Assembly: GCA_041495205.1 (NCBI GenBank)
Contig: JBGQCF010000004.1
Coordinates: 22,118-86,117, forward strand
Length of the DNA: 64,000 nucleotides
Origin: Gammaproteobacteria bacterium
Lineage (GTDB): Bacteria; Pseudomonadota; Gammaproteobacteria; Burkholderiales; JAHFRG01
Direction: 5' to 3'
Positions 1 to 64,000 of this stretch are shown one piece after another. Made by a program: the position numbers and the translations under genes. Numbering within the stretch: position 1 is the stretch's first letter; every line of letters begins with the position of its first letter. The notes beneath the pieces are model-generated. The model ran no database searches and had not been told where the DNA came from. It saw only the letters and a program-made list of their open reading frames with translations.

Positions 1-684
1 ATGTCGAAGATAATTAAAATTACCGATAAAACTGCAGCAGAAGATTTAAAAGGTAAAGTTCATGGCATGTTTTCAACAATTCTTGCTGATCCTCCTTGGC
101 AGTTTCAGAATAGAACCGGGAAAATGGCCCCAGAACATAAGCGACTGGCCAGATATCCGACCATGGAGCTGCAGGAAATCCTGGAGCTCCCCGTTCCGGC
201 ACTTGCCGCCGTATCTTCTCACCTTTACCTATGGGTCCCTAATGCTTTCATCGCAGAGGGTTTAGAAGTAATGAAAAGGTGGGGTTTTACGTACAAAACA
301 AACCTAGTCTGGTACAAGATTCGGAAAGACGGTGGCCCTGACGGCAGGGGCGTTGGATTTTATTTCCGTAACGTAACAGAATTAGTTTTATTTGGGATTC
401 GGGGCAATATGCGAACACTACCCCCTGGGCGACGTCAGGTTAATTTGCTAGCCTCACAGAAACGCGAGCACTCAAGAAAACCTGATGAACTTTACGATAT
501 TATCGAAACTTGTTCTCCTGGCCCCTATCTAGAACTTTTTGCGCGACAGCCCCGTATAGGCTGGACTCAATGGGGCAATGAACTTGTAGAGTCATATGCC
601 AATATGCCAGTCAAACAAAAAGATAAACAAATGCTATTGGTACTTAATCAACACAGGAGTAAATACAAAATCCAAACCAGGTAG
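1..684 (+). CDS. MT-A70 family (N6-adenine) DNA methyltransferase
   Basis: 227-aa ORF with the catalytic DPPW motif (ILADPPWQF) and an MT-A70-like core (LYLWVP, SRKPDE). Visibly AT-richer than its neighbours. ATG at nt 1, so it may be complete or cut by the window edge. Confidence 0.75.
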   Translation: MSKIIKITDKTAAEDLKGKVHGMFSTILADPPWQFQNRTGKMAPEHKRLARYPTMELQEILELPVPALAAVSSHLYLWVPNAFIAEGLEVMKRWGFTYKTNLVWYKIRKDGGPDGRGVGFYFRNVTELVLFGIRGNMRTLPPGRRQVNLLASQKREHSRKPDELYDIIETCSPGPYLELFARQPRIGWTQWGNELVESYANMPVKQKDKQMLLVLNQHRSKYKIQTR

Positions 685-768
685 CAGTGTAAATAAATTA
701 GACAAGTTTTATCCTCCTTCAGAAGCTGGCCGAATGCTGGCTGTGGCATAGCATCAAAGCTAAACCTA

Positions 769-1599
769 ATGAACATCACCTTCATCGGCGGCGGCAACAT
801 GGCAAGCGCCTTGATCGGCGGGCTATTGCAACAGGGCCACGCCGCCACCTCTTTGCGCGTCGTGGATGTTTCACAGCAAGCCCGCGACGCCATCAGCAAG
901 CGCTACGGCGTTGCCGTTTTCGCGGATCTGGCACAAGGCTGCACGGGTGCGGAAGTCATCATTCTTGCGGTGAAGCCGCAGCAGATGCGCGAAGTCGCGG
1001 TGCAACTCGGGCCTAATCTCTCCGGGCAAATTGTACTGAGTATCGCGGCAGGCATCCGTCTCAAGGATTTGATGCGATGGCTTGGCACACAGAATTGCAC
1101 GTTAGTACGCGCTATGCCGAACACCCCTGCACTGATTGGAGCGGGCATTACCGGGCTTGCTTTCTATAATTTCCCACCGAGGCATATCGTCACGCCACAG
1201 CAGCGCAAACAAATTGAAGCCGTCATGAGTGCAGTGGGAGGGGTTCTTTGGGTACGCAGCGAAGAAGACTTGGACGCAGTTACGGCAGTTTCGGGCAGCG
1301 GGCCGGCTTATGTATTTTATTTCATCGAGGCTCTGCAGCAAGCGGCGAAAGAACTCGGCTTTGACGACGATCAAGCCAAGAAACTCGTGCTCGCAACTTT
1401 TTCAGGCGCGGTGAAACTGGCGGAACAGGGCGAGGATGTGCAAATCTTGCGGCAACGCGTCACCTCCAAAGGCGGCACCACCGAGCGCGCGATGGCCAGC
1501 ATGGCAGCGGACCAGGTGAAAGAGGCGATCGTGCGCGCGATTCGCGCCGCCGCTGAGCGCTCGCGCGAACTCGGGGATGAATTCGGCAAGGCGGATTGA
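769..1599 (+). CDS. proC: pyrroline-5-carboxylate reductase
   Basis: 276 aa with an N-terminal Rossmann motif (ITFIGGGNMASALIGG) and the C-terminal ProC signature (VTSKGGTTE). Confidence 0.93.
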   Translation: MNITFIGGGNMASALIGGLLQQGHAATSLRVVDVSQQARDAISKRYGVAVFADLAQGCTGAEVIILAVKPQQMREVAVQLGPNLSGQIVLSIAAGIRLKDLMRWLGTQNCTLVRAMPNTPALIGAGITGLAFYNFPPRHIVTPQQRKQIEAVMSAVGGVLWVRSEEDLDAVTAVSGSGPAYVFYFIEALQQAAKELGFDDDQAKKLVLATFSGAVKLAEQGEDVQILRQRVTSKGGTTERAMASMAADQVKEAIVRAIRAAAERSRELGDEFGKAD

Positions 1600-1601
1600 T
1601 C

Positions 1602-2174
1602 ATGTTGGACCAGGCGCTGCAATTTCTACTGGAAACGGCAATCGGCCTCCTTACTTTCGCCCTGCTTCTGCGCTTCTATATGCAGTTGCTGAAAACCTCG
1701 TTTCGCAACCCGGTGGGGGAATTTGTGGTGGCGCTTACCGACTGGCTGGTACGCCCGGCGCGGCGCGTGATTCCCGGGCTGCATGGCCTGGACCTGGCAA
1801 GTCTTATTCTGGCCTGGGCGATGCAAGCGCTGTTGCTGCTGGTGATTTACTGGATCAAAGGTTTCGTTTTCAGCGGCACGCCGGGGGTGGCTGCAGGTGT
1901 TTTATTGACGCTCGCCGTTCTGGAAATCCTGAAATACAGCGTTTACCTGCTGATTGTCTGCGTCATCGTTCAGGTGCTGTTGAGCTGGACCCATCCTTAT
2001 GCGGCGCTCGCGCCGCTGTTTAACAGCCTCACCCGGCCGTTTCTGCGCCCTTTCAAGCGCCTTATCCCTCCGATTGGAAATGTAGACCTGTCGCCACTTT
2101 TTGTTTTAGTCCTAGCTCAACTTGCGCTCATTCTCATCGCTCACGTCTATCGCATAATAGCAGGCATGTTTTAA
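1602..2174 (+). CDS. yggT: YggT family membrane protein
   Basis: Hydrophobic four-TM protein directly after proC, which is the conserved proC-yggT pairing. The ORF track begins at a TTG at 1596; the ATG at 1602 is preferred. Confidence 0.85.
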   Translation: MLDQALQFLLETAIGLLTFALLLRFYMQLLKTSFRNPVGEFVVALTDWLVRPARRVIPGLHGLDLASLILAWAMQALLLLVIYWIKGFVFSGTPGVAAGVLLTLAVLEILKYSVYLLIVCVIVQVLLSWTHPYAALAPLFNSLTRPFLRPFKRLIPPIGNVDLSPLFVLVLAQLALILIAHVYRIIAGMF

Positions 2175-2455
2175 ATCCCCCTTCTAAGCCGCCGAGTACC
2201 GCAGCCAAGCCGGGGAAAGTCGGCGAGCACTGTCTGAGCGCGAAGCGCGAGTTGCGCAGCCGCCCGGCGAGGCGAGGAACGGAGGGAACCCCGAAGGGGC
2301 GGCGAGGCAGGGCGTCCTTTTGTTTGGTTACTTTATTTTGGACGAGCAAAATAAAGTAACCAGCCGCCGGGCTGCCCCCGGCGAATTTTATTTCCCCCTC
2401 ACTCCTTCGGCAAGCTCAGGACAGACTCCGCCCTCTCCCGCCAGGGGAGAGGGTA
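2174..2455. mobile_element. MITE-like nonautonomous element, copy A (inverted homologue of 46600-46870)
   Basis: Aligns over its whole length, by eye about 75-80%, to the reverse complement of 46600-46870. Has TCCCC(C/T)T termini, TA at the flanks, and two conserved internal hairpins. Begins at the yggT stop codon. Confidence 0.6.
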
Positions 2456-2475
2456 TAAATGGAGTGCCGCGGCAG

Positions 2476-3930
2476 CTACATCAGCACAATATCGTACTGC
2501 TCCTGCGGGTACAGTGTTTCTACTTGCAGGCTGATCGGCTTGCCGATGAAGTCGCCCAGCATGGCAAGACTCTGCGATTCCTCATCAAGAAACATATCAA
2601 TCACTTCCTGCGAGGCGAGAATACGATACTCCCGGGCACTGAACTCGCGCGCCTCGCGCAGCAGCTCGCGCAGGATTGCGTAACAAACGGTCTGCGCGGT
2701 CTTCACTTCACCGCGCCCTTTACAAGTGGGACAGGGCTCGCACAGCACGTGCGCGAGACTCTCGCGAGTGCGCTTCCTGGTCATTTCAACCAGCCCCAGC
2801 GCGGTAAAGCCGTTCACCGTCATGCGCGTTCGATCGCACGCGAGCGCCTTCTTGAGCTCTGCAAGAACCGCGTTCCGATGTTCTTCGCTGTCCATGTCAA
2901 TGAAGTCCATTATGATGATGCCGCAGAGGTTGCGCAGCCTCAATTGCCGGGCGATGCCATGTGCCGCTTCCAGGTTGGTCTTGAAGATGGTGTCGTCGAA
3001 ATTGCGTCCGCCGACGAAGCCGCCAGTGTTTACGTCCACGGTGGTCAGCGCCTCGGTCTGGTCGATGATGAGATAGCCTCCGGACTTCAAATCCACGCGC
3101 CGCGCCAGCGCTTTTTCGATTTCGTCTTCCACGTCGTGAAGATCAAAGAGCGGACGCTCGCCGGTATAGTGCTCCAGCCGCTGTTTCGCGTTACGCATGT
3201 AATCCTCGGCGAACGCGCACATTTTTTGGAAGGTCTCGCGCGAATCCACCACGATGTGCCCGGTTTCCTCGCTGACAAAATCGCGCAACACGCGCAGGCT
3301 TAAGGTCAAGTCCTGGTAGAGCAAAGTGCGTGGCGGCGCGGATCGTGATTTCTCCTGAATGCCGCTCCATAGCTTGCGCAGATATTCGATGTCGGCAAGC
3401 AGCTCGCGCTCGCTCGCGGTTTCCGCCATGGTGCGGATGATGAATCCGCCGCTGCTCTCCTGCGGCAGAAGTTGCTGCATTTTCTGGCGCAAAACTTCCC
3501 GCTCTTCTTCGTCCTCAATTCTTTGCGAAATGCCGATGTGCGATTCCTGCGGAAGATAAACCAGCATGCGGCCGGCGATGCTGATTTGGGTGGTGAGGCG
3601 CGCTCCCTTGGTGCTGATCGGGTCCTTGATTACCTGCACCAGGAGGTTCTGCCCTTCGTGCAGCAGTTTTTCGATGGGCTTGTTGTGATCGCTATTCTGT
3701 CGCTGTACCCAGATGTCCGCAACATGCAGGAACGCCGCGCGCTCCAGGCCGATTTCCACAAACGCCGACTGCATGCCGGGCAGCACCCGGCACACTTCTC
3801 CGACATAAATGTTGCCGACCAACCCCCGGCCGCTCACGCGCTCGATATGCAGCTCCTGCACCACCCCCTGCTGCATTACCGCCACGCGCGTTTCCTGGGG
3901 TGTGACGTTAATCAGAATGTCTTCGCTCAC
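2476..3930 (-). CDS. rng: ribonuclease G
   Basis: 484 aa with an S1 domain followed by an RNase E/G catalytic core (VVVDSRE, IIDQTEALTTVDVNTG). Sits in the conserved maf-rng arrangement. Confidence 0.9.
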   Translation of the reverse strand: MSEDILINVTPQETRVAVMQQGVVQELHIERVSGRGLVGNIYVGEVCRVLPGMQSAFVEIGLERAAFLHVADIWVQRQNSDHNKPIEKLLHEGQNLLVQVIKDPISTKGARLTTQISIAGRMLVYLPQESHIGISQRIEDEEEREVLRQKMQQLLPQESSGGFIIRTMAETASERELLADIEYLRKLWSGIQEKSRSAPPRTLLYQDLTLSLRVLRDFVSEETGHIVVDSRETFQKMCAFAEDYMRNAKQRLEHYTGERPLFDLHDVEDEIEKALARRVDLKSGGYLIIDQTEALTTVDVNTGGFVGGRNFDDTIFKTNLEAAHGIARQLRLRNLCGIIIMDFIDMDSEEHRNAVLAELKKALACDRTRMTVNGFTALGLVEMTRKRTRESLAHVLCEPCPTCKGRGEVKTAQTVCYAILRELLREAREFSAREYRILASQEVIDMFLDEESQSLAMLGDFIGKPISLQVETLYPQEQYDIVLM

Positions 3931-4547
3931 AGCACGCTATAGCCAAATTCCCGCAGCAATTGCGCGGTTTCGAATAACGGCAAACCCATCACTCCGGAAT
4001 AACTGCCGTCAATTCCCGCGACGAAAGCCGCGGCCAAGCCCTGTATCGCGTAGCCGCCCGCCTTATCCAGTGCCTCGCTGACTGCAGCATAGTGGCGGAT
4101 TTCCTCCTCGGTAAGCTGCTTAAAGCGCACCAAAGTGGTAGACAGACCCAATTCCGTTTTATCCTCAAACTTCAGCGCCACCGCGGTGAGTACACAATGT
4201 TCTTTTCCTGAAAGTTCACTCAGCATGGCCACAACCATGTCGTGGCCGGTTGGCTTGCCGATGATTTTCCCTTCCAGCGCAACCGTGGTGTCGGCAGCCA
4301 GCACCGGGAAATGCCGCAGCTTGCGCTGCACGAGACATGACCAACCTGCTTCCGCCTTGGCGCACGCGATGCGCTTTACGTAATCTCCGGGAGGCTCGCC
4401 CGCGAGCGGCGCCTCGTCCACATCGGGCCCGCGCGCCAGATACTCCCGGAACTGCACCACTTCGAAATTCACCCCGATCTGTTTCAGCAGTTCGCGCCGG
4501 CGCGGGCTGCGTGAAGCAAGGTAAATGTGCTTAACAGCGAGCGTCAT
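3927..4547 (-). CDS. maf: Maf-like nucleoside triphosphate pyrophosphatase
   Basis: 206 aa with the N-terminal LASRSPRRRELL motif and GAYAIQG-like GGYAIQG. Overlaps the rng start by 4 nt. Confidence 0.9.
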   Translation of the reverse strand: MTLAVKHIYLASRSPRRRELLKQIGVNFEVVQFREYLARGPDVDEAPLAGEPPGDYVKRIACAKAEAGWSCLVQRKLRHFPVLAADTTVALEGKIIGKPTGHDMVVAMLSELSGKEHCVLTAVALKFEDKTELGLSTTLVRFKQLTEEEIRHYAAVSEALDKAGGYAIQGLAAAFVAGIDGSYSGVMGLPLFETAQLLREFGYSVL

Positions 4548-4556
4548 GTGTTTTAG

Positions 4557-5027
4557 TTATTTACGGTGATACGGATGGTTGTTCATCAGGGACACGGCCC
4601 GGTAGAGTTGCTCGGCCAGCACCACGCGCACCAGAGCATGCGGCAAGGTCATCGCGGAAAGCGACAACCGGGTATCTGCATCATTCTTGATTTCTTCGTG
4701 CAGCCCGTCAGCGCCGCCGATGACAAATGCCACATCGCGCCCCGCCTGCATCCAGACCGCAATATTTTGCGCAAACTGCTCGGTGCTTAAGGCTCGACCG
4801 CCTTCATCCAGCACCACCCGCCGGCAGTTGCGCGGCACGGAGGCGAGTATGCGTCCGCGCTCGGCATCCAGGACTTGGTTCAAGGATTTTCCGGCGCTGC
4901 GCTTTTCCGCTTTGATTTCGATGAGCTGCATCTTGGCCTTGGGTGGCATGCGCTTCGCGTATTCAGAGAAGCCCATGTCAACCCAGGCCGGCATTTTATT
5001 GCCCACCGCTATAATCCACAGCTTCAT
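4557..5027 (-). CDS. rlmH: 23S rRNA (pseudouridine1915-N3)-methyltransferase
   Basis: SPOUT fold family member beginning MKLWIIAVGNKMP and ending NHPYHR. ATG at 5027 is preferred over the GTG at 5030. Confidence 0.9.
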   Translation of the reverse strand: MKLWIIAVGNKMPAWVDMGFSEYAKRMPPKAKMQLIEIKAEKRSAGKSLNQVLDAERGRILASVPRNCRRVVLDEGGRALSTEQFAQNIAVWMQAGRDVAFVIGGADGLHEEIKNDADTRLSLSAMTLPHALVRVVLAEQLYRAVSLMNNHPYHRK

Positions 5028-5036
5028 CACTTTCTG

Positions 5037-5396
5037 CTAGAAGGCGGCAGTCTTACGGCCGCGGCGCGCCGGTCGGGAATAACTCCACAACTGCTCCAGG
5101 TTATAGTACTTGCGCACCGCGGGCTGCATTATATGAACCACCACGTCACCCAGATCCACCAGCACCCATTCGCCATTTTCCTGCCCTTCCACGCCGTATA
5201 TTTTTGCACCGAGGGATTTCAGTTTTTCCCGCACGTTGTTGGAAAGCGCCTTGGTCTGCCGCGTGGAGTCTGCGCTGGCGATGACCATCCAATTAAATAA
5301 ACTCGTCTTGGGCCGCACGTCGAGCACCACGATATCCCGCGCCTTGATGTCTTCCAGCGCTGCGACCGTGGCCTTGACCATTTTATCGAGTCTCAT
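5037..5396 (-). CDS. rsfS: ribosome silencing factor
   Basis: RsfS-like core (DIKARDIVVLDV...MVIASADSTRQ...WVLVDLGDVVVHIM). The ATG at 5396 forms an ATGA overlap with the nadD stop. The longer ORF to 5549 lies inside nadD. Confidence 0.85.
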   Translation of the reverse strand: MRLDKMVKATVAALEDIKARDIVVLDVRPKTSLFNWMVIASADSTRQTKALSNNVREKLKSLGAKIYGVEGQENGEWVLVDLGDVVVHIMQPAVRKYYNLEQLWSYSRPARRGRKTAAF

Positions 5397-6052
5397 CCGC
5401 CTCCATGATATAAACCCTTTGCCTGAATATAATCGAGAACCAATGGCGGAAGCAAATCGCGGACATCTTTGCCGCCGGCCAACCTCTCCCTGATCATCGA
5501 AGCGGAAATATCCACCGGCGTGACTTCCAAAACAATAATGGCGCCACACGGCTTGTCCCGTGCGGCGTGCGGCGATTTGGCGCGGCGCTTTGCAAACTCT
5601 TCCTTGAGTGGCGATTGAAAATGCCTTAGATCAAAGCCGGGGCGTTGGGCAACTACGATGTGCGCCAACTCAAACAACTTGTTCCAGCAGTACCACGAGG
5701 CAAGCCCGGCAAAGGCATCCGCTCCCATGAGCAGGCACAGCGGCCTTTTGCCGCCCAACTCAGCACGCATTGCGCTTAGCGTATCCACGGTGTAACTGGC
5801 GCCTTCGCGCAAAATCTCGCGCTGGTCCAGAACGAAACAGGGATTGCCGGAAATTGCTAGCTTGAGCATTTGCACGCGCTGCTCAGCTGAGGCATGTGGC
5901 TGGCCGCGGTGCGGCGGCACATTTGCCGGGACAAAACGCACCTCTGCAAGACCAAGGCGGTTGGCGGCTTCCTTGGCAAGCGCAAGATGGCCGTAATGCA
6001 CCGGATCAAATACGCCGCCAAAAACACCGATGGGTTTTAAATCACTGGCCAC
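5393..6052 (-). CDS. nadD: nicotinate-nucleotide adenylyltransferase
   Basis: 219 aa with the GGVFDPVHYGHL (H/T)xGH nucleotidyltransferase motif. Conserved nadD-rsfS-rlmH order. Confidence 0.9.
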   Translation of the reverse strand: MASDLKPIGVFGGVFDPVHYGHLALAKEAANRLGLAEVRFVPANVPPHRGQPHASAEQRVQMLKLAISGNPCFVLDQREILREGASYTVDTLSAMRAELGGKRPLCLLMGADAFAGLASWYCWNKLFELAHIVVAQRPGFDLRHFQSPLKEEFAKRRAKSPHAARDKPCGAIIVLEVTPVDISASMIRERLAGGKDVRDLLPPLVLDYIQAKGLYHGGG

Positions 6053-6061
6053 AGAAGAAAA

Positions 6062-7378
6062 TCAAAGGAGCAGACGGCGGATGTCGGAAAGCACCGAGCA
6101 AAGATAGGTAGTGAAGCGCGCAGCCGCAGCGCCGTCGATTACGCGGTGATCGTAAGAAAGCGCCAGCGGCAGCATCAGTCTCGGCACCAACTTGCCATCT
6201 TTGTATACCGGTTTGAGCTGTGCTTTGGATACGCCGAGTATCGCCACCTCGGGGGCGTTGATAATGGGTGTGAACGCTGTGCCGCCGATACCGCCCAGGC
6301 TGGAAATGGAAAAGCACCCGCCCTGCATTTCGGTCGGGGAAAGTTTCTTGTCGCGCGCCCGCTGGCTCACTTGCGCAAGCTCACGTGCCAAATCAAACAC
6401 CCCCTTGCGGTCAGCATCACGCATCACCGGCACCACCAGACCTTCAGGCGTATCCACTGCTACTCCAATGTGGAAATATTTTTTCAGAACCAGGTTTTCG
6501 CCGCTTTTGTCGAGCGAGGCGTTGAATTCCGGGTGCGCCTTCAGTGCCGTCACGCACGCCTTGATGAGAAACGAGAGCATGGTAAGCTTGAAACCTTGTT
6601 TTTCGGTTTCGGCGCTGCTGGACTTGCGGAACGCTTCAAGATCAGTGATGTCGGCTTCGTCATGCTGCGTGACATGAGGAATGCTAACCCAGTTACGGTG
6701 CAGGTTGGCGCCGGCAAGTTTCTTGATGCGCGATAGCGGAACCGTTTCAATCGCGCCGAACTTAGCGAAATCCACCTGCGGCATTTCCGGAAGCGTGAAA
6801 CCGGCGCCTGCGCGTGGCCGAGAGAGTTCGCTTTTCACATACCCTTGCACGTCTTCCTTGAGGATGCGGCTCTTCGGCCCGGAGCCACCGACCAAAGTGA
6901 GATTGACGCCCAACTCGCGCGCAAATCGGCGCACCGAAGGGCTGGCGTGTGCAAGAGGCGCGCGCTCCGGCATTGCCGGAAGCGTAGGTGGCGCATGTAA
7001 CCTCACATCCCGACCTTCCGCCTTAAGTGAAGCTGGAACAATTTTCTCTTGCTCCGCCCCGACAGAAGGAGAAGATGCAAGCGTCGCTACCGTTTCCGCA
7101 ACTTTAGCCGGGGCGGCCGTCGCAATCGGGGCCTCTTCGCTCACCCCGATGGCAAGAAGCACCGAGCCTTCGGAAACTTTGTCGCCCACCTTGATCTTGA
7201 GCGCCTTCACCACTCCACTGTAAGGCGAAGGAATATCCATGGTGGCCTTGTCGGACTCCAGCGTGACCAGCGGATCTTCCTTGTTCACCGCGTCGCCTGG
7301 CTTGACCAACACCTCGATGATGGGAACATTCTTGAAGTCGCCGATATCCGGCACCAAGACGTCTTTTACTATTCCCAT
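6062..7378 (-). CDS. aceF: dihydrolipoamide acetyltransferase (PDH E2)
   Basis: 438 aa with one lipoyl domain (LESDKATMDIPSP), an E3-binding domain and a catalytic domain (SYDHRVIDGA). Lies downstream of aceE. Confidence 0.9.
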   Translation of the reverse strand: MGIVKDVLVPDIGDFKNVPIIEVLVKPGDAVNKEDPLVTLESDKATMDIPSPYSGVVKALKIKVGDKVSEGSVLLAIGVSEEAPIATAAPAKVAETVATLASSPSVGAEQEKIVPASLKAEGRDVRLHAPPTLPAMPERAPLAHASPSVRRFARELGVNLTLVGGSGPKSRILKEDVQGYVKSELSRPRAGAGFTLPEMPQVDFAKFGAIETVPLSRIKKLAGANLHRNWVSIPHVTQHDEADITDLEAFRKSSSAETEKQGFKLTMLSFLIKACVTALKAHPEFNASLDKSGENLVLKKYFHIGVAVDTPEGLVVPVMRDADRKGVFDLARELAQVSQRARDKKLSPTEMQGGCFSISSLGGIGGTAFTPIINAPEVAILGVSKAQLKPVYKDGKLVPRLMLPLALSYDHRVIDGAAAARFTTYLCSVLSDIRRLLL

Positions 7379-7399
7379 TTTTATCGCTCAGCCAGCCAA

Positions 7400-10069
7400 T
7401 TACACTGTCACCGGATTGGGTTTATCAGGGTCGATGCCATATTTCTTGATAGCCTGAGTAACCATGGCGACAGGCACTTCTCCTTCATCAGCGAGAGCTT
7501 TAATCGCTGCGACGACAACATAATAGCGGTCCATCTCGAAGAACTTGCGCAATTCCTTGCGCGTGTCGGAGCGTCCAAAACCGTCGGTGCCGAGCACCAG
7601 GTAATGCCCGGGCAGAAAGGCGCGGATCTGGTCTGCGTAAATTTTCATGTAATCCGTCGCGGCAACCACAGGCCCCTTGCGATCGTTGAGACAGGTTTCA
7701 GCATGACTCAAGCGCGGCTTCCCATCGGGATGCAGCATATTCCAGCGCTGCACATCCAATCCATCGCGGCGCAGTTGATTGAAGCTGGTGACGCTCCAGA
7801 TATCCGACGCGATCCCGAAATCCTGCCTGAGAAGTTCCGCTGCCGCAATCACTTCGCGCAGAATAGTACCGCTGCCCAGCAGTTGCACTCGCAGTGCTTT
7901 TTTGTCCGCTTGTCCCTCGCTGAATAAATACATGCCTTTGAGGATCCCTTCTTCAGCTCCTTTCGGCATGGCCGGATGAGCGTAGTTTTCGTTCATCACC
8001 GTGATGTAATAAAAGACGTCCTCCTGCTCCCGGTACATGCGGCGCAGCCCGTCCTGCATAATCACGGCAAGTTCATAAGCAAAAGTCGGGTCGTAGGAAA
8101 CACAGTTGGGAATCGTGGAAGCAATCAACTGACTGTGCCCGTCCTCGTGCTGCAAGCCTTCGCCGTTTAGCGTGGTGCGGCCGGAAGTGCCCCCGAGCAG
8201 GAAGCCGCGCGCGCGGGAATCGCCCGCCGCCCAGGCGAGGTCGCCGACGCGCTGGAAACCGAACATTGAATAGAAAATGTAGAACGGAATCATCGAAACG
8301 CCATGCGTGCTGTACGACGTGGCTGCGGCGATCCACGACGACATGGCACCGGCTTCGCAGATGCCTTCCTGCAAAATCTGCCCGTGTTTGTCTTCCTTGT
8401 AGAACATCAGCTGATCAGCGTCCTGGGGTGTGTAGAGCTGCCCCACCGAAGACCAGATGCCCAGTTGCCGGAACATGCCCTCCATGCCGAAAGTGCGCGA
8501 TTCGTCCGGGACGATAGGCACAACGTGCTTGCCGATACTTTTGTCTTTCACCAGGATGTTCAAGAGACGCACAAAAACCATGGTGGTGGAAGCTTCGCGT
8601 CCTTCACCGCCGGCTTTCAAAAAAGCGTCGAACGCCGACAGCGGCGGCACTTCCAGCGGTTCAGCTTTTCTGCGGCGCGCGGGCAGATAACCGCCCAGCG
8701 CCATGCGGTGCTCGCGCATGTAATTAAGCTCCGGCGAGCCTTCCTCGAATTTGAGATAAGGCACTTCCTCGATTTTGTCGTCGGGAATCGGCAAATTGAA
8801 ACGATCCCGGAAAGCTTTCAGGGAAGTCGTCCCCATTTTTTTCTGCTGGTGCGTGATGTTCTGCGATTCGCCCGCCTCTCCCATGCCATAGCCTTTCACC
8901 GTCTTGGCGAGTATTACCGTGGGCTGACCCTTGTGCTTCACCGCGGCACTGTAGGCGGCGTAAATCTTGTGTGGGTCGTGTCCGCCGCGGTTCAAGCGCC
9001 AGATGTCGTCGTCAGTCATGTTGGCGACCATTTCCAGGAGCTCGGGATACTTGCCGAAGAAATATTTGCGTATGTAGGCGCCGTCCTTGGCGCGATAGGT
9101 CTGATACTCGCCGTCTACGCATTCATCCATGAGCTTTTGCAAAAGCCCTTTGGTGTCCCTGGCCAGCAGCGGGTCCCAGTAGCTGCCCCAGATGAGTTTA
9201 ATCACGTTCCAGCCGGCGCCGCGAAAGTCCGCTTCCAGTTCCTGGATGATTTTGCCGTTGCCGCGCACCGGCCCGTCGAGCCGCTGCAGATTGCAGTTCA
9301 CCACGAAAATCAGATTGTCGAGCTTCTCGCGCGCGGCGATGCCGATGGCGCCCATAGATTCCGGCTCGTCCACTTCGCCGTCCCCGACAAAACACCAGAC
9401 CTTGCGTCCTTCGGTGTTGGCGATGCCGCGATCAGGCAGGTATTTCATGAAGCGCGCCTGATAGATCGCCATCAGCGGGCCAAGTCCCATCGATACGGTG
9501 GGAAACTGCCAGAAGTCGGGCATCAGCCATGGATGGGGATAGGAGGACAGGCCCTTGCCGCCCACTTCCTGGCGGAAATGGTCGAGCTGTTCCTCGGTGA
9601 GCCTTCCCAACATGAAGGCGCGGGAATAAATGCCCGGCGCCGAGTGGCCTTGCACGTAAACCAGGTCGCCGCCGTGTTTTTCAGACGGCGCGTGCCAGAA
9701 GTGGTTGTAGCCGACGTCGTACAGTGTAGCGCCGGATGCGAAGCTCGCGATATGGCCGCCGACATTGGTGTTCTTGTTGGCGCGCACCACCATGGCCAGC
9801 GCATTCCAGCGCGCGTAGGAACGGATACGGTGCTCCAGCTCGTGATTACCCGGCGAACGTTCCTCTTTTTCCGGCGGAATGGTGTTGACGTAGGCGGTAT
9901 TGGCGCTGAAGGGCAGATAAGCGCCCGAGCGGCGCGCTTTGTCAATCAGTCTTTCCAGCAGGTAATGAGCGCGGTCGGGGCCCTCCTGCTCCAGAACGGC
10001 TTCCAGCGCATCCAGCCATTCCTGCGTTTCCTGCGGATCGTGATCGGGGAATCGGTCCATGGCGGCCAC
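7400..10069 (-). CDS. aceE: pyruvate dehydrogenase E1 component (homodimeric type)
   Basis: 889 aa with a typical AceE N-terminus (DPQETQEWLDAL) and ThDP-binding region (GDGEVDEPES). Confidence 0.95.
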   Translation of the reverse strand: MAAMDRFPDHDPQETQEWLDALEAVLEQEGPDRAHYLLERLIDKARRSGAYLPFSANTAYVNTIPPEKEERSPGNHELEHRIRSYARWNALAMVVRANKNTNVGGHIASFASGATLYDVGYNHFWHAPSEKHGGDLVYVQGHSAPGIYSRAFMLGRLTEEQLDHFRQEVGGKGLSSYPHPWLMPDFWQFPTVSMGLGPLMAIYQARFMKYLPDRGIANTEGRKVWCFVGDGEVDEPESMGAIGIAAREKLDNLIFVVNCNLQRLDGPVRGNGKIIQELEADFRGAGWNVIKLIWGSYWDPLLARDTKGLLQKLMDECVDGEYQTYRAKDGAYIRKYFFGKYPELLEMVANMTDDDIWRLNRGGHDPHKIYAAYSAAVKHKGQPTVILAKTVKGYGMGEAGESQNITHQQKKMGTTSLKAFRDRFNLPIPDDKIEEVPYLKFEEGSPELNYMREHRMALGGYLPARRRKAEPLEVPPLSAFDAFLKAGGEGREASTTMVFVRLLNILVKDKSIGKHVVPIVPDESRTFGMEGMFRQLGIWSSVGQLYTPQDADQLMFYKEDKHGQILQEGICEAGAMSSWIAAATSYSTHGVSMIPFYIFYSMFGFQRVGDLAWAAGDSRARGFLLGGTSGRTTLNGEGLQHEDGHSQLIASTIPNCVSYDPTFAYELAVIMQDGLRRMYREQEDVFYYITVMNENYAHPAMPKGAEEGILKGMYLFSEGQADKKALRVQLLGSGTILREVIAAAELLRQDFGIASDIWSVTSFNQLRRDGLDVQRWNMLHPDGKPRLSHAETCLNDRKGPVVAATDYMKIYADQIRAFLPGHYLVLGTDGFGRSDTRKELRKFFEMDRYYVVVAAIKALADEGEVPVAMVTQAIKKYGIDPDKPNPVTV

Positions 10070-10233
10070 CTTGGATCAAGGTTTATCAGGCATTTTCTCA
10101 CTTGTGGTGAGAATATATTCTTTTTTTATTATAACACCTGCTATCGCGTTTTCTCCGCCTATATTGCCTGCGGGGTAACAAACGGTTTGCCGCAATTGGA
10201 CATGATAAACACTACGTTTGTGTCCATTTCATG

Positions 10234-12039
10234 TTAGGTTTTGTTGGCGTCATGTCGGAATTTGACGTACGAACCCGGTGCTTCTTCCAGCGGTTTCAAC
10301 TTACCCTCGCCGGGAATACGCGCCGGCACCTTGTCACCGGCATATTTCGTCACCCACCTGTCCCAGTCCGTCCACCACGAGCCTTCATTTTGCTTGGCCC
10401 CTTGCAACCAGGTATCCGCATCAGGACTGAGTTTGGCATTGGTACGATAACCATACTTGTTGGCGAAGGGCGGATTAATCACACCGGCAACATGCCCCGA
10501 GCCGCCGAGCACGAACTTCACCGGCCCGCTGAACAAACATGCGCCGGCATAAGTGGATTTCCACGGCGCAATGTGGTCTTCCACCGTGGACAGGAAATAC
10601 ACCGGCGTTTTCACTTTGGCAAGGTCTATCGGCACGCCTGCTAACGTCAGTCCGCCCGGCTGTATCAGAAGATTCTTGATATACATGTTGCGCAAATAAA
10701 AACTGTGCATTGTTGCCGGCATGCGGGTGGAATCGGAATTCCAGTAGAGCATATCGAACGGGAACGGATCCTTGCCAAGCAGATAGTTGTTCACCACAAA
10801 CGACCAGATTAGATCGTTCGAACGCAGCATGTTGAAGGTGGTCGCCATTTCAGAGCCTTCGAGGTAGCCGCGCTCTTCCATGCGCTTTTCCAGCGCGTCC
10901 ACCCGTTGCTCGTCAACGAACACTCCCAGCTCGCCAGGGTCGCTGAAATCAATCAGGGTCGCAAAAAACGTGGCGCTTGCAATCCGCTGGTCTTGCCTCG
11001 CAGTCATGTAGCCCAGGGCCGCAGCGAGCAAGGTGCCGCCCAGGCAGTAGCCGATGGCGTTGACTTCTTTCTCGTCAGTAACTTTTTCGATGGCATCCAG
11101 CGCGGCCAGCGGGCCTTCCAGCAAATAATCCTCGAAATTCTTATGCGCGAGCTTTTCGTCCGGATTGACCCAGGAAATCACAAACACGGTGTGCCCCCGG
11201 TCCACGGCCCATTTGATGAGGGAATTCTCCTCGCGCAAATCGAGGATGTAGAACTTGTTGATCCACGGTGGAATGATGAGCAGCGGACGTCGATATACCT
11301 CTGCTGTGAAGGGCTGATACTGGATGAGTTGCATTAAATCGTTCTGGTAAATGATCTTACCTTTGGTGGTAGCGACGTTCTCGCCGAGCCTGAACGCCTC
11401 GAGGTCGGTCATCTTGATGCGTAGCTGCTTGTGTTCGCCGCGCTCCAGGTCTTCAAGCAGGTTTTTCAGGCCCTTCACCAGATTTTGGCCTCCGCTTTCT
11501 ACAGTCTCGCGCAATACTTCGGGATTGGTTAGCATGAAATTGCTCGGAGAGAGCGCATCGATAAACTGGCGCGTAAAGAAATTCACTTTCTTGGTCGTCT
11601 GCTCATCCAACCCCTCGACGCTGCCGACCACTTCATGCAAATGACGCGCGGCAATCAGATAAGACTGCTTGATGTAGTCAAACAGAAAATGTTTCTCCCA
11701 CGCCTCGTCCTTGAAGCGCTTGTCGCTGGCGTGGGGCGACACCACCGGCGGCGCGTTTTGTCCCATCATTTTCATCACCGAGCCATGCCACAGCGCAAGG
11801 TAGTCCTGCCACAGCTTCATTTGCGCTTCAGCCAGCTTGAACGGATCCGCCATCATCCTCGTGGTAAGGTCGAAGAACGCTTTGCCGATTCCCAGTTCAT
11901 CTACCATGCCCAGCGGACTGGCCCCCGCATGACGTTCCAGGAATTCGGAAATTATTTGCCGGCTCTGTCGCGCCATCTCGGCATAAGACTTGGAAAGCTG
12001 CGCCGGGCTAGTCATGGAATCAGCTCGTGGTGTGCCCAT
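10234..12039 (-). CDS. phaC: class I poly(R)-hydroxyalkanoate synthase
   Basis: 601 aa with the lipase-box variant GYCLGG and a PhaC N-terminal domain. The size fits class I. Confidence 0.88.
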   Translation of the reverse strand: MGTPRADSMTSPAQLSKSYAEMARQSRQIISEFLERHAGASPLGMVDELGIGKAFFDLTTRMMADPFKLAEAQMKLWQDYLALWHGSVMKMMGQNAPPVVSPHASDKRFKDEAWEKHFLFDYIKQSYLIAARHLHEVVGSVEGLDEQTTKKVNFFTRQFIDALSPSNFMLTNPEVLRETVESGGQNLVKGLKNLLEDLERGEHKQLRIKMTDLEAFRLGENVATTKGKIIYQNDLMQLIQYQPFTAEVYRRPLLIIPPWINKFYILDLREENSLIKWAVDRGHTVFVISWVNPDEKLAHKNFEDYLLEGPLAALDAIEKVTDEKEVNAIGYCLGGTLLAAALGYMTARQDQRIASATFFATLIDFSDPGELGVFVDEQRVDALEKRMEERGYLEGSEMATTFNMLRSNDLIWSFVVNNYLLGKDPFPFDMLYWNSDSTRMPATMHSFYLRNMYIKNLLIQPGGLTLAGVPIDLAKVKTPVYFLSTVEDHIAPWKSTYAGACLFSGPVKFVLGGSGHVAGVINPPFANKYGYRTNAKLSPDADTWLQGAKQNEGSWWTDWDRWVTKYAGDKVPARIPGEGKLKPLEEAPGSYVKFRHDANKT

Positions 12040-12189
12040 TAATCATTCCTCGCAAATAAAACTTTTATTCAAACACCGATCCTAGCGAACGCGGGCGACC
12101 GGCCCGGCGCAACCTTACTGCAGGCAAGGAGCAGGGTGGTTCAGATTAAGTCAACTATATATAGGTACAATTGGGTTTAAGCTCACTGC

Positions 12190-12206
12190 TTTACGTTTAC
12201 GTCAAA
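12190..12206 (+). promoter_or_regulatory. putative LiuR/MerR-type operator (TTTACGTTTACGTCAAA)
   Basis: Two ACGT cores in an imperfect dyad about 45 nt upstream of the MerR-family gene. Closely resembles the perfect palindrome at 12646-12661. Confidence 0.45.
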
Positions 12207-12252
12207 GGAAGAGTATATTGTAACTGCTCTTCTAATTCCTGGGGTGGAAACA

Positions 12253-12645
12253 ATGACCACTTTCACCATTACGGATCTCGCCAAAGAGTATCAGATTACC
12301 ACCCGCGCCATCCGCTTCTACGAAGATCAGGGGCTGCTGGCCCCGGCACGCTCCGCCCGCAATCGGGTTTACAACAAGCGCGACCGGGTACGCCTCGAGC
12401 TCATTTTGCGCAGCAAGCGCCTAGGGTTTTCCCTTGTGGAAATTAAGGAGCTATTCGATCTCTACGATTCCGCGCAAGGGGACAAGGCGCAACTCAGGCA
12501 GTTCCTGAATGTTCTTTCTTCAAAACGTGTGCGTCTCGGGGAAATGAAAAAAGACATTGAGGCTATGCTCTCAGAGATCGACATGTTTGAATACCAGTGC
12601 AAGACAGTTCTGGAAAAACACGATCAGCCTAAAGAACTTGACTGA
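12253..12645 (+). CDS. liuR: MerR family transcriptional regulator (LiuR-like)
   Basis: N-terminal MerR HTH (FTITDLAKEYQITTRAIRFYEDQGLL). Adjacent to HMG-CoA lyase, as in liu clusters. ATG at 12253 is preferred over the GTG at 12244. Confidence 0.7.
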   Translation: MTTFTITDLAKEYQITTRAIRFYEDQGLLAPARSARNRVYNKRDRVRLELILRSKRLGFSLVEIKELFDLYDSAQGDKAQLRQFLNVLSSKRVRLGEMKKDIEAMLSEIDMFEYQCKTVLEKHDQPKELD

Positions 12646-12661
12646 TTTACGTTAACGTAAA
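12646..12661 (+). promoter_or_regulatory. perfect 16-bp palindrome TTTACGTTAACGTAAA (putative LiuR operator)
   Basis: Perfect dyad immediately after the liuR stop and about 100 nt upstream of the HMG-CoA lyase start. Confidence 0.5.
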
Positions 12662-12759
12662 CGTAATATACGATAATTTTCAATCCTGCCCAAGTTCAGA
12701 GGTTGAGAAATGAATAAATTTCAAACAGCTGAAGCATTTCCAGCAGAGGATATACGCAA

Positions 12760-13665
12760 ATGGATCTGCCGAAACGAGTGAAAATGGTTGAGGTCAGTCC
12801 CCGCGACGGATTGCAGAACGAAGCGGCCAACGTTCCGACCCACATCAAAATCGAACTCATCGAGCGCCTTGCCGATGCCGGGCTTCAGGTGGTGGAAGCG
12901 GCGAGCTTTGTGTCACCGAAATGGGTGCCGCAGATGGCGGACAGCGCCCAGGTCATGGCCGGCATCAAGCGCAAGGCGGGGGTGAGCTATCCGGTGCTGG
13001 TGCCCAACATGAAAGGCTTTGAAGCTGCGCTTGCCGCAGGCGCGAAAGAAATCGCGGTGTTTTCGGCAGCCAGTGAAACGTTTTCGCAAAAAAATACTAA
13101 TTGCTCGATTGCAGAAGGACTGGAACGCTTCAGCGCGGTATGCGAAGCCGCGCAATCAAAAGGCATCCGCGTGCGCGGCTACATTTCCTGCGTACTCGGC
13201 TGCCCTTACGAAGGCGAAGTTGTAGCAGACAAGGTTGCGCATGTCGCGACGCTGCTTTACGACATGGGATGCTATGAAATCTCGCTGGGCGATACCATCG
13301 GCGTCGGCACGCCGGGCAAAACCAAAGCAATGATTGAGGCGGTCGCTGAAAGAGTACCGGTGGAAAAACTCGCGGGGCATTTTCACGATACTTACGGCCA
13401 GGCGCTGGCCAACGTCTATGCTGCGCTGGAATGCGGCGTGACGGTAATCGACAGCTCGGTTGCCGGCTTAGGCGGTTGCCCTTATGCGCGCGGCGCTTCA
13501 GGCAACGTCGCCAGCGAAGATGTGCTCTATATGCTGAACGGTCTGGGGATTAAAAGCGGCGTTGATCTCGACAAGCTGATAAACGCAGGTCAGTTCATTT
13601 CCGATTATCTCGGCCGCCCGCCTGTATCCAAAGTTTCGCGCGCCATCACCAGCAAGCGCGCATAA
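12760..13665 (+). CDS. hmgL: hydroxymethylglutaryl-CoA lyase
   Basis: 301 aa with N-terminal [12 protein letters not shown] and the HMGL-like TIM-barrel motifs ([22 protein letters not shown]). Confidence 0.9.
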
Positions 13666-13724
13666 AATCCGCTGCATATCTCAGCTCAAACCACAATTTT
13701 CCATATTCTGCCGGCTCAACGCCT

Positions 13725-13744
13725 AACGTCATAATCCTGTAACA
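13725..13744 (+). promoter_or_regulatory. Pho box
   Basis: ACGTCAT-AATC-CTGTAAC matches the two 7-bp direct repeats with a 4-bp spacer (consensus CTGTCAT-N4-CTGTCAT). Lies about 45 nt upstream of pstS. Confidence 0.6.
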
Positions 13745-13788
13745 ATTGGCAATTAGGATTCACGTATTCATTTAAGAGAGAGGAAACC

Positions 13789-14835
13789 ATGCATGAATCG
13801 AAACGAATCTGCAGATTGATTGCTTTGGCAAGCTCGCTAATAATCAGCGCCTCGGCCTTTGCGGCTGACATCACCGGCGCAGGAGCGACCTTCCCTTATC
13901 CCATCTACGCCAAATGGGCGGAAGCCTATAAGACCAGGACTGGAAACGAGCTGAACTACCAGTCGATCGGCTCGGGCGGCGGCATCAAGCAAATCCAGAA
14001 TCGCACCGTAGATTTTGGTGCGAGCGATATGCCCATGAAGCCGGAGGACCTGGAAAAAAACGGTCTGTTGCAGTTCCCGACCGTGGTAGGCGGTGACGTC
14101 CCGGTGATCAACTTGAAGGGGGTCAAGTCCGGCGAAATGCGGCTGACCGGCCCGGTTCTGGCGGACATTTACCTTGGCAAGATCAAGAAATGGAACGACC
14201 CCGCCATTGTCGCGCTCAATAAAAGCCTCAGCCTGCCTGACCAGGACATCACGGTGGTACACCGCTCGGACGGTTCCGGCACGACCTTTATTTGGGTGAA
14301 TTATTTGTCCAAAGTGAGCCCGGAATGGAAAGAAAAAGTGGGTGAAGGCACCTCCGTCGCCTGGCCAACCGGCGTGGGCGGCAAGGGTAATGAAGGCGTC
14401 GCCTCCTATGTCCAGCGCATCAATGGATCGATTGGCTACGTGGAATACGCCTATGCGCTGCAAAACAAGATGGCCCACGCGCTGGTGCAGAACCGCGACG
14501 GCTACTTTGTTTCGCCGAATATCGACACATTCAAAGCGGCTGCGGCGGGCGCGCAATGGGACAAAGCGCCGGGCATGTATCTGATTCTCACCGATCAGCT
14601 TGGCAAGGACGCTTGGCCCATCAGCGGCGCGACATTCATCCTGGTGTATAAGTCCCAGGACAAACCGGATCGGGCAAAGCAAGTATTGAAATTCTTCGAC
14701 TGGGCCTACGCCGAAGGCGACAAGATGGCCATGCAGCTTGACTACGTGCCCTTGCCGGACAGCGTGGTTGCGTTGATTCAATCATCTTGGAAGAACCAAA
14801 TCAAGGACGCCTCCGGCAAACCCGTCTGGCCGTGA
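13789..14835 (+). CDS. pstS: phosphate ABC transporter substrate-binding protein
   Basis: 348 aa with a signal peptide ending SAFA/AD and the PstS motifs GAGATFPYPIY and SDGSGTT. Confidence 0.93.
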   Translation: MHESKRICRLIALASSLIISASAFAADITGAGATFPYPIYAKWAEAYKTRTGNELNYQSIGSGGGIKQIQNRTVDFGASDMPMKPEDLEKNGLLQFPTVVGGDVPVINLKGVKSGEMRLTGPVLADIYLGKIKKWNDPAIVALNKSLSLPDQDITVVHRSDGSGTTFIWVNYLSKVSPEWKEKVGEGTSVAWPTGVGGKGNEGVASYVQRINGSIGYVEYAYALQNKMAHALVQNRDGYFVSPNIDTFKAAAAGAQWDKAPGMYLILTDQLGKDAWPISGATFILVYKSQDKPDRAKQVLKFFDWAYAEGDKMAMQLDYVPLPDSVVALIQSSWKNQIKDASGKPVWP

Positions 14836-14863
14836 GTGACAGTATGTCGCGAAGGCGTGTAAA

Positions 14864-15883
14864 ATGACCTCCGCTGTGACTGCTATTGAGGGGGTGCAAA
14901 GCCCCCCGGCTCCCAAAATAATCTCAAGTACCTTAACAGCCGCCCGTCTTGGGCGGCAGTATTTTATCGACCTCGTTTTCCTCAACACGACGCGGCTGTT
15001 CGCACTTGTGGTCCTGGCGCTGATGTTGGCCATACTGGTATCGCTGCTCGTCGGCAGCCTCCCGGCAATGCGCGCCTTTGGCTTTGGATTTCTGACGAGC
15101 ACCGACTGGGATCCGGTACAGGAGAAATTCGGCGCGCTGGTGCCAGTTTTCGGCACCCTGGTAACTTCGTTCATCGCACTGCTGATCGGCATTCCGGTAA
15201 GTTTCGGCATCGCGCTGTTTCTGACGGAACTATCGCCGACCTGGCTTAAGCGTCCGCTTGGCATAGCCATAGAATTGCTGGCCGGCATTCCGAGCATCAT
15301 CTACGGCATGTGGGGCCTGTTCGTGTTTGCCCCGATCTTCGCCGACTACGTGCAGCCTTGGCTGATCAAGTATATCGGCCCGCTTGCGATTGTCGGCCCG
15401 CTGTTCAGCGGCACGCCGCAAGGAATCGGCATGCTGACAGCGGGTATTATCCTTGCCATTATGGTCATTCCCTTCATCGCTTCGGTGATGCGCGACGTAT
15501 TTGAACTCGTGCCGCCCTTGCTCAAGGAATCGGCTTATGGGCTCGGCGCGACCACCTGGGAAGTAGTCTGGCACGTGGTGCTGCCGTACACGAAAATCGG
15601 TGTGGTGGGCGGGATTCTGCTCGGGCTGGGACGTGCCTTGGGCGAAACCATGGCAGTTACCTTCGTCATCGGCAATGCGCATCAAGTCTACACATCGCTG
15701 CTCGCGCCGGGCAATAGCATCGCCTCCGCACTCGCCAACGAATTCACCGAAGCCGTCGGTGACTTGTATACGGCCGCCCTGATCGAGCTGGGGCTGCTGC
15801 TGTTTCTAATCACCGTGATCGTACTAGCGCTTGCCAAGCTGCTCTTGCTGCAGCTCGCCAAGATGGAAGGCGCCCAGACCTGA
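14864..15883 (+). CDS. pstC: phosphate ABC transporter permease
   Basis: 339-aa multi-TM permease with an EAA-like loop ([12 protein letters not shown]), in pst order. Confidence 0.9.
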
Positions 15884-15889
15884 GGTAAC

Positions 15890-16735
15890 ATGAATCCTAT
15901 TTACCGCCGCAGGCGGCTGATTAACGGATTTAATCTTTTTGTCTCCATGCTTACCGTGGCTTTCGGCCTGTTTTGGCTCGCCTGGATACTGTGGACGCTG
16001 GTGGACAACGGCCTGCACGCCATCAACCTGACGATCTTCATGCAAAGCACGCCGCCTCCGGGCAGCAACGGCGGACTGGCTAACGCCATCTTTGGAAGCC
16101 TGTTGATGACCTCAATCGCGGTTTTAATTGGCACTCCGGTGGGCATACTGGCGGGGACTTATCTCGCGGAATACGGGCGTGGCGGCTGGCTCGCGCCGGC
16201 CACGCGGTTTATCAACGACATCCTCCTCAGCGCGCCGTCCATCGTCATCGGGCTTTTTGTTTACGCCGTTTACGTCGCAAACGTGAAGCACTTTTCCGGG
16301 TGGGCTGGCGCATGCGCGCTTGCGCTCATCGTGATTCCGGTGGTATTAAAAACCACCGAGAACATGCTGAGGCTTATTCCCAACAGCCTGCGCGAAGCCG
16401 CCGCCGCCTTAGGCACGCCGCGCTGGAAAATAATCACGATGATCACTTTGCGCGCCTCCCGAGCGGGCATCCTGACCGGGATTTTGCTCGCCATCGCCCG
16501 TATCAGCGGCGAGACCGCACCGCTGCTCTTCACCTCACTCAACAACCAGTTCTGGTCCTCGAACTTCAACGCGCCGATGGCAAATCTGCCAGTCGTGATT
16601 TTTCAGTTCGCCATGAGCCCGTACAGCGACTGGCAGAGGTTGGCGTGGGGCGGCGCACTGCTTATCACGGTTGCCGTACTCATTTTTAACATTATCGGCC
16701 GAACGCTGTTCGGCCAAAAATCACCCCTGCAGTAG
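15890..16735 (+). CDS. pstA: phosphate ABC transporter permease
   Basis: 281-aa permease with an EAA loop ([12 protein letters not shown]), in pst order. Confidence 0.9.
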
Positions 16736-16754
16736 CCTGAATTTGGAATCCATT

Positions 16755-17528
16755 ATGGATGAATCTAACGCGTCTGCACCCAAGATCAAAATACACAACC
16801 TGTGCTTTTATTACGGCAACTATCAGGCGTTGAAACCTATGGATTTCGAGATACCGGAAAACCGGGTCACCGCGTTTATCGGACCTTCGGGCTGCGGCAA
16901 GTCCACCTTATTGCGCACGTTTAACCGGATGTATGAGCTGTATCCCAACCAGCGGGCGACAGGAGAGATCCTGATGGACGGGCAAAACGTCCTTAATCCG
17001 CGCCAGGATCTCAACATGCTGCGCGCCAAGGTAGGCATGGTGTTTCAGAAGCCCACGCCGTTCCCCATGTCTATTTTCGACAATATTGCCTTTGGCATCA
17101 AACTCTACGAAAGCCTGTCCCGGCGCGAACTTGAGGAGCGGGTTGAATGGGCGCTGCGCAAAGCCGCGCTGTGGGATGAAGTCAAGGATAAACTGAACCA
17201 AAGCGGAACCAGCCTCTCCGGCGGGCAACAACAGCGTTTGTGCATTGCCCGTGCCATCGCGGTGAAGCCCGAGGTGCTGTTGTTGGACGAGCCTGCTTCC
17301 GCTCTGGACCCGATTTCGACCGCGCGCATCGAAGAGTTGATCCATGAACTTAAGGAGGACTACACCATCGCCATCGTCACCCACAATATGCAACAGGCGG
17401 CCCGCGTCTCCGACTATACTGCCTACATATACTTGGGCGAATTGATCGAATTCGGCAGGACGGATGAAATCTTCATCAAGCCCAAGCGAAAAGAAACCGA
17501 AGACTACATCACCGGCCGCTTCGGCTAG
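16755..17528 (+). CDS. pstB: phosphate ABC transporter ATP-binding protein
   Basis: Walker [10 protein letters not shown], signature LSGGQQQR and Walker B LLLDEP. The ATG at 16755 removes the overlap with pstA present in the longer ORF. Confidence 0.92.
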
Positions 17529-17542
17529 ACAGAGGAAAAACC

Positions 17543-18241
17543 ATGAACGAGCACACTTCAAAACAGTTCGACGCCGACATGGAGGCCATCCGCACCGCGG
17601 TGCTGAATATGGGCGGCTTGGTCGAGCAGCAGTTGCTGCGGGCCATCAATGCGTTGAAGTCCGGCGATGATGAAGCCGCGCACGATGTGCTCGCAGACGA
17701 GGGGCGCATCAACAGCATGCAGGTGGAAATCGATCAGTTGTGCAGTCAGATAATAAGTAAGCGCCAGCCGGCGGCGATTGATTTGCGCATGATCATGACG
17801 TTCATCAAAACGGTCACCGACCTCGAACGCATCGGCGATGAGGCCAAGAAAATTGCGGCCAAGGCGCAGCAGGTCCGCGCAGGCGTCACGGCAGGACAGC
17901 TGCATGAACTCACCTGGGTTTCTGAGACGGCACGGCAGATGGTGCAGAAAGCGCTGGACGCGCTTGCGCGCCTTGATCTCAAGGCGGCCGCCGAAGTACT
18001 GCGGGAGGACGAAAAAGTTGACACGGAGTTTGTGAGCATCGTGCGTCAAATGGCTAGCTATATGATGGAGGATCCCCGTACCATTTCCGCATGCATCGAG
18101 ATCGTGCTGATTGCCAAGGCCATCGAGCGCATCGGCGACCACGCCAAGAATATTTGCGAGTACGTGGTGCATGTGGTGAAAGGCAGGGACGTAAGACACG
18201 CGAGCCTGGCCGAAATCCAGCAGGAAATCAGCAAGGGCTAA
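17543..18241 (+). CDS. phoU: phosphate signalling complex protein PhoU
   Basis: 232 aa with two PhoU repeats (DLERIGDEAKKIA and IERIGDHAKNICE). Confidence 0.92.
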   Translation: MNEHTSKQFDADMEAIRTAVLNMGGLVEQQLLRAINALKSGDDEAAHDVLADEGRINSMQVEIDQLCSQIISKRQPAAIDLRMIMTFIKTVTDLERIGDEAKKIAAKAQQVRAGVTAGQLHELTWVSETARQMVQKALDALARLDLKAAAEVLREDEKVDTEFVSIVRQMASYMMEDPRTISACIEIVLIAKAIERIGDHAKNICEYVVHVVKGRDVRHASLAEIQQEISKG

Positions 18242-18934
18242 ATGAACACGACGGTGTTGATCGTTGAAGACGAGCCCGCCATTCAGGAACTCCTTTCCAC
18301 TACGCTGATCCGCGCCGGTTACGAAGTGCAGCGCGCGTCCGATGCGAATGTGGCAATGGATACGTTGCGTAACACTCTCCCGGACATGATTCTCCTCGAC
18401 TGGATGCTACCCGGCCGTTCAGGGCTGGCGTTTGCCCGCGAGCTCAGGAGCAACCCCCGCACCAAGACCGTGCCCATTATCATGGTGACGGCGCGGGTGG
18501 AGGAGGATAACAAAGTCACCGGCCTCGAACACGGTGTGGACGACTACATCACCAAACCGTTCTCGCCGCGGGAATTGCTGGCGAGAGTTAAGGCGGTACT
18601 GCGCCGGCGGGCGCCGCACTCCACCGATGATGCCGTCAAAATCGGCACCCTCGTCCTTGATCCGGTTTCGCACCGGATTGATGCCGGGGGCAAATCTCTG
18701 CGCATCGGCCCGACTGAATTCCGCTTGCTCCACTTTTTAATGACCCACCCGGATCGTGTATACTCGCGTGCACAACTGCTGGATCAAATCTGGGGCGACC
18801 ATGTGTTTTTGGGAGAACGCACAGTGGATGTCCATATCCGCCGCTTGCGCCTGGCCTTGGAGCCAAGCGGCCATGATAAATTGATTGAGACGGTGCGCGG
18901 TAGCGGTTATCTTCTCATCGGCAAACTTGTTTGA
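18242..18934 (+). CDS. phoB: phosphate regulon response regulator
   Basis: Receiver domain (LIVEDEPAI...DMILLDWMLPG) plus an OmpR/PhoB winged-helix output domain. Follows phoU. Confidence 0.9.
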   Translation: MNTTVLIVEDEPAIQELLSTTLIRAGYEVQRASDANVAMDTLRNTLPDMILLDWMLPGRSGLAFARELRSNPRTKTVPIIMVTARVEEDNKVTGLEHGVDDYITKPFSPRELLARVKAVLRRRAPHSTDDAVKIGTLVLDPVSHRIDAGGKSLRIGPTEFRLLHFLMTHPDRVYSRAQLLDQIWGDHVFLGERTVDVHIRRLRLALEPSGHDKLIETVRGSGYLLIGKLV

Positions 18935-20226
18935 TGGGCCCCCTCTGGAATCGCAGCGTTGCGACGCTGGCGATAATCCTGGCGATTTCTCTGCTCGGCG
19001 GACTGATGTTTGGTACGCTTGCGGCGTTAAGCATTCTCGCCATTGGCGCGTTACTCCTGGTTTTCTACCACACCCACCACCTTGCCCAACTTGAGCGCTG
19101 GGCACAAAGCGAGATGGACACCCCGGTGCCGCTGGGCAGCTGGGTGTGGGAGCAAGCATTTGCCAACCTTTACCGGCGTGTGCGCCGGCACAAAGAAACC
19201 GAAAAAAGCCTTGCCACCACGCTGGCGCGAATGCGCGAGGCCAGCGAAGCCATGCCCGACGGCATGGTGATTCTCACTGGCAATGACCACATCGAGTGGT
19301 TCAATCGGCGCATCATCAGCCACCTGGGCCTGGACCCGGAGCACGATATCGGCCAGCCGCTTGCCAATCTGGTGCGCCAACCTGAGATCGTCGAGTTCCT
19401 AGCGCACGGTAATTTTGGTGAACCGCTGATTGTGAAATTGGCGCGCGACCCGCGGCTCACTCTGGCGCTGCAGATCATTCCTTACGGTACCGAGCAAAAG
19501 CTCCTTGTCACCCGCGATGTCTCGAAGCTGGAGGAAGTGGAAACGGTGCGCCGGGACTTCATCGCCAACGTCTCGCACGAACTGCGTACCCCGCTTACCG
19601 TGCTGTGCGGGTTCCTTGAAACGCTGGAAAGCATGCCTCCGGACGATTCCGACGCACCGCGCTTTCTCAAGCTGATGAAAACCCAAGCTGACAGCATGCA
19701 ACGGCTGGTCAATGACCTGCTGACGCTTTCGCAGCTTGAAAGCCCGCAGAATCCACTCAAGGAAGAGCCGCTGGACATCGCCGGGCTGATGGAACGCGTG
19801 CATGGTGATGCGCTGGCATTAAGCGCCGGGCGCCACAAAATCCGCCTGCAAATCGATTCCAGCAGCAAAATATTGGGCAGCGAATCGGAGCTTGCCAGCG
19901 CGTTTGGCAACCTCGCCAGCAATGCCGTGCGCTACACCCCGCAAGGCGGAACAATCACGTTGCGTTGGTACAGCAATGGCAGTGGCGCGGTGTTTGAAGT
20001 GCGCGATAACGGGATCGGCATTGCGCCGGAACACATTCCGCGCATCACCGAACGTTTTTACCGCGTTGATCGCGGCCGTTCGCGCGAGACCGGCGGCACC
20101 GGTCTCGGGCTGGCTATCGTCAAGCACGTGGTGCTGCGGCACCAGGCCGAACTCGCCATCGACAGCACGCCGGGAAAAGGCAGCAGTTTTGCCATCCGCT
20201 TCCCCGCAACTCGCTGCATGCCTTGA
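18934..20226 (+). CDS. phoR: phosphate regulon sensor histidine kinase
   Basis: TM region, then PAS, then H-box (FIANVSHELRTPLT), N box and G boxes (DNGIGI, GGTGLGLAIV). The ATG at 18934 overlaps the phoB stop (TGATG). Confidence 0.9.
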   Translation: MGPLWNRSVATLAIILAISLLGGLMFGTLAALSILAIGALLLVFYHTHHLAQLERWAQSEMDTPVPLGSWVWEQAFANLYRRVRRHKETEKSLATTLARMREASEAMPDGMVILTGNDHIEWFNRRIISHLGLDPEHDIGQPLANLVRQPEIVEFLAHGNFGEPLIVKLARDPRLTLALQIIPYGTEQKLLVTRDVSKLEEVETVRRDFIANVSHELRTPLTVLCGFLETLESMPPDDSDAPRFLKLMKTQADSMQRLVNDLLTLSQLESPQNPLKEEPLDIAGLMERVHGDALALSAGRHKIRLQIDSSSKILGSESELASAFGNLASNAVRYTPQGGTITLRWYSNGSGAVFEVRDNGIGIAPEHIPRITERFYRVDRGRSRETGGTGLGLAIVKHVVLRHQAELAIDSTPGKGSSFAIRFPATRCMP

Positions 20227-20270
20227 CCACCGGCACAGGTTCAAGCCGATGTTGCGGATGAATTGCGGGG

Positions 20271-20308
20271 TTGACGCGCAAATAATATTTCCATATTATT
20301 GGAAATAT
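20271..20308 (+). promoter_or_regulatory. arsR promoter (TTGACG-17 nt-TATTAT) with embedded 9-bp inverted repeat operator
   Basis: Near-consensus -35 (20271-76) and -10 (20294-99). The inverted repeat ATATTTCCA-N6-TGGAAATAT (20285-20308) brackets the -10 and ends in the arsR ATG at 20307. Confidence 0.6.
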
Positions 20309-20654
20309 GGAATTAAAAAGCGCTCTACGCGCTCTTGAAGCCCTGTCTCAGGAATCGCGCCTGGCCGTTTTCAAATCGCTGGTTGAAGCCGGGCCCAATG
20401 GCCTTTCAGCCGGCCAAATCGCCGCGCATCTTCGCTTGCCCGCGCCGACCCTGTCGTTCCATTTGTCCCAGCTCAAACACGCGCAACTGGCATCATGCCA
20501 ACGCGCAAGTCGTTCCCTGATTTATTCGGCAAACTTTGGCACCATGAACGAGCTGGTCACCTTTCTTACCGAGAATTGTTGTGGCGGCGATCCGGAGCTT
20601 TGCGCTCCTGCAGGCGTTTTCCTCCGCGCCGGCAAGCGCAGGAAAAGAAAATGA
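20307..20654 (+). CDS. arsR: ArsR/SmtB family transcriptional repressor
   Basis: 115-aa winged HTH (SRLAVFKSLVEAGPNGLSAGQIAAHLRLPAPTLSFHLSQL). Has a C-terminal CCGG...C cysteine triad like As(III)-sensing ArsRs with C-terminal sites. Confidence 0.85.
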   Translation: MELKSALRALEALSQESRLAVFKSLVEAGPNGLSAGQIAAHLRLPAPTLSFHLSQLKHAQLASCQRASRSLIYSANFGTMNELVTFLTENCCGGDPELCAPAGVFLRAGKRRKRK

Positions 20655-20676
20655 GGCATTCCATCTTGGTCGCATC

Positions 20677-21198
20677 ATGAGCTGGAAAACCTACAACGTA
20701 CTTTTCCTGTGCACGCATAATTCAGCGCGCAGCATCTTGGCGGAAGCGCACCTCAACCACGTCGGCAAAGGCCGCTTCACCGCCTACAGTGCCGGCAGCC
20801 ACCCCCGAGGCAAGGTCAACCCATTCGCGCTTGAGCTGCTCGCGAAGAATCGCCTTAATACTACCAGCCTGCGTTCCAAGAGTTGGGACGAGTTCGCGCA
20901 GCCCGGAGCGCCGCGGATGGATTTCGTATTCACGGTATGCGATCAGGCGGCAGGAGAGATGTGTCCGATTTGGCCGGGGCAGCCTATGACGGCGCACTGG
21001 GGCGTTGATGATCCGGCTAAGGCCGAGGGCACTGACGAAGAGAAGCGTCGTTCATTTCTCGTCGCCTTTAAGGAACTGAGCACGCGCATCAACCTGTTCC
21101 TCAGTCTGCCGCTTGACAAGCTTGATCGGCTGGCGCTGACGAGGAAGCTCGCGGAAATCGGCCAAGCCGGCGCCGAGACGAAGGCACAATCGCAATGA
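20677..21198 (+). CDS. arsC: arsenate reductase, LMW-PTP (thioredoxin-coupled) type
   Basis: P-loop CTHNSARS (CX5R) plus the downstream Cys pair (VCDQAAGEMCP). ATG at 20677 is chosen; the longer ORF overlaps arsR. Confidence 0.88.
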   Translation: MSWKTYNVLFLCTHNSARSILAEAHLNHVGKGRFTAYSAGSHPRGKVNPFALELLAKNRLNTTSLRSKSWDEFAQPGAPRMDFVFTVCDQAAGEMCPIWPGQPMTAHWGVDDPAKAEGTDEEKRRSFLVAFKELSTRINLFLSLPLDKLDRLALTRKLAEIGQAGAETKAQSQ

Positions 21199-22268
21199 CC
21201 GTCGGGGCACAGGCTACCGCTGGGCCGACGATGAAGCCGACGATAAGTTTTTTCGAGCGCTGGCTCACGGTGTGGGTGGTTCTGTGCATCGTGGCAGGTG
21301 TCGCGCTCGGGCAGTCGCTGCCCGGAGTATTCCAGATGCTCGGGCGCCTGGAAATCGCCAAGGTGAACATCCCGGTGGGCGTTCTGATCTGGGTGATGAT
21401 CATCCCGATGCTGCTGAAGATCGACTTTGGTGCAATCGGGCAGGTACGGCAACACTGGCGCGGCATCGCCGTCACACTCGTTATCAATTGGCTGGTGAAA
21501 CCGTTCTCGATGGCCCTGCTGGGCTGGATTTTTGTGCGGCACGTGTTCGCAGCGTACTTGCCAGCCGACCAGGTAGACAGCTATTTCGCCGGGCTGATCC
21601 TGCTCGCTGCAGCGCCATGTACCGCAATGGTGTTCGTCTGGAGCCAGCTCTGTCGCGGTGATCCTTACTTTACACTGAGCCAGGTTGCGCTCAACGATAC
21701 GATCATGGTTTTTGCGTTCGCGCCCATCGTCGGCGTGCTGCTCGGATTGTCGGCAATCACGGTACCATGGGACACGCTTTTTACTTCCGTCGTCCTGTAC
21801 ATCTTGATTCCGCTGATTATCGCTCAACTCTGGCGCAGGGCCCTGCTGCGTGGAGGCCAAGGGCAGCTGCAGGAGATGCTCACTCGCGTCCAGCCATTCT
21901 CAGTGACTGCACTGCTGGTTATGCTCGTCCTGCTCTTTGCCTTTCAGGGTGAGCAAATCCTCAAACAGCCACTGATCATCGCAATCCTGGCCGTGCCGAT
22001 CGTGATCCAGGTCTACTTCAATTCCGCGCTGGCCTACCTGCTTAACCGGCGCTTCGGCGTTGCCCATTGCGTGGCGGGACCATCTGCGCTGATCGGCGCA
22101 AGCAACTTTTTCGAGCTCGCGGTCGCGGCTGCCATCAGCCTCTTCGGTTTCAATTCCGGCGCGGCACTCGCCACGGTCGTGGGCGTACTAATTGAGGTGC
22201 CGGTAATGCTCTCTGTGGTGAGGATAGTCAACGCGAGCAAGTCGTGGTACGAAAAGGAAAGACATTGA
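21195..22268 (+). CDS. acr3: ACR3 family arsenite efflux transporter
   Basis: 357-aa multi-TM protein with an ACR3-like N-terminus (FFERWLTVWV) and the conserved LAAAPCTAMV segment. ATGA overlap with the arsC stop. Confidence 0.88.
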   Translation: MTVGAQATAGPTMKPTISFFERWLTVWVVLCIVAGVALGQSLPGVFQMLGRLEIAKVNIPVGVLIWVMIIPMLLKIDFGAIGQVRQHWRGIAVTLVINWLVKPFSMALLGWIFVRHVFAAYLPADQVDSYFAGLILLAAAPCTAMVFVWSQLCRGDPYFTLSQVALNDTIMVFAFAPIVGVLLGLSAITVPWDTLFTSVVLYILIPLIIAQLWRRALLRGGQGQLQEMLTRVQPFSVTALLVMLVLLFAFQGEQILKQPLIIAILAVPIVIQVYFNSALAYLLNRRFGVAHCVAGPSALIGASNFFELAVAAAISLFGFNSGAALATVVGVLIEVPVMLSVVRIVNASKSWYEKERH

Positions 22269-22290
22269 GTTCATTCATCGCGGGGTTCGC

Positions 22291-22503
22291 ATGAATGCGT
22301 TGGCGACATCATTTGCCGCGCCTGCAGTCGAAGTTCGTCCCTTCGGCTTACTCCGCCCGAACGGAGTCGGCAAGAGAACGATGATCCGAATCCTTACGGG
22401 ACTCGCTCGGGCCGATCGCGTTGAATCCGACAGTGATCGACGAGGCCTGCACTCGCTGTGCCAACTCCAAAATCACCCACAAGCCATGAAGGAGACCGCA
22501 TGA
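22291..22503 (+). pseudogene. remnant of an ABC transporter ATPase N-terminus
   Basis: FGLLRPNGVGKRTMIRILTGL resembles FGLLGPNGAGKTTTIRxLTGL with a corrupted Walker A. The ORF stops after 70 aa with no signature or Walker B motif. Confidence 0.4.
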
Positions 22504-22925
22504 ACACACAGAAAATGACCTTCCACGTTGAAGCCCGGCGGATCGACGAGCACGGCAGCGTGTCACGCTGCAAGAACGCCGAGATCGCACTCGATACAGA
22601 TCTCGCTGGCAACCCTGACGCCTTCAACCCGGCGGAACTTCTGCTTGCCGCATTGTCGGCCTGCATGATCAAGGGCATCGAACGGGCCGTCCCTATACTC
22701 AAGTTCTCGCTGCGCGGCGTCGAGGTGCGGTTAGACGGTGTGCGGCAAGACGCACCGCCGAAGATGGAGTCGATCAGTTACGAGATCATCGTGGATACCG
22801 ATGAGTCGGATCATCGGCTGGAACTGCTGCACTACAATGTGAAGAAGTACAGCACTGTATTCAATACGGTGGCGCCGGGCACCCAGCTGTCAGGCGAATT
22901 GCGGCGCAAGCAGGTTAGCAAATGA
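22500..22925 (+). CDS. OsmC family peroxiredoxin-like protein
   Basis: 141 aa from the ATG at 22500, preceded by a GAAGGAGA RBS. OsmC-like motifs are present (NPAELLLAALSACM). Confidence 0.7.
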   Translation: MNTQKMTFHVEARRIDEHGSVSRCKNAEIALDTDLAGNPDAFNPAELLLAALSACMIKGIERAVPILKFSLRGVEVRLDGVRQDAPPKMESISYEIIVDTDESDHRLELLHYNVKKYSTVFNTVAPGTQLSGELRRKQVSK

Positions 22926-22948
22926 GCGTCCATCAGGACCGCCACATC

Positions 22949-22993
22949 GACCCCGTAGAGGGCTCGAACCAAGATTCCGGATTAACAATCAGC
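22949..22993 (-). other. degenerate tRNA 3'-half relic (GTT anticodon loop, Asn-like)
   Basis: The reverse complement GATTGTTAATCCGGAATCTTGGTTCGAGCCCTCTACGGGG resembles an anticodon loop plus T-arm plus acceptor. There is no 5' half. Confidence 0.4.
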
Positions 22994-23033
22994 GGGAATG
23001 ACCGCTTTGGGTCGATAGCCGACGTTGAGTGCC

Positions 23034-23077
23034 GGCTACCTCAGTAGGGCTCGAACCTACGACCTGTGGATCAACAG
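23034..23077 (-). other. tRNA 3'-half relic (GTT anticodon loop, Asn-like)
   Basis: The reverse complement CTGTTGATCCACAGGTCGTAGGTTCGAGCCCTACTGAGGTAGCC has an intact T-arm (GTAGG-TTCGAGC-CCTAC) and acceptor 3' strand. It lacks the 5' half. Confidence 0.55.
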
Positions 23078-23109
23078 TTTTCCAACATTTTCTGCCAGGG
23101 AGCTGAAAG

Positions 23110-23316
23110 GTGACTTATATATCTATCGAATCCCCTTGGGGATTTGAGGATCCTTCGCAAGCAAAAGGGACCGAAGAAGAGCGCCGCCGTATATTTCAAA
23201 GGGTGTTCCAGCAAATTATGGCCCGCATCCAGCTGTTTTTGAACTTGCCCATGGAAAAACTAGATGTGCTGTCGGTGCAACAGCGACTGAAAGATATTGG
23301 GAAGAGCAAGGTGTGA
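23110..23316 (+). pseudogene. C-terminal fragment of a second LMW-PTP arsC
   Basis: WGFEDPSQAKGTEEERRRIFQRVFQQIMARIQLFLNLPMEKLD parallels the intact arsC C-terminus (WGVDDPAKAEGTDEEKRRSFLVAFKELSTRINLFLSLPLDKLD). The catalytic N-terminus is missing. Confidence 0.7.
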
Positions 23317-23458
23317 CCATCGCGCGCGCCTTACTGGCAACTTTCCACTTCATACTGTTACAAAACAATCAAAAATCGTTCATTAAAGTTTCTTATTTTA
23401 CTGACAAACTGCTTGCTGCAAATGGACGGTAAGATAATCTTGATAGGAGATACATATC

Positions 23459-23755
23459 ATGAAGCAGCATGCATTCGAGTTCGACACATCAGTTGCGGCG
23501 GAAGGCTTCAGGCAGATACAGGCGGCGAATGAGCAGCCATTCAGCCAAGAACAGCACGACGCATGGCTTGAGCAGTTTTTGGCTAACGCGCGCAAGGCCT
23601 TTGGTCTACGGGTCAGAAACACCGGCATAGCCGCGCTTGCTCAGGAACTCGAACAACTGGGTTATTTCGGTTTTGCGTATTATCTCGATCTTCGCGCGAA
23701 GCGCGACCATTTGCATGCAACGTGGAAAGCCAGCCCGTGTGCCGGCTGCCAGTGA
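23459..23755 (+). CDS. hypothetical protein
   Basis: 98-aa ORF with an upstream GGAGA RBS. No family recognised. Confidence 0.35.
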   Translation: MKQHAFEFDTSVAAEGFRQIQAANEQPFSQEQHDAWLEQFLANARKAFGLRVRNTGIAALAQELEQLGYFGFAYYLDLRAKRDHLHATWKASPCAGCQ

Positions 23756-23899
23756 AAGCCAGGCACGGCAACTGTCAAATCCTGATTTTTTGAATCGGTT
23801 CAATGCCGGGGGAAAGTCCTGCTCCGGGAAAATCCGCCGTCACACCGCTTTGAGGACCAATGAATATTTGAGATACGGAAAAAGCGGCAACGGATGGAT

Positions 23900-23975
23900 T
23901 GGCGCGCCCTACTGGATTCGAACCAGTGACTTTTGGCTTCGGAGGCCAACACTCTATCCACTGAGCTAAGGGCGC
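23900..23975 (-). tRNA. tRNA-Arg (anticodon CCG)
   Basis: The 76-nt reverse complement is GCGCCCTTAGCTCAGTGGATAGAGTGTTGGCCTCCGAAGCCAAAAGTCACTGGTTCGAATCCAGTAGGGCGCGCCA. It folds as a cloverleaf with anticodon loop CTCCGAA, and CCA is encoded. Confidence 0.93.
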
Positions 23976-24096
23976 ATATTTGGCCAGCTGTTTATACTTT
24001 GACAGTTTAGCGTTTTTCCCCTGCAAGCGTCTATGACCGTATTGGAATTCCCGCTATAATTAACACTTTTTTAAGCTACTCTTCGAGGGATTTTCC

Positions 24097-24633
24097 ATGG
24101 GCGATGAGCACACCTCGTTAATCAAGACCCCGAAACAATTCATCATAGTGGTTTTGGCCGGCTTCCTGGTTCCCATCATCTCCATTGTCCTGATATCGCA
24201 ATTGGTTGTCAGCAGTCTGGGTGGCATCAGCAAGGACGACCCCGCGATGTCACCGGAAGCGGTAGCGAAGCGTTTGAAACCCATCGGCGAAATAGCGATG
24301 GCGGACTCCGCCGGCGCGGCAAAGATGGAAAGAAGCGGCGAAGAAGTGGTCAAGGCGGTGTGCGCCGCGTGTCATGCGACCGGTGTGTTGAACGCGCCTA
24401 AGATCGGCGACAAAAAAGCCTGGGCGGCGCGCCTTAAGAACGGCGAAGCCACGCTGGTGAAAAACGCAATCAACGGCATCCGCCAGATGCCAGCGCGCGG
24501 CGGCAACGCCGCGCTTTCGGATAATGAAGTGGCGCACGCCGTGGGGTATATGGCCAATCAGTCCGGCGTGAAATTCAAAGACGCGGCCGTTCAGCCTGCG
24601 GCGGCAACGCTACGCTTGCCGATGCCGAAGTGA
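24097..24633 (+). CDS. membrane-anchored class I c-type cytochrome (c5-like)
   Basis: N-terminal TM helix and a single CAACH haem-binding motif, with a distal Met region (IRQMPARGG). Confidence 0.8.
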   Translation: MGDEHTSLIKTPKQFIIVVLAGFLVPIISIVLISQLVVSSLGGISKDDPAMSPEAVAKRLKPIGEIAMADSAGAAKMERSGEEVVKAVCAACHATGVLNAPKIGDKKAWAARLKNGEATLVKNAINGIRQMPARGGNAALSDNEVAHAVGYMANQSGVKFKDAAVQPAAATLRLPMPK

Positions 24634-24692
24634 AAGCCGCAGTGGATTATATCGTCAGCCAGTCGAAATAAATTATCATGAGCATACGAAAG

Positions 24693-24722
24693 GCGCAGAA
24701 TTAGATCTGCGCTTTTTTTATT
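24693..24722 (+). terminator. rho-independent terminator
   Basis: GCGCAGA-attaga-TCTGCGC is a 7-bp stem followed by TTTTTTTATTT, downstream of the cytochrome c gene. Confidence 0.8.
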
Positions 24723-24746
24723 TCATCATCCCGTCTCATTTTATAA

Positions 24747-25574
24747 ATGGCGACTTACGCAATTGGTGACGTTCAAGGCTGCTTCAGTGCAATGCAGCAG
24801 CTGCTTGGCAAAGTCCGCTTCGATGCCGCGCGTGACCGACTGTGGTTTGTCGGCGATTTGGTCAACCGCGGGCCGGATTCGCTGGCCACACTGCGCTTTG
24901 TGAAAAACCTCGGTGACCGTGCTGTCGCCGTGCTTGGCAATCACGATCTGCATTTGCTGATGGTCGCGGAAGGCTGCGCCAAGCCGCTCAAAAACGATAC
25001 TTTACAAGAGGTGCTGGAGGCGCCGGATCGCAAGGAACTCCTGGATTGGCTGCGCTGCCAGCGCATGATGTACGCAGACGGCGGTTTTGTGATGGTGCAT
25101 GCAGGCCTGCTGCCCGCCTGGTCCGTGGAAAAGGCGCTGTCGCTGGCACGGGAAGTGGAAGACGCGCTGCGCGGAGAAAATTACCGCGAGCTGGTGGAGC
25201 GCATGTATGGCAACCATCCTCCTCAATGGCGCGATGATTTAACGGGCATTGACCGGTTGCGGGTGATTATCAACGCCATGACGCGGCTGCGCTTGTGCAC
25301 GGAACAGGGAGTGATGGAATTCGCTCACAAAGGAAAGCCGGAAAACGCGCCGCATGGCTATCTGCCGTGGTACGACGTGCCCGGACGCGTGAACCGTGAC
25401 GCCACGATTATTTGCGGACACTGGTCAGCGCTTGGTCTTTTTCTTCGGGATAATCTTCTGGCGCTGGATACGGGCTGTTTGTGGGGAGGAAATCTGTCTG
25501 CTGTGTGTCTGGAAAATCGCCGGGTGTTCCAGGTTTCCTGCGATGAACAGAAAGGTTCAACAGGCTGGCAATAA
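24747..25574 (+). CDS. apaH: bis(5'-nucleosyl)-tetraphosphatase, symmetrical
   Basis: 275 aa with metallophosphoesterase motifs (AIGDVQGC, GDLVNRGP, GNHD) and typical ApaH length. Confidence 0.9.
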   Translation: MATYAIGDVQGCFSAMQQLLGKVRFDAARDRLWFVGDLVNRGPDSLATLRFVKNLGDRAVAVLGNHDLHLLMVAEGCAKPLKNDTLQEVLEAPDRKELLDWLRCQRMMYADGGFVMVHAGLLPAWSVEKALSLAREVEDALRGENYRELVERMYGNHPPQWRDDLTGIDRLRVIINAMTRLRLCTEQGVMEFAHKGKPENAPHGYLPWYDVPGRVNRDATIICGHWSALGLFLRDNLLALDTGCLWGGNLSAVCLENRRVFQVSCDEQKGSTGWQ

Positions 25575-26304
25575 CGGCTTCGGCCGCGCGCGCGAGTTCC
25601 CTGCGGTTTTTTCCTTGAGCCGGAATCGGCTTGGCAAATATCAATTCCGCGCGTATCTCCTGCTGTGCCAAAATTTTTATCAGCGAGCCCATTAACGTCG
25701 TCTGGTCCACATAAGCCACTTCGGTGTTGACCGCGCCGTTGCGGTCGCAAAAACGCAGCGCCACCGGATAAAGCGTACTCTTCGACATCACCGCAGGTTC
25801 AAAAAGCGACGTATGAAACGCGTGAAGATTAGTGCCGTCGGCGGTCGTGCCTTCGGGGAAAATCGCGATGCAATCACCGCCGCGCAAGGCTTGATTGATG
25901 ATCTGGTTGGTGCGCGCGGTATCGCGGCGCTTCTCCCTTTCGATAAAAAGCGTGCCGGTTTTCACACACAGCCAGCCGATGATCGGCCATTTGCGCATCT
26001 CCGCCTTGGCGACAAAACGCGCGTAATACCGCGTGTAAAGTAAATGGACATCCAGCCAGGAAACATGATTGGTGGCCAGCATGGAATTGGCGGGCATGGC
26101 TGCGGGCGGATCACCTTTCACCACGAGCCGTACATTAAGAATTTCCAGCAGCTTCAATGACCAGCGCTTGAGGATGAGCGCCTGCCGCACTTTGTTGTAT
26201 CGCGGGTAAAAGAAAGCCATGAGCAGCACGACGTAGGCAACATGCACAAACAACCGGCAGAAGCGGTAGCAGCGTGTCAAATAAGCGGTTTGGTTGCGGC
26301 TCAT
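25408..26304 (-). CDS. lysophospholipid (1-acyl-sn-glycerol-3-phosphate-type) acyltransferase
   Basis: HX4D motif (NHVSWLD) and FPEGTT motif. The roughly 50-aa low-complexity C-terminal tail runs antisense into apaH. Confidence 0.8.
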   Translation of the reverse strand: MSRNQTAYLTRCYRFCRLFVHVAYVVLLMAFFYPRYNKVRQALILKRWSLKLLEILNVRLVVKGDPPAAMPANSMLATNHVSWLDVHLLYTRYYARFVAKAEMRKWPIIGWLCVKTGTLFIEREKRRDTARTNQIINQALRGGDCIAIFPEGTTADGTNLHAFHTSLFEPAVMSKSTLYPVALRFCDRNGAVNTEVAYVDQTTLMGSLIKILAQQEIRAELIFAKPIPAQGKNRRELARAAEAVIASLLNLSVHRRKPGTPGDFPDTQQTDFLPTNSPYPAPEDYPEEKDQALTSVRK

Positions 26305-26373
26305 TTATTTCCACTTATCTATAAATGACAAGCACGCCGTTATTGGCGGCAGCCACGGAGCTTCGCCTGCGAG

Positions 26374-26832
26374 CTAATGCGCAACCCGCGAGACGCCGCC
26401 TCCGGAAATCACATGTACCCGCTCGCCGGGCGAGAAATTTTCGTCCGCTTCCTGGGTAATTGCGATGGTATTCCCGCTGTCCAGCTTGACAATAATTTCC
26501 AGTCCGTCCCTGCGCGTCACCGCTTCCTCGACCGCCGAGCCGGCAATACCGCCCGCCACGACACCCAAAATCGCAGCAACCGCGCTCCCCTTGCCGCCGC
26601 CGACAGTGCTGCCAGCGACCCCGCCTACTGCGCCGCCGGCTACCGTGCCGATGGGGGTTTTGGTGCCTTCAATTTGCACCGGACGCACGCTTTCCACTGT
26701 GCCATACCTGACCGCCTGCTCCTGACGCGCCTGGCCGCGCGAATAAGCGCGGCCTGACATGCTTGACGCGCAGCCGTTGAGAATGAGACTAGCCGCGAGC
26801 AAGGCTAATAATAATGATGAGCTTTTCACCAT
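26374..26832 (-). CDS. glycine-zipper 2TM outer-membrane lipoprotein (SlyB-like)
   Basis: Lipobox LNGC/AS and a Gly-zipper (GGAVGGVAGSTVGGGKGSAVAAILGVVAGGIAG). Confidence 0.8.
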   Translation of the reverse strand: MVKSSSLLLALLAASLILNGCASSMSGRAYSRGQARQEQAVRYGTVESVRPVQIEGTKTPIGTVAGGAVGGVAGSTVGGGKGSAVAAILGVVAGGIAGSAVEEAVTRRDGLEIIVKLDSGNTIAITQEADENFSPGERVHVISGGGVSRVAH

Positions 26833-26844
26833 GACCTCCTAAAT

Positions 26845-27780
26845 CTACCAGATACGAGTTCCAAAATCTTGGTGGTACTGTACGCCGATTTCGGCGCGGC
26901 TTAAATCGTGGTTCTGGCCGCCGCGATGCGCGATTTTAATGGCGCCCATGAGCGAGGCAAGCCGCCCGGCGGTTTCCCAATCCATGCCCTGCGAGATACC
27001 ATACAACAAGCCGGCGCGGTAGGCATCACCACATCCGGTAGGGTCGACTACCGCTTTTGCTTTAACGCACGGGATGTCTATGCGTTTACCGCCAGCATAG
27101 ATCATAGAGCCGCGCGCACCCAATGTGACAACCAAAGCTTTCACAAGTTTTGCGAGTTCCTCAATCTTTTTGCCGGTTTTCTCCTGTAAAAGCTGCGCTT
27201 CATAATCGTTTAACGTGACAAAATCTGCCTGCTGCATGAAATTCAGCAATTCCTCGCTGCTAAACATCGGCAAGCCCTGCCCCGGATCGAAAACAAACGG
27301 GACGCCTTGCTCATGGAATTCTCTGGCGTGTTGCAGCATGCCTTCGCGGCCATCGGGCGATATGATACCAAGGCCCACTTCACCGGCATCTTTGATATGG
27401 TTGTAATGCGAATAATTCATCGCTCCCGGATGAAACGCGGTAATCTGATTGTCATCCAGGTCGTTTGTAATGAATGCCTGAGCAGTGAAGGTGTCAGGCA
27501 CCTGCCGAATATGCTTCTGGGAAAGGTTTAATTTTTTAAGCCGGTAGGCATAAGGTTGGTAATCCTCGCCGACGGTTGCCATGATGAGCTGATCACTGCC
27601 CAGCAGCCGCAGGTTATAGGCGATATTGCCTGCGCAGCCGCCGAACTCACGGCGCATGTCCGGCACCAGGAACGCCACGTTCAGGATATGAATCTGCTCG
27701 GGCAGAATGTGATTCCTGAAATAATCCTTGAACACCATGATGGTGTCGTAGGCGATCGAGCCGCAAATCAACGTGCGCAC
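26845..27780 (-). CDS. PfkB family carbohydrate/nucleoside kinase
   Basis: PfkB signatures (GGCAGNIAYNL and DPTGCGDAYRAG). The GTG at 27780 gives a (M)RTLICGSIAYD N-terminus; the ORF track starts at a TTG at 27807. Confidence 0.8.
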   Translation of the reverse strand: MRTLICGSIAYDTIMVFKDYFRNHILPEQIHILNVAFLVPDMRREFGGCAGNIAYNLRLLGSDQLIMATVGEDYQPYAYRLKKLNLSQKHIRQVPDTFTAQAFITNDLDDNQITAFHPGAMNYSHYNHIKDAGEVGLGIISPDGREGMLQHAREFHEQGVPFVFDPGQGLPMFSSEELLNFMQQADFVTLNDYEAQLLQEKTGKKIEELAKLVKALVVTLGARGSMIYAGGKRIDIPCVKAKAVVDPTGCGDAYRAGLLYGISQGMDWETAGRLASLMGAIKIAHRGGQNHDLSRAEIGVQYHQDFGTRIW

Positions 27781-27818
27781 GCTTACCTCACAGATTTTTG
27801 AAAACAACCAGGCAAAGT

Positions 27819-28202
27819 CTAGGCGAACAAAACCAATACCCAGACCAAGGGGACGTTTATCAGGCTCAAAAACACTGCGGCACTGCCAAAGTCCTTGGCG
27901 CGCTTGGCCAGCGGATGATGCTCCAGGGAAATCCGGTCCACCACCGCTTCAATCGCCGAATTGATGAGTTCGACAATCAGCACCAATAACACGCTTGCCA
28001 GCAGCAACGCCTTGCCGGCACCGCTTGCGGGAAGCAGCAACGTTGCCGGTATCAAAATTACAGCAAGCAGGATTTCCTGCCGAAATGCGGTTTCGTGCTT
28101 GAATGCTGCACACAGCCCTTCCACCGAGTAAAGGAATGCGTTCCAAATGCGCCCTACGCCGGTTTTGCTTTTGTGCGCGGCTCCCTGTCTTAGGCTTTCC
28201 AT
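27819..28202 (-). CDS. dgkA: diacylglycerol kinase
   Basis: 127-aa three-TM protein with the prokaryotic DAGK motif (ELINSAIEAVVDRIS). Confidence 0.9.
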   Translation of the reverse strand: MESLRQGAAHKSKTGVGRIWNAFLYSVEGLCAAFKHETAFRQEILLAVILIPATLLLPASGAGKALLLASVLLVLIVELINSAIEAVVDRISLEHHPLAKRAKDFGSAAVFLSLINVPLVWVLVLFA

Positions 28203-28249
28203 TTCGCTTCCCGTGCGCTGCGAATTAAGGTTTAGTACTTTCCCGAGTC

Positions 28250-28750
28250 TTATTTCAGCGCAGCCAAAGCCGCGTTGTAATTGGGCTCATTCTTGATTTC
28301 CGGCACCAGTTCCACGTGCAGCACCTTATCGTTGGCATCCAGCACCACCACGCCGCGCGCAGTGACTCCGGCCAGCGGCAGATCGGTAATAGCCACGCCG
28401 TAATTTTTCATGAACTCCGCGCCGCGCATAGTGGAAAGCGTAATCACATTATTCAAACCCTCAGCGCCGCAAAACCGCGACTGCGCGAAAGGCAAGTCGG
28501 CGGAAATTACCAGCACTACCGTGTTATTGAGTTTGCTTGCCTCTTCATTGAAGCGGCGAGTGGATTTGGCGCAAGTAGGCGTGTCCAGGCTCGGCACGAT
28601 GTTGAGCACTTTGCGTTTTCCGGCGAAATCTTTGAGACTCACGTCCTTGAGTTCTTTATTGACCAGTCTGAAATCCGGGGCTTTCTGGCCAACCGTGGGG
28701 AAAACACCGGCTACGTTGACCGGATTTCCAGCAAGAGTGACTGTTGCCAT
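28250..28750 (-). CDS. tpx: thiol peroxidase
   Basis: 166 aa with a Tpx-type peroxidatic Cys (SLDTPTC) and resolving Cys (SRFC). Confidence 0.9.
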
Positions 28751-28841
28751 GATAAACGCTCCTAAATTACAACCAATGATTGAAAGTCAGTACCAAGTAT
28801 GCCTTGCACTTAACGGGCGCGCAACCGATGGCGGCCGCCAA

Positions 28842-29231
28842 TCAAGTTTTAGCATCTTCCACCGTTTTTTGATATTCATCCCCGCTGAGCAGCGTGCCGA
28901 ACTCGGCAGGATTTACGGGTTTGATTTTGAACATCCAAGCCCCATATGCATCCCGGTTGATTTTTTCGGGCGCGCTTTCGAGCTCATGGTTGACTGCAAT
29001 CACTTCTCCGGAAACGGGAGCGTGCACGTCCGCAGCTGTTTTAACCGATTCCACTATCGCGCATGCTTCGCCCGCGGCGAGCTTGCGCCCTACCGTCGGA
29101 TTTTCCACGTATACCAGATCACCCAGCAGGTCCTGCGCATGGCGAGTGATGCCCACGGTTACCGTGCCATCGCGCTCCTGCCTTGCCCATTCGTGAGACC
29201 GGGTGTACTTAAGTCCGGCGGGTATGTTCAT
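28842..29231 (-). CDS. gcvH: glycine cleavage system H protein
   Basis: Lipoyl-lysine motif (VESVKTAADV) and KYTRSHEW N-terminus. The ATG at 29231 forms an ATGA overlap with the upstream gene's stop; an alternative ATG is at 29237. Confidence 0.88.
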   Translation of the reverse strand: MNIPAGLKYTRSHEWARQERDGTVTVGITRHAQDLLGDLVYVENPTVGRKLAAGEACAIVESVKTAADVHAPVSGEVIAVNHELESAPEKINRDAYGAWMFKIKPVNPAEFGTLLSGDEYQKTVEDAKT

Positions 29232-30031
29232 TGCCATCCGAATCTACAATTGTGCGGGTCGGGGTAAAACAGTAACAGGCGGTATCCTGCCGGCTTGAGA
29301 TCGCTGCTGTCTATGAACAGCTTGGTGGTAAATTCGCTGTTAGCCTGCATGCCAAGGCTGGGATTTGCGTTGCTTGCGAGATATTCTGCCGCCGTGAACA
29401 CGCGGCGCGCCACCATCTGATCCTGGGCATCGGTAAAAGTGAGTTCCAGCAAAGGGTAAACCTGCGCAAACGGCGCTCGGTTACGCAAAGTGGCGGTGAG
29501 CACGATGAGATTTGAACGGTTTGCATCCGCCTGCAAATCGGAAGCTTCAATGCTCAACAGCTCGGAAATCTTTGGCAAGCCCACGGTACACTGCATAAAC
29601 TCGCAATAACTCTGCAGGTAAGGCTTAAACACGGGGTAGCATGCGGCAATCTGGTCGCGGAAATTATAAGCTGCTTGCGCCGCAAGCGATGCCAGCATCA
29701 GCAACACTGCGGCAAACCAGGCCCAGGTGTGCCAAATTCGCCGCGCTGCTTTTTCAGCAGCCTTATCGGTAAAACTGAGCGGCTTGGCTGACTTGGCCGA
29801 CTGTGCGCTTACTTTCCTTTGCAGGTTCGGCAACGTACCTGCTGCGCCGCTCATAAGCGGAGCCGGAGGGACGGTTTCTACCAGCTGCTCATCCAAAGTG
29901 GCCAGAGTGTCAAAGGCGTTAAAAATCTCGGAGCACTGGCCGCAGCGCACGCGCCCCCGGCTTGACTGCAATTCCTCGTGCCGTATGCGGAAAGTGGTGT
30001 GACAGCTCGGGCATGAGGTTACCATGCTCAT
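29228..30031 (-). CDS. MJ0042-type zinc-ribbon / DUF3426 protein
   Basis: N-terminal CPSCHTTF...RVRCGQCSEIFNA zinc ribbon, a central TM segment, and a C-terminal domain typical of DUF3426 proteins found next to prmA. Confidence 0.7.
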   Translation of the reverse strand: MSMVTSCPSCHTTFRIRHEELQSSRGRVRCGQCSEIFNAFDTLATLDEQLVETVPPAPLMSGAAGTLPNLQRKVSAQSAKSAKPLSFTDKAAEKAARRIWHTWAWFAAVLLMLASLAAQAAYNFRDQIAACYPVFKPYLQSYCEFMQCTVGLPKISELLSIEASDLQADANRSNLIVLTATLRNRAPFAQVYPLLELTFTDAQDQMVARRVFTAAEYLASNANPSLGMQANSEFTTKLFIDSSDLKPAGYRLLLFYPDPHNCRFGWQ

Positions 30032-30924
30032 GGCAATGACCTCTTAACTCCGCACAATCGTACCCAGCCTTGCTCCTCGCATGTTTCACGCATGACAAAC
30101 CAGTCGCGGTAAGCATTTTCCACATCGCGCGCTTGGTCGCCGAGAATGCCTGACAGCACCAGCAGTCCGCCGCTGCGCGTAGCGGCGGCAAGCAGCGGCG
30201 CAAGCAGTATCAACGGATTGGCGAGGATATTGGCAAGTACCACGTCGGCTTGGAATCGCGGAACGCCTTGCGGGGCATAAAACTCCGCCTGCACGCGATT
30301 TTTCTCGGCATTAACCTGGCTGGCAAGCAGCGCTTGAGGATCGCTGTCCACCCCAATAGCGCGGTCCGCGCCAAGCTTCAGCGCCGCGATGGCGAGTATG
30401 CCCGATCCGCAACCATAATCGAGCACCGCTTCTCCGCCCTTGATATGTTCATCCAACCAACGCAAGCATAAGCGCGTCGTCGGATGACTGCCGGTGCCAA
30501 ACGCGAGTCCCGGATCAAGAACGATATTTATGGCGCCGGGATCGGGAGGCGTGTGCCAGCTCGGCACGATCCAAAGGCGGGACGATATCCGTATCGGCGC
30601 AAACTGCGCTTGTGCAAGACGCACCCAATCCTGATCCGGCACGTTGGCCACGGTGAATTTCGCAGCAGGCCAACCCAAGGCATTCGAGGCGGCTTCCACG
30701 ATGCAAGCAATATCCGCGTCAGCGCGAAACAATCCGCTTACCCGGCTTGCTTGCCACGCAGCGATCACCGGCGCGCCGGGTTCGTCGAAAATCGCCTGTT
30801 CATCTTCCGTCCCGGCCCGGGCGTCGGCAATGTCCACCGAGAGCGCACCCAATTGCAGCAACGTGTTGCTCAGCACTTCAGCGTGCCGGGCGTCCGCATC
30901 AAGAGTGAGCGACAGCCAATTCAT
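30028..30924 (-). CDS. prmA: ribosomal protein L11 methyltransferase
   Basis: 298 aa with a SAM motif (VLDYGCGSGILAI). Conserved accBC-prmA neighbourhood. Confidence 0.9.
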   Translation of the reverse strand: MNWLSLTLDADARHAEVLSNTLLQLGALSVDIADARAGTEDEQAIFDEPGAPVIAAWQASRVSGLFRADADIACIVEAASNALGWPAAKFTVANVPDQDWVRLAQAQFAPIRISSRLWIVPSWHTPPDPGAINIVLDPGLAFGTGSHPTTRLCLRWLDEHIKGGEAVLDYGCGSGILAIAALKLGADRAIGVDSDPQALLASQVNAEKNRVQAEFYAPQGVPRFQADVVLANILANPLILLAPLLAAATRSGGLLVLSGILGDQARDVENAYRDWFVMRETCEEQGWVRLCGVKRSLP

Positions 30925-30966
30925 GCTGCGGGAAATGTAAAGAGCGGTGTGCGCATAACAGTGTTT

Positions 30967-32322
<1,356 letters not shown>

Positions 32323-32421
32323 GCAAAAAACCGTGAGGAATAAAAAGTGAGGCGCGAGGTGTAAAAGAAAAAATAATCGCGGAATAATAATGAATCAACT
32401 GAGCAGTCAAATCCTCACCCC

Positions 32422-32883
32422 TCACCCAATGACAATCAGGGGTTCGCCGTACTCCACGGGTTGACCATTCTCCGCCAGAATTTCCTTGATCACCCCGCTG
32501 CAGTCGGCCTCGATTTCATTGAGCAGCTTCATCGCCTCGATAATGCACAACGTATCGCCCTGGTTCACCTGCTGCCCTACTTCCACGAACGGCTTGGCGC
32601 CGGGCGTGGCCGAGCGGTAGAAAGTACCCACCATCGGCGCTTTCACTACATGTCCTTCAGGTGCCGCGGCTTCGCCAGCGGGAGTGGCGGGGGTCACTTC
32701 GGCCGCAGTTGCCGTGGTGACTACCTGAGCGGCGGCCTGTTGGGGGGTGGTAGTGACGGTAGCTTGAGTGGTCTGGTTTACCCTGCTGATGCGGACCTTT
32801 TCTTCACCTTCGGTGATCTCCAGTTCGGCGATCCCCGATTCCTCCACCAGGTCTATGAGCTTCTTTAGTTTTCTCAAATCCAT
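32422..32883 (-). CDS. accB: acetyl-CoA carboxylase biotin carboxyl carrier protein
   Basis: 153 aa with the biotinylation motif ([11 protein letters not shown]) and a Pro/Ala/Thr-rich linker. Confidence 0.93.
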
Positions 32884-32957
32884 AGCGAGCCTCTAACAAA
32901 TTATCCTGAAATCGGTTGCCTCAGCTTGGCTGACTTTTAAGCCGGGCATTCAGGGGT

Positions 32958-33389
32958 TCAGGATTGCAGGGCGTACTCCAGCGCCAGCTCATAACCCTTG
33001 GCGCCGAGACCGCTGATCACGCCTGCCGCCAAGTCGGAAAAATAGGAACGGTGGCGGAAGGTTTCGCGGGCGAAGATGTTGGACAGGTGAACTTCGATAA
33101 ATGGGATTTTTACTGCGGCAAGCGCGTCACGAATGGCCACACTGGTATGGGTAAACGCTGCGGGGTTGATGATAATGAAGTCAACGCGCTCCGCCCGTGC
33201 CTGCTGGATACGGTCAACCAAGCTATTTTCGGCGTTGCTCTGGAAGCAAGTGAGCTTAACCCCCGCCCGCTTGGCCCGCTCCATCAGGCAGGAGTCTATC
33301 GCCTCCAAGGTGTCATGCCCGTAATGTTCCGGCTCACGCGTCCCAAGCAAATTCAGATTGGGGCCGTGCAGGACCAGGATATTGTTCAT
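32958..33389 (-). CDS. aroQ: type II 3-dehydroquinate dehydratase
   Basis: [20 protein letters not shown] and [13 protein letters not shown] motifs. ATG at 33389 preferred. Confidence 0.92.
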
Positions 33390-33484
33390 AACCACGAAGT
33401 TTGCAGCAATTCGCGTAATTTGTCTAGTTTTTCGCTGAACTTCGCCGAAATTCAGACAAACTACGTGGGACGGAAAAGGGTCGA

Positions 33485-34021
33485 TTAGAGGAGAGGGCCG
33501 ATTATGGGCTCGAGCTTAGCCTGAGTCAACCCGCCAAGCTCGGTAGCGATGATTCTGCCGGTACGGTCAATAATCAAGGTAAAAGGCAGTGCCCCAAAAC
33601 GGTTCCCAGCCTTACGCGAGAGCTCCATTGCCTCCAGATCGCCCAGGAGCACTGGGTAATTGATGCCGATTTCGTCGGCATAGGTCCGAACTGCGTCCTT
33701 TTTGTCCATGGCCACCCCGACAAGCACCAAGCCGCGGCTGCGGTATTTTTCCTGTAGCTTGATGAACTGGGGAATTTCCACACGGCAAGGCGGGCACCAG
33801 GTGGCCCAAAAGTTTACGATCAGCACTTTACCCCGCCATTGTGCAAAAGTTCGGTTGTTCCCCTCGAGGTCAGGCAGGGTCGAGCCAAACAGCGTCTCGG
33901 CAGCGCTTTGGACTTGTTCAGGCGACAAGGAAGCGGGAGCTTGAGCCCGCCAGCCGGCAAACAATCCAGCGCCCAGCGCCAGCAGCGCCACCGTAACAAT
34001 CAGATAGGCGCGCTTGCCCAC
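33485..34021 (-). CDS. TlpA family thiol:disulfide oxidoreductase
   Basis: N-terminal anchor and a thioredoxin fold with WATWCPPC. Confidence 0.85.
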
Positions 34022-34022
34022 G

Positions 34023-35852
34023 CTACTGCATCACCGAATTCAGCGTTACCAGAAATTTTTCCGGGTTCTGGTAGCCAATTACCCGGGTTTTGATTTCGTT
34101 ACCCTGTTCATCAAAAAACAGGATGCCGGGCGGCCCGAACAGAGCAAAGCGTTTCAAAAGCGCCGCATCATCGGCATTGTTTGCAGTCACATCCGCCTGC
34201 AGCAACTGGATAGTTTTCAGCCTTGCTTGGACCGCGGCGTCGGAAAAAGTGGAGAGTTCCATTTCCTTGCAGGAGACACACCAGTCAGCATAAAAATCGA
34301 GCATCACATATCTGCCGCGAGCTTGAGAGATCGCCTGGTCCAGCTCAGCGTTATTTTTCACACGTTGGAATTCAAGCTTCTGCACGGGATTTGCGGTGCC
34401 GGTAAGCTGTGCAAGCGAACGGAAAATACCCTGTTCCCCGGAAAAAGCCTCTATCAAAAGCGCCACGCCCGCAACCAACGCGATGACGCCTGCGCCTTTC
34501 CATAATCTCGCATAAGCTGACGTTACCCTTAGCAAGGCTAGAACATAGAATGCGCAAACGATAAGCAATACCGCCCACAGCAGCATGTACACCTGTGCTG
34601 TGACGAGTGACGAGGTCAGCCAGATGGCGACCCCCAGCAACAGCACGCCGAAAAATCTTTTAACCGCTTCCATCCACGGGCCCACCCTGGGCAGCAGCGC
34701 GTCGGCGGAGAGACCCAGCGCGATAAGCGGCACTCCCATTCCCAATGCCATGACAAACAAACTTGACCCGCCCAGCACCACATCCCGCGTCTGGCTGATA
34801 TAAAGCAGCGCCCCTGCCAAGGGCGCCGCTACACAGGGGCCGATGATGACGGCGGAGAGCCCGCCCATGACAAACGCGCCGATTAGATTGCCGCCTTTGA
34901 TATGGTTTGCGGCATCGGAAAGCTTGCTTTGCAGGGAAGCCGGAAACTGCAAATCATAAAATCCGAACATGGAAAACGCGAGCAGCACAAACAGGACGGC
35001 AAAAGTTGCGAGCGCCCACGGGTTTTGCAAAGTGGTGGAAATCAGCGTTCCGGTGAGCCCTGCCGCCACTCCAGCGATCGCATATGTGATCGCGACTCCC
35101 AGCACATAGGAGGCCGACAGCATCAGCCCGCGCGTTTTGGTCATCTGCCGTTTTTGCCCGACGATGATTCCGGAAAGAATTGGAATCATCGGAAATAAGC
35201 AAGGCGTCAATGACAAAAGAAGACCAAAACCGAAAAAGCTTGCGATGATGAGCCAGAAACTGCCGCCCCGCAATAGATTGGCCGCTTGCGAAGACTCGTC
35301 GTTGACCGGCACTACTGATGCTGCGGTTTTTCCAAACGGGTTAACCGCAGCAGCTTGCAGGCTTTGCAAAGCGGCAACCGCGCCGGTATGCGGAGGCGCC
35401 GACATATTTGCTGCGGCGAATATCAGTTCGGCTTTCTGCTCAAGCGGGGTATAGCACACCCCGACATCGGCGCAGCCCTGGGAAATTGCGGTCAGCGTTA
35501 CGGCCTGCACTGAAGCGCCAGCGCGATTTAACGGCAACCCGATTTTAAGATCACCGCGGTAGGTTTCAACGCGCCCGAAATACCGGTCGTTATGCACTTC
35601 GCCAGCCGGCATTTGCGGCTTGCTCAGGGACAAACCCTTGGGCTGGACATCGAAACTGAACCTCTCGCGGTATAAATAATAGCCGTCCGCGATTTTGTAG
35701 TGCACCTCGATATTGTCGGGGTCCACCCACTGCGCTGAAAACCGGAATGCTTTTTCAGGCTCGAGCAATTGCGGCTCGCCCGCGCGGGCAGACAGGGAAA
35801 ACAACAACAGCAAAAAAAACAGCCGGCGCATTTTGGGAAAGTGAATGTTCAA
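34023..35852 (-). CDS. dsbD: thiol:disulfide interchange protein DsbD
   Basis: 609 aa with an N-terminal periplasmic domain, a multi-TM core with Cys residues (TPCLFP, IGPCVA), and a C-terminal thioredoxin domain (WCVSC). Confidence 0.9.
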   Translation of the reverse strand: MNIHFPKMRRLFFLLLLFSLSARAGEPQLLEPEKAFRFSAQWVDPDNIEVHYKIADGYYLYRERFSFDVQPKGLSLSKPQMPAGEVHNDRYFGRVETYRGDLKIGLPLNRAGASVQAVTLTAISQGCADVGVCYTPLEQKAELIFAAANMSAPPHTGAVAALQSLQAAAVNPFGKTAASVVPVNDESSQAANLLRGGSFWLIIASFFGFGLLLSLTPCLFPMIPILSGIIVGQKRQMTKTRGLMLSASYVLGVAITYAIAGVAAGLTGTLISTTLQNPWALATFAVLFVLLAFSMFGFYDLQFPASLQSKLSDAANHIKGGNLIGAFVMGGLSAVIIGPCVAAPLAGALLYISQTRDVVLGGSSLFVMALGMGVPLIALGLSADALLPRVGPWMEAVKRFFGVLLLGVAIWLTSSLVTAQVYMLLWAVLLIVCAFYVLALLRVTSAYARLWKGAGVIALVAGVALLIEAFSGEQGIFRSLAQLTGTANPVQKLEFQRVKNNAELDQAISQARGRYVMLDFYADWCVSCKEMELSTFSDAAVQARLKTIQLLQADVTANNADDAALLKRFALFGPPGILFFDEQGNEIKTRVIGYQNPEKFLVTLNSVMQ

Positions 35853-36187
35853 CCGCTAATCGTCAGTGTCTGTGTCTCAATAGCGAGCCAGTCAAGGTAC
35901 GCCTTCAATCCGTCGCTTATAGGGACAGCGATCAACTCCGGAAGTTCGTAGGGATGGTATTGTCTGACCATTTGTTCAACGCGCGGAAAGTGCATTTTCA
36001 GCGTCTTGATGAAAACGGGCACTTCCAGCGCGGTTTCGATTTTTCCCTTCCAGCGGTAAACCGACGTGCATTCCGCCATGACGTTAACACAGGCTGCAAG
36101 CCGCGCTTCGATCAATTTATGCGCAAGCTTCAATGCAGCATCGCGGCCGGGAAGATTAGTGATGACAAGTATGGGTTCGCTAGTCAT
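35849..36187 (-). CDS. cutA: divalent-cation tolerance protein CutA
   Basis: 112 aa with CutA1-like LAACVN and YRWKGKIE motifs. Conserved cutA-dsbD pairing. Confidence 0.88.
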   Translation of the reverse strand: MTSEPILVITNLPGRDAALKLAHKLIEARLAACVNVMAECTSVYRWKGKIETALEVPVFIKTLKMHFPRVEQMVRQYHPYELPELIAVPISDGLKAYLDWLAIETQTLTISG

Positions 36188-36262
36188 GATGACCGGGTCG
36201 GTTATTGTGTTTATTCTAGCCGCTTTTGCGGCGCGCCTGATTCAGCGCCTGGACGATTGCGA

Positions 36263-36805
36263 TCAATGCGTCGTGCGCTGGGACGCCGCTGCGCTCAAGG
36301 CGCCGCTTTGCAGGAACTTCCTTGCGATCTCCTGGAACGCGGCGACATAAGCTTTTGCAAATGTCCGCTCATACGAACTTACGACGCCCCCGATATCCGA
36401 GCTGGCGCTGAATGTTCCAATCTCTTCGCCGCTTGCAAGATAGCCGGTCGCGGTAACATCGGCATAGAAAACCCGCATTGCAGGATTGAACTCGCTCTTG
36501 CCGCTGACTTTGATAATCAAGTCCGGCGCGGGCATCTCTTCGCGCGGCAAAACCTGCTTGACAAGCGGTGCAAAAGCGGTGATTGCCGCATTGCGCACCA
36601 ATTTGCCTTCCGGGTAATAAATCTCTGCGTAGTAGTAATAATGCACCTTGTTCTCCGCGAGCTTCTCCGGGCTCATGTCCACCGCCAGGCGCAGCGGCAG
36701 CGGTTGCTCAACCGGCGCTTCCTCGTGCACGGGCTTGACCGGTGTGTAAGCACATCCGGCAAGCAGCACCAGTAACACGGGCCATCTCAAGAAGTTGCGC
36801 GCCAT
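36263..36805 (-). CDS. hypothetical lipoprotein
   Basis: 180 aa with a signal peptide and lipobox LLAGC/AY. No family recognised. Confidence 0.55.
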   Translation of the reverse strand: MARNFLRWPVLLVLLAGCAYTPVKPVHEEAPVEQPLPLRLAVDMSPEKLAENKVHYYYYAEIYYPEGKLVRNAAITAFAPLVKQVLPREEMPAPDLIIKVSGKSEFNPAMRVFYADVTATGYLASGEEIGTFSASSDIGGVVSSYERTFAKAYVAAFQEIARKFLQSGALSAAASQRTTH

Positions 36806-36867
36806 AGGTAAAACCCCTTCAGATACCGGTTAAGACGGGATTCTCGCTGCGAAGTTCAGCAATTTTA

Positions 36868-37767
36868 CTAAATCGTCCCTGCAAATTCGATAGCTGGCTT
36901 TTCCCGTGCCGCAGCAAGTCCATCGGCCACCATCGGATAGCGCAATTTCACTTGCAATTCGCGCTTCATGCGCCGGTTTGCCAGCCGCCGCGATTCCTGC
37001 ATAAACGACAACAGGTTCTCGGGGATGCGTTGGCGCGCTTCGCTATATGAAATGCGTGTCGTGCGCGGCAGCCCAAAGCGGTCTGCCACCAGATCAAAGT
37101 AATCACCCATCTTGAGCTCGGAATCGTCACTGGCGTTATACACCCTGCCCGGTTTGCCGAAACGCAACGCCGCGATCACGATGCGCGCCAGATCGTCCGC
37201 GTGAATGTGGTTGCTGTACGCGTCCTGCTCGGGTAACAGCGCAGGGGTGCCGTTTTTGACGCGCTCCAGCGGCAAGCGATCGCCGGCATAAATTCCCGGC
37301 ACGCGCAAAACGGTCACGCACACGCGGCTGCGCCTTCCCCATTCGCGGATTCTGCGCTCGGCATCTAAGCGGCGCTTGGCACGCGCGGTATGCGGCCGCA
37401 AGGGACGTGTTTCGGGAACGATTTCGCCGCCACAGTTGCCATAGACACCGCTGGTACTGATGTAGATGAGCCGATGTGGTAAAATTTTTCCCTTTGTCAA
37501 CGCCGCAAGCAGATGTGCGGTGCGTGTATCTTGCGTACCCCGGCTTGGCGGCGGCGCAAAATGCACTACATCATGTGCAAGCCCGCCGAGCATCTGCAGC
37601 GTATCCGGTTCGGCGAGATTGCCTGGAATGGGCATGATGCCCTGCTTGCGCAACAGGTGGAAGCGCTCGGGTGAGTGAGAGAGCGCATAAACACGGTAGC
37701 CTGCGGGCAGCTTCCGCACCATGCGCAGCGCGACGTCACCGCAACCGATAATCAACAGCCGTCTCAT
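36868..37767 (-). CDS. NAD-dependent epimerase/dehydratase (SDR) family protein
   Basis: 299 aa with an N-terminal Rossmann motif (LLIIGCGDVALR) and atypical-SDR length. Confidence 0.7.
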   Translation of the reverse strand: MRRLLIIGCGDVALRMVRKLPAGYRVYALSHSPERFHLLRKQGIMPIPGNLAEPDTLQMLGGLAHDVVHFAPPPSRGTQDTRTAHLLAALTKGKILPHRLIYISTSGVYGNCGGEIVPETRPLRPHTARAKRRLDAERRIREWGRRSRVCVTVLRVPGIYAGDRLPLERVKNGTPALLPEQDAYSNHIHADDLARIVIAALRFGKPGRVYNASDDSELKMGDYFDLVADRFGLPRTTRISYSEARQRIPENLLSFMQESRRLANRRMKRELQVKLRYPMVADGLAAAREKPAIEFAGTI

Positions 37768-37815
37768 GTTTCATAGTTTAAGGTATCCATGCTTACAATG
37801 GTACGCCTGCCCCTA

Positions 37816-38086
37816 GAGCCTCTAACATAATGAAACGGATTTGCGTTGCTGGCCAAAAAGCGATGAATGCGCGACGCGAGGCGCAACTCGATGCCGGGAC
37901 ATCGAGTAAGCCGAGCAACAAAGCAGGCATGCTTTGTGGCCGCAACCCGCAGGGACGGCGCGGGTTTCGGCGCATGCCTTTGTCGCTCGCCGCTTATTGG
38001 AGAACAACCCAACTGCGCGGCTCGCTTCGCGGCCTGCATCCGAAACCGACGCCGTCGCACTATTCGTTTCATTATGTTAGAGGCTC
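37816..38086. mobile_element. MITE-like element, copy C (271 bp, about 23-bp terminal inverted repeats)
   Basis: (A)GAGCCTCTAACATAATGAAACG at 37815-37837 is the exact reverse complement of 38065-38087. The interior is a long imperfect palindrome. TA occurs at both flanks. Confidence 0.7.
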
Positions 38087-38101
38087 TTAAGGGTTATTTG
38101 A

Positions 38102-39130
38102 ATGTCTTTTCAAGTCACCATCAAGCCAAGCGATCACGTATTTTCCGTCGAGTCCGGCGAAAGGGTGCTTGAAGCCGCGCTGCGCCAAGGCTTTGGCCTG
38201 TCGTACGGCTGCCGCAACGGCGCCTGCGGTACGTGCAAGGGCAAAATCCTCGAAGGCAAGGTGGATTACGGCGTCTATCAGGAAAGCGCGCTCAGCGAAG
38301 CGGAAAAACTTGCCGGCATGGCGCTCTTTTGCCAGGCCAAGCCGCAAACCGATTTGGTTATCGAAGCGCGAGAAATCAATGCAGTCAAGGATATTCAAAT
38401 CAGGAAACTGCCGTGCCGCGTGCAGAAAATGGAACGGCCTGCTGACGATGTGATGGTGCTTTATCTCAAACTTCCCGCCAATGAACGCTTGCAGTTCCTC
38501 GCCGGCCAGTACATTGACATCCTCATGAAAGAGGGCAAGCGCCGCAGTTTCTCGATGGCAAACCCGCCGCACGACGACGAGTGTTTGCAACTGCACGTCC
38601 GCAATATCGTGGGCGGGGCGTTCACCGATTACGTGTTCAACAAAATAAAAGACCGCGATATCTTGCGCTTCGAAGGGCCCCTCGGCACTTTTTTCCTGCG
38701 CGAGGATTCCGACAAGCCGATTATCTTCGTCGCCAGCGGCACCGGCTTCGCGCCCATCAAGGGCATCATCGAGCACGCCTTCTACAAAGAAAGCCGGCGT
38801 GAAATGATCTTGTACTGGGGAGCGCGCAAGCTCGCCGACTTATACATGCAGCAATTGCCGCAGCAATGGCAGCGGGAGCACGATAATTTCAGATTTATCC
38901 CGGTGCTCTCCGAAGCGCTGCCCGAAGACCGCTGGCAGGGACGCAGCGGCTTGGTGCATCAGGCGGTGATGGATGATTTTGCGGATTTGAGCGGCTTTCA
39001 AGTTTACGCCTGCGGCGCGCCGGTGATGGTGGAAGCAGCGCGCCGCGATTTCACCGCCATGCGCAAGCTCTCCCTGGAAGAGTTCTACTCCGACTCGTTT
39101 ACCTTCTCCAACGATCCCAAGACAGCTTAA
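38102..39130 (+). CDS. 2Fe-2S ferredoxin / FNR-family flavin oxidoreductase (CDP-6-deoxy-delta-3,4-glucoseen reductase-like)
   Basis: N-terminal plant-type ferredoxin motif (CRNGACGTCKGK), an FAD-binding RSFSMAN motif and an NAD-binding GTGFAP motif. Confidence 0.8.
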   Translation: MSFQVTIKPSDHVFSVESGERVLEAALRQGFGLSYGCRNGACGTCKGKILEGKVDYGVYQESALSEAEKLAGMALFCQAKPQTDLVIEAREINAVKDIQIRKLPCRVQKMERPADDVMVLYLKLPANERLQFLAGQYIDILMKEGKRRSFSMANPPHDDECLQLHVRNIVGGAFTDYVFNKIKDRDILRFEGPLGTFFLREDSDKPIIFVASGTGFAPIKGIIEHAFYKESRREMILYWGARKLADLYMQQLPQQWQREHDNFRFIPVLSEALPEDRWQGRSGLVHQAVMDDFADLSGFQVYACGAPVMVEAARRDFTAMRKLSLEEFYSDSFTFSNDPKTA

Positions 39131-39170
39131 GGATCAGTCTTAAATCCCGGCGCACCGGCGGTTCAAAAAA

Positions 39171-40391
39171 TCAAAGTGCTGTCTTGCGCCTACCGCCCGT
39201 AATATCGCGCAATTGCCGCACAGCCAAATCGAGGCTTTTCCGGTAATGAACATCCGCCGCTTCGCTTTGGCCGATTTTTTCGTGCAGTTTCGCGAGTTCC
39301 CGATGCGCGGTAACCGTCGGCTCCACGCCGATGCTGGCTTCCAGATAGCTTTGCGCCTTGCCCCAGAGTCCTTGATGGGCGCACAGCCTGCCCAGGGTGA
39401 GCAGCAGGCAGGCGTCATCAGGATGATCCGGCAGCCACCTCTCTGCGCGCTGAATCTGCCTGAGGGTATCCCTTCCCAGGCATTCCGAGTATAGGCAGAT
39501 GAGATCGCTGTCCCATTGCGCATCCAAGCTCTGCTCGATGATTTCCTGGGCCATGCTGCAGCCGCCAAGTGAGATAAAGCAGCGCGCGGCAGTGTCGGCA
39601 ATCCTGCTCTGCTTTTTGTCTGCCGAGGGGATTTTCTGCCAGCACTCTTTAAGCGCGGTGGTGTCCATCGCCTGCCGCTTGAGATTTTCCTGCGTCGCGT
39701 AGAGCCGCAATTGCTGCGCCTGGCCGGCATCGAAAAATCCGCGCTTTTCCAGCTGTGCGACCAGATTCGGCACCTGTTCCCAGTTTTTCGTTCGCTGCCG
39801 CGCCTCGAGTTCCAGGCGCAGCGCCGCAACATGCTTTTTCGGATCACTTTCATGCAAAGCCTTCAGCACCGTGAGCGCCTCGTCGTAGCGATGCTGGTCG
39901 AGCAGCAATTCGGCCTGAGTCATCAGGCGCGCCGCTTTTTCTTCCGGTGCCAGTGTTTCCACCTTATCAAGGTAGGTATCGCGCTTGTCAAAATCTTTTA
40001 ACTCATGCGCGGAGCGCGCAGCCACAAGCGCGGAGAGCCCCGGTGATTCCCCCATTTCCAGGGCCGCAGCAGCGGCTTTTTCCGCCTTGCCGTAACGCCC
40101 TTCAAAGAACATCCGCAATCCCTCAAGCAGGCTGTTGCGCGCTTTTTCGCGGCGTCTGCGCTCGCGGTACTCGCGCACCTGCGACGGCAGGCGCAGCACG
40201 CGCACCAACAGTCGAACCAATACATAGGCGATAAAAAACCCGCCCAACAGCAGCAGCACCGCCAACTTGAGCGAGAGTTCGATGCGGTGAGTGGAATAGA
40301 CCAAGAGCACGTAGCCGTTGTCGAACCCGAACATCAGGGCCAAAGCTACCGCCAGGGCAAAAATCGCCACGGTCCAGAAGAAGAACTTCAC
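39171..40391 (-). CDS. hemY: HemY-like TPR membrane protein
   Basis: Two N-terminal TM helices plus TPR repeats, last gene of hemCDXY. The GTG at 40391 forms a GTGA overlap with the hemX stop; the longer ORF lies inside hemX. Confidence 0.8.
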   Translation of the reverse strand: MKFFFWTVAIFALAVALALMFGFDNGYVLLVYSTHRIELSLKLAVLLLLGGFFIAYVLVRLLVRVLRLPSQVREYRERRRREKARNSLLEGLRMFFEGRYGKAEKAAAAALEMGESPGLSALVAARSAHELKDFDKRDTYLDKVETLAPEEKAARLMTQAELLLDQHRYDEALTVLKALHESDPKKHVAALRLELEARQRTKNWEQVPNLVAQLEKRGFFDAGQAQQLRLYATQENLKRQAMDTTALKECWQKIPSADKKQSRIADTAARCFISLGGCSMAQEIIEQSLDAQWDSDLICLYSECLGRDTLRQIQRAERWLPDHPDDACLLLTLGRLCAHQGLWGKAQSYLEASIGVEPTVTAHRELAKLHEKIGQSEAADVHYRKSLDLAVRQLRDITGGRRKTAL

Positions 40392-41422
40392 TTTGCCGCC
40401 TTCTCGCGAACGAGCTTGAAGTTGCGCACCGCTTCCAGGCTCGCCGAGATGTCGGGAAGCTCGATGCTGATGCGGCTTTCCTGCAGCTGGCGCAAGCTGG
40501 CCAGCGAGACCTTGGTCGGCTCGGCGCTGTTGTCGTAATAGCGGGTGAGCCACTCCTGCACGGCGCTAAGGTCGGATTTGAAACTGGTCTCTTCATGCAA
40601 CAGCAAAGCGAGCCGCGCGCTTAACAAGCGCAGCTTGAGATTTTCACGCAGGAAAAACAATTGGTCCGGCGCAAGCAAGGGGACCTCGTGCTCCGCGGTG
40701 TTTTGAATGCGCACCAGCTGCTTGATGTCCTGCCACGCTTCGCGCGCCAGTCTCAGCCACGCGCTTGGCGCAGCTTCTTCGGTAGTAGCGGTGTTGTCCG
40801 CGGGCGGGCGGACCTCCATCGCCAGCGGCAGGCTGTCTACCCTGGTTATCAGGTTATCCAGTCGCACGCTGATCGCCACCGTATCCACGTACGGCACGGC
40901 CTTGAGACGCTCGATGTCCTTGTTGATGATTTTGCGCAGCGGAATGAGCTGCGGACGGTCGATGCGCTGCAAGCGCGCATCCGCGGTCTGCAGTGCAATC
41001 AGCGCAGCCTTGACGTTACCCGCCAGTTGCAGTTGCTGGCTCGCGGCGTTGAGCAGCTGCTCCACTTCCGCCAGCGCCCACTCGTCGCGGTTTCGGGAAA
41101 GTTCCTGATACAAGGTTTGCAGCGCTACCTGCTGGCTTTGCGATTCCGCGAGCTTATTTTCGAGAACACCGAGTTTCACTTGCGCTTCGCGCACCGCTTC
41201 CTGCGTGTCTTTGACGATAGCGCGGTTTTCCCTGACCGTGTTGTCGGCTTCTGCCAGGCGCGTGCCGAGTTCCTGCTGCAAAGCGCTGAACTGGCTGCGG
41301 GTATCAAACCACTGCCACGCCAGTAAAACCGCCACGGCCAGCGCGATCAAAAGCGCCAGGTTGAACCGCTTCTCCGGCTTGGCGGGTGCACCGGGTGTCT
41401 CAACTTGCGATTTATCCGTCAT
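40388..41422 (-). CDS. hemX: HemX-like membrane protein (uroporphyrinogen-III C-methyltransferase-annotated family)
   Basis: 344 aa with one TM helix and a coiled-coil-rich periplasmic part, positioned between hemD and hemY. Confidence 0.8.
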   Translation of the reverse strand: MTDKSQVETPGAPAKPEKRFNLALLIALAVAVLLAWQWFDTRSQFSALQQELGTRLAEADNTVRENRAIVKDTQEAVREAQVKLGVLENKLAESQSQQVALQTLYQELSRNRDEWALAEVEQLLNAASQQLQLAGNVKAALIALQTADARLQRIDRPQLIPLRKIINKDIERLKAVPYVDTVAISVRLDNLITRVDSLPLAMEVRPPADNTATTEEAAPSAWLRLAREAWQDIKQLVRIQNTAEHEVPLLAPDQLFFLRENLKLRLLSARLALLLHEETSFKSDLSAVQEWLTRYYDNSAEPTKVSLASLRQLQESRISIELPDISASLEAVRNFKLVREKAAK

Positions 41423-41428
41423 GGCCGA

Positions 41429-42241
41429 CTATCCTGCTTTTGCCCCAAACCAATCAATCAAACCTTTGACCAGGCCCGCGTCTCCGCCTGCGGTCACCAC
41501 CGCATTGGCCAGCCCCAGCTCGCGCGCCGCCTCGGCAATGCGCGGGTGCGGCACAAACAGCGGGATTTTTTTGAGCAGCTCCCGCCCTGTCTCGCCCATC
41601 ATCTCGTACAAATTGCGCAGTCCTTCGCTGCTGCTCACCGTAATGGCGTGCAATTTTTTCTCCGCCCACAGCCGCTCAAGCGGCGCCGGGTCGGCATCGG
41701 GTTTTGCGCGCCGGTAACATTCCACCTGTTCGACGCGCGCGCCGCGCTTGGCCAGCATTTCGCCAAGCAATTCGCGCCCGCCCTGGCCGCGGAAAATCAC
41801 GATGCGCTTGTCTGCCACATCGCGCAACTCCGGAAGTTCGAGCAGTGCTTCGCTGTCAAAGCGCGCAGCCGGGTAAATCACTTCCTTCACGCCGAAACGC
41901 TGCAATGCTTTGCGGCTGCCTGAGCCGATCGCTGCGAACTTGAGCGTATCCGGCAAACTGCGGCGCGCGACAATCTCGCTCATCGCCTTCTCCGCAGCGT
42001 TGGCGCTTATGAAAATCGCCAGGTCGAATTGCCCGAGGCGGCCGATCAATTGTTGGAGCGGGCGCGGATCATCAGCCTCAAGAATTTCAAGCGCCGGAAA
42101 CAGGATAGCGCAGCCTCCCTCGGCGCGGATTAAATCGGCAAGTTCCTGGGCCTGCTTCTCTGGACGCGTCACCACGATATTGCAGCCGCTCAACGCGCGC
42201 TTTCGCGCCGCAGAAGAAACCTTGGGTCTGGTTTCCATCAT
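41429..42241 (-). CDS. hemD: uroporphyrinogen-III synthase
   Basis: 270-aa HEM4-like protein ([16 protein letters not shown]), overlapping the hemC stop. Confidence 0.85.
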
Positions 42242-43194
42242 GCGCCTTGCGACTCCAGCTGGGCGAGTATCTTGTCTGCGCCTTTGGCTTTCAACCCTTT
42301 TGCCAATGCTTCACCTAATGCCTCTGCCTTTTCCGCGTTGCCTCGCGCTTCGGCGCTCACCAAGCGGCTGCCGTCCGGCGTCGCAACAAAGCCGCGCAAA
42401 CGTATCTCATCGCCTTGCATCTGTGCATAGCCGCCCAGCGGCACCTGGCAACTGCCTCCCAGCGCGCGGCTCATGGCGCGCTCCGCCGTAACGCAAAGCG
42501 CGGTCTCGCGGTGGTTCAACGGCTGCAAAAGTTGCAACAGGTCGTCACGCTTGCTTAAGCATTCGATTCCCAGCGCGCCTTGACCCACCGCGGGCAGGCT
42601 TTGCTCGGGGCTCAACAACGCGGTGATGCGTCCTTCCAGTCCCAGCCGTTTCAGGCCGGCGGCCGCCAGTATGATTGCGGCATATAGCCCCTGGTCGAGC
42701 TTTTTCAGGCGGGTTCCCACATTGCCGCGCAGCGAATCCACCTTGAGGTGTGGAAAGCGCGCGCGCAGCTGGCTCTCCCTGCGCAGGCTGGAAGTTCCCA
42801 CCACGCTACCCTCAGGCAACGCTTCCAGGCCCGGATAGCGGTTTGACACAAACGCGTCGCGCGCATCTTCGCGCTCGGTAACCGCAGCCAGCGTAAACTT
42901 GGACGGCAAATGCATCGGCACATCTTTCATCGAATGCACCGCGATGTCCGCGGTGCCCTGCTGCAGCGCCTGTTCCAATTCCTTGACGAACAGGCCCTTG
43001 CCGCCGATTTTGGCGAGCGGAGTGTCCAGCAAGCGGTCACCCTCGGTCGTCATGCCGAATATACTGACCTGGAGGTGCGGGTACAGCGCGTTGAGTTTGC
43101 CCTGGATAAATCGCGCCTGCCATAGCGCGAGCGCGCTTTCGCGCGAAGCAATGACGATTTTGGCAGGCGCTGCTCTAGGCGAAGATTTGCTCAA
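42238..43194 (-). CDS. hemC: hydroxymethylbilane synthase (porphobilinogen deaminase)
   Basis: 318 aa with [21 protein letters not shown] and the cofactor-Cys region (GGSCQVPLG). Confidence 0.93.
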
Positions 43195-43303
43195 AATATT
43201 TTCCGGCCGGTCGCGCGCATCACATACCTGTTTTTCACGTTTATTTTAGCACGGACGCTCGCGCGCCGGAGTGCTGTGCCAGCCGGGTTTAACGGATGGC
43301 TTT

Positions 43304-44059
43304 TCACTTGGCGAATTCTTTGACAAGATACTGCAGGCGGCGGCTAAGCGGCAGTTTTTCTTCCACCCCCTTGAGCACCACTTCCCAGTGCGCTTCCCCA
43401 CCTTCTTCGGCCATTTTTTCAAAACCGGTGATGCTAGCCTTCGCCACCAGGCAGTTGCGGTGAATGCGGATAAAGCCGTCCATGAATTCCTGCTCCAGAT
43501 TGGTTAAAGATTCTTCCAGCAGGTACTCGCGTTCAAGCGTGCGTATCGTCACGTATTTCAGCTCCGCCTTGAGATATATGACCTCGCTTACGGGAATCAG
43601 CACGATTTTTCCGCGCTCTTGCACGCTCAGGCAGGTGCGTGGCCGCTGTGCAAGTTTTTGCAGTTGCACGGGCCCCGGCGGACGATTTTGCCGTGCTTTT
43701 TGCAGAGCGCCCAGCAGGCGCTCCGCGCGCACCGGCTTCAGCAGATAATCCATTGCGTTCACTTCAAAGGCCTGAATCGCGTAAACATCATATGCGGTGA
43801 TAAAGATGACAGCGGGCATTTGCTCCAGGCTTAACAGATGACGCGCCACTTCGATGCCGTCCATTTCCGGCATGCGGATATCGAGCAACAGAAGGTCCGC
43901 AGGTTGGCGCGACATCAAATCCAGCGCTTCACGCCCGCTTGCCGCTTCGCCGACCATTTCGTGCGGAAAGCTCGCTGCGCAATCGGCGAGCAGCTCTTTA
44001 AGCCGGTTGCGTGCCGGTGCTTCGTCATCAATGATCATGATGCGCATGGGACTGGTCAT
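43304..44059 (-). CDS. LytTR-family response regulator (AlgR-like)
   Basis: Receiver domain (IMIIDDEAPAR...DLLLLDIRMPEMDG) plus a C-terminal LytTR DNA-binding domain. Same position as algR upstream of hemC in Pseudomonas. Confidence 0.85.
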   Translation of the reverse strand: MTSPMRIMIIDDEAPARNRLKELLADCAASFPHEMVGEAASGREALDLMSRQPADLLLLDIRMPEMDGIEVARHLLSLEQMPAVIFITAYDVYAIQAFEVNAMDYLLKPVRAERLLGALQKARQNRPPGPVQLQKLAQRPRTCLSVQERGKIVLIPVSEVIYLKAELKYVTIRTLEREYLLEESLTNLEQEFMDGFIRIHRNCLVAKASITGFEKMAEEGGEAHWEVVLKGVEEKLPLSRRLQYLVKEFAK

Positions 44060-45069
44060 GTTTCTGACGGCAGATAAGGAATGATGATATGCACCTGGTA
44101 TAAATCGTCGCGTACCGTGGCGGTAAGGCTTGCCTCCACGTCAAAATGCAGGCTCAAGCGCTCGCGGATATTTTCCATCGCCATTTTGTTGCCGGCATGA
44201 TGCACTGCGTCAGGCTGGTAGGGGTTACGCAACAGGGCGTGCACCTGGTCATTTCTGAGATATATATCAATATAGATGACGCCGGATTCGGTGCGCGGCT
44301 CGATGCCGTGATACACCGCATTCTCCAAAAGCGGCTGCAACACCAGCGGCGGAATCTGGGCGTCATGCGGCATGTTGTCAATATGCCACTCCACCTGAAG
44401 CCGCTTCCCGAGGCGTAATTGTTCAAGGTTGAGATAACGCCGGCATAAATCCACTTCCTGTTGCAAAGTTGAGAGCTGACGGTTGTCCGCCATCAAAACC
44501 CTGAACAAATCCGAAAGATCCTCCAGCGCGACCTCGGCGCGTTTGGTATCGCTGCGAATCAGGCTCAGCACGGCATTGATGCTGTTGAACAGAAAATGGG
44601 GGCGGATGCGCGCCTGCAGGGCCTGCAACCGGGCCTCGGCAAGCGCCGGCGAAAGCAAACGGCTGCGCATGTTGAAATAGACAAGCAGTACTGCCGTCAT
44701 CAATAGGCTAAAAAACCAATGGCGTTCCAGTGAACCGATCCCGCCATCAAAAAAGCCGGCGCCCAATTGGTAAACCAGGGTGGTCAGCGCCAACTCAAGC
44801 AGCAACACAACACCCGCTCCCAGGTAAAACCGCAGCTTGCCAAGCCAGGGATTGGCCAGCATCAGCACCAGGAGGCTCAATATCAGGATCGGCTCAACCA
44901 GCGCTGCGATGGTGGTGAACTCCTGTAATGCCTGCTGAAATGAGGTACTTTTCAGCGCCGCCGCAACCAGGCACATGCCGTTTACCAACAGCAAAATACG
45001 CAGCAGTATGCCGAGGTTGCGGAAGTTCGGCAGAGCGCCTGGATATGCGTTTTGATTTATACTTGGCAT
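44056..45069 (-). CDS. LytS/AlgZ(FimS)-type sensor histidine kinase
   Basis: Multi-TM N-terminus, a His_kinase motif (RIRPHFLFNSINAV) and an ATPase domain. Overlaps its response regulator by 4 nt. Confidence 0.85.
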   Translation of the reverse strand: MPSINQNAYPGALPNFRNLGILLRILLLVNGMCLVAAALKSTSFQQALQEFTTIAALVEPILILSLLVLMLANPWLGKLRFYLGAGVVLLLELALTTLVYQLGAGFFDGGIGSLERHWFFSLLMTAVLLVYFNMRSRLLSPALAEARLQALQARIRPHFLFNSINAVLSLIRSDTKRAEVALEDLSDLFRVLMADNRQLSTLQQEVDLCRRYLNLEQLRLGKRLQVEWHIDNMPHDAQIPPLVLQPLLENAVYHGIEPRTESGVIYIDIYLRNDQVHALLRNPYQPDAVHHAGNKMAMENIRERLSLHFDVEASLTATVRDDLYQVHIIIPYLPSET

Positions 45070-45144
45070 CTTTACGTTCTAGGTTGCGGTTAATCCCTGT
45101 TGTTAAGGGTTACATACGGCACTATTCTTGACAAGCTAGCACTC

Positions 45145-46542
45145 ATGACAAAAAAATCCAAATCCGGCAGCTCCAAACACCGGTCGGGAAGATTCAAAGA
45201 ACCGGTAACGGAGCTCACAAAACGCTATACCGCGTCTGTTGATTTCGACAAGCGGCTTGCGCCCTACGACATGCGGGCTTCGGCCGCGCATGCGCGCATG
45301 CTCAATGCCGTCGGCATCCTGAGCGCGAATGACCTCGCTGCAATTCAACATGGAATGAAGCAAATCAGCGGCGAAATCGCCTCCGGCAAATTCCTCTGGC
45401 GACTGGAGCTCGAAGACGTGCACATGAACATCGAAAACCGGCTCATCGCTTTGATTGGCGATGCCGGCAAGCGGCTGCATACCGCGCGCTCGAGAAACGA
45501 TCAGGTGGCAACCGATGTGCGGCTCTATTTGCGCGCTGCAGTTGACGACATTGCGAAGCTCATTAAAGCCGCGCAACGCGCCTTGCTCGATCTCGCCGAA
45601 AAACACGCCGCGACCGTGATGCCGGGATTTACGCACATGCAAGTCGCGCAGCCGGTCACTTTCGGCCACCATCTTCTGGCATATTTCGAAATGCTGAAGC
45701 GCGACAACGAACGGCTGGCCGATTGCCGCAAGCGGGTGAATCAATTGCCGTTGGGCAGCGCGGCGCTCGCCGGCACCAGTTACCCCATAGACCGGATGCG
45801 GGTGGCGAAGGAATTGGGTTTTGACGGAGTGTGCGAAAACTCGCTGGATGCGGTTTCCGATCGCGATTTCGCGATTGAGTTCACCGCCTGCGCGGCGCTC
45901 ATCATGACGCATCTGTCGCGCTTTTCCGAAGAGCTCATTCTGTGGATGAGCCCGGGATTCGGTTTCGTCGAGCTCGCCGACCGCTTTTGCACCGGCTCAT
46001 CCATCATGCCGCAGAAAAAAAATCCGGATGTGCCTGAACTCCTGCGCGGCAAGACCGGCAGGGTCAACGGCCACCTTGTGGCGCTACTCACCCTGATGAA
46101 AGCGCAGCCGCTCGCTTACAACAAGGACAACCAGGAAGACAAGGAGCCGCTGTTCGACACGGTGGACACCCTGGTGAACAGCCTGAGGATTTTCGCCGAG
46201 ATGATTCCGGGAATCAAAGTCAAGCGCGAAGCAATGCGGAAGATCGCAACTCAAGGTTACGCTACCGCCACCGATCTTGCCGACTATCTGGCGAAGAAGG
46301 GATTTCCATTCCGCGATGCTCATGAAGCGGTAGCGAAAGCGGTACGCTTTGCCGTCAAGCGCGGCTGCGATTTGAGCGAGCTGAAGCTCAACGAACTGCG
46401 TAAGTTTTCCAAGCTCATCGGCAAAGATGTTTATTCCGTGCTGACGCTGGAAGGCTCGGTGAACAGCCGCGACCATATCGGCGGCACGGCGCCAAAGCAG
46501 GTCAAAGCCGCGATTGCGCGTGCGCGCAAACAACTTGTTTAG
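45145..46542 (+). CDS. argH: argininosuccinate lyase
   Basis: Fumarate-lyase signature ([12 protein letters not shown]). ATG at 45145 preferred over the upstream alternative start. Confidence 0.93.
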
Positions 46543-46599
46543 AAAATGCCGGGGGCGGCCCCGACCAGCGAAGCTGAATGCGAAACGCCTATCAACTTA

Positions 46600-46870
46600 T
46601 CCCCTCTCCCCTTGAGGGAGAGGGTGGAGCCTGTCCTGAGCCTGCCGAAGGAGTGAGGGGAAATTCAAATTCGCCGGTGGCAGACCGGTAGCTGGTAACT
46701 TTCTTTTGCGTCGCCAAAAGAAAGTCACTAAAGAAAAGGCGACCCCGGTTCGCCGACTTCCCCTGCGTTCCTTAGCCAAACCGGGCGCTGCGCAACTCGC
46801 GCTACGCGCTCAGACAGTGCTCGCTGAACTTCCCCCGTTTTGGCTTCGTCACTTGGCGGCTCACAGGGGA
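46600..46870. mobile_element. MITE-like element, copy B (271 bp)
   Basis: TCCCCT...AGGGGA termini flanked by TA on both sides (46598-99 and 46871-72). Inverted homologue of 2174-2455. Internal hairpins at 46601-46623 and 46695-46727. Confidence 0.65.
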
Positions 46871-47124
46871 TAACAAAAAACCTGAACTGCCGGAATACTT
46901 TTCTACTCTGCCCCCCAATTGTTTAAGCTGTTTACCCGAGACCTTGATTCCCATGTAGTATGACCAAATCATGTCAATTTGACGCAATTAATTACACTTT
47001 TTCGGGTGTCTATTTCTAGTCGGGCCATCGTCCAAGAGTTGGAGGTGAAACCTGAGGAAAACCGAGGGCGCTTGGCTCGCCATTTCTTGCGTGTCGGGAT
47101 GAGATGCGCAAAGGAGGAACTGTC

Positions 47125-47364
47125 ATGAAGCGTTGGATGGCGCGTATTTTGTGCGTGAGTGCAGTTGGATTAGGCTGTGTAGCGTGCAGCTCGCAGCCGG
47201 TATTTCTTCGAAACCCACAAACAGGAGCGACGGCTCAGTGCGGCCCGTATTTCAATTGGACCCCATTGCAGCCAGGACTCTCCGATGCCTACGCTAAGGA
47301 AAGGGGCTGCATCGCTGATTTTCAGCGGCTTGGCTATGAGCGAACTCCCGAGACAATTCGATGA
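47125..47364 (+). CDS. small lipoprotein (cassette 1 cargo)
   Basis: 79 aa from the ATG at 47125, preceded by an AAGGAGG RBS. Signal peptide with lipobox LGCVA-C. Confidence 0.55.
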   Translation: MKRWMARILCVSAVGLGCVACSSQPVFLRNPQTGATAQCGPYFNWTPLQPGLSDAYAKERGCIADFQRLGYERTPETIR

Positions 47365-47507
47365 AGGCCCCTGTGGAGGTGGCGACGCGGCCTAACGCCA
47401 GCCGTGGACCTGATGGTTCTCCCGACGTACCGTCCTGTAACAGTATCGAGAAAACCTGGGGCAGACTGGGATGAACCAGATTCATGGGCCGTGCTGGCCG
47501 AGTCCGG

Positions 47508-47588
47508 GCCTAACCACGGCGTGCAGCGGACCGTTCAACAGCGTCGCTCTCGCGCCGCTGTTGCCTGGCCGCTGACGCAAGGTTAGGG
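47508..47588 (+). repeat. attC-like recombination site 1 (81 nt)
   Basis: Inverse core GCCTAAC and core GTTAGGG. The inner arms GCGTGCAGCGG and CCGCTGACGC pair with one unpaired G, and a further CAACAGCG/CGCTGTTG pairing is present. Confidence 0.65.
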
Positions 47589-47640
47589 TGCATCCCGAGT
47601 ACACGCGGGTCTCATTTGCTTGGGTAGAGTGACTACTTAT

Positions 47641-48090
47641 ATGTCGACTGTCCGCGCCGCCGCTGTGCGCTTGGAGCGGTTGTGCCCGCTCATTCTCCTC
47701 ATCCTCATGGGTGGCTTGGTGCCGTTTACTGCATTTCCGTTAGACCCTGTTCCTTCCTACACAGCGGAAGAGTTGCGAGAGAATGCCCGTTCGTTCCTCA
47801 TGGTTCGAGAGAAGAAGCAACCTTTGACTGCTGAAGCGGCACTTCATGCCATGGAGTTCAAGGGTTACGTGGCGGGGATTCTGGATGCGGGTACCGGCTT
47901 GTATGATCCGAAGAACCCCGATGCCAAGCTGGCTGAGTGCGCTCGCCGAAAGTCCGTGGGCGACATCGCGCACCGTGTTGCCGTACTGATCACCACAGGG
48001 CCACTTGATCGCTCAATACCTGCCCCATGGCAGCTCGGCATCTCTCTCTATGCCGCGTGCGATGACGCCGCCTGGACGTCGCCAAAGTAG
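47641..48090 (+). CDS. secreted Rap1a/Tai4-like protein (cassette 2 cargo)
   Basis: Signal-peptide-like N-terminus. FKGYVAGILDA...LAEC...SVGDIAHRVAVLI...LYAAC resembles the Rap1a immunity-protein pattern. The start is ambiguous (TTG 47620, ATG 47641 or ATG 47707). Confidence 0.45.
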   Translation: MSTVRAAAVRLERLCPLILLILMGGLVPFTAFPLDPVPSYTAEELRENARSFLMVREKKQPLTAEAALHAMEFKGYVAGILDAGTGLYDPKNPDAKLAECARRKSVGDIAHRVAVLITTGPLDRSIPAPWQLGISLYAACDDAAWTSPK

Positions 48091-48117
48091 TGGTTATCTG
48101 TGCGGGCTGTTCGTGCA

Positions 48118-48195
48118 GCCTAACCGCACGATCGACCGGACATGCCAGCGGACTTGCGCCCGCCGGCAAACGGCCGGTCATCGTGAACGTTAGAT
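48118..48195 (+). repeat. attC-like recombination site 2 (78 nt)
   Basis: Inverse core GCCTAAC and core GTTAGAT, a perfect GTTRRRY. The arms CACGATCGACCGG and CCGGTCATCGTG pair with one unpaired C. The core overlaps the next ORF's ATG (GTTAGATG). Confidence 0.7.
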
Positions 48196-49162
48196 GTCTC
48201 GGGCCACACATCGCTCTACGCGCAAGGGCCGCGATCTAGAGCTCTTAGTCGCACGCATCAAGGAGCACCAGCTCCCTGGGGCCGTTGTTCGCTCCCCCGA
48301 TCTGGTTCTCGACCGAGACACAGGTGAGAAACGAGAGGTCGACGTTGGGATTCATATCCCGCGAGAAGGTGGCGAAATTTTCATCGCCATAGAATGCCGC
48401 GACCGAAAGGCCGTTCAACACGTCGAATGGGTCGAGCAGCTTATCTGTAAGAAGCAGAGCATCGGTGCCGATACGCTGGTCGCTGTCACCAGCTCGCGGT
48501 TTTACCGACCAGCCCGCGTGAAGGCCCTAAAACATGGGGTCATTCTTACGCGAATGACTTCCCGGCTTCCGAGCGAGGTCGGCCAGCTTGCTGGTTCGTT
48601 TTTCGTGACCTTCCAGTTCGTTTCCCCTCACATATTGCGCGTCGATCTGAAGCTGCCTTCGCATTTAGTCGACGACTATGAAACCTACACTTACCGGCAC
48701 TCGCTTCTCGACCGCGACTTGAAGCTGGAAGAGCTGGCTGATGTATGGAGTAGCCCGAACCTCATCCGCACGGTCGTGAAAGAAATCCACGATTTTGCTC
48801 GTTACAAGTTCGCAAAAGTTGAACTTAAGCACACTAATGCGACCGTGTTTACGAAAACCGGTATGTTTCCGATTCTTGGTGCAAAGCTGAGCTACGAACT
48901 GAACTATGGAGAAGTGCAACTCCCGCTTCGCGCTATTCACGAGTTGGTAGCACTGGACACGCCCAACCACGACGATGCCGTTGCTTTTACGTTTGGCGCT
49001 GGGAGTGAGGTGCTCAGCGAAATAGTTCTCGACCCCGACTCAGACACGCTCCGCTGGGATATCCTGGGGCGGACGCTTCTGGGTGAAGGGAAGGTATTGA
49101 TTGGCGCCCGTTTGAAAGCAAGCAAGCCGGTGAGCATTACGACGATGCGACTCGATTTATGA
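48194..49162 (+). CDS. PD-(D/E)xK (Mrr-cat-like) restriction-endonuclease-domain protein with unknown C-terminal domain (cassette 3 cargo)
   Basis: The N-terminal roughly 120 aa read GRDLELLVARI...REVDVGI...IAIECRDRK...LVAVTSSRF, matching the helix-D...E-x-K(R) layout of Mrr-type nucleases. The remaining roughly 200 aa are beta-rich and unrecognised. Confidence 0.6.
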   Translation: MSRATHRSTRKGRDLELLVARIKEHQLPGAVVRSPDLVLDRDTGEKREVDVGIHIPREGGEIFIAIECRDRKAVQHVEWVEQLICKKQSIGADTLVAVTSSRFYRPARVKALKHGVILTRMTSRLPSEVGQLAGSFFVTFQFVSPHILRVDLKLPSHLVDDYETYTYRHSLLDRDLKLEELADVWSSPNLIRTVVKEIHDFARYKFAKVELKHTNATVFTKTGMFPILGAKLSYELNYGEVQLPLRAIHELVALDTPNHDDAVAFTFGAGSEVLSEIVLDPDSDTLRWDILGRTLLGEGKVLIGARLKASKPVSITTMRLDL

Positions 49163-49164
49163 AC

Positions 49165-49214
49165 ATCTAACTTTCGCTTACAGGGGACGCGGGACCTCCC
49201 TCGATAAAGTAGAC
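49165..49214 (+). repeat. possible degenerate short attC
   Basis: ATCTAAC (fits RYYYAAC), then CTTTCG...CGATAAAG arms, then GTAGAC, which is GTTAGAC missing one T. It is shorter than typical attC sites. Confidence 0.3.
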
Positions 49215-49245
49215 ACTTCTAGCTAACGGAAGAAGGAGGTGTCGA

Positions 49246-49332
49246 ATGGGAAGGCCGATTGGGCCAAAGAAGGTGCATCGCTACAGTGCAGAGTTCAAAC
49301 TGACGGCAGTGAAGCTGAGTCGTTATAAATAA
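49246..49332 (+). pseudogene. IS3-family transposase OrfA N-terminal stub
   Basis: The 28 codons MGRPIGPKKVHRYSAEFKLTAVKLSRYK* match the conserved YSxEFKxxAVKL HTH start of IS3/IS911-type OrfA. An AAGGAGG RBS is retained. The rest of the IS is absent. Confidence 0.6.
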
Positions 49333-49341
49333 CAAATCAAT

Positions 49342-49881
49342 ATGCAGTATGAAGCAATCATAGATTTTTGGTTTAAGGAGATTGAGCCGAAATTTTGGTG
49401 GAAAAAAGATAGTGATTTTGATCGCTTGATAGCGGACAGGTTTCTGGACGTCCATAATGCGGCGGCAAAATGCGAGCTCTATGTTTGGAGAGACCGCCCA
49501 TTGGGCAGGCTTGCTGAAATAATCGTTCTGGACCAGTTTTCCCGCAATATATATCGCAACACTCCTTTGTCGTTTGCCTACGATCCGCTTGCACTGGTTT
49601 TGGCGCAGGAAGCGATCAATGCAAAAATGAACCAATCCTTAGGCCCGGATCAAAAGGCGTTTCTTTACATGCCTTTCATGCATAGCGAGTCTCCTGTAAT
49701 CCATGAGCTCGCGGTGGAACTATTCAAGGAGCCAGGGTTGGAATCCAATTTAAAGTTCGAAATCCAGCATAAAGCCATCATTGACAGGTTTCGCCGTTAT
49801 CCGCACCGCAATGAAATTCTGGGCCGGCAATCCACCGAAGAGGAAATAAGTTTCCTGAAAGAGACAGGTTCCTCGTTTTAA
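49342..49881 (+). CDS. DUF924 family protein
   Basis: 179 aa with FWF...WWKKD N-terminus, QFSRNIYR and RYPHRNEILGR..T.EE..FL, typical of DUF924. AT-rich relative to its neighbours. Confidence 0.75.
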   Translation: MQYEAIIDFWFKEIEPKFWWKKDSDFDRLIADRFLDVHNAAAKCELYVWRDRPLGRLAEIIVLDQFSRNIYRNTPLSFAYDPLALVLAQEAINAKMNQSLGPDQKAFLYMPFMHSESPVIHELAVELFKEPGLESNLKFEIQHKAIIDRFRRYPHRNEILGRQSTEEEISFLKETGSSF

Positions 49882-50020
49882 TTATGAGTGAAGTTGCTTA
49901 TAACAACCCGGACGCGCGTGAACAGGTTGATGCAAAACGTCACGAGCAGGCGGAGATGCTAGGCGCGAGCGAGCGCGCAACACAGCAGACCCCCGCACAG
50001 TAGTTTTGCATCAAGCTGCG

Positions 50021-51145
50021 TTAGAACACCACCACCTGGCGTATAGCCTTCCCTTCCGCCAGGCGGTCAAATCCCAAATTGATGTCCTCGAGTTTAAGCC
50101 GCCCAGTCAACAACCGGTCAACCGGCAGCCTTCCTCGCTTGTAGAGTGCAATATAGCGCGGGATGTCGCGCACAGGAACGCTGGTGCCGATGTAGCTGCC
50201 TTTGATGGTGCGCTCTTCGCCGACCAGATTCGCTTGCGGCACCGGGAAGGTATGGGTGGGGGGCGGCAATCCTGCCGTGACCGTGGTGCCGCCGCGGCGC
50301 GTAATTTTGTAGGCCAATTCCATCGCCTTCACCGAGCCCGCCAGTTCAAATGCGAATTCCACTCCGCCCGCTGTCGCTGCGCGCACTTGCTCTGCGCAGT
50401 CCGGAGAAGCGGCGTTGAACGTGTCAGTTGCGCCGAGACTCTTGACGAGCGCGAGTTTGTCATCGGCAAGGTCAATCGCGACAATCCGGCGCGCGCCGGC
50501 GAGAATTGCGCCGAGAAGGGAAGCCAGCCCCACTCCGCCCAGCCCGATCACCGCCACGGTTGAGCCCGGCGTGACGCGCGCTGTGTTAAGCACCGCGCCG
50601 ACTCCGGTGAGCACGGCGCAGCCGAACAGCGCCGCTTCATCGAGCGGCAGATCAGTTTCTATCTTAATAAGCGAGCGGCGTGAAACGGTGGCGTATTGCG
50701 CGAATGCCGAAACGCCCATGTGGTGATTGAGCAGCGTTGCGCCGCGCTTGAGCCGCCGCGCACCTGACAGGAGCGATCCCGCGACATTGGCCGCTCCCCC
50801 CGGCTCGCACAGCGCAGGCCGGCCTTCGGCGCAGGGCAGGCAATGGCCGCAGCTCGGCACGAATACCATCACCACATGATCGCCTTTCTTGAGGTCGCCG
50901 ACTCCCGCCCCCAGCTCTTCGACGATACCGGCCGCTTCGTGGCCTAGCACCATCGGGGTGGGCCGCGGCCGGTCGCCGTTGATGGCCGACAAATCGGAAT
51001 GGCACAAACCGGCAGCGGCGATTTTCACCAGCACTTCGCCGGGCCCGGGCGGGTCGAGTTCCACTTCCTCGACCGACAGCGGCCTGGTCACTGCATAGGG
51101 CGGCTTCACGCCCAGCTGATTCAGCACCGCGGCTTTAATTTTCAT
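50021..51145 (-). CDS. zinc-dependent alcohol dehydrogenase family protein
   Basis: Catalytic Zn motif (GLCHSDL...GHEAAGIV) and Rossmann motif (VIGLGGVGL). ATG at 51145 with an AGGAAG RBS. Confidence 0.85.
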   Translation of the reverse strand: MKIKAAVLNQLGVKPPYAVTRPLSVEEVELDPPGPGEVLVKIAAAGLCHSDLSAINGDRPRPTPMVLGHEAAGIVEELGAGVGDLKKGDHVVMVFVPSCGHCLPCAEGRPALCEPGGAANVAGSLLSGARRLKRGATLLNHHMGVSAFAQYATVSRRSLIKIETDLPLDEAALFGCAVLTGVGAVLNTARVTPGSTVAVIGLGGVGLASLLGAILAGARRIVAIDLADDKLALVKSLGATDTFNAASPDCAEQVRAATAGGVEFAFELAGSVKAMELAYKITRRGGTTVTAGLPPPTHTFPVPQANLVGEERTIKGSYIGTSVPVRDIPRYIALYKRGRLPVDRLLTGRLKLEDINLGFDRLAEGKAIRQVVVF

Positions 51146-51185
51146 AAGCAATCTTCCTGATTCTTGAATGGCCGACCGGGGCGGA

Positions 51186-51211
51186 CAAAAAAACCGGCAC
51201 GAGGCCGGCTT
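51186..51211 (-). terminator. putative rho-independent terminator of grxD
   Basis: On the minus strand, GCCGG-ctcgt-CCGGC is a GC stem followed by a T7 run, about 17 nt after the grxD stop. Confidence 0.5.
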
Positions 51212-51227
51212 GTGATGAACGGAAAAT

Positions 51228-51533
51228 CTACTTGAGCAATTTCTGCAGTTCGCCGCTTTTATACATTTCGGTCAGGATGTCCGAGCCGCCGACGAATTCG
51301 CCGTTGACGTAGAGCTGAGGAATGGTCGGCCAGTTGGCGTATTCCTTGATGCCTTGGCGAATTTCGGGATTGGAAAGCACATCCACCGTGAAAATATCCT
51401 GCACTCCGCAGGCCTTAAGGATATTCACCACATTGGCGCTGAATCCACACTGCGGAAAATCAGGCGTGCCTTTCATGTACAGCACTACGGGGTGCTCGGT
51501 GACCTGCTTTTTGATAAATTCCTGCGCGCTCAT
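51228..51533 (-). CDS. grxD: monothiol glutaredoxin (Grx4 family)
   Basis: 101 aa with the CGFS active site (PQCGFS). Confidence 0.92.
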   Translation of the reverse strand: MSAQEFIKKQVTEHPVVLYMKGTPDFPQCGFSANVVNILKACGVQDIFTVDVLSNPEIRQGIKEYANWPTIPQLYVNGEFVGGSDILTEMYKSGELQKLLK

Positions 51534-51577
51534 ACCCGCTCCTGAAAATAAATCAACTTGAAATATTATAACATCAC

Positions 51578-52441
51578 TCAGTCAATCCGGCCGCCTGAAA
51601 CGCGCGGAATTCCCGCCAAGTCCTTGCTGCTAAAGAACCGGGTAAAGTTGCTTTGCGCAAGCAATTCCAGGCAGGCATGTGCCTGATCGTAGCCATGCTC
51701 CAACAGCAACCAGCCGCCTGCGCAAAGGTGCGAGGGTGCCCCTTGAATAATCTGGCGAATACACTCGAGCCCGCCGGCTCCGCCGTTAAGCGCCTGCCTG
51801 GGCTCAAAGCGCACATCGCCTTGCTGCAGATGCGCGTCGTCAGAAGCAACATAAGGGGGATTGGAAATTATGAGATCGTATGTGTCCCCGCCCAAAGCGT
51901 CGTACCAGTCGCTGTTTTTAAACATCACCGCCCGGTAATCCGCGCCGAGCAGATTTTCGGCATTTTGCCGCGCTACAGCGAGCGCCTCCTCTGAACAATC
52001 CACCGCGGTAATGCGCGCCAGCGGGCGGTAGCGGGCTAGAGCGAGCGCAATGTTGCCGCTGCCCGTTCCCAGCTCCAGCACCTTGCAGGATTGGTCTTGC
52101 GGCATGCGCTCCAGCGCCCGTTCCACCAGCAACTCGGTTTCGGGCCGGGGTATCAGCACCGCCGGAGTTATTTTGAAATTCAGACCGTAAAATTCGCGTT
52201 CACCCAGGATGTAAGCGGTGGGCTCTCCTGCCATACGGCGTTGTACCCATTCCGCATAGACAGCCGCTTGCCGTGAATTTAAGATTTGCTCGTGGTGGGC
52301 GGTAAGATAAGCGCGCTTCACGTCAAGCGCCGCTTGCAGCAGCAGATTCGCGTCGCAGTGTTGCAGCCCACTCTCGCGCAATGCACGCGCAACGCTGACC
52401 GGAGCGGCGGCTGAAGCAAAATCTTTGGCAGCCACCTGCAT
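51578..52441 (-). CDS. prmC: peptide chain release factor N5-glutamine methyltransferase
   Basis: 287 aa with SAM motif (LELGTGSGNIA) and NPPY. Immediately downstream of prfA. Confidence 0.9.
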   Translation of the reverse strand: MQVAAKDFASAAAPVSVARALRESGLQHCDANLLLQAALDVKRAYLTAHHEQILNSRQAAVYAEWVQRRMAGEPTAYILGEREFYGLNFKITPAVLIPRPETELLVERALERMPQDQSCKVLELGTGSGNIALALARYRPLARITAVDCSEEALAVARQNAENLLGADYRAVMFKNSDWYDALGGDTYDLIISNPPYVASDDAHLQQGDVRFEPRQALNGGAGGLECIRQIIQGAPSHLCAGGWLLLEHGYDQAHACLELLAQSNFTRFFSSKDLAGIPRVSGGRID

Positions 52442-53523
52442 CAGGTTTCCTCGGCCACAGCCGCCAGCTGCTCGGCTTGATGCTCCGCCATCAAAGCGCC
52501 GGTGAGCTCATTCAAGTCGCCATCCATGATCTGGTCAATCTTGTACAAGCTGAGATTGATGCGGTGGTCGGTCACCCGTCCCTGCGGAAAATTATAGGTG
52601 CGCATGCGCCCGGAACGGTCGCCGCTGCCAACCAGCGATTTGCGGGTCGCGGCCTGTTTGGCCTGCTGTTCGCGCAGTTGCTTGTCCTTGATGCGCGCCG
52701 CAAGAATCGCCAGCGCCTGCGCCTTGTTTTTGTGCTGCGAGCGGCCGTCCTGGCATTCCACCACGATTCCGGTCGGCAGATGCGTCACCCGCACCGCGGA
52801 GTCAGTCTTGTTGACGTGCTGCCCTCCCGCACCTGAAGCGCGGAAGGTGTCTATACGCAGTTCCGCAGGATTGAGCACCACGTCGGAAATTTCATCGACT
52901 TCGGGAAGCACCGCCACCGTGCAGGCGGAAGTATGGATGCGCCCCTGCGTCTCGGTTTCCGGCACGCGCTGCACGCGATGGCCCCCGGACTCGAACTTCA
53001 GCTTGGAATAGGCGCCTTTGCCGGTGATCTTGGCGATGATTTCCTTATAGCCGCCGATCTCCGAGGGGCTTTCGGAAATGATTTCCACCTGCCAGCGTTG
53101 CCGCTCGGCGAAGCGCGCGTACATGCGGAACAGGGTTCCGGCAAACAGCGCTGATTCGTCGCCGCCGGTGCCTGCACGGATTTCCAGAAAAATGTTGCGC
53201 TCATCGTTGGGGTCCTGCGGCAGCAGTTTCTTTTGCAGCTCGGATTCGATGCGCGCGAGTTTCTCGCGCCCCTCGCGGATTTCAGTTTCCGCGAATTCGC
53301 GCATTTTCGGGTCGGACTGCATTTCCTGCGCCGCCTGCAGGTCGCGCTCGCCGGATTGATAGGCCTCGTACAGTTTAACCACCGGCGTGATCTCCGCGTG
53401 CTCACGGGCGAGCTTGCGGTAACTTTCCAGGTCCGCGGTGGCGTTTTCGCTGCTTAGGATTTGGTTGAGTTGTTGGAGGCGGTTGCTGAGTTGGGATAGC
53501 TTGCCGGCAATGCTTTCTTTCAT
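52441..53523 (-). CDS. prfA: peptide chain release factor 1
   Basis: 360 aa with the GGQ motif (SGAGGQHVN) and the RF1 PxT-type region. Confidence 0.95.
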
Positions 53524-54773
53524 TCTTGTCGGTGTATCTGATAAAGGCGGTTGATCAAGGCCACCAGTTGTTCGCGGTCGTCAGAGTGCGCGTGGTTCAG
53601 CACATGAGTGGGAACATGCAGGAATTTGTTGGTCAGCGCGCGGCTCAAGGATTCCACCACCTGCTGCGCGTCCGCGCCGCGTTCGAGGAGTCGCAGGGCA
53701 CGCTGCAGCTCGCGGCGGCGGCCGCGTTCCGCGTGGTCGCGCAAGGCGCGTATGGTGGGGACGAGTTCGCGCGTTTCCAGCCAATGCACAAAACTGATCA
53801 CGTTGGATTCGATGATGGCCTCGGCCTGCGCCACCGCGCCCTGGCGCGCGTCCATCCCGCTTTGCACCAGGTGTGCAAGATCATCCACGGTGTAAAGAAA
53901 CACGTCGTCCAGTTTCCCGGCCTCGGCCTCGACATCGCGCGGTACCGCGAGGTCAACCAGCAGCATCGGGCGGTGTTTGCGCATCCTGATCGCCCGTTCC
54001 AGCATACCCTTGCCGAGAATCGGCAGGGGACTCGCGGTGCAGGTAATCACCACGTCCTGCAACGCCAGCTGTTCCGGCAATTCATTAAGCGTGATGGCGT
54101 CGCCATTGAAACGTTGCGCCAATGCCGCGGCGCGCTCCAGCGTGCGGTTGGCGACGGTCATGCGCTTGGGGGCGCGCGATGCGAAATGCGTGGCACACAG
54201 CTCGATCATTTCCCCGGCGCCGATCAACATCACATGCTGTCCGGAAATGGTCGGAAAAATGCGCTCGGCGAGGCGCACTGCCGCCGCCGCCATGGAAACC
54301 GAATTCGCGCCGATATCGGTGTTGCTGCGCACTTCCTTGGCCACTGAAAAAGAGCGCTGAAACAATTTATGCAGCAGCAATCCCAGAGTGCCGGCTTCCT
54401 CGGCGGTGCGCACCGCCTGTTTGATCTGGCCGAGGATCTGCGGCTCGCCCAATACCATCGAATCCAGCCCGCTCGCCACCCGGAAAGCGTGTTTCACCGC
54501 TTTCTCCCGCGGCAGAGTGTAAAGATAAGGCTGGATATTCTGGGCCTTGAGATGGTGGTAATCCGCCAGCCATTCGACCGCCGCTTCAGGCTCGGGTGTG
54601 TTGCAATAGACCTCGGTGCGGTTACAGGTGGAAATGATTGCCGCCTCGCTTACCGGCCTGCGATTTACCAGGTCGCGCAAGGCCTCGCCCAAAGTTTGCG
54701 CGTGAAACGCCAGCCGCTCGCGCATTGAAAGCGGCGCGGTGACATGGTTGATGCCAACGGCAAACAACTGCAT
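53520..54773 (-). CDS. hemA: glutamyl-tRNA reductase
   Basis: [15 protein letters not shown]-terminus, catalytic Cys region (STCNRTEVY) and NADPH motif (IGAGEM). ATG at 54773 chosen over the extended ORF. Confidence 0.92.
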
Positions 54774-54885
54774 GGCCGGTAACCGGGAAAGGAAGGAAAA
54801 AGTGAGAATATTATAGCATTGGCGCGGTTGGGAAAAGATTGCGCCTGCGCCCCATCGCGTCGAAATGCGGTGCTTCCAAAAGCCG

Positions 54886-54928
54886 GAAATGAAAACGGAC
54901 ACCCGCCGGCCAAGGCGAAGGTGTCCGT
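54886..54928 (-). terminator. rho-independent terminator of the Cys-rich peptide gene
   Basis: On the minus strand, ACGGACACC-16 nt-GGTGTCCGT is a perfect 9-bp stem followed by TTTTCATTT, about 20 nt after the stop. Confidence 0.65.
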
Positions 54929-54949
54929 TAAGTGATTAACTACTGGCGC

Positions 54950-55210
54950 TTAGCCTTTCTTGGCCTTGGCTTTCGCAGCCTTGCAGTCTTTTTCGCTCAT
55001 CGCCATAAAGCCTTTGCCTTTGCAGGCGTTCTCGCCTTTGCAAGCGTTGGTGGCTGACTTGCAATCGGACTTGCCTTTGCAAGCATTGACGCCTTCACAG
55101 TGAATCTTGCCATCTTCTGCCGCAAAGGCGCTGCCGATTCCGGCGGTAAGAAACATTCCGGCCGCGGCGCAGGCCAAGGCGATTCCTGTGAGCTTTTGAA
55201 CTGCTGTCAT
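54950..55210 (-). CDS. small secreted Cys/Lys-rich peptide with NACKG repeats
   Basis: 86 aa from the ATG at 55210, preceded by an AGGAGA RBS. Signal peptide ends AFA/AEDG. The mature roughly 55 aa has 6 Cys: HCEGVNACKGKSDCKSATNACKGENACKGKG...DCKAAKAKAKKG. Confidence 0.65.
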   Translation of the reverse strand: MTAVQKLTGIALACAAAGMFLTAGIGSAFAAEDGKIHCEGVNACKGKSDCKSATNACKGENACKGKGFMAMSEKDCKAAKAKAKKG

Positions 55211-55458
55211 CGTTTGTGTCTCCTGAAAGTTGAAAAACGCCCGGTTTTTGTAGTCCGGCTTGCGCCCGGACCGGTTCATAATGCGACCGAACTGCGCATT
55301 GATGAATTCGTCGTCAAAACTGCAATTTTCTTACATTAACGCAGCCCGGCGGTTTCAGTTGACCCGCCTCGCTGTTTTGGCGCGCGGTTTGCCCGGGTGC
55401 CAGCAACATCAAAATACGGTAAAATTTGTAGTTTGGATTCACTAAAAGTTCCCATTAT

Positions 55459-56694
55459 ATGTCTTCACCCGCAATACAAGCGATTTCCAGACGCACCAGC
55501 GTGGGCGTGAAAATAGGACCGGTCACCATCGGCGGCGGCGCTCCCATCGTGGTGCAGTCCATGACCAATACCGATACCGCCGACGTAGCTGCAACCGCAA
55601 CGCAGGTAGCGGAACTCGCCAAAGCCGGCTCGGAACTGGTGCGCATCACCGTAAACAGCGCCGAAGCTGCACAGCAAGTCGCGCCGATTCGGGAACGGCT
55701 GGACCGGATGGGCTGCCATGTGCCGCTGATTGGCGATTTTCATTTTAACGGGCACAAGCTGCTCACCGAATATCCCGACTGCGCCGCAGCGCTGGCTAAA
55801 TACCGCATCAATCCCGGCAACGTCGGCAGAGGATCGAAGCGCGATGAACAGTTCGCCACCATGATCGAGGTCGCATGCAAATACAACAAGCCGGTGCGCA
55901 TCGGGGTGAACTGGGGCAGCCTGGATCCTGCGCTGCTCACGCGCATGATGGACGAAAACGCGAAACTTCCCGAGCCGAAAGATGCCAATGAAGTCACCCG
56001 CGAAGCGCTGATTGTCTCGGCACTTGATAATGCCAAGCGCGCGGAGGAAATAGGGCTTGCGCACGATAAAATCGTGCTGTCCTGCAAAGTAAGCGGCGTG
56101 CAGGATTTGGTCACCGTATACAGCGAAATTGCTGAGCGCTGCGATTATCCGCTGCACCTGGGTTTGACCGAAGCGGGAATGGGTTCCAAAGGCATCGTCG
56201 CTTCCACGGCAGCGGTCGCGGTTCTGTTGCAACGTGGTATCGGCGACACCATACGCATCTCGCTTACTCCAGAACCGGGCGGCGACCGCACCAGGGAAGT
56301 GATCGTAGCGCAGGAAATCCTGCAAACGATGGGGCTGCGTTCATTCACCCCGATGGTCGTGGCTTGCCCCGGCTGCGGCCGCACCACCAGTACTTTCTTC
56401 CAGGAACTCGCGGATAACATTCAGACCTATTTGCGCAATCAGATGCCGGTATGGCGCGAACAATATGCCGGGGTTGAAAAAATGAGCGTGGCGGTAATGG
56501 GTTGCGTGGTGAACGGGCCGGGAGAGAGCAAGCACGCCAATATCGGCATCAGCCTTCCCGGTTCGGGCGAAACCCCTGTGGCGCCGGTATTCGTGGACGG
56601 CCAAAAAACGGTGACGCTCAAAGGCGCGAATATCGCCGAAGAATTCCAGAAGATCGTCGATGACTACGTGCGGACACGTTACGCAAAGCATTGA
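55459..56694 (+). CDS. ispG: 4-hydroxy-3-methylbut-2-en-1-yl diphosphate synthase
   Basis: 411 aa with the GcpE family N-terminus ([19 protein letters not shown]) and Fe-S cysteines ([20 protein letters not shown]). Confidence 0.93.
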
Positions 56695-56698
56695 AACC

Positions 56699-57157
56699 AT
56701 GATACTGACTGTCGAAGTAGACAAGACGATCCGCCGCCCCATAGACAACGTACGCCGTCAATTCGGCGACATGCGGCACCACGAGAAATACCGGGTTCAT
56801 CCGGACGTCCGATTCACCGTGCTTTCCGAAGAAGGGAATGCGTGCCGCTTCAGGCAGGAAGTGAGCGTGCTCGGACTGAGTCAAGTTGATGAGGTGTATC
56901 AGTTGAGACAGCCTAACGGCGATATCGTCAGTGACGTCGTCGCGGGCACCAACCAGGGCATGCATATCATTCAATCGTTCAGGCCCGCGAGCGAAGGGGC
57001 CACGGCCATTCATTTCCGGCTTGATATGCCGGTCAGCGGAATCAAGAAACTTTTGAAGCCGCTGTTTGCCGCGGCGCTGCGCAAAGCGATCGGGAAAGGT
57101 CTGGAAGAAGACCGTATTGATCTCGAGGAACGCGGTTACCCGAGGGTAGCGGCTTAG
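56699..57157 (+). CDS. SRPBCC (polyketide cyclase/START-like) family protein
   Basis: 152 aa from the ATG at 56699, 5 nt after the ispG stop. Helix-grip-like pattern. Family assignment is tentative. Confidence 0.5.
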   Translation: MILTVEVDKTIRRPIDNVRRQFGDMRHHEKYRVHPDVRFTVLSEEGNACRFRQEVSVLGLSQVDEVYQLRQPNGDIVSDVVAGTNQGMHIIQSFRPASEGATAIHFRLDMPVSGIKKLLKPLFAAALRKAIGKGLEEDRIDLEERGYPRVAA

Positions 57158-57160
57158 AAG

Positions 57161-58153
57161 TTAGCAGTAACCGTTCGCGCGGAACCACTCCACCGCATCT
57201 TTCAGCGCTTCCTCCACCGGCCGCGGGTTATAGCCCAGCTCGCGCCGCGCCTTTTCAATCGAGAAAAACATGTATTTTTTCGAGAGCCGCACGCCGTCCA
57301 CCGTGGCACGCGGCTCGGGGCCGTCGGTCAACCACGCCCAGGCTTCGGAAAGATAGGCAATCGGCAGCACCAGATTGTGCGGGAGCTTCACACGCGGCGG
57401 TTTTTGTCCTGAAATCCTGGCGACCCCGGTCAGAATCTCCTGCAACGTCATGTTGCGCCCTCCGAGGATATAACGCTCGCCCACCACGCCGCGTTCAAAA
57501 GCAAGCAAGTGTCCCTGCGCCACATCGTCCACATGCACCAGGTTGAGCCCGGTGTCCACATACGCCGGAGTGCGCCCGCATGCCGCATCCAGCACCATGC
57601 GCCCGGTGGGCGTGGGCCGGATATCGCGCGGGCCGACCGGAGTGGAGGGATTGACGATTACCGCGGGAAGTCCTTGCCCGTCAGTCATGCGTTTCACCTC
57701 GGCTTCCGCAAGGAACTTCGAGCGCTTGTAATGTCCGATCATGTCGTTGAGCGTGACCGGGGTATTTTCATCAGCGGGACTGCCATCGGCATGCAAACCC
57801 AAAGTGGCGACGCTGCTGGTGTAAACGATGCGCTTAACGCCGGCTTTGAGCGCGGCCTGCATGATATTCACCGTGCCCGCGACATTGCTTTGATAGAGCT
57901 GCCGCGGGTGGCGCGCCCACAGCCGGTAATCCGCGGCGGCATGGTACAAGGCCGTGCAACCTTCAAGCGCGCGCTCAAGCGAGCCCTTGTCGGCAAGATC
58001 GCCCAAGGCGATTTCTACGGGCAGGCCCTCGATATTGCGGCGGTCGCTGGTCGGGCGCAGCAATACCCGCACCTGATGTGCGGCAGCGATGAGTTTGCGC
58101 ACCAGCGCCGAGCCGACAAAGCCCGATGCCCCTGTAACCAACGTGCAAGCCAT
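57161..58153 (-). CDS. hpnA: hopanoid-associated sugar epimerase
   Basis: 330-aa extended SDR (VTGASGFVGSALV, YxxxK in YKRSK), located in the shc cluster. Confidence 0.8.
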   Translation of the reverse strand: MACTLVTGASGFVGSALVRKLIAAAHQVRVLLRPTSDRRNIEGLPVEIALGDLADKGSLERALEGCTALYHAAADYRLWARHPRQLYQSNVAGTVNIMQAALKAGVKRIVYTSSVATLGLHADGSPADENTPVTLNDMIGHYKRSKFLAEAEVKRMTDGQGLPAVIVNPSTPVGPRDIRPTPTGRMVLDAACGRTPAYVDTGLNLVHVDDVAQGHLLAFERGVVGERYILGGRNMTLQEILTGVARISGQKPPRVKLPHNLVLPIAYLSEAWAWLTDGPEPRATVDGVRLSKKYMFFSIEKARRELGYNPRPVEEALKDAVEWFRANGYC

Positions 58154-58187
58154 TTGCTTAAAATCCGTTTAATTGAATTGACACTTA

Positions 58188-58462
58188 GGAACCTCTGATT
58201 AAGTCCCACGTGATTGCGACGGAGGCTTTCCGGGATGGGATGCGCGAAGCGAGGCGCAGCCAATGGCCACTCCCCTTGGCAAGCCGAGCGACAAAGCAGA
58301 CCGCCCAGAAAGCCCCGTCCCTCCGGGTTGCGGTAAAATGCGGCGTCTGCGTCGTTGCGCTCCTCGGCATCGTAGTCCCGGCTACAACCTTCGTCGCGCG
58401 CCTCGCGTCCATCCGCATTTTACCTGCAACGCAATCCGCGGAGGACTTAATCAGAGGTTCCC
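58188..58462. mobile_element. MITE-like element, copy D (about 275 bp)
   Basis: GGAACCTCTGATTAAGTCC at 58188-58206 is the reverse complement of 58443-58461. TA occurs on both flanks, and the right TA belongs to the hpnG TAG stop. The interior is an imperfect palindrome related to copy C. Confidence 0.7.
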
Positions 58463-59214
58463 TACTCAATGCCTAAGCTTGGCCCCGCCAGCGTTGCCAC
58501 AATTGACAATGTCTTCTGTGCGGCGCGGAATCCGCGGCCAAGCGTTATCAGCGCAGGCAACTCTGCGGGATGGGCCAGCAAGGATGCGACGAGCGGCAAA
58601 ACCTGCAGCCGTCCATAGGCATCGACTGCGGACAGCGCGCTCGAGGGAACCTCGGCCGCCGCATGATCGGCGATGACGCGAATCGCCATGAAAGGCACGC
58701 CTGCTTGGTGCGCCACTTGCGCCACCGCCGCGCTTTCCATGTCCACCGCCGCCGCACCGACGCGTTTTGCCAAAACTTGTTTTTGTGACGGATGAGTGAA
58801 GACCGAAAGGCTTTCCTGCAGGGTTCCATTGCTTATCGCGACATGTCCGGCGACGCGACCTTGAAGCCGGTTGCGCCATTCGCTATTCACTGGAAATACG
58901 CTTTGATCTGCGCCAATCACCTGTTGCGGCAGCACCAGGGTTCCGGCGCTGAGCATGGGATCGAGTCCCCCCGCAATGCCCCAGCTGAGCAAGGCGGTCG
59001 CCCCCGCGTCCAGCAATGATTGCGCAGCGTGCAGCGCTTTTCCCCTGCCGATGCCGCAAAGCTGAATCCAGCCTGCGGCATGGTGCAGCTCAACTCGCTC
59101 ATCCGGCGTAAGCTTGCGACCGACCAGGCAGCGCGCCTCAAGCGGCAGCGCGGCGACGACGCCGATCACGCGCCGTGGCGATTGTGCAGGTTGTAATAGC
59201 GCGCCAGCGCCCAC
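58462..59214 (-). CDS. hpnG: hopanoid-associated phosphorylase/nucleosidase
   Basis: PNP/UDP-family pattern (VAALPLEAR...VDMESAAVAQVA) directly downstream of shc. An alternative GTG at 59169 gives a GTGA overlap with the shc stop. Confidence 0.8.
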   Translation of the reverse strand: MGAGALLQPAQSPRRVIGVVAALPLEARCLVGRKLTPDERVELHHAAGWIQLCGIGRGKALHAAQSLLDAGATALLSWGIAGGLDPMLSAGTLVLPQQVIGADQSVFPVNSEWRNRLQGRVAGHVAISNGTLQESLSVFTHPSQKQVLAKRVGAAAVDMESAAVAQVAHQAGVPFMAIRVIADHAAAEVPSSALSAVDAYGRLQVLPLVASLLAHPAELPALITLGRGFRAAQKTLSIVATLAGPSLGIE

Positions 59215-61136
59215 AACGGGAAGAATTTGTCGTAGCCGTGATACTTCAAAAAGAAGACCCGCGGGAAGCCGGGCGCGGTAAACCCGGGATCATTCCACAA
59301 GCCATGCGCCTGCTGGGTGCGCAGCAGAAATTCCACGCCGCGCGCAACTTCAGGGGAATCCACTTCGCCGGCCGCAATCAGCGCGAGCACCGCCCACGCG
59401 GTTTGAAACGCGGTGCTGGAATCGGCCTGCCCGGCTTTTCCCGGATTGAAGTAGGTGTCATTGCCCTCGCCCCATCCGCCATCCGCGCGCTGCAGGCGCC
59501 TCAGCCACTCGACCGCACGGCGGATATAAAGCTGGTCAGGCGATTCGTGAGCCAGTTCCAGCGCCGCCAGCACTGACCAGGTTCCATAAATATAATTGGT
59601 GCCCCAGCGTCCGAACCAGGAGCCGTTCTTTTCCTGCTCCTTGCGCAGGAACTCCAGGCTGCGCTTCCATACCGCCTCGTATTTGCCAAGCGGGGCCAGA
59701 AAAGCCATGCAACGTCCGCTCACATCGCTGGTAGGCGGGTCGAGCAGCGCGCCGTGATCGGCAAACGGAATTTCGTTAAGGTAATAACAGGTATTGTCAA
59801 CATCGAAAGCGGCAAAGCCGCCGTTCTTCGATTGCATGCCGCACACCCATTCGGCGGCACGCCGCAACGCCTCCCCATAGCGCTCTTGATCAATTCTGTG
59901 CATCGCCCAGCCCACCGCGGCGGTGTCGTCAATGTCCGGATAAAAATCATTGCCGAACTGGAACGGCCAGCCGCCGCCCTTAAGCTGCGGCCTCGAATCG
60001 CGCCAGTCGCCGGGCGCATCCAGCAGTTGCCGTTTTTCGAGCCAGGCAAGCGCGCGCAGAATTTCCGGGGTTGTTAGTTCACCCGCCGCCTGATGTAAGG
60101 CCAGGCAAGACAGCGCGGTATCCCATACCGGTGATGTGCAAGGCTGGCAGTGCGCGGAATTTTCCTCCACCACCACCAATTTTCTCAGCGCTTCCTTGGC
60201 AGTCACGCGATGGGAATGATCGGCAGGATAACCCAGCCAGGCGAGCGCTTCATGCGCGTTGACCATCGCCGGGAAAATTGCGCCCAGGCCATCAGTGCCG
60301 TTGAGCCGCTCGATAATCCAGTGCTCGGCTTTTTTTATGGCGTAGCGGCGGATAAAACCGGGGATGACCGGCTCCAGGAACTTGCACAGGCGTTCAAAAC
60401 GCAGCAGGATGCGGTTCAAACGCGACCTGAAAGGGAAATAATTTTTCTCCTTTTCCGGCGGTGTGGTGAACAATTCGCGGATATTCACTTGCTGAGGATT
60501 CTTGGCGCGCGCCTTGAGGCTGCATAGAATCGCCAGCGGCACCATCACCGTGCGCGACCAGTAAGACACCTTGCTCAAGTGGAAAGGGAACCAGCGCGGC
60601 AGCAGCATGATTTCCACCGGCACCATCGGTATGCCGCGCCACGGAATTTGTGCAAACAGCGCCAGGGTTATACGCGTGAACACATTGCAGCGCGCAGCGC
60701 CGCCTGCGGCAAGAATGGCTTCCCGGGCTCTGGCCATATGCGGTGCATCGGGACTGTCGCCTGCCAGCTTCAAGGCGTAATAAGCCTTCACCGAACAGCT
60801 CAAATCGAACCCGTCGCCAGGGTACAACGCCCAGCCATCGTGGGGCTGCTGGTGGCTGCGTAGATACACCGCGATCTTGGCCTGCAGCCCGGTATCGATT
60901 TCATCCATGAAATGCATCATCAGGATGTACTCGGCGGGTATGGTGCAGTCCGCTTCCAGCTCGAAGCACCAATAACCGTCTGCGTGCTGCAGCGCAAGCA
61001 GAGCATCGCGCGCCGCGCTGATCGCCTGCCACAGCGACGCGCTGCGCGTTCCGATGGAACGCACATTGGATTGTTCCCTTGCCCTGGCCCGGGAGTTTGC
61101 GCTGGATGCTAATTCGATGTAGTTCTGATCAAGCAT
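59166..61136 (-). CDS. shc: squalene-hopene cyclase
   Basis: 656 aa with multiple QW repeats (DGGWGE, NGGFAAF) and the DxDDTA catalytic motif (DIDDTAAV). Confidence 0.95.
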   Translation of the reverse strand: MLDQNYIELASSANSRARAREQSNVRSIGTRSASLWQAISAARDALLALQHADGYWCFELEADCTIPAEYILMMHFMDEIDTGLQAKIAVYLRSHQQPHDGWALYPGDGFDLSCSVKAYYALKLAGDSPDAPHMARAREAILAAGGAARCNVFTRITLALFAQIPWRGIPMVPVEIMLLPRWFPFHLSKVSYWSRTVMVPLAILCSLKARAKNPQQVNIRELFTTPPEKEKNYFPFRSRLNRILLRFERLCKFLEPVIPGFIRRYAIKKAEHWIIERLNGTDGLGAIFPAMVNAHEALAWLGYPADHSHRVTAKEALRKLVVVEENSAHCQPCTSPVWDTALSCLALHQAAGELTTPEILRALAWLEKRQLLDAPGDWRDSRPQLKGGGWPFQFGNDFYPDIDDTAAVGWAMHRIDQERYGEALRRAAEWVCGMQSKNGGFAAFDVDNTCYYLNEIPFADHGALLDPPTSDVSGRCMAFLAPLGKYEAVWKRSLEFLRKEQEKNGSWFGRWGTNYIYGTWSVLAALELAHESPDQLYIRRAVEWLRRLQRADGGWGEGNDTYFNPGKAGQADSSTAFQTAWAVLALIAAGEVDSPEVARGVEFLLRTQQAHGLWNDPGFTAPGFPRVFFLKYHGYDKFFPLWALARYYNLHNRHGA

Positions 61137-61201
61137 TCCACTTTCTCCGCACTACAGAATCCCTTCCTCGTTTTTCCGGAAAATTATTTTTTGCGTCCAA
61201 T

Positions 61202-62251
61202 TTACAATGAAGCGGCGCGCGGCAGGCCGAGCACCGTCATGTTGAATAGCCAGCGTGGCATGGTGTCGCTGCCTATGGTTAAATGCGTCGCCAGTATTGT
61301 CGCCTTCACTGCGCGCCGCGATATTTTTACTTCATTGCCCGAAGTAAAGGCGCGGTTCGCGCTGATCTTGCGCAAGGTGAGCACCGCCATGCCCAGCGCC
61401 CAGAAGCAGAACTTGCGTATGCCTGTTTCATGCTTCGGAATGAGCAGGGTGTAAATCAGCGCATTGCGCAGATGGGCATGGGCGATTGCAATCAATTTTT
61501 CCAGCCCCGCGCCAAAAGCAGAATCGTGGCAATCCTTGGACAAATTCCGCAAATCGAAACCGCACTCTCGGAAAACATCCTGTGGCAGCCAGCACGCTCC
61601 GCGGCTGCGGTCTTCCCAAATATCTTTCAATATGTTGGTCATTTGCAGACCCTGGCCGAACGAAGTTGCCAATTCTAACATTCTTTTGCGGTTTTTTCCG
61701 ATTTCCCCGGAGTAATCACAAAACAGTTCGGTGAGCATTTCTCCGACCACGCCGGCAACGTGGTAGCAATAGCTGTCAAGCTGCGGCAGGTCCTTTAATC
61801 CGTACGGGCTCGGATTTGATTGGAACATCGCCATGCCATTGGCCATGATTTGGACACAGCGCTGCATCGCCGCGCGCTGATTATCGCTGAAGCTGTGGGT
61901 GATGCGGATGACTTGCGGTGTGTTCCTGATCAGGTCTTTTTCTGCTTCCGGTGTATGCTCCGAAAGCAATGGATAAAATTCTGCGGCAAATGTTTCCGCC
62001 GGCACTTCGCCGGCAACGACTTTGATGAATTGCCGCGAGAAATGGCGCTTCTGCCCGGCGCTCAAGGCGGGTTCGTCTTCAATGGTGTCGGCGATGCGGC
62101 ACAACAGGTAAGCATTGCTCACCGGCTTGCGCAGGCCCGGCGGCAGCTGGGGGATGGTGAGCGCAAAAGTTCGCGACACTCCCTGCAGGATATGGTCCTG
62201 ATAGGCTTCGCCGCAAAGCTGACCGCTCTTATCACGCTGCCATTCAGGCAT
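61202..62251 (-). CDS. sqs: squalene synthase (single-enzyme, farnesyl-diphosphate farnesyltransferase type)
   Basis: SRTFALTIPQLP, Asp-rich CRIADTIEDE, and a second motif region (NILKDIWEDR). ATG at 62251 preferred. Confidence 0.8.
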   Translation of the reverse strand: MPEWQRDKSGQLCGEAYQDHILQGVSRTFALTIPQLPPGLRKPVSNAYLLCRIADTIEDEPALSAGQKRHFSRQFIKVVAGEVPAETFAAEFYPLLSEHTPEAEKDLIRNTPQVIRITHSFSDNQRAAMQRCVQIMANGMAMFQSNPSPYGLKDLPQLDSYCYHVAGVVGEMLTELFCDYSGEIGKNRKRMLELATSFGQGLQMTNILKDIWEDRSRGACWLPQDVFRECGFDLRNLSKDCHDSAFGAGLEKLIAIAHAHLRNALIYTLLIPKHETGIRKFCFWALGMAVLTLRKISANRAFTSGNEVKISRRAVKATILATHLTIGSDTMPRWLFNMTVLGLPRAASL

Positions 62252-62485
62252 GTTTTTTTCCTTGTCGTTCGTTGTCTTGCAGCATGGAGATGGGGATTTC
62301 CATCTTGAAGGCACTCATTTTAGCTCAAATCACCGGGCCGCCGCGTCCGCATCGCCTGTTTCATGAAATAGCGTGTCCTGCGCAGCCGAAAGCAGGGTCA
62401 ATCATGCTAAAATCCGCGGCTGGCAACAAATATTAGTGCAAGGAATGGCATCATCGCCACATTTACCTTAATTGCTTTCGCAATC

Positions 62486-63595
62486 ATGCTGGCGGCGCTT
62501 GCTTATCTCGTCTATGCCTTGCGCTGCGTCATCGCCTTCGGCGGCCGTCAACCCAAGCAAAGCGAATATTGTCCCGCAGCTACCCTGCTGAAACCGGTTT
62601 GCGGCATGGAACCGGAATTGTATGAAAACCTGCGCTCGTTCTGCGACCAGGATTACCCCGATTATCAGGTGGTGTTTGGCGTACGCGATGCACAGGATCC
62701 AGCGATCACAGTCATTGAGCGCATCATCAAAGAATTTCCTCAGCGCGATTTGTCGCTGATCGTGGATGAAACGGTGATCGGCGCCAATCTCAAGGTTAGT
62801 ATTCTGGCCAGCATGTACCGGGCGGCGAAGCATGACCTGCTGGTGATCGCCGACAGCGACATGCGTGTGGAACACCACTATCTTCGGGCGGTGGCTGCGC
62901 CATTCGAAGATCCGCAGGTGGGTGCGCTCACCTGTCTTTACAAGGGCACGGCGGCGGCCGGACTGCCATCGCGATTGGGCGCGATGTTTATCAATGATTG
63001 TTTTGCCCCTTCGGTTCTGGTCGCTCTGTCATTCCAGGAATTGCGCTTCTGTTTTGGCGCGACCATGGCGGTCACCCGCAAGGCGCTGGAAGCAAGCGGC
63101 GGATTTCCCGCGCTCGCCGACCAGCTCGCCGATGACCACATGTTGGGCAAGCATGTCGCACAACAAGGACTTAAAGTGATACTGCCCGCCTATATGGTGG
63201 AAAACAGGGTCTGGGAACCTAATTTCAGAGCGCTGTTCCAACATGAACTGCGCTGGGCTCGCACTATACGCGCAATGCAGCCGGCAGGTTACGCATTTTC
63301 CTTCATCACCTATCCGGTAGCGGTTTCCCTGCTGTTTTTGCCGCTCGTGCCTGCGGCCGCGGGGTTAACGGCCGTGGCTGTTTCGGTTATACTACGCGTC
63401 TTGCTGCACCGGGCGGTGCACACCAGTTTCCGTATCCGCGGACCCGCTACGCCCTGGCTTGCGCCCGTCCGCGATTTGCTCGGTTTCCTGGTGTGGGCGG
63501 CAAGTTTCTTCGGCCGCAGCGTTGAGTGGCGGGAACAGCAGTTTTTGGTCCGCTCCGACGGGCAGTTGATGAACAAAGGAGTTCGTAATCCATGA
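62486..63595 (+). CDS. hpnI: hopanoid biosynthesis-associated glycosyltransferase (GT2, ceramide-glucosyltransferase-like)
   Basis: 369 aa with GT2 motifs (TLLKPVCGMEP, IADSDM, QELRWART). Followed by hpnJ with an ATGA-type overlap. Confidence 0.8.
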   Translation: MLAALAYLVYALRCVIAFGGRQPKQSEYCPAATLLKPVCGMEPELYENLRSFCDQDYPDYQVVFGVRDAQDPAITVIERIIKEFPQRDLSLIVDETVIGANLKVSILASMYRAAKHDLLVIADSDMRVEHHYLRAVAAPFEDPQVGALTCLYKGTAAAGLPSRLGAMFINDCFAPSVLVALSFQELRFCFGATMAVTRKALEASGGFPALADQLADDHMLGKHVAQQGLKVILPAYMVENRVWEPNFRALFQHELRWARTIRAMQPAGYAFSFITYPVAVSLLFLPLVPAAAGLTAVAVSVILRVLLHRAVHTSFRIRGPATPWLAPVRDLLGFLVWAASFFGRSVEWREQQFLVRSDGQLMNKGVRNP

Positions 63596-64000
63596 TGAAA
63601 ACCCTGTTTCTGAATCCTCCGTCGTATGAAGGATTCGATGGCGGCGCCGGCTCACGTTATCAGGCGCGGCGGGAGATCCGCTCGTTCTGGTATCCCACTT
63701 GGCTCGCCCAGCCTGCGGCACTGGTGCCCGGCAGCAAGCTCATTGACGCACCCGCGCGCGGCCTGTCGCTCAACGATATTCTTCCACTTGCCAACGATTA
63801 TGAACTCGCCATTCTGCATACCAGCACGCCCTCTTTTGAATCCGACGCCAAAGTCGCCGAAGCGCTGAAGGCAAAAAATCCCAAGCTCATGATTGGCTTC
63901 ATCGGCGCACACGTGGCGGTGCAATCCGAGCTTTCGCTTATGCATTCGCCCGCGATTGACTTCGTCGCGCGCAACGAATTCGATTTTACTGTCTACGATG
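63592..64000 (+). CDS. hpnJ: hopanoid biosynthesis-associated radical SAM/B12-binding protein (5' part, runs off window)
   Basis: Open frame not in the ORF track because it has no stop. It reads MMKTLFLNPPSYEGFDGGAGSRYQARREIRSFWYPTWLAQPAAL..., the conserved HpnJ N-terminus. Confidence 0.8.
   Translation, partial: MMKTLFLNPPSYEGFDGGAGSRYQARREIRSFWYPTWLAQPAALVPGSKLIDAPARGLSLNDILPLANDYELAILHTSTPSFESDAKVAEALKAKNPKLMIGFIGAHVAVQSELSLMHSPAIDFVARNEFDFTVYD

What the first reader, a model, noticed from the sequence alone, without database searches (positions are those of the whole stretch)
47038..49214. Integrase-less integron cassette array (CALIN) hidden between argH and a DUF924 gene
Two roughly 80-nt elements have the full anatomy of integron attC sites.
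- Inverse core: both start with GCCTAAC (RYYYAAC).
- Core: they end with GTTAGGG (47582-88) and GTTAGAT (48189-95), matching GTTRRRY.
- Interior: imperfect palindromes with single extrahelical bases. In attC1, GCGTGCAGCGG pairs with CCGCTGACGC. In attC2, CACGATCGACCGG pairs with CCGGTCATCGTG.

Each site follows one ORF, and the next ORF begins within 4-60 nt of the core. The ATG at 48194 is inside GTTAGATG. This is the packing typical of promoterless cassettes.

A third, short and degenerate site (49165-49214) follows the last ORF. No intI or attI is present in the window. The array is bracketed by a MITE on the left and an IS3 stub on the right, which suggests the integrase end has been lost or lies elsewhere. 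The three cargo genes have no annotated function and would otherwise be read as an unexplained hypothetical-protein islet.
Basis: partly seen in the sequence, partly recalled or inferred. Interest (0 to 1): 0.8.

Follow-up and report, generated by a model that had tools for sequence, protein, structure and literature searches.

The report
Integron cassette array without integrase
Downstream of argH, this betaproteobacterial genome carries a small array of three mobile integron gene cassettes with no integrase nearby, which is real and well supported but belongs to an element type that is already well described.

Summary
Window 47508-47588 and 48118-48195 are genuine integron attC sites.

- **Structure.** Both have AAC/GTT-anchored R boxes, a short unpaired spacer and an L stem. 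Each has two single-base bulges 7 nt apart on the bottom-strand L''-R'' arm.
- **Model scores.** They are the top two hits in the 64-kb window for two attC covariance models. I built these from independent sites in class 1 integrons and metagenomic arrays. Scores are 30.0 and 23.7 bits (E 3e-5 and 1.5e-3); the next unrelated hit scores 12.5 bits.
- **Cassette turnover (decisive).** Related metagenomic contigs join attC1 directly to ORF3. They lack exactly the 607 bp (47583-48189) between the two G|TT crossover points. Another contig has the ORF2 cassette flanked by different cassettes.
- **ORF3 elsewhere.** ORF3 homologues are cassettes in other arrays, with the same boundaries (GTTAG|ATG and stop-ACATCTAAC). 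One array has 20 attC sites. Another lies next to an intI pseudogene.
- **No integrase.** No tyrosine recombinase is detectable in the window.

- The third site is only a decayed remnant.
- The left boundary is 47019-47025 (GTCGGGC here, GTTGGGC in relatives), not 47038.
- GTTAGGG is not strictly GTTRRRY.
- The IS3 stub is weakly supported.

Verdict: a typical CALIN, a new member of a known kind.

The parts
46597..46869 (.). MITE-like repeat between argH and the array
   Evidence: 80% identical over 283 nt to an inverted copy at window 2179-2458.
46945..47018 (+). Conserved non-cassette left flank, a candidate attI-like region
   Evidence: Shared by contigs that carry different first cassettes (L114 versus L116-L119 and the window). 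Similarity ends at the core site. Function as an attI is inferred, not tested.
47019..47025 (+). Left-most core site, GTCGGGC in the window
   Evidence: Relatives L116, L118 and L119 read GTTGGGC (canonical GTTRRRY) and L114 reads GTTAGAC. Sequences diverge just after GTT in L114. The T-to-C change in the window probably inactivates this site (inference).
47020..47582 (+). Cassette 1 (563 bp), carrying ORF1 and a 143-nt spacer with an extra GCCTAAC at 47390
   Evidence: Bounded by the left core and the G|TT of attC1. About 95% identical in L119.
47125..47364 (+). ORF1, 79 aa, probable small lipoprotein or secreted protein of unknown family
   Evidence: Called as a 79-aa gene in JGI and Logan contigs. 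No Pfam, NCBIfam or PADLOC hit. The only homologue cluster found comes from the related populations.
47508..47588 (+). attC1 (81 nt; the recombinogenic bottom strand is the - strand)
   Evidence: Fold -32.6 kcal/mol, z = -7.0. R1 scores 19.1 bits (E 0.022) and R2 23.7 bits (E 1.5e-3), full model length, - strand. Bulges T47530 and C47523.
47583..48189 (+). Cassette 2 (607 bp), carrying ORF2 and attC2 up to its G
   Evidence: Exactly this segment is absent from L116, L118 and L119, where attC1 is joined to ORF3 as ...GCAAGG|TTAGATGTCTCGG. It is present with other neighbours in L114. TGCAGCCTAAC at its 3' end is complementary to GTTAGGGTGCA at its 5' end (repeat I24).
47641..48090 (+). ORF2, 149 aa, N-terminal hydrophobic segment, orphan
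   Evidence: Only two other homologues among 5.8 billion proteins, both in short cassette-like contigs. No family hit.
48118..48195 (+). attC2 (78 nt; bottom strand is the - strand)
   Evidence: Fold -24.4 kcal/mol, z = -4.5. R1 scores 26.6 bits (E 2.7e-4) and R2 30.0 bits (E 3.4e-5). Bulges T48140 and G48133, the canonical T...G pair.
48190..49216 (+). Cassette 3, carrying ORF3 and a decayed attC
   Evidence: Starts with TTAGAT and its 3' end starts with the perfectly complementary ATCTAAC (repeat I18). The same boundaries flank ORF3 homologues in L098, L104, L015, L100, L012, L099, L017 and L106.
48194..49162 (+). ORF3, 322 aa, Mrr-like PD-(D/E)xK nuclease domain plus an uncharacterised beta-rich C-terminal domain
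   Evidence: Pfam Mrr_cat 23.2 bits against a cut-off of 21. AlphaFold2 model pLDDT 86.7. The N-terminal ~130 residues match AF1548, MspJI, AspBHI and Can2 nuclease domains. 67 homologues.
49163..49216 (+). Remnant of the ORF3 cassette's attC (R'' ACATCTAAC intact, the rest decayed, R' reads G-TAGAC)
   Evidence: The R'' and part of the 5' arm are homologous to the attC that follows ORF3 homologues. It is not detected by R2 and has no significant fold.
49246..49332 (+). 28-codon ORF resembling the N-terminus of an IS3-family OrfA (weak)
   Evidence: HTH_Tnp_1 E 0.025, 15.2 bits against a cut-off of 24.1. No plasmid tblastn hit. Conserved in L116 and L117.
49342..49881 (+). DUF924 gene, right-hand neighbour, low G+C
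   Evidence: PF06041 E 3e-63. G+C 45-47% against 55-60% around it. Not found downstream of argH in more distant relatives.

Best explanation
Window 47019-49216 is an integron cassette array lacking a nearby integrase (a CALIN). It lies downstream of argH in an uncultured betaproteobacterium.

**Composition.** The array holds three same-strand cassettes.
- ORF1 is a small probable lipoprotein.
- ORF2 is an orphan membrane-anchored protein.
- ORF3 is an Mrr-like nuclease.
- The cassettes are separated by two intact attC sites and end in a decayed third attC.

**Mechanism (established integron biology).** The attC bottom strand, here the - strand, folds into a hairpin. The extrahelical bases on that hairpin mark it for an integron integrase. 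The integrase cuts between G and TT of the R' core.

**What is shown here.** Recombination at exactly those points has happened in this lineage. The 607-bp ORF2 cassette is present in the window. It is precisely absent in sister populations, and it sits next to other cassettes in a third contig.

**What is inferred.**
- The integrase acts, or acted, in trans from elsewhere in the genome or from an incoming element.
- Alternatively, the integrase was lost from the left end, where a conserved attI-like boundary remains. In this copy that boundary is mutated from GTT to GTC.
- The cassettes depend on read-through or internal promoters for expression.
- ORF3 is a restriction-like or defence nuclease.
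For: **attC anatomy and stability.**

**Model scores.**
- Independent covariance models R1 and R2 give these two sites the top window scores, on the bottom strand. R1 gives 26.6 and 19.1 bits; R2 gives 30.0 and 23.7 bits; the next unrelated hit is 10.6 bits with R1 and 12.5 bits with R2.
- A bona fide 76-nt class 1 attC scores 19.8 bits with R1, so the window scores are in the real-site range.

**Cassette-exact polymorphism.**
- L116, L118 and L119 read ...GACGCAAGG|TTAGATGTCTCGG. They lack 47583-48189.
- L114 has a different first cassette after the shared left flank. It has the ORF2 cassette at 89% identity with attC2 (26.3 bits). After G|TTAGAC it has a different 347-aa gene.

**Within-cassette complementarity.** The 5' TTRRRY end and the 3' R'' of the same cassette are complementary beyond the 7-bp box (repeats I18 and I24).

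**ORF3 homologues as cassettes.**
- They have identical boundary logic in at least 8 independent contigs.
- One is in a 20-attC array, L104.
- One is in an array next to an intI pseudogene, L100 (TIGR02249 244.8 bits, E 1e-72), with four attC hits.

**No integrase in the window.** The best tblastn hit with IntI1 or the L100 IntI is E 0.64.

**Conservation pattern.** Cassettes are better conserved than the backbone. The ORF3 region is 97-98% identical against 87% for argH.
Against: - No integrase was found, so current mobility is unproven.
- The attC1 E-value is modest (0.022 with R1, 0.0015 with R2). My models are home-made with shortened calibration, not the IntegronFinder model.
- The third attC is not detectable.
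- The left core reads GTC in the window.
- The contigs showing the polymorphism are short metagenomic assemblies. Only L116 includes argH, so for L114 'same locus' rests on about 60 nt of shared flank.
- No promoter-like site was found for the array.
Confidence: 0.9

Rival explanations
1. The array is the detached part of a complete, active integron. The genome encodes intI elsewhere, separated by a rearrangement or on another replicon, and that integrase still services this array in trans. On this reading it is a CALIN only in the positional sense.
For: Cassette gain or loss between closely related populations implies recent IntI activity. The IntegronFinder authors describe such split integrons as one route to CALIN and report CALIN in replicons that encode IntI (PMC4889954).
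Against: Nothing in the 64-kb window resembles a tyrosine recombinase. The left core is GTC in this copy. The rest of the genome could not be searched with these tools.
Confidence: 0.4
2. The cassettes were inserted one after another at a secondary, non-att chromosomal site by an integrase. There was never a resident integron at this locus.
For: There is no intI pseudogene next to the left boundary, only about 480 nt of MITE-containing spacer between argH and the array. Secondary-site insertion is documented (PMC4889954; abstract of bioRxiv 10.1101/2022.09.11.507474).
Against: The left flank (46945-47018) is conserved upstream of different first cassettes and ends in a canonical GTTRRRY in relatives. 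That pattern is what a dedicated attI would produce.
Confidence: 0.25
3. The two elements are ordinary intergenic palindromes, such as REP-like elements or terminators, that resemble attC by chance. On this reading the three genes are a plain genomic islet.
For: The GCCTAAC heptamer alone occurs at chance frequency in the window. Rfam has no matching family. The third site is not significant.
Against: The covariance models pick exactly these two sites out of 128 kb searched. The cassette-exact 607-bp indel sits at G|TT. Homologous cassettes have the same boundaries in arrays with 20 attC sites and next to an intI pseudogene. Neither hairpin is followed by a T-run, and neither appears in the terminator scan.
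Confidence: 0.03

Closest known systems
[quoted passage not shown] 2016, PMC4889954)
   Same: It has two or more attC sites within 4 kb and no intI or recognisable intI pseudogene nearby. It is a small array of mostly function-unknown cassettes that do not encode antibiotic resistance.
   Different: Nothing essential differs. Comparative data additionally reveal a conserved attI-like left boundary and cassette turnover between populations. The third attC is decayed, and an IS-like fragment abuts the array.
Sedentary chromosomal integrons (Vibrio or Xanthomonas type), and the metagenomic array L104
   Same: It is chromosomal, with same-strand promoterless cassettes, many of them orphan ORFs. 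The ORF3 family occurs as a cassette in such arrays (L104, L100).
   Different: It has only 2-3 sites, and they are heterogeneous: the two attC sites share little beyond the R and L boxes. The 20 sites of L104 are near-identical 60-mers. No integrase is adjacent.
Class 1 mobile integron cassettes (aadA, aadB, cmlA and others on plasmids L121-L123)
   Same: The attC architecture is the same, including the T...G bulge pair and the G|TT crossover. Models trained partly on these sites recognise the window sites.
   Different: The window sites have a longer variable terminal stem (78-81 nt against 60 nt). There is no intI1, attI1, Pc or 3'-CS, and no resistance genes.
Mrr / MspJI-type PD-(D/E)xK restriction endonucleases (for the ORF3 cargo)
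   Same: The N-terminal ~130 residues match Mrr_cat above the Pfam cut-off and match the MspJI, AspBHI and AF1548 nuclease folds.
   Different: The C-terminal ~190-residue beta-rich domain has no PDB match. There is no PADLOC or NCBIfam family. The domain order and partner domains differ from MspJI, where the nuclease is C-terminal.

Membership tests
Integron attC recombination site | R'' (..AAC) and R' (GTT..) boxes at the two ends, mutually complementary | tested here: met
   GCCTAAC/GTTAGGG and GCCTAAC/GTTAGAT. The R boxes pair in the minimum-free-energy fold (7 bp in attC1, 5 bp in attC2). GTTAGGG deviates from GTTRRRY at the last base only.
Integron attC recombination site | L''/L' stem separated from the R stem by a short unpaired spacer, with extrahelical bases on the bottom-strand L''-R'' arm | tested here: met
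   2-3 nt are unpaired on each side. Single-base bulges are T47530 and C47523 (attC1) and T48140 and G48133 (attC2), 7 nt apart and only on the 3' arm of the bottom strand. By sequence, the aadA1 attC has the same T...G geometry.
Integron attC recombination site | Significant score against an attC covariance model, with the bottom strand scoring better than the top | tested here: met
   Home-made models R1 and R2 (no window sequence in the training set) give 26.6 and 19.1 bits, then 30.0 and 23.7 bits. The - strand scores higher than the + strand. The curated IntegronFinder model itself was not available.
Integron attC recombination site | Actual recombination by an integron integrase | not testable with these tools
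   This needs an in vivo or in vitro assay. Indirect evidence is the cassette-exact indel at G|TT.
Integron gene cassette | A discrete unit (TTRRRY...ORF...attC...G) that is present or absent, or re-ordered, between genomes at the G|TT crossover | tested here: met
   The 607-bp ORF2 unit is absent from L116, L118 and L119 and sits among other cassettes in L114. ORF3 homologues are flanked by GTTAG|ATG and stop-ACATCTAAC...GTTRRRY in at least 8 contigs.
CALIN (Cury et al. 2016) | At least two attC sites clustered within 4 kb | tested here: met
   Two sites lie 530 nt apart, plus one remnant. Definition from PMC4889954.
CALIN (Cury et al. 2016) | No integron integrase gene next to the cluster | tested here: met
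   tblastn with IntI1 (sequence taken from L121) and with the L100 IntI gives a best hit of E 0.64 anywhere in the window. The window extends 47 kb upstream and 15 kb downstream of the array.
Complete integron | intI adjacent to attI and a Pc promoter | tested here: not met
   No intI was found and no sigma-70-like promoter match in 46500-49400. A conserved left flank ending in GTTRRRY in relatives could be an attI, but that is untested.
Mrr-like PD-(D/E)xK nuclease (ORF3) | Mrr_cat domain and nuclease fold with conserved acidic catalytic residues | tested here: inconclusive
   Pfam 23.2 bits against a cut-off of 21. Foldseek hits to AF1548, MspJI and AspBHI at E 3e-5 to 2e-3 cover only ~130 residues. 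D50, E67 and R69 are invariant in 35 homologues. Activity was not tested.
IS3-family insertion sequence (right-hand stub) | OrfA HTH_Tnp_1 domain and terminal inverted repeat | tested here: inconclusive
   The 28-aa ORF scores 15.2 bits against a cut-off of 24.1. There was no plasmid hit and no second copy in the window.

The most novel reading that the evidence does not exclude
The site downstream of argH is an integrase-less but still active cassette docking platform. It would be an orphan attI-like site, conserved across related populations and serviced in trans. ORF3 would represent an undescribed single-gene, Mrr-like anti-phage nuclease family. That family travels as an integron cassette, as Tn7-like cargo, and within defence islands.
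Probability: 0.2. Interest if true: 0.5.

Novelty: new member of a known kind. Interest (0 to 1): 0.3.

Why it matters
The three hypothetical genes are mobile cassettes rather than an unexplained islet. This gives a clean natural example of cassette gain or loss at G|TT in an uncultured betaproteobacterial lineage.

It also flags ORF3 as a candidate defence gene. ORF3 combines an Mrr-like nuclease with an unknown sensor-like domain. It occurs in integron arrays, in a Tn7-like element and next to a TIR-STAND gene.

For genome annotation, it shows that small CALINs are missed by standard pipelines. It does not change what is known about integrons.

Tried and rejected
- **Rfam.** It holds no attC family, and only a tRNA was found in the window.
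- **Strict motif scan.** A strict RYYYAAC...GTTRRRY scan missed attC1 because its R' ends in G, so I relaxed it to AAC...GTT with R-box pairing.
- **Exact-protein look-ups.** Look-ups of ORF3 and DUF924 only returned the same population with an identical array.
- **ArgH scan of GTDB genomes.** No relative closer than 76% was found. Those with conserved synteny (L028, L032, L064) have unrelated kinase genes between argH and grxD. That is too distant for an empty-site comparison.
- **Cargo annotation.** PADLOC and NCBIfam gave nothing for ORF1-3.
- **Promoters.** The promoter scan found no site.
- **IS3-like peptide.** tblastn of the 28-aa peptide against plasmids found nothing.
- **Extra GCCTAAC at 47390.** I considered it as the start of another attC, but found no fold (z = -0.1) and no model hit (4.6 bits).
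- **GTTGGAG at 47038.** I considered it as the left core and rejected it in favour of 47019-47025 on comparative grounds.
- **Alignment A5.**
Full report
**1. The observation**

The sequence is as described. 47508-47588 (81 nt) begins GCCTAAC and ends GTTAGGG. 48118-48195 (78 nt) begins GCCTAAC and ends GTTAGAT.

Folded as single-stranded DNA, the - strands (the bottom strands of + oriented cassettes) form one long imperfect hairpin. Energies are -32.6 kcal/mol (z = -7.0) and -24.4 kcal/mol (z = -4.5). None of 200 dinucleotide shuffles folds as well.

In both sites the structure has three parts:
- a paired R box;
- 2-3 unpaired bases on each side;
- an L stem carrying two single-base bulges 7 nt apart.

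Both bulges lie on the L''-R'' arm of the bottom strand: T47530 and C47523, and T48140 and G48133. By sequence, this is the geometry of the T and G extrahelical bases in the aadA1 attC that I retrieved from plasmids.

The heptamer GCCTAAC alone occurs at chance frequency in the window (5 found, 4.7 expected). However, a relaxed AAC...GTT hairpin scan of both strands finds only four loci in 64 kb. The two candidates are much the most stable, and the other two lie inside coding regions.

**2. Covariance-model test**

Rfam has no attC family, so I built my own models.

- I recovered bona fide class 1 integron arrays from plasmids. I also used metagenomic arrays found through ORF3 homologues.
- I aligned 13 bottom-strand attC sites of about 60 nt.
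- I imposed the canonical R / spacer / L / bulge / terminal-stem structure and built model R1.

| Model | Search | attC2 (48118-48195, -) | attC1 (47508-47588, -) | Next unrelated hit |
|---|---|---|---|---|
| R1 | whole window, filters off | 26.6 bits, E 2.7e-4 | 19.1 bits, E 0.022 | 10.6 bits |
| R2 | whole window, filters off | 30.0 bits, E 3.4e-5 | 23.7 bits, E 1.5e-3 | 12.5 bits |

- With R1, both window hits cover the full model length.
- R1 also recovers attC sites that were not in its seed: cmlA5, cmlA1, and sites in L012, L099 and L100. It gives a genuine 76-nt class 1 attC only 19.8 bits. The window scores therefore lie in the range of real sites with long terminal stems.
- R2 was rebuilt from 34 R1 hits, none from the window or its orthologues.
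- With R2, the - strand outscores the + strand.
- Both E-values are below the E<1 cut-off that IntegronFinder uses (PMC4889954).

**3. Comparative evidence (decisive)**

Exact-protein look-ups first returned only the same population with the same array.

The only homologue cluster of ORF1 (89% identity) led to contigs L116-L120. In L116, L118 and L119 the sequence matching window 46673-47586 runs straight into the sequence matching 48186 onward. The junction reads ...GCCGCTGACGCAAGG|TTAGATGTCTCGGGCC. That is attC1 fused to the start of ORF3.

The window therefore differs by exactly 607 bp (47583-48189). This is the unit TTAGGG...ORF2...attC2...G, bounded by the two G|TT crossover points. An integrase-mediated attC x attC excision, or the reverse insertion, would produce exactly this product.

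Contig L114 adds a third arrangement:
- It shares the left flank (46945-47006).
- After ...TTCTAG|TTAGAC it carries a different first gene of 93 aa.
- It then has the ORF2 cassette at 89% identity with attC2 (26.3 bits with R2).
- After G|TTAGAC it has a different 347-aa gene.

At least three arrangements of cassettes therefore exist around the same flank.

The alignment also locates the true left boundary. Relatives have a canonical core GTTGGGC where the window reads GTCGGGC (47019-47025).

The backbone is more diverged than the cassettes. argH is 87% identical and 46673-47103 is 78%. The ORF1 region is about 95% and the ORF3 region is 97-98%. This pattern fits recent cassette exchange.

**4. 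The cargo is cassette cargo elsewhere**

ORF3 has 67 homologues. In loci fetched from metagenomes the homologue is repeatedly bounded the same way:
- The upstream attC ends GTTAG|ATG or GTTAA|ATG, so the start codon lies inside the core.
- The stop codon is followed within a few bases by ACATCTAAC or ACATTTAAC, which opens a clear attC.
- This is seen in L098, L104, L015, L100, L012, L099, L017 and L106.

Two of these loci are especially informative:
- L104 is an array of 20 near-identical 60-nt attC sites.
- L100 has four attC hits. Upstream on the opposite strand it has an intI pseudogene. The conceptual translation scores 244.8 bits (E 1.3e-72) on TIGR02249 'integron integrase', against 95.9 bits for XerD.

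Within the window, each cassette's 5' end is complementary to its own 3' R'' beyond the 7-bp box:
- GGTTAGGGTGCA with TGCAGCCTAACC;
- GAACGTTAGATGT with ACATCTAACTTTC.

This is expected if the two ends once formed one attC in a circular cassette.

ORF2 has only two other homologues in 5.8 billion proteins, and ORF1 only the sister-population variant. Such orphan status is typical of cassettes.

**5. The third site and the flanks**

*Third site.* 49163-49216 starts with the family-typical ACATCTAAC, and its 5' arm resembles that of the L098 site. It has no significant fold, and R2 does not find it even in a 3.2-kb local search at E<=10. It is a decayed remnant whose R' reads G-TAGAC.

*Right flank.* The 28-codon ORF that follows resembles an IS3-family OrfA N-terminus only weakly (HTH_Tnp_1 E 0.025, below cut-off; no plasmid hit).

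*Left flank.* The MITE is supported. 46597-46869 has an inverted copy, 80% identical, at 2179-2458.

*Integrase and promoter.*
- No tyrosine recombinase signal exists anywhere in the window. The best tblastn hit is E 0.64, using the real IntI1 from L121 and the L100 IntI as queries.
- No sigma-70-like promoter match was found.

**6. What it is and how it works**

With two attC sites 530 nt apart and no adjacent integrase or pseudogene, the locus meets the published definition of a CALIN (PMC4889954).

*Shown here:*
- attC anatomy;
- model scores;
- cassette-exact polymorphism;
- homologous cassettes in other integrons;
- absence of intI in the window.

*Inferred from established integron biology:*
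- The bottom-strand hairpins are substrates of an integron integrase acting in trans, or one formerly resident at the left end.
- ORF2 was excised or inserted by attC x attC, or by attI-like x attC, recombination.
- The GTT-to-GTC change disables the left site in this copy.

*Not testable here:* whether the genome encodes an intI elsewhere.

**7. Cargo function**

ORF3 has an N-terminal Mrr-like PD-(D/E)xK nuclease domain:
- Pfam Mrr_cat scores 23.2 bits against a cut-off of 21.
- D50, E67 and R69 are invariant in 35 homologues.
- The AlphaFold2 model has pLDDT 86.7.
- Foldseek matches AF1548, MspJI, AspBHI and Can2 nuclease domains over about 130 residues.

Its beta-rich C-terminal domain has no PDB match. 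Other homologues sit next to TIR-STAND, AAA_13 and Fic genes near a relaxase, and in the cargo of a Tn7-like element. A restriction-like or defence role is plausible but untested. PADLOC has no matching model.

**8. Novelty and verdict**

CALINs are common and IntegronFinder should detect this one, so it is a new member of a known kind.

The only moderately interesting extras are:
- the conserved attI-like boundary without an integrase;
- the population-level cassette turnover;
- the ORF3 family as a possible new defence nuclease.

Noticed in passing
window 46597-46869 and 2179-2458: A MITE-like repeat of about 275 nt is present twice in the window in opposite orientation, at 80% identity. By eye, its 'CCCCTCTCCCC...GAGGGG' palindromic core resembles sequence in tandem ~190-nt units in an unrelated metagenomic locus (L012 8960-9700).
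   Followed up: partly
L104 (Ga0307508_10007835) 64-9812: This 9.9-kb contig consists almost entirely of an integron array with 20 near-identical 60-nt attC sites spaced roughly 450-790 bp apart. One cassette is an ORF3 homologue. It looks like a sedentary chromosomal integron.
   Followed up: partly
L100 4780-5765 (- strand): An integron integrase pseudogene with in-frame stops and an internal deletion lies next to a four-attC array that contains an ORF3 homologue.
   Followed up: yes
L124/L125 and L126: ORF3 homologues also occur outside integrons. In L124 and L125 one lies beside TIR-STAND, AAA_13/DUF2130 and Fic genes near a relaxase. In L126 one lies in the cargo of a Tn7-like element (TnsA, an rve-domain protein, TniB, TniQ) with SNF2 and PLD genes. 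The context looks like a defence island.
   Followed up: no
window 49342-49881: The DUF924 gene has 45-47% G+C against 55-60% in its surroundings. It is absent downstream of argH in more distant relatives, where kinase genes fill the argH-grxD gap. It is probably also acquired.
   Followed up: partly
L117 about 700-815 (equivalent to window 47555-47581): One sister contig has a 27-nt deletion that removes the 3' half of attC1. This is either natural decay of the site or an assembly artefact.
   Followed up: no
window 47390-47507: A third GCCTAAC lies 26 nt after the ORF1 stop, followed by 110 nt with no ORF before attC1. It may be the remnant of a further, fused cassette, but there is no fold or model support.
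   Followed up: partly
L116 398-2289: In a sister population, three extra genes, one with a pilin-like N_methyl motif, lie between argH and the array flank. The window has only 146 nt there. The argH-proximal side is therefore also variable.
   Followed up: no

What the first reader, a model, noticed from the sequence alone, without database searches (positions are those of the whole stretch)
48194..49162. Cassette-borne Mrr-type PD-(D/E)xK nuclease fused to an uncharacterised 200-aa domain
Residues about 10-120 show the Mrr-cat layout: G-x-x-LE-LV helix, then EVDV, then IAIECR-x-K, then a VAVTSS-F segment. This domain is fused to a roughly 200-aa beta-rich C-terminal domain that I cannot place in any family. 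There is no methyltransferase, antitoxin or partner gene in the cassette. It could be a single-gene defence or abortive-infection effector, or a modification-dependent nuclease whose sensor is the novel C-terminal domain.
Basis: partly seen in the sequence, partly recalled or inferred. Interest (0 to 1): 0.6.

Follow-up and report, generated by a model that had tools for sequence, protein, structure and literature searches.

The report
Cassette-borne Mrr-like nuclease, unknown C-domain
A real 322-residue gene carried alone in an integron cassette joins a restriction-enzyme-type nuclease domain (with arginine where the catalytic lysine normally sits) to a fast-evolving 200-residue domain unlike any solved structure, so it is a plausible but untested single-gene phage-defence candidate.

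Summary
Residues ~10-120 are a Mrr-type PD-(D/E)xK domain: Pfam Mrr_cat scores 23.2 bits against a cut-off of 21, and Foldseek matches AF1548, EcoT38I, MspJI, Can2 and Cap4. One correction is needed. The motif is D50...E67-x-R69, with arginine in place of the canonical lysine in every family member, and K72 is not conserved.

Residues 121-322 fold confidently (pLDDT 90) but match nothing in Pfam, PDB or BFVD. A profile of this domain finds only 28 clusters among 1.84 billion representatives. Nearly all full-length hits carry it behind the same nuclease domain. It evolves much faster than the nuclease (45% vs 67% mean identity) and is acidic, whereas the nuclease is basic.

The gene fills one integron cassette. 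An attC lies at 48118-48195, and the start ATG sits inside the GTTAGATG core. Twelve of 22 homologue loci show the same cassette boundaries (random placement 0.5%). The array has no integrase and sits in a variable spot between argH and a DUF924 gene. The gene is absent from nine genomes of the same genus.

Best reading (about 0.4): a self-contained, trigger-gated defence nuclease. Function and catalytic competence are untested.

The parts
48118..48195 (+). attC site that ends the preceding cassette and starts this one. The inverse core GCCTAAC is at 48118-48124 and the core GTTAGAT at 48189-48195. The recombination point G|TT lies at 48189/48190.
   Evidence: The ssDNA fold pairs the two cores. 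My attC scan recovers this site. A 79%-identical attC lies at the same locus in a same-genus genome.
48194..49162 (+). The 322-aa ORF. Its start ATG overlaps the attC core (GTTAGATG), and there is no Shine-Dalgarno sequence or promoter of its own.
   Evidence: The same ATG- or GTG-in-core layout occurs in 10 loci: this window and nine homologue loci.
48194..48553 (+). N-terminal Mrr-like PD-(D/E)xK domain (residues 1-120). Candidate active site: E16, D50, E67 and R69, with invariant D70, R71, E81 and K86. The domain is basic (pI 9.9).
   Evidence: Pfam Mrr_cat. Foldseek matches to 1y88, EcoT38I, MspJI, Can2 and Cap4 over 125-141 columns. Conservation. Anchor alignment to EcoKMrr.
48554..49159 (+). 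C-terminal 202-residue beta-rich domain of unknown fold family. Only S275 and W288 are invariant. The domain is acidic (pI 5.8).
   Evidence: AF2 pLDDT 90. No Pfam, PHROGs, PDB or BFVD match. 28 clusters in 1.84 billion representatives; nearly all full-length ones carry it behind the nuclease domain.
49165..49215 (+). Short, degenerate attC of this cassette. The inverse core ATCTAAC (49165-49171) is the exact complement of the GTTAGAT at the cassette start. The 3' core is imperfect (GTAGACA, 49209-49215).
   Evidence: Inverted repeat I16. The hairpin is not significant (z 0.29). The same 'stop + ACATCTAAC' layout is seen in homologue loci.
49246..49332 (+). A 28-codon stub of an IS3-type OrfA (MGRPIGPKKVHRYSAEFKLTAVKLS...) that ends the array 9 nt before the DUF924 gene.
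   Evidence: Pfam HTH_Tnp_1 is below threshold (E 0.025). There is no other copy in the assembly.
47508..47588 (+). attC of the first cassette (GCCTAAC ... GTTAGGG).
   Evidence: Fold energy -32.9 kcal/mol, z -5.3, with 0 of 200 shuffles as stable. Also found.
47620..48090 (+). Neighbouring cassette ORF of 156 aa with no family match. It is a separate cassette, not a partner of the nuclease.
   Evidence: It is bounded by attC 47508-47588 and attC 48118-48195.

Best explanation
This is a self-contained conflict (phage-defence-type) nuclease carried as a one-gene integron cassette.

**Proposed mechanism**
- The basic N-terminal Mrr-like PD-(D/E)xK domain binds and cuts DNA at a metal site formed by E16, D50 and E67.
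- R69, perhaps helped by invariant K86 on the second core helix, takes the place of the canonical lysine.
- The acidic, rapidly diverging C-terminal domain packs against the nuclease and gates it. It recognises an invader-derived cue, most likely a phage protein or another non-DNA ligand.
- Recognition releases the nuclease to cut DNA, which restricts the invader or aborts the infection.

**What is shown**
- The domain architecture and the nuclease fold.
- The conservation pattern.
- The obligate fusion of the two domains.
- Cassette and mobile-element carriage, sporadic distribution, and the absence of any partner gene.

**What is inferred**
- Catalytic activity.
- Gating by the C-terminal domain.
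- The anti-phage role.
For: **Nuclease domain**
- Pfam Mrr_cat scores above the cut-off.
- Foldseek's top hits are Mrr-type nucleases of restriction and defence proteins: AF1548, EcoT38I, MspJI, AspBHI, Can2, Cdn1, Cap4 and Avs4.
- E16, D50 and E67 are conserved (invariant or in at least 90% of members) across 30 and 21 diverse sequences.

**C-terminal domain**
- Nearly all full-length hits of the C-domain profile carry it behind this nuclease domain.
- Conversely, the nuclease domain is always followed by an unannotated tail of about 180-200 aa.
- Apparent C-domain-only proteins are artefacts of gene calling or frameshifts.
- The C domain evolves faster: mean pairwise identity is 45% against 67% for the nuclease, and the nuclease is the more conserved in 99.8% of pairs.
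- The C domain is acidic in 29 of 30 homologues while the nuclease domain is basic.

**Mobility and context**
- One gene fills one cassette. Core and inverse core flank the gene in 12 of 22 loci, against 0.5% of random placements.
- The gene is absent from 9 same-genus genomes. The argH-DUF924 spot holds different cassettes in relatives.
- Neighbours elsewhere include TIR-NACHT, Fic, VapBC, PRTase-CE/ORC-CDC6-like, DUF4145 and TniQ.

**Precedent**
- Single-gene Mrr_cat fusion cassettes (Epona, Divona) protect against phages (bioRxiv 10.1101/2024.07.02.601686).
Against: - There is no functional data.
- PADLOC (2023), NCBIfam and PHROGs give no hit.
- The canonical Lys is Arg in every member, so nuclease activity is unproven.
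- Association with defence genes is anecdotal and no partner or neighbour is conserved.
- No promoter-like site or Shine-Dalgarno sequence precedes the gene. The array lacks an integrase, so expression here is uncertain.
- Occasional pseudogenes exist (L019; L121).
Confidence: 0.4

Rival explanations
1. It is a Type IV (modification-dependent) restriction endonuclease. The C-terminal domain would be a new reader of modified DNA bases that directs the N-terminal Mrr-like nuclease, in the same domain order as PvuRts1I/AbaSI.
For: - Structural neighbours include MspJI, AspBHI and EcoT38I.
- There is no methyltransferase in the cassette or as a conserved neighbour.
- A fast-evolving second domain fits a specificity module.
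- An invariant Trp (W288) and Ser (S275) on one hairpin could form a base pocket.
Against: - The C domain has no similarity to SRA, PUA/EVE or winged-helix readers in PDB (best Foldseek E 0.1, TM <= 0.16).
- It is acidic, with net charge -3 to -12 in 29 of 30 homologues, which is unusual for a DNA-binding module.
Confidence: 0.2
2. It is a catalytically dead nuclease-fold protein. With Arg in place of the catalytic Lys, the N domain would only bind nucleic acid or act as an adaptor, and the protein would have a non-nucleolytic role (regulator, inhibitor or decoy).
For: - E-x-R replaces E-x-K in every family member examined.
- There are weak sub-threshold hits to the 'inactive REase' family NA-iREase1: 14.5 bits here and 21 bits in P0072, against a cut-off of 27.
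Against: - All three acidic metal ligands (E16, D50, E67) and several nearby charged residues (D70, R71, E81, K86) are invariant or nearly so. Such conservation is not expected for a decayed site.
- Active-site rearrangements, including a Lys that migrated to the second core helix, occur in this superfamily (PMC3424549).
Confidence: 0.15
3. It is a selfish toxin or addiction-type cassette that stabilises the array or element carrying it, with the C domain acting as an in-cis inhibitor, rather than a phage-defence gene.
For: - Cassette arrays commonly hold toxin-type genes, and VapBC/PIN cassettes neighbour homologues.
- The acidic C domain sits next to a basic nuclease domain.
Against: - There is no separate antitoxin gene, and no labile partner is evident.
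- Stand-alone copies occur outside arrays.
Confidence: 0.1

Closest known systems
Mrr_cat (PF04471) nuclease domains: EcoKMrr, MspJI/AspBHI, AF1548 (1Y88), EcoT38I
   Same: - It has the same alpha-beta-beta-beta-alpha-beta core.
- It has the helix-1 Glu, the strand-2 Asp, the strand-3 Glu/Gln and the TSS-F motif.
- Spacing to EcoKMrr is identical.
   Different: - The canonical Lys is Arg (E-C-R-D-R signature).
- The nuclease is N-terminal.
- The partner domain is not a winged helix, SRA or HhH domain.
Single-gene integron-cassette defence proteins with Mrr-type nucleases: Epona and Divona of the Vibrio cholerae chromosomal integron (bioRxiv 10.1101/2024.07.02.601686)
   Same: Each is one gene per cassette, with a Mrr-type nuclease fused to a second domain, carried in sedentary cassette arrays.
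   Different: - Epona's partner is a two-TM holin-like domain. Divona has DUF4365 and crr6 domains.
- Here the partner is a soluble acidic beta-rich domain with no family.
Sensor-nuclease effectors: Cap4 (nuclease + SAVED), Can2/Card1 (CARF + nuclease), Avs4 nuclease domain
   Same: The nuclease domain is a structural neighbour. The architecture pairs a nuclease with a larger regulatory domain.
   Different: - The C domain is not SAVED, CARF or STAND.
- No cyclase or CRISPR partner is present.
- The protein is much smaller.
PvuRts1I/AbaSI-type Type IV enzymes
   Same: Size is about 300-320 aa, with the order N-terminal nuclease then C-terminal beta-rich domain, and no methyltransferase.
   Different: Those enzymes use a Vsr-like nuclease and an SRA-like reader (from my own knowledge). 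Neither fold was found here.
Pa4535 (1Y0K)-type active-site variant
   Same: A PD-(D/E)xK protein whose Lys has moved to the second core helix (PMC3424549). Here invariant K86 lies on that helix.

Membership tests
Mrr_cat (PF04471) PD-(D/E)xK nuclease domain | Profile score above Pfam's gathering cut-off | tested here: met
   The score is 23.2 bits against a cut-off of 21, E 7.8e-5, residues 43-119. The margin is narrow. Relatives P0085 (23.9) and P0093 (24.2) pass, while P0072 (20.4) and P0076 (17.9) fall just below.
Mrr_cat (PF04471) PD-(D/E)xK nuclease domain | Restriction-endonuclease-like fold | tested here: met
   Foldseek gives 1y88 at E 3.6e-5, EcoT38I at 1.6e-4 and MspJI at 3.7e-4. 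Can2, Cap4 and AspBHI also match, all over the N-terminal 125-141 columns.
Mrr_cat (PF04471) PD-(D/E)xK nuclease domain | Catalytic D ... (E/Q)-x-K triad | tested here: not met
   D50 and E67 align with EcoKMrr D203 and Q219, but the Lys position (K221) is R69 in every member examined. The Lys may be replaced functionally by R69 or K86. This was not testable.
Type IV modification-dependent restriction enzymes | A recognisable modified-DNA reader domain (winged helix, SRA, PUA/EVE) | tested here: not met
   The C-domain model (pLDDT 90) has no PDB match better than E 0.1 and TM 0.16. There is no Pfam hit.
Type IV modification-dependent restriction enzymes | Stand-alone nuclease without a cognate methyltransferase | tested here: met
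   This is a one-ORF cassette. No conserved neighbour exists in 22 loci.
Type IV modification-dependent restriction enzymes | Cleavage dependent on modified DNA | not testable with these tools
   This needs biochemistry.
Integron gene cassette | Bounded by attC sites with complementary RYYYAAC / GTTRRRY cores and a hairpin | tested here: met
   - The upstream attC (48118-48195) folds with its cores paired.
- The cassette's own attC is short and degenerate, but its inverse core ATCTAAC is the exact complement of the starting GTTAGAT.
- 11 of 22 loci have exact complementary pairs, against 0.15% of random placements.
Integron gene cassette | Integron integrase next to the array | tested here: not met
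   No IntI passes the cut-off in the genome. Only a 72-aa IntI-like C-terminal fragment exists, on another contig. The array is therefore an integrase-less cluster of attC sites (a CALIN).
Integron gene cassette | Cassette content varies between close relatives at a fixed site | tested here: met
   Homology between the window and the closest same-genus genome compared (G005) ends at window position ~46927. The space between a conserved upstream block and the DUF924 gene ranges from ~23 bp to 2.4 kb among same-genus genomes. G005 holds other cassettes and a 79%-similar attC.
Known defence systems (PADLOC-DB v2.0.0) | Match to any model | tested here: not met
   0 families at E <= 1.
NA-iREase1 (PF22722, inactive REase) | Profile score above the cut-off | tested here: not met
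   14.5 bits against a cut-off of 27.

The most novel reading that the evidence does not exclude
The 'ECRDR' nuclease and its C-terminal domain form a previously undescribed single-protein anti-phage system that spreads between phyla as a minimal integron cassette. The C domain would be a new fold acting as the invader sensor. The active site would be a working D...E-x-R variant of the PD-(D/E)xK motif.
Probability: 0.3. Interest if true: 0.65.

Novelty: new variant of a known kind. Interest (0 to 1): 0.5.

Why it matters
- **Defence-gene discovery.** Integron cassettes have recently been shown to be reservoirs of compact phage-defence genes. Most validated examples come from Vibrio and from clinical mobile integrons. 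This family comes from environmental bacteria of several phyla and has no annotation anywhere ('hypothetical protein').
- **Three testable oddities.**
  - It has an invariant Arg at the catalytic Lys position of a Mrr-type nuclease.
  - Its confidently folded 200-residue domain has no structural relative in PDB or BFVD.
  - Its cassette is so compact that the start codon lies inside the recombination core.
- **If it protects against phages,** it adds a new sensor domain to the defence repertoire and a new active-site variant to the PD-(D/E)xK superfamily.
- **If it does not,** it is one more uncharacterised nuclease-fold cassette gene.

Tried and rejected
- **Family scans.** PADLOC, NCBIfam and PHROGs gave nothing usable.
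- **PDB sequence searches.** The single sequence, the full-length profile and the N-domain profile returned only chance hits.
- **hhalign against E. coli Mrr.** The N-domain profile aligned only the TSS-F segment. I therefore anchored the catalytic residues by spacing.
- **Stand-alone C domains.** The 202-aa proteins turned out to be a late-start gene call on an intact full-length ORF (L120) and a frameshifted copy (L121).
- **L027 integrase.** The tyrosine recombinase beside the L027 array is not an integron integrase by NCBIfam (53.5 bits vs 265).
- **Strict attC finder.** It missed the sites in homologue loci, whose cores vary (GTTATAC, GTTACAG). They were found by inspection and then tested against random placements.
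- **Distant C domains.** hhalign of the C-domain profile against more distant 'ECRDR' proteins (P0060, the Vibrio tubiashii protein) was not significant.
- **Mobile-element collections.** No full-length relative in 72,556 plasmids or 50,697 phages.
- **Other scans.** Rfam found nothing, and no sigma-70 promoter-like site lies in 46500-49400.

Full report
**1. The observation**

The + strand ORF 48194..49162 encodes 322 residues. It is a real gene.
- A word-indexed search of 5.8 billion proteins finds 67 clusters. About 50 are full length at 43-72% identity, nearly all unnamed or called 'hypothetical protein'.
- AlphaFold2 with a 30-sequence alignment gives pLDDT 87.4 and pTM 0.81.
- G+C content is unremarkable for the window.

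**2. N-terminal domain**

Evidence for a Mrr-type nuclease fold:
- Pfam Mrr_cat matches residues 43-119 to profile positions 30-106 without a gap. The score is 23.2 bits against a gathering cut-off of 21.
- Foldseek of the full model against PDB returns only Mrr-type PD-(D/E)xK domains, each over about 125-141 columns. These are AF1548/1Y88 (E 3.6e-5), EcoT38I, MspJI, VC1899, Can2, Cdn1, AspBHI, Cap4, PaqCI and Avs4.

Conserved residues (invariant or in at least 90% of sequences) across 30 full-length relatives, and across 21 more diverse N domains, include E16, S34, P35, D40, T43, R47, E48, D50, E67, C68, R69, D70, R71, W79, E81, K86 and K110.

Mapping of the catalytic residues:
- I anchored on the shared TSS-F motif. 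The distance E67->F103 equals EcoKMrr Q219->F255 (36 residues in both). D50 sits where Mrr has D203, with a one-residue longer hairpin.
- The active-site equivalents are therefore E16 (helix 1), D50 and E67, with R69 at the position of the canonical Lys.
- All 70 members in which the motif was picked out automatically read E-x-R (64 of them ECRDR), four more read by eye do too, and none has E-x-K.

Is the site still active?
- The superfamily tolerates rearranged sites, including a Lys that moved to the second core helix in Pa4535 (PMC3424549).
- Here invariant K86 lies on that helix.
- Retention of all acidic ligands argues for a working metal site. Activity remains inferred.

**3. C-terminal domain**

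- Residues 121-322, modelled alone, give pLDDT 90.0 and pTM 0.78. The domain has two short helical segments and about twelve strands, some very long.
- It has no relative in Pfam (16 members scanned) or PHROGs.
- It has no fold match in PDB (best E 0.1, TM <= 0.16) or in BFVD (best E 0.026).
- A profile of 16 C domains was run against 1.84 billion cluster representatives. It finds 28 proteins at E <= 1e-3.
  - Almost every full-length hit is 296-330 aa with the domain at about 114-320, behind the nuclease domain.
  - Apart from two long repetitive proteins with short weak matches, the exceptions are two proteins with longer or divergent N-termini (P0082, P0089) and one whose N-terminal part shows no nuclease motif (P0083).
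- Searching with the N domain alone gives 76 clusters. All are 209-382 aa (most about 290-340), and Mrr_cat is their only annotated domain.
- The 202-aa 'C-only' proteins are artefacts. L120 has an intact full-length frame and L121 is frameshifted. The fusion is therefore obligate.
- The C domain diverges much faster than the N domain. Mean pairwise identity is 44.7% against 66.7%, and N exceeds C in 99.8% of pairs. In the most distant members the values are 15-18% against 54-61%.
- Only S275 and W288 are invariant. That pattern suggests binding rather than catalysis.
- The C domain is acidic in 29 of 30 homologues (mean pI 5.25), while the N domain is basic (mean pI 9.45).

**4. Context in the window**

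- Two attC hairpins lie at 47508-47588 (z -5.3) and 48118-48195.
- The gene's ATG lies inside the core of the second attC (GTTAGATG).
- Two nucleotides after the stop comes ATCTAAC, the exact complement of that core (I16). It opens a short, degenerate attC that ends in GTAGACA.
- A 28-codon IS3 OrfA stub follows, then a conserved DUF924 gene.
- The cassette therefore holds this ORF only.
- No integron integrase passes the cut-off anywhere in the 2.24-Mb assembly. A 72-residue IntI-like C-terminal fragment lies on another contig.
- The gene is single-copy. It is absent from nine same-genus genomes, and only one of 31 same-order genomes has even an N-domain relative.
- In same-genus genomes the DUF924 gene is conserved at 81-91% identity. 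The space between a conserved upstream block and DUF924 varies from ~23 bp to 2.4 kb.
- One relative (G005) carries other cassettes there, with a 79%-similar attC. Homology with the window ends at ~46927.
- This is an integrase-less, sedentary cassette array in a betaproteobacterial MAG. Its argH is 75% identical to that of a Nitrosospira MAG.
- No promoter-like site precedes the gene. Expression would need read-through, for example from argH.

**5. Context of homologues**

I examined 22 loci with full-length genes: the window, assemblies fetched by exact protein match, genome contigs and metagenome contigs.

| Feature | Observed (of 22) | Random placement in the same loci |
|---|---|---|
| GTTRRRY within 60 nt upstream of the start | 14 | 5.3% |
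| RYYYAAC within 30 nt after the stop | 13 | 2.5% |
| Both | 12 | 0.5% |
| Exact complementary pair | 11 | 0.15% |

(All; sequences.)

- In ten loci, counting the window, the start codon sits in the core itself (GTTAGATG, GTTAAATG or GTTAGGTG).
- The family therefore travels largely as a minimal cassette made of one ORF plus one attC.
- Other copies lie elsewhere:
  - in Tn7-like cargo next to DUF4145 in Cupriavidus;
  - beside TIR-NACHT, Fic and DUF2130 genes;
  - beside VapBC;
  - beside dUTPase_2, PRTase-CE and ORC-CDC6-like genes;
  - alone in a cyanobacterium.
- No neighbour is conserved.
- Hosts span Desulfobacterota, Pseudomonadota, Verrucomicrobiota and Cyanobacteria.
- No full-length copy occurs in the plasmid or phage collections.
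- A more distant 'ECRHR' relative sits in a cassette-like array on Vibrio tubiashii plasmid p251.

**6. Interpretation**

- The architecture, autonomy, mobility, patchy distribution and fast-evolving second domain fit a single-protein conflict nuclease.
- Cassette-borne single-gene Mrr_cat fusions are experimentally anti-phage in the V. cholerae integron (Epona, Divona).
- Because the second domain is acidic and unlike any DNA reader, I favour a trigger-gated (abortive-infection-type) nuclease at 0.4 over a Type IV modification-dependent enzyme at 0.2.
- The remaining rivals are an inactive nuclease fold with a non-catalytic role (0.15) and a toxin or addiction role (0.1).
- None of these is tested.

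**7. Novelty**

- The kind is known: a nuclease plus accessory-domain defence candidate carried in an integron cassette.
- The variant is new in three respects: the E-x-R site, a C domain with no family or fold relative in the libraries available, and the cassette-embedded start codon.
- The family is rare: 28 clusters at 50% identity among 1.84 billion representatives.
- Interest is moderate. It is a clean, cheap-to-test candidate rather than a demonstrated new mechanism.

Noticed in passing
window 46590-46890: A ~220-290-bp dispersed repeat just downstream of argH has more than 25 copies (75-94% identity) on at least 17 contigs of this genome. It also occurs at the same locus in same-genus genomes. 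It looks like a MITE or REP-like element. It contains the 'PLSPKGEG'-type hairpin at 46600-46661.
   Followed up: partly
L002 1498-1716 (-) = G000 C21:30244-30468: A 72-residue fragment that closely resembles the C-terminus of integron integrases (HTFRHSF...[32 protein letters not shown]..SPLD). It scores 104.9 bits on TIGR02249 positions 241-315. It is an intI remnant on a different contig from the array.
   Followed up: partly
G000 contig C47 at 9129-9191, 11027-11116 and 13087-13155; C34 at 15752-15809: Further attC-like hairpins with RYYYAAC/GTTRRRY cores elsewhere in the same genome. They suggest at least one more cassette array.
   Followed up: no
L029 240-1500 (same-genus genome G005, same argH-DUF924 spot): A different cassette set occupies this spot. 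One split ORF pair has a faint HEPN_AbiU2 hit. An attC lies at 844-912. A 166-aa ORF (911-1411) has sub-threshold Mrr_cat, UPF0102 and Hjc hits, so it is another small nuclease-fold cassette.
   Followed up: partly
window 48189-48196 and nine homologue loci (L010, L011, L018, L019, L122, L125, L126, L128, L130): The start codon is embedded in the attC core (GTTAGATG, GTTAAATG or GTTAGGTG). The cassette brings no 5' UTR or ribosome-binding site of its own, so translation signals must come from whichever attC precedes it.
   Followed up: partly
L019 5001-5963 (contig labelled Akkermansia muciniphila MAG): This copy has an in-frame stop at the invariant Trp79 codon. Its flanks are nearly identical to L011, which comes from an unrelated metagenome. 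It is probably a pseudogene, and the contig may have been binned into the wrong genome.
   Followed up: no
L119 (Vibrio tubiashii ATCC 19109 plasmid p251, 99149-109445): A same-strand array with ~130-200-bp spacers carries DUF2971, AAA ATPase + HNH, GNAT, a 293-aa 'restriction endonuclease' with an ECRHR motif (43% identical to the N domain here), and a kinase + PP2C pair. It looks like a cassette array rich in defence-type genes.
   Followed up: partly
window 47390-47507: A second GCCTAAC lies 26 nt after the lipoprotein ORF, ahead of attC 47508-47588. It may be a decayed attC or an empty cassette. An earlier first-stage note raised this too.
   Followed up: no
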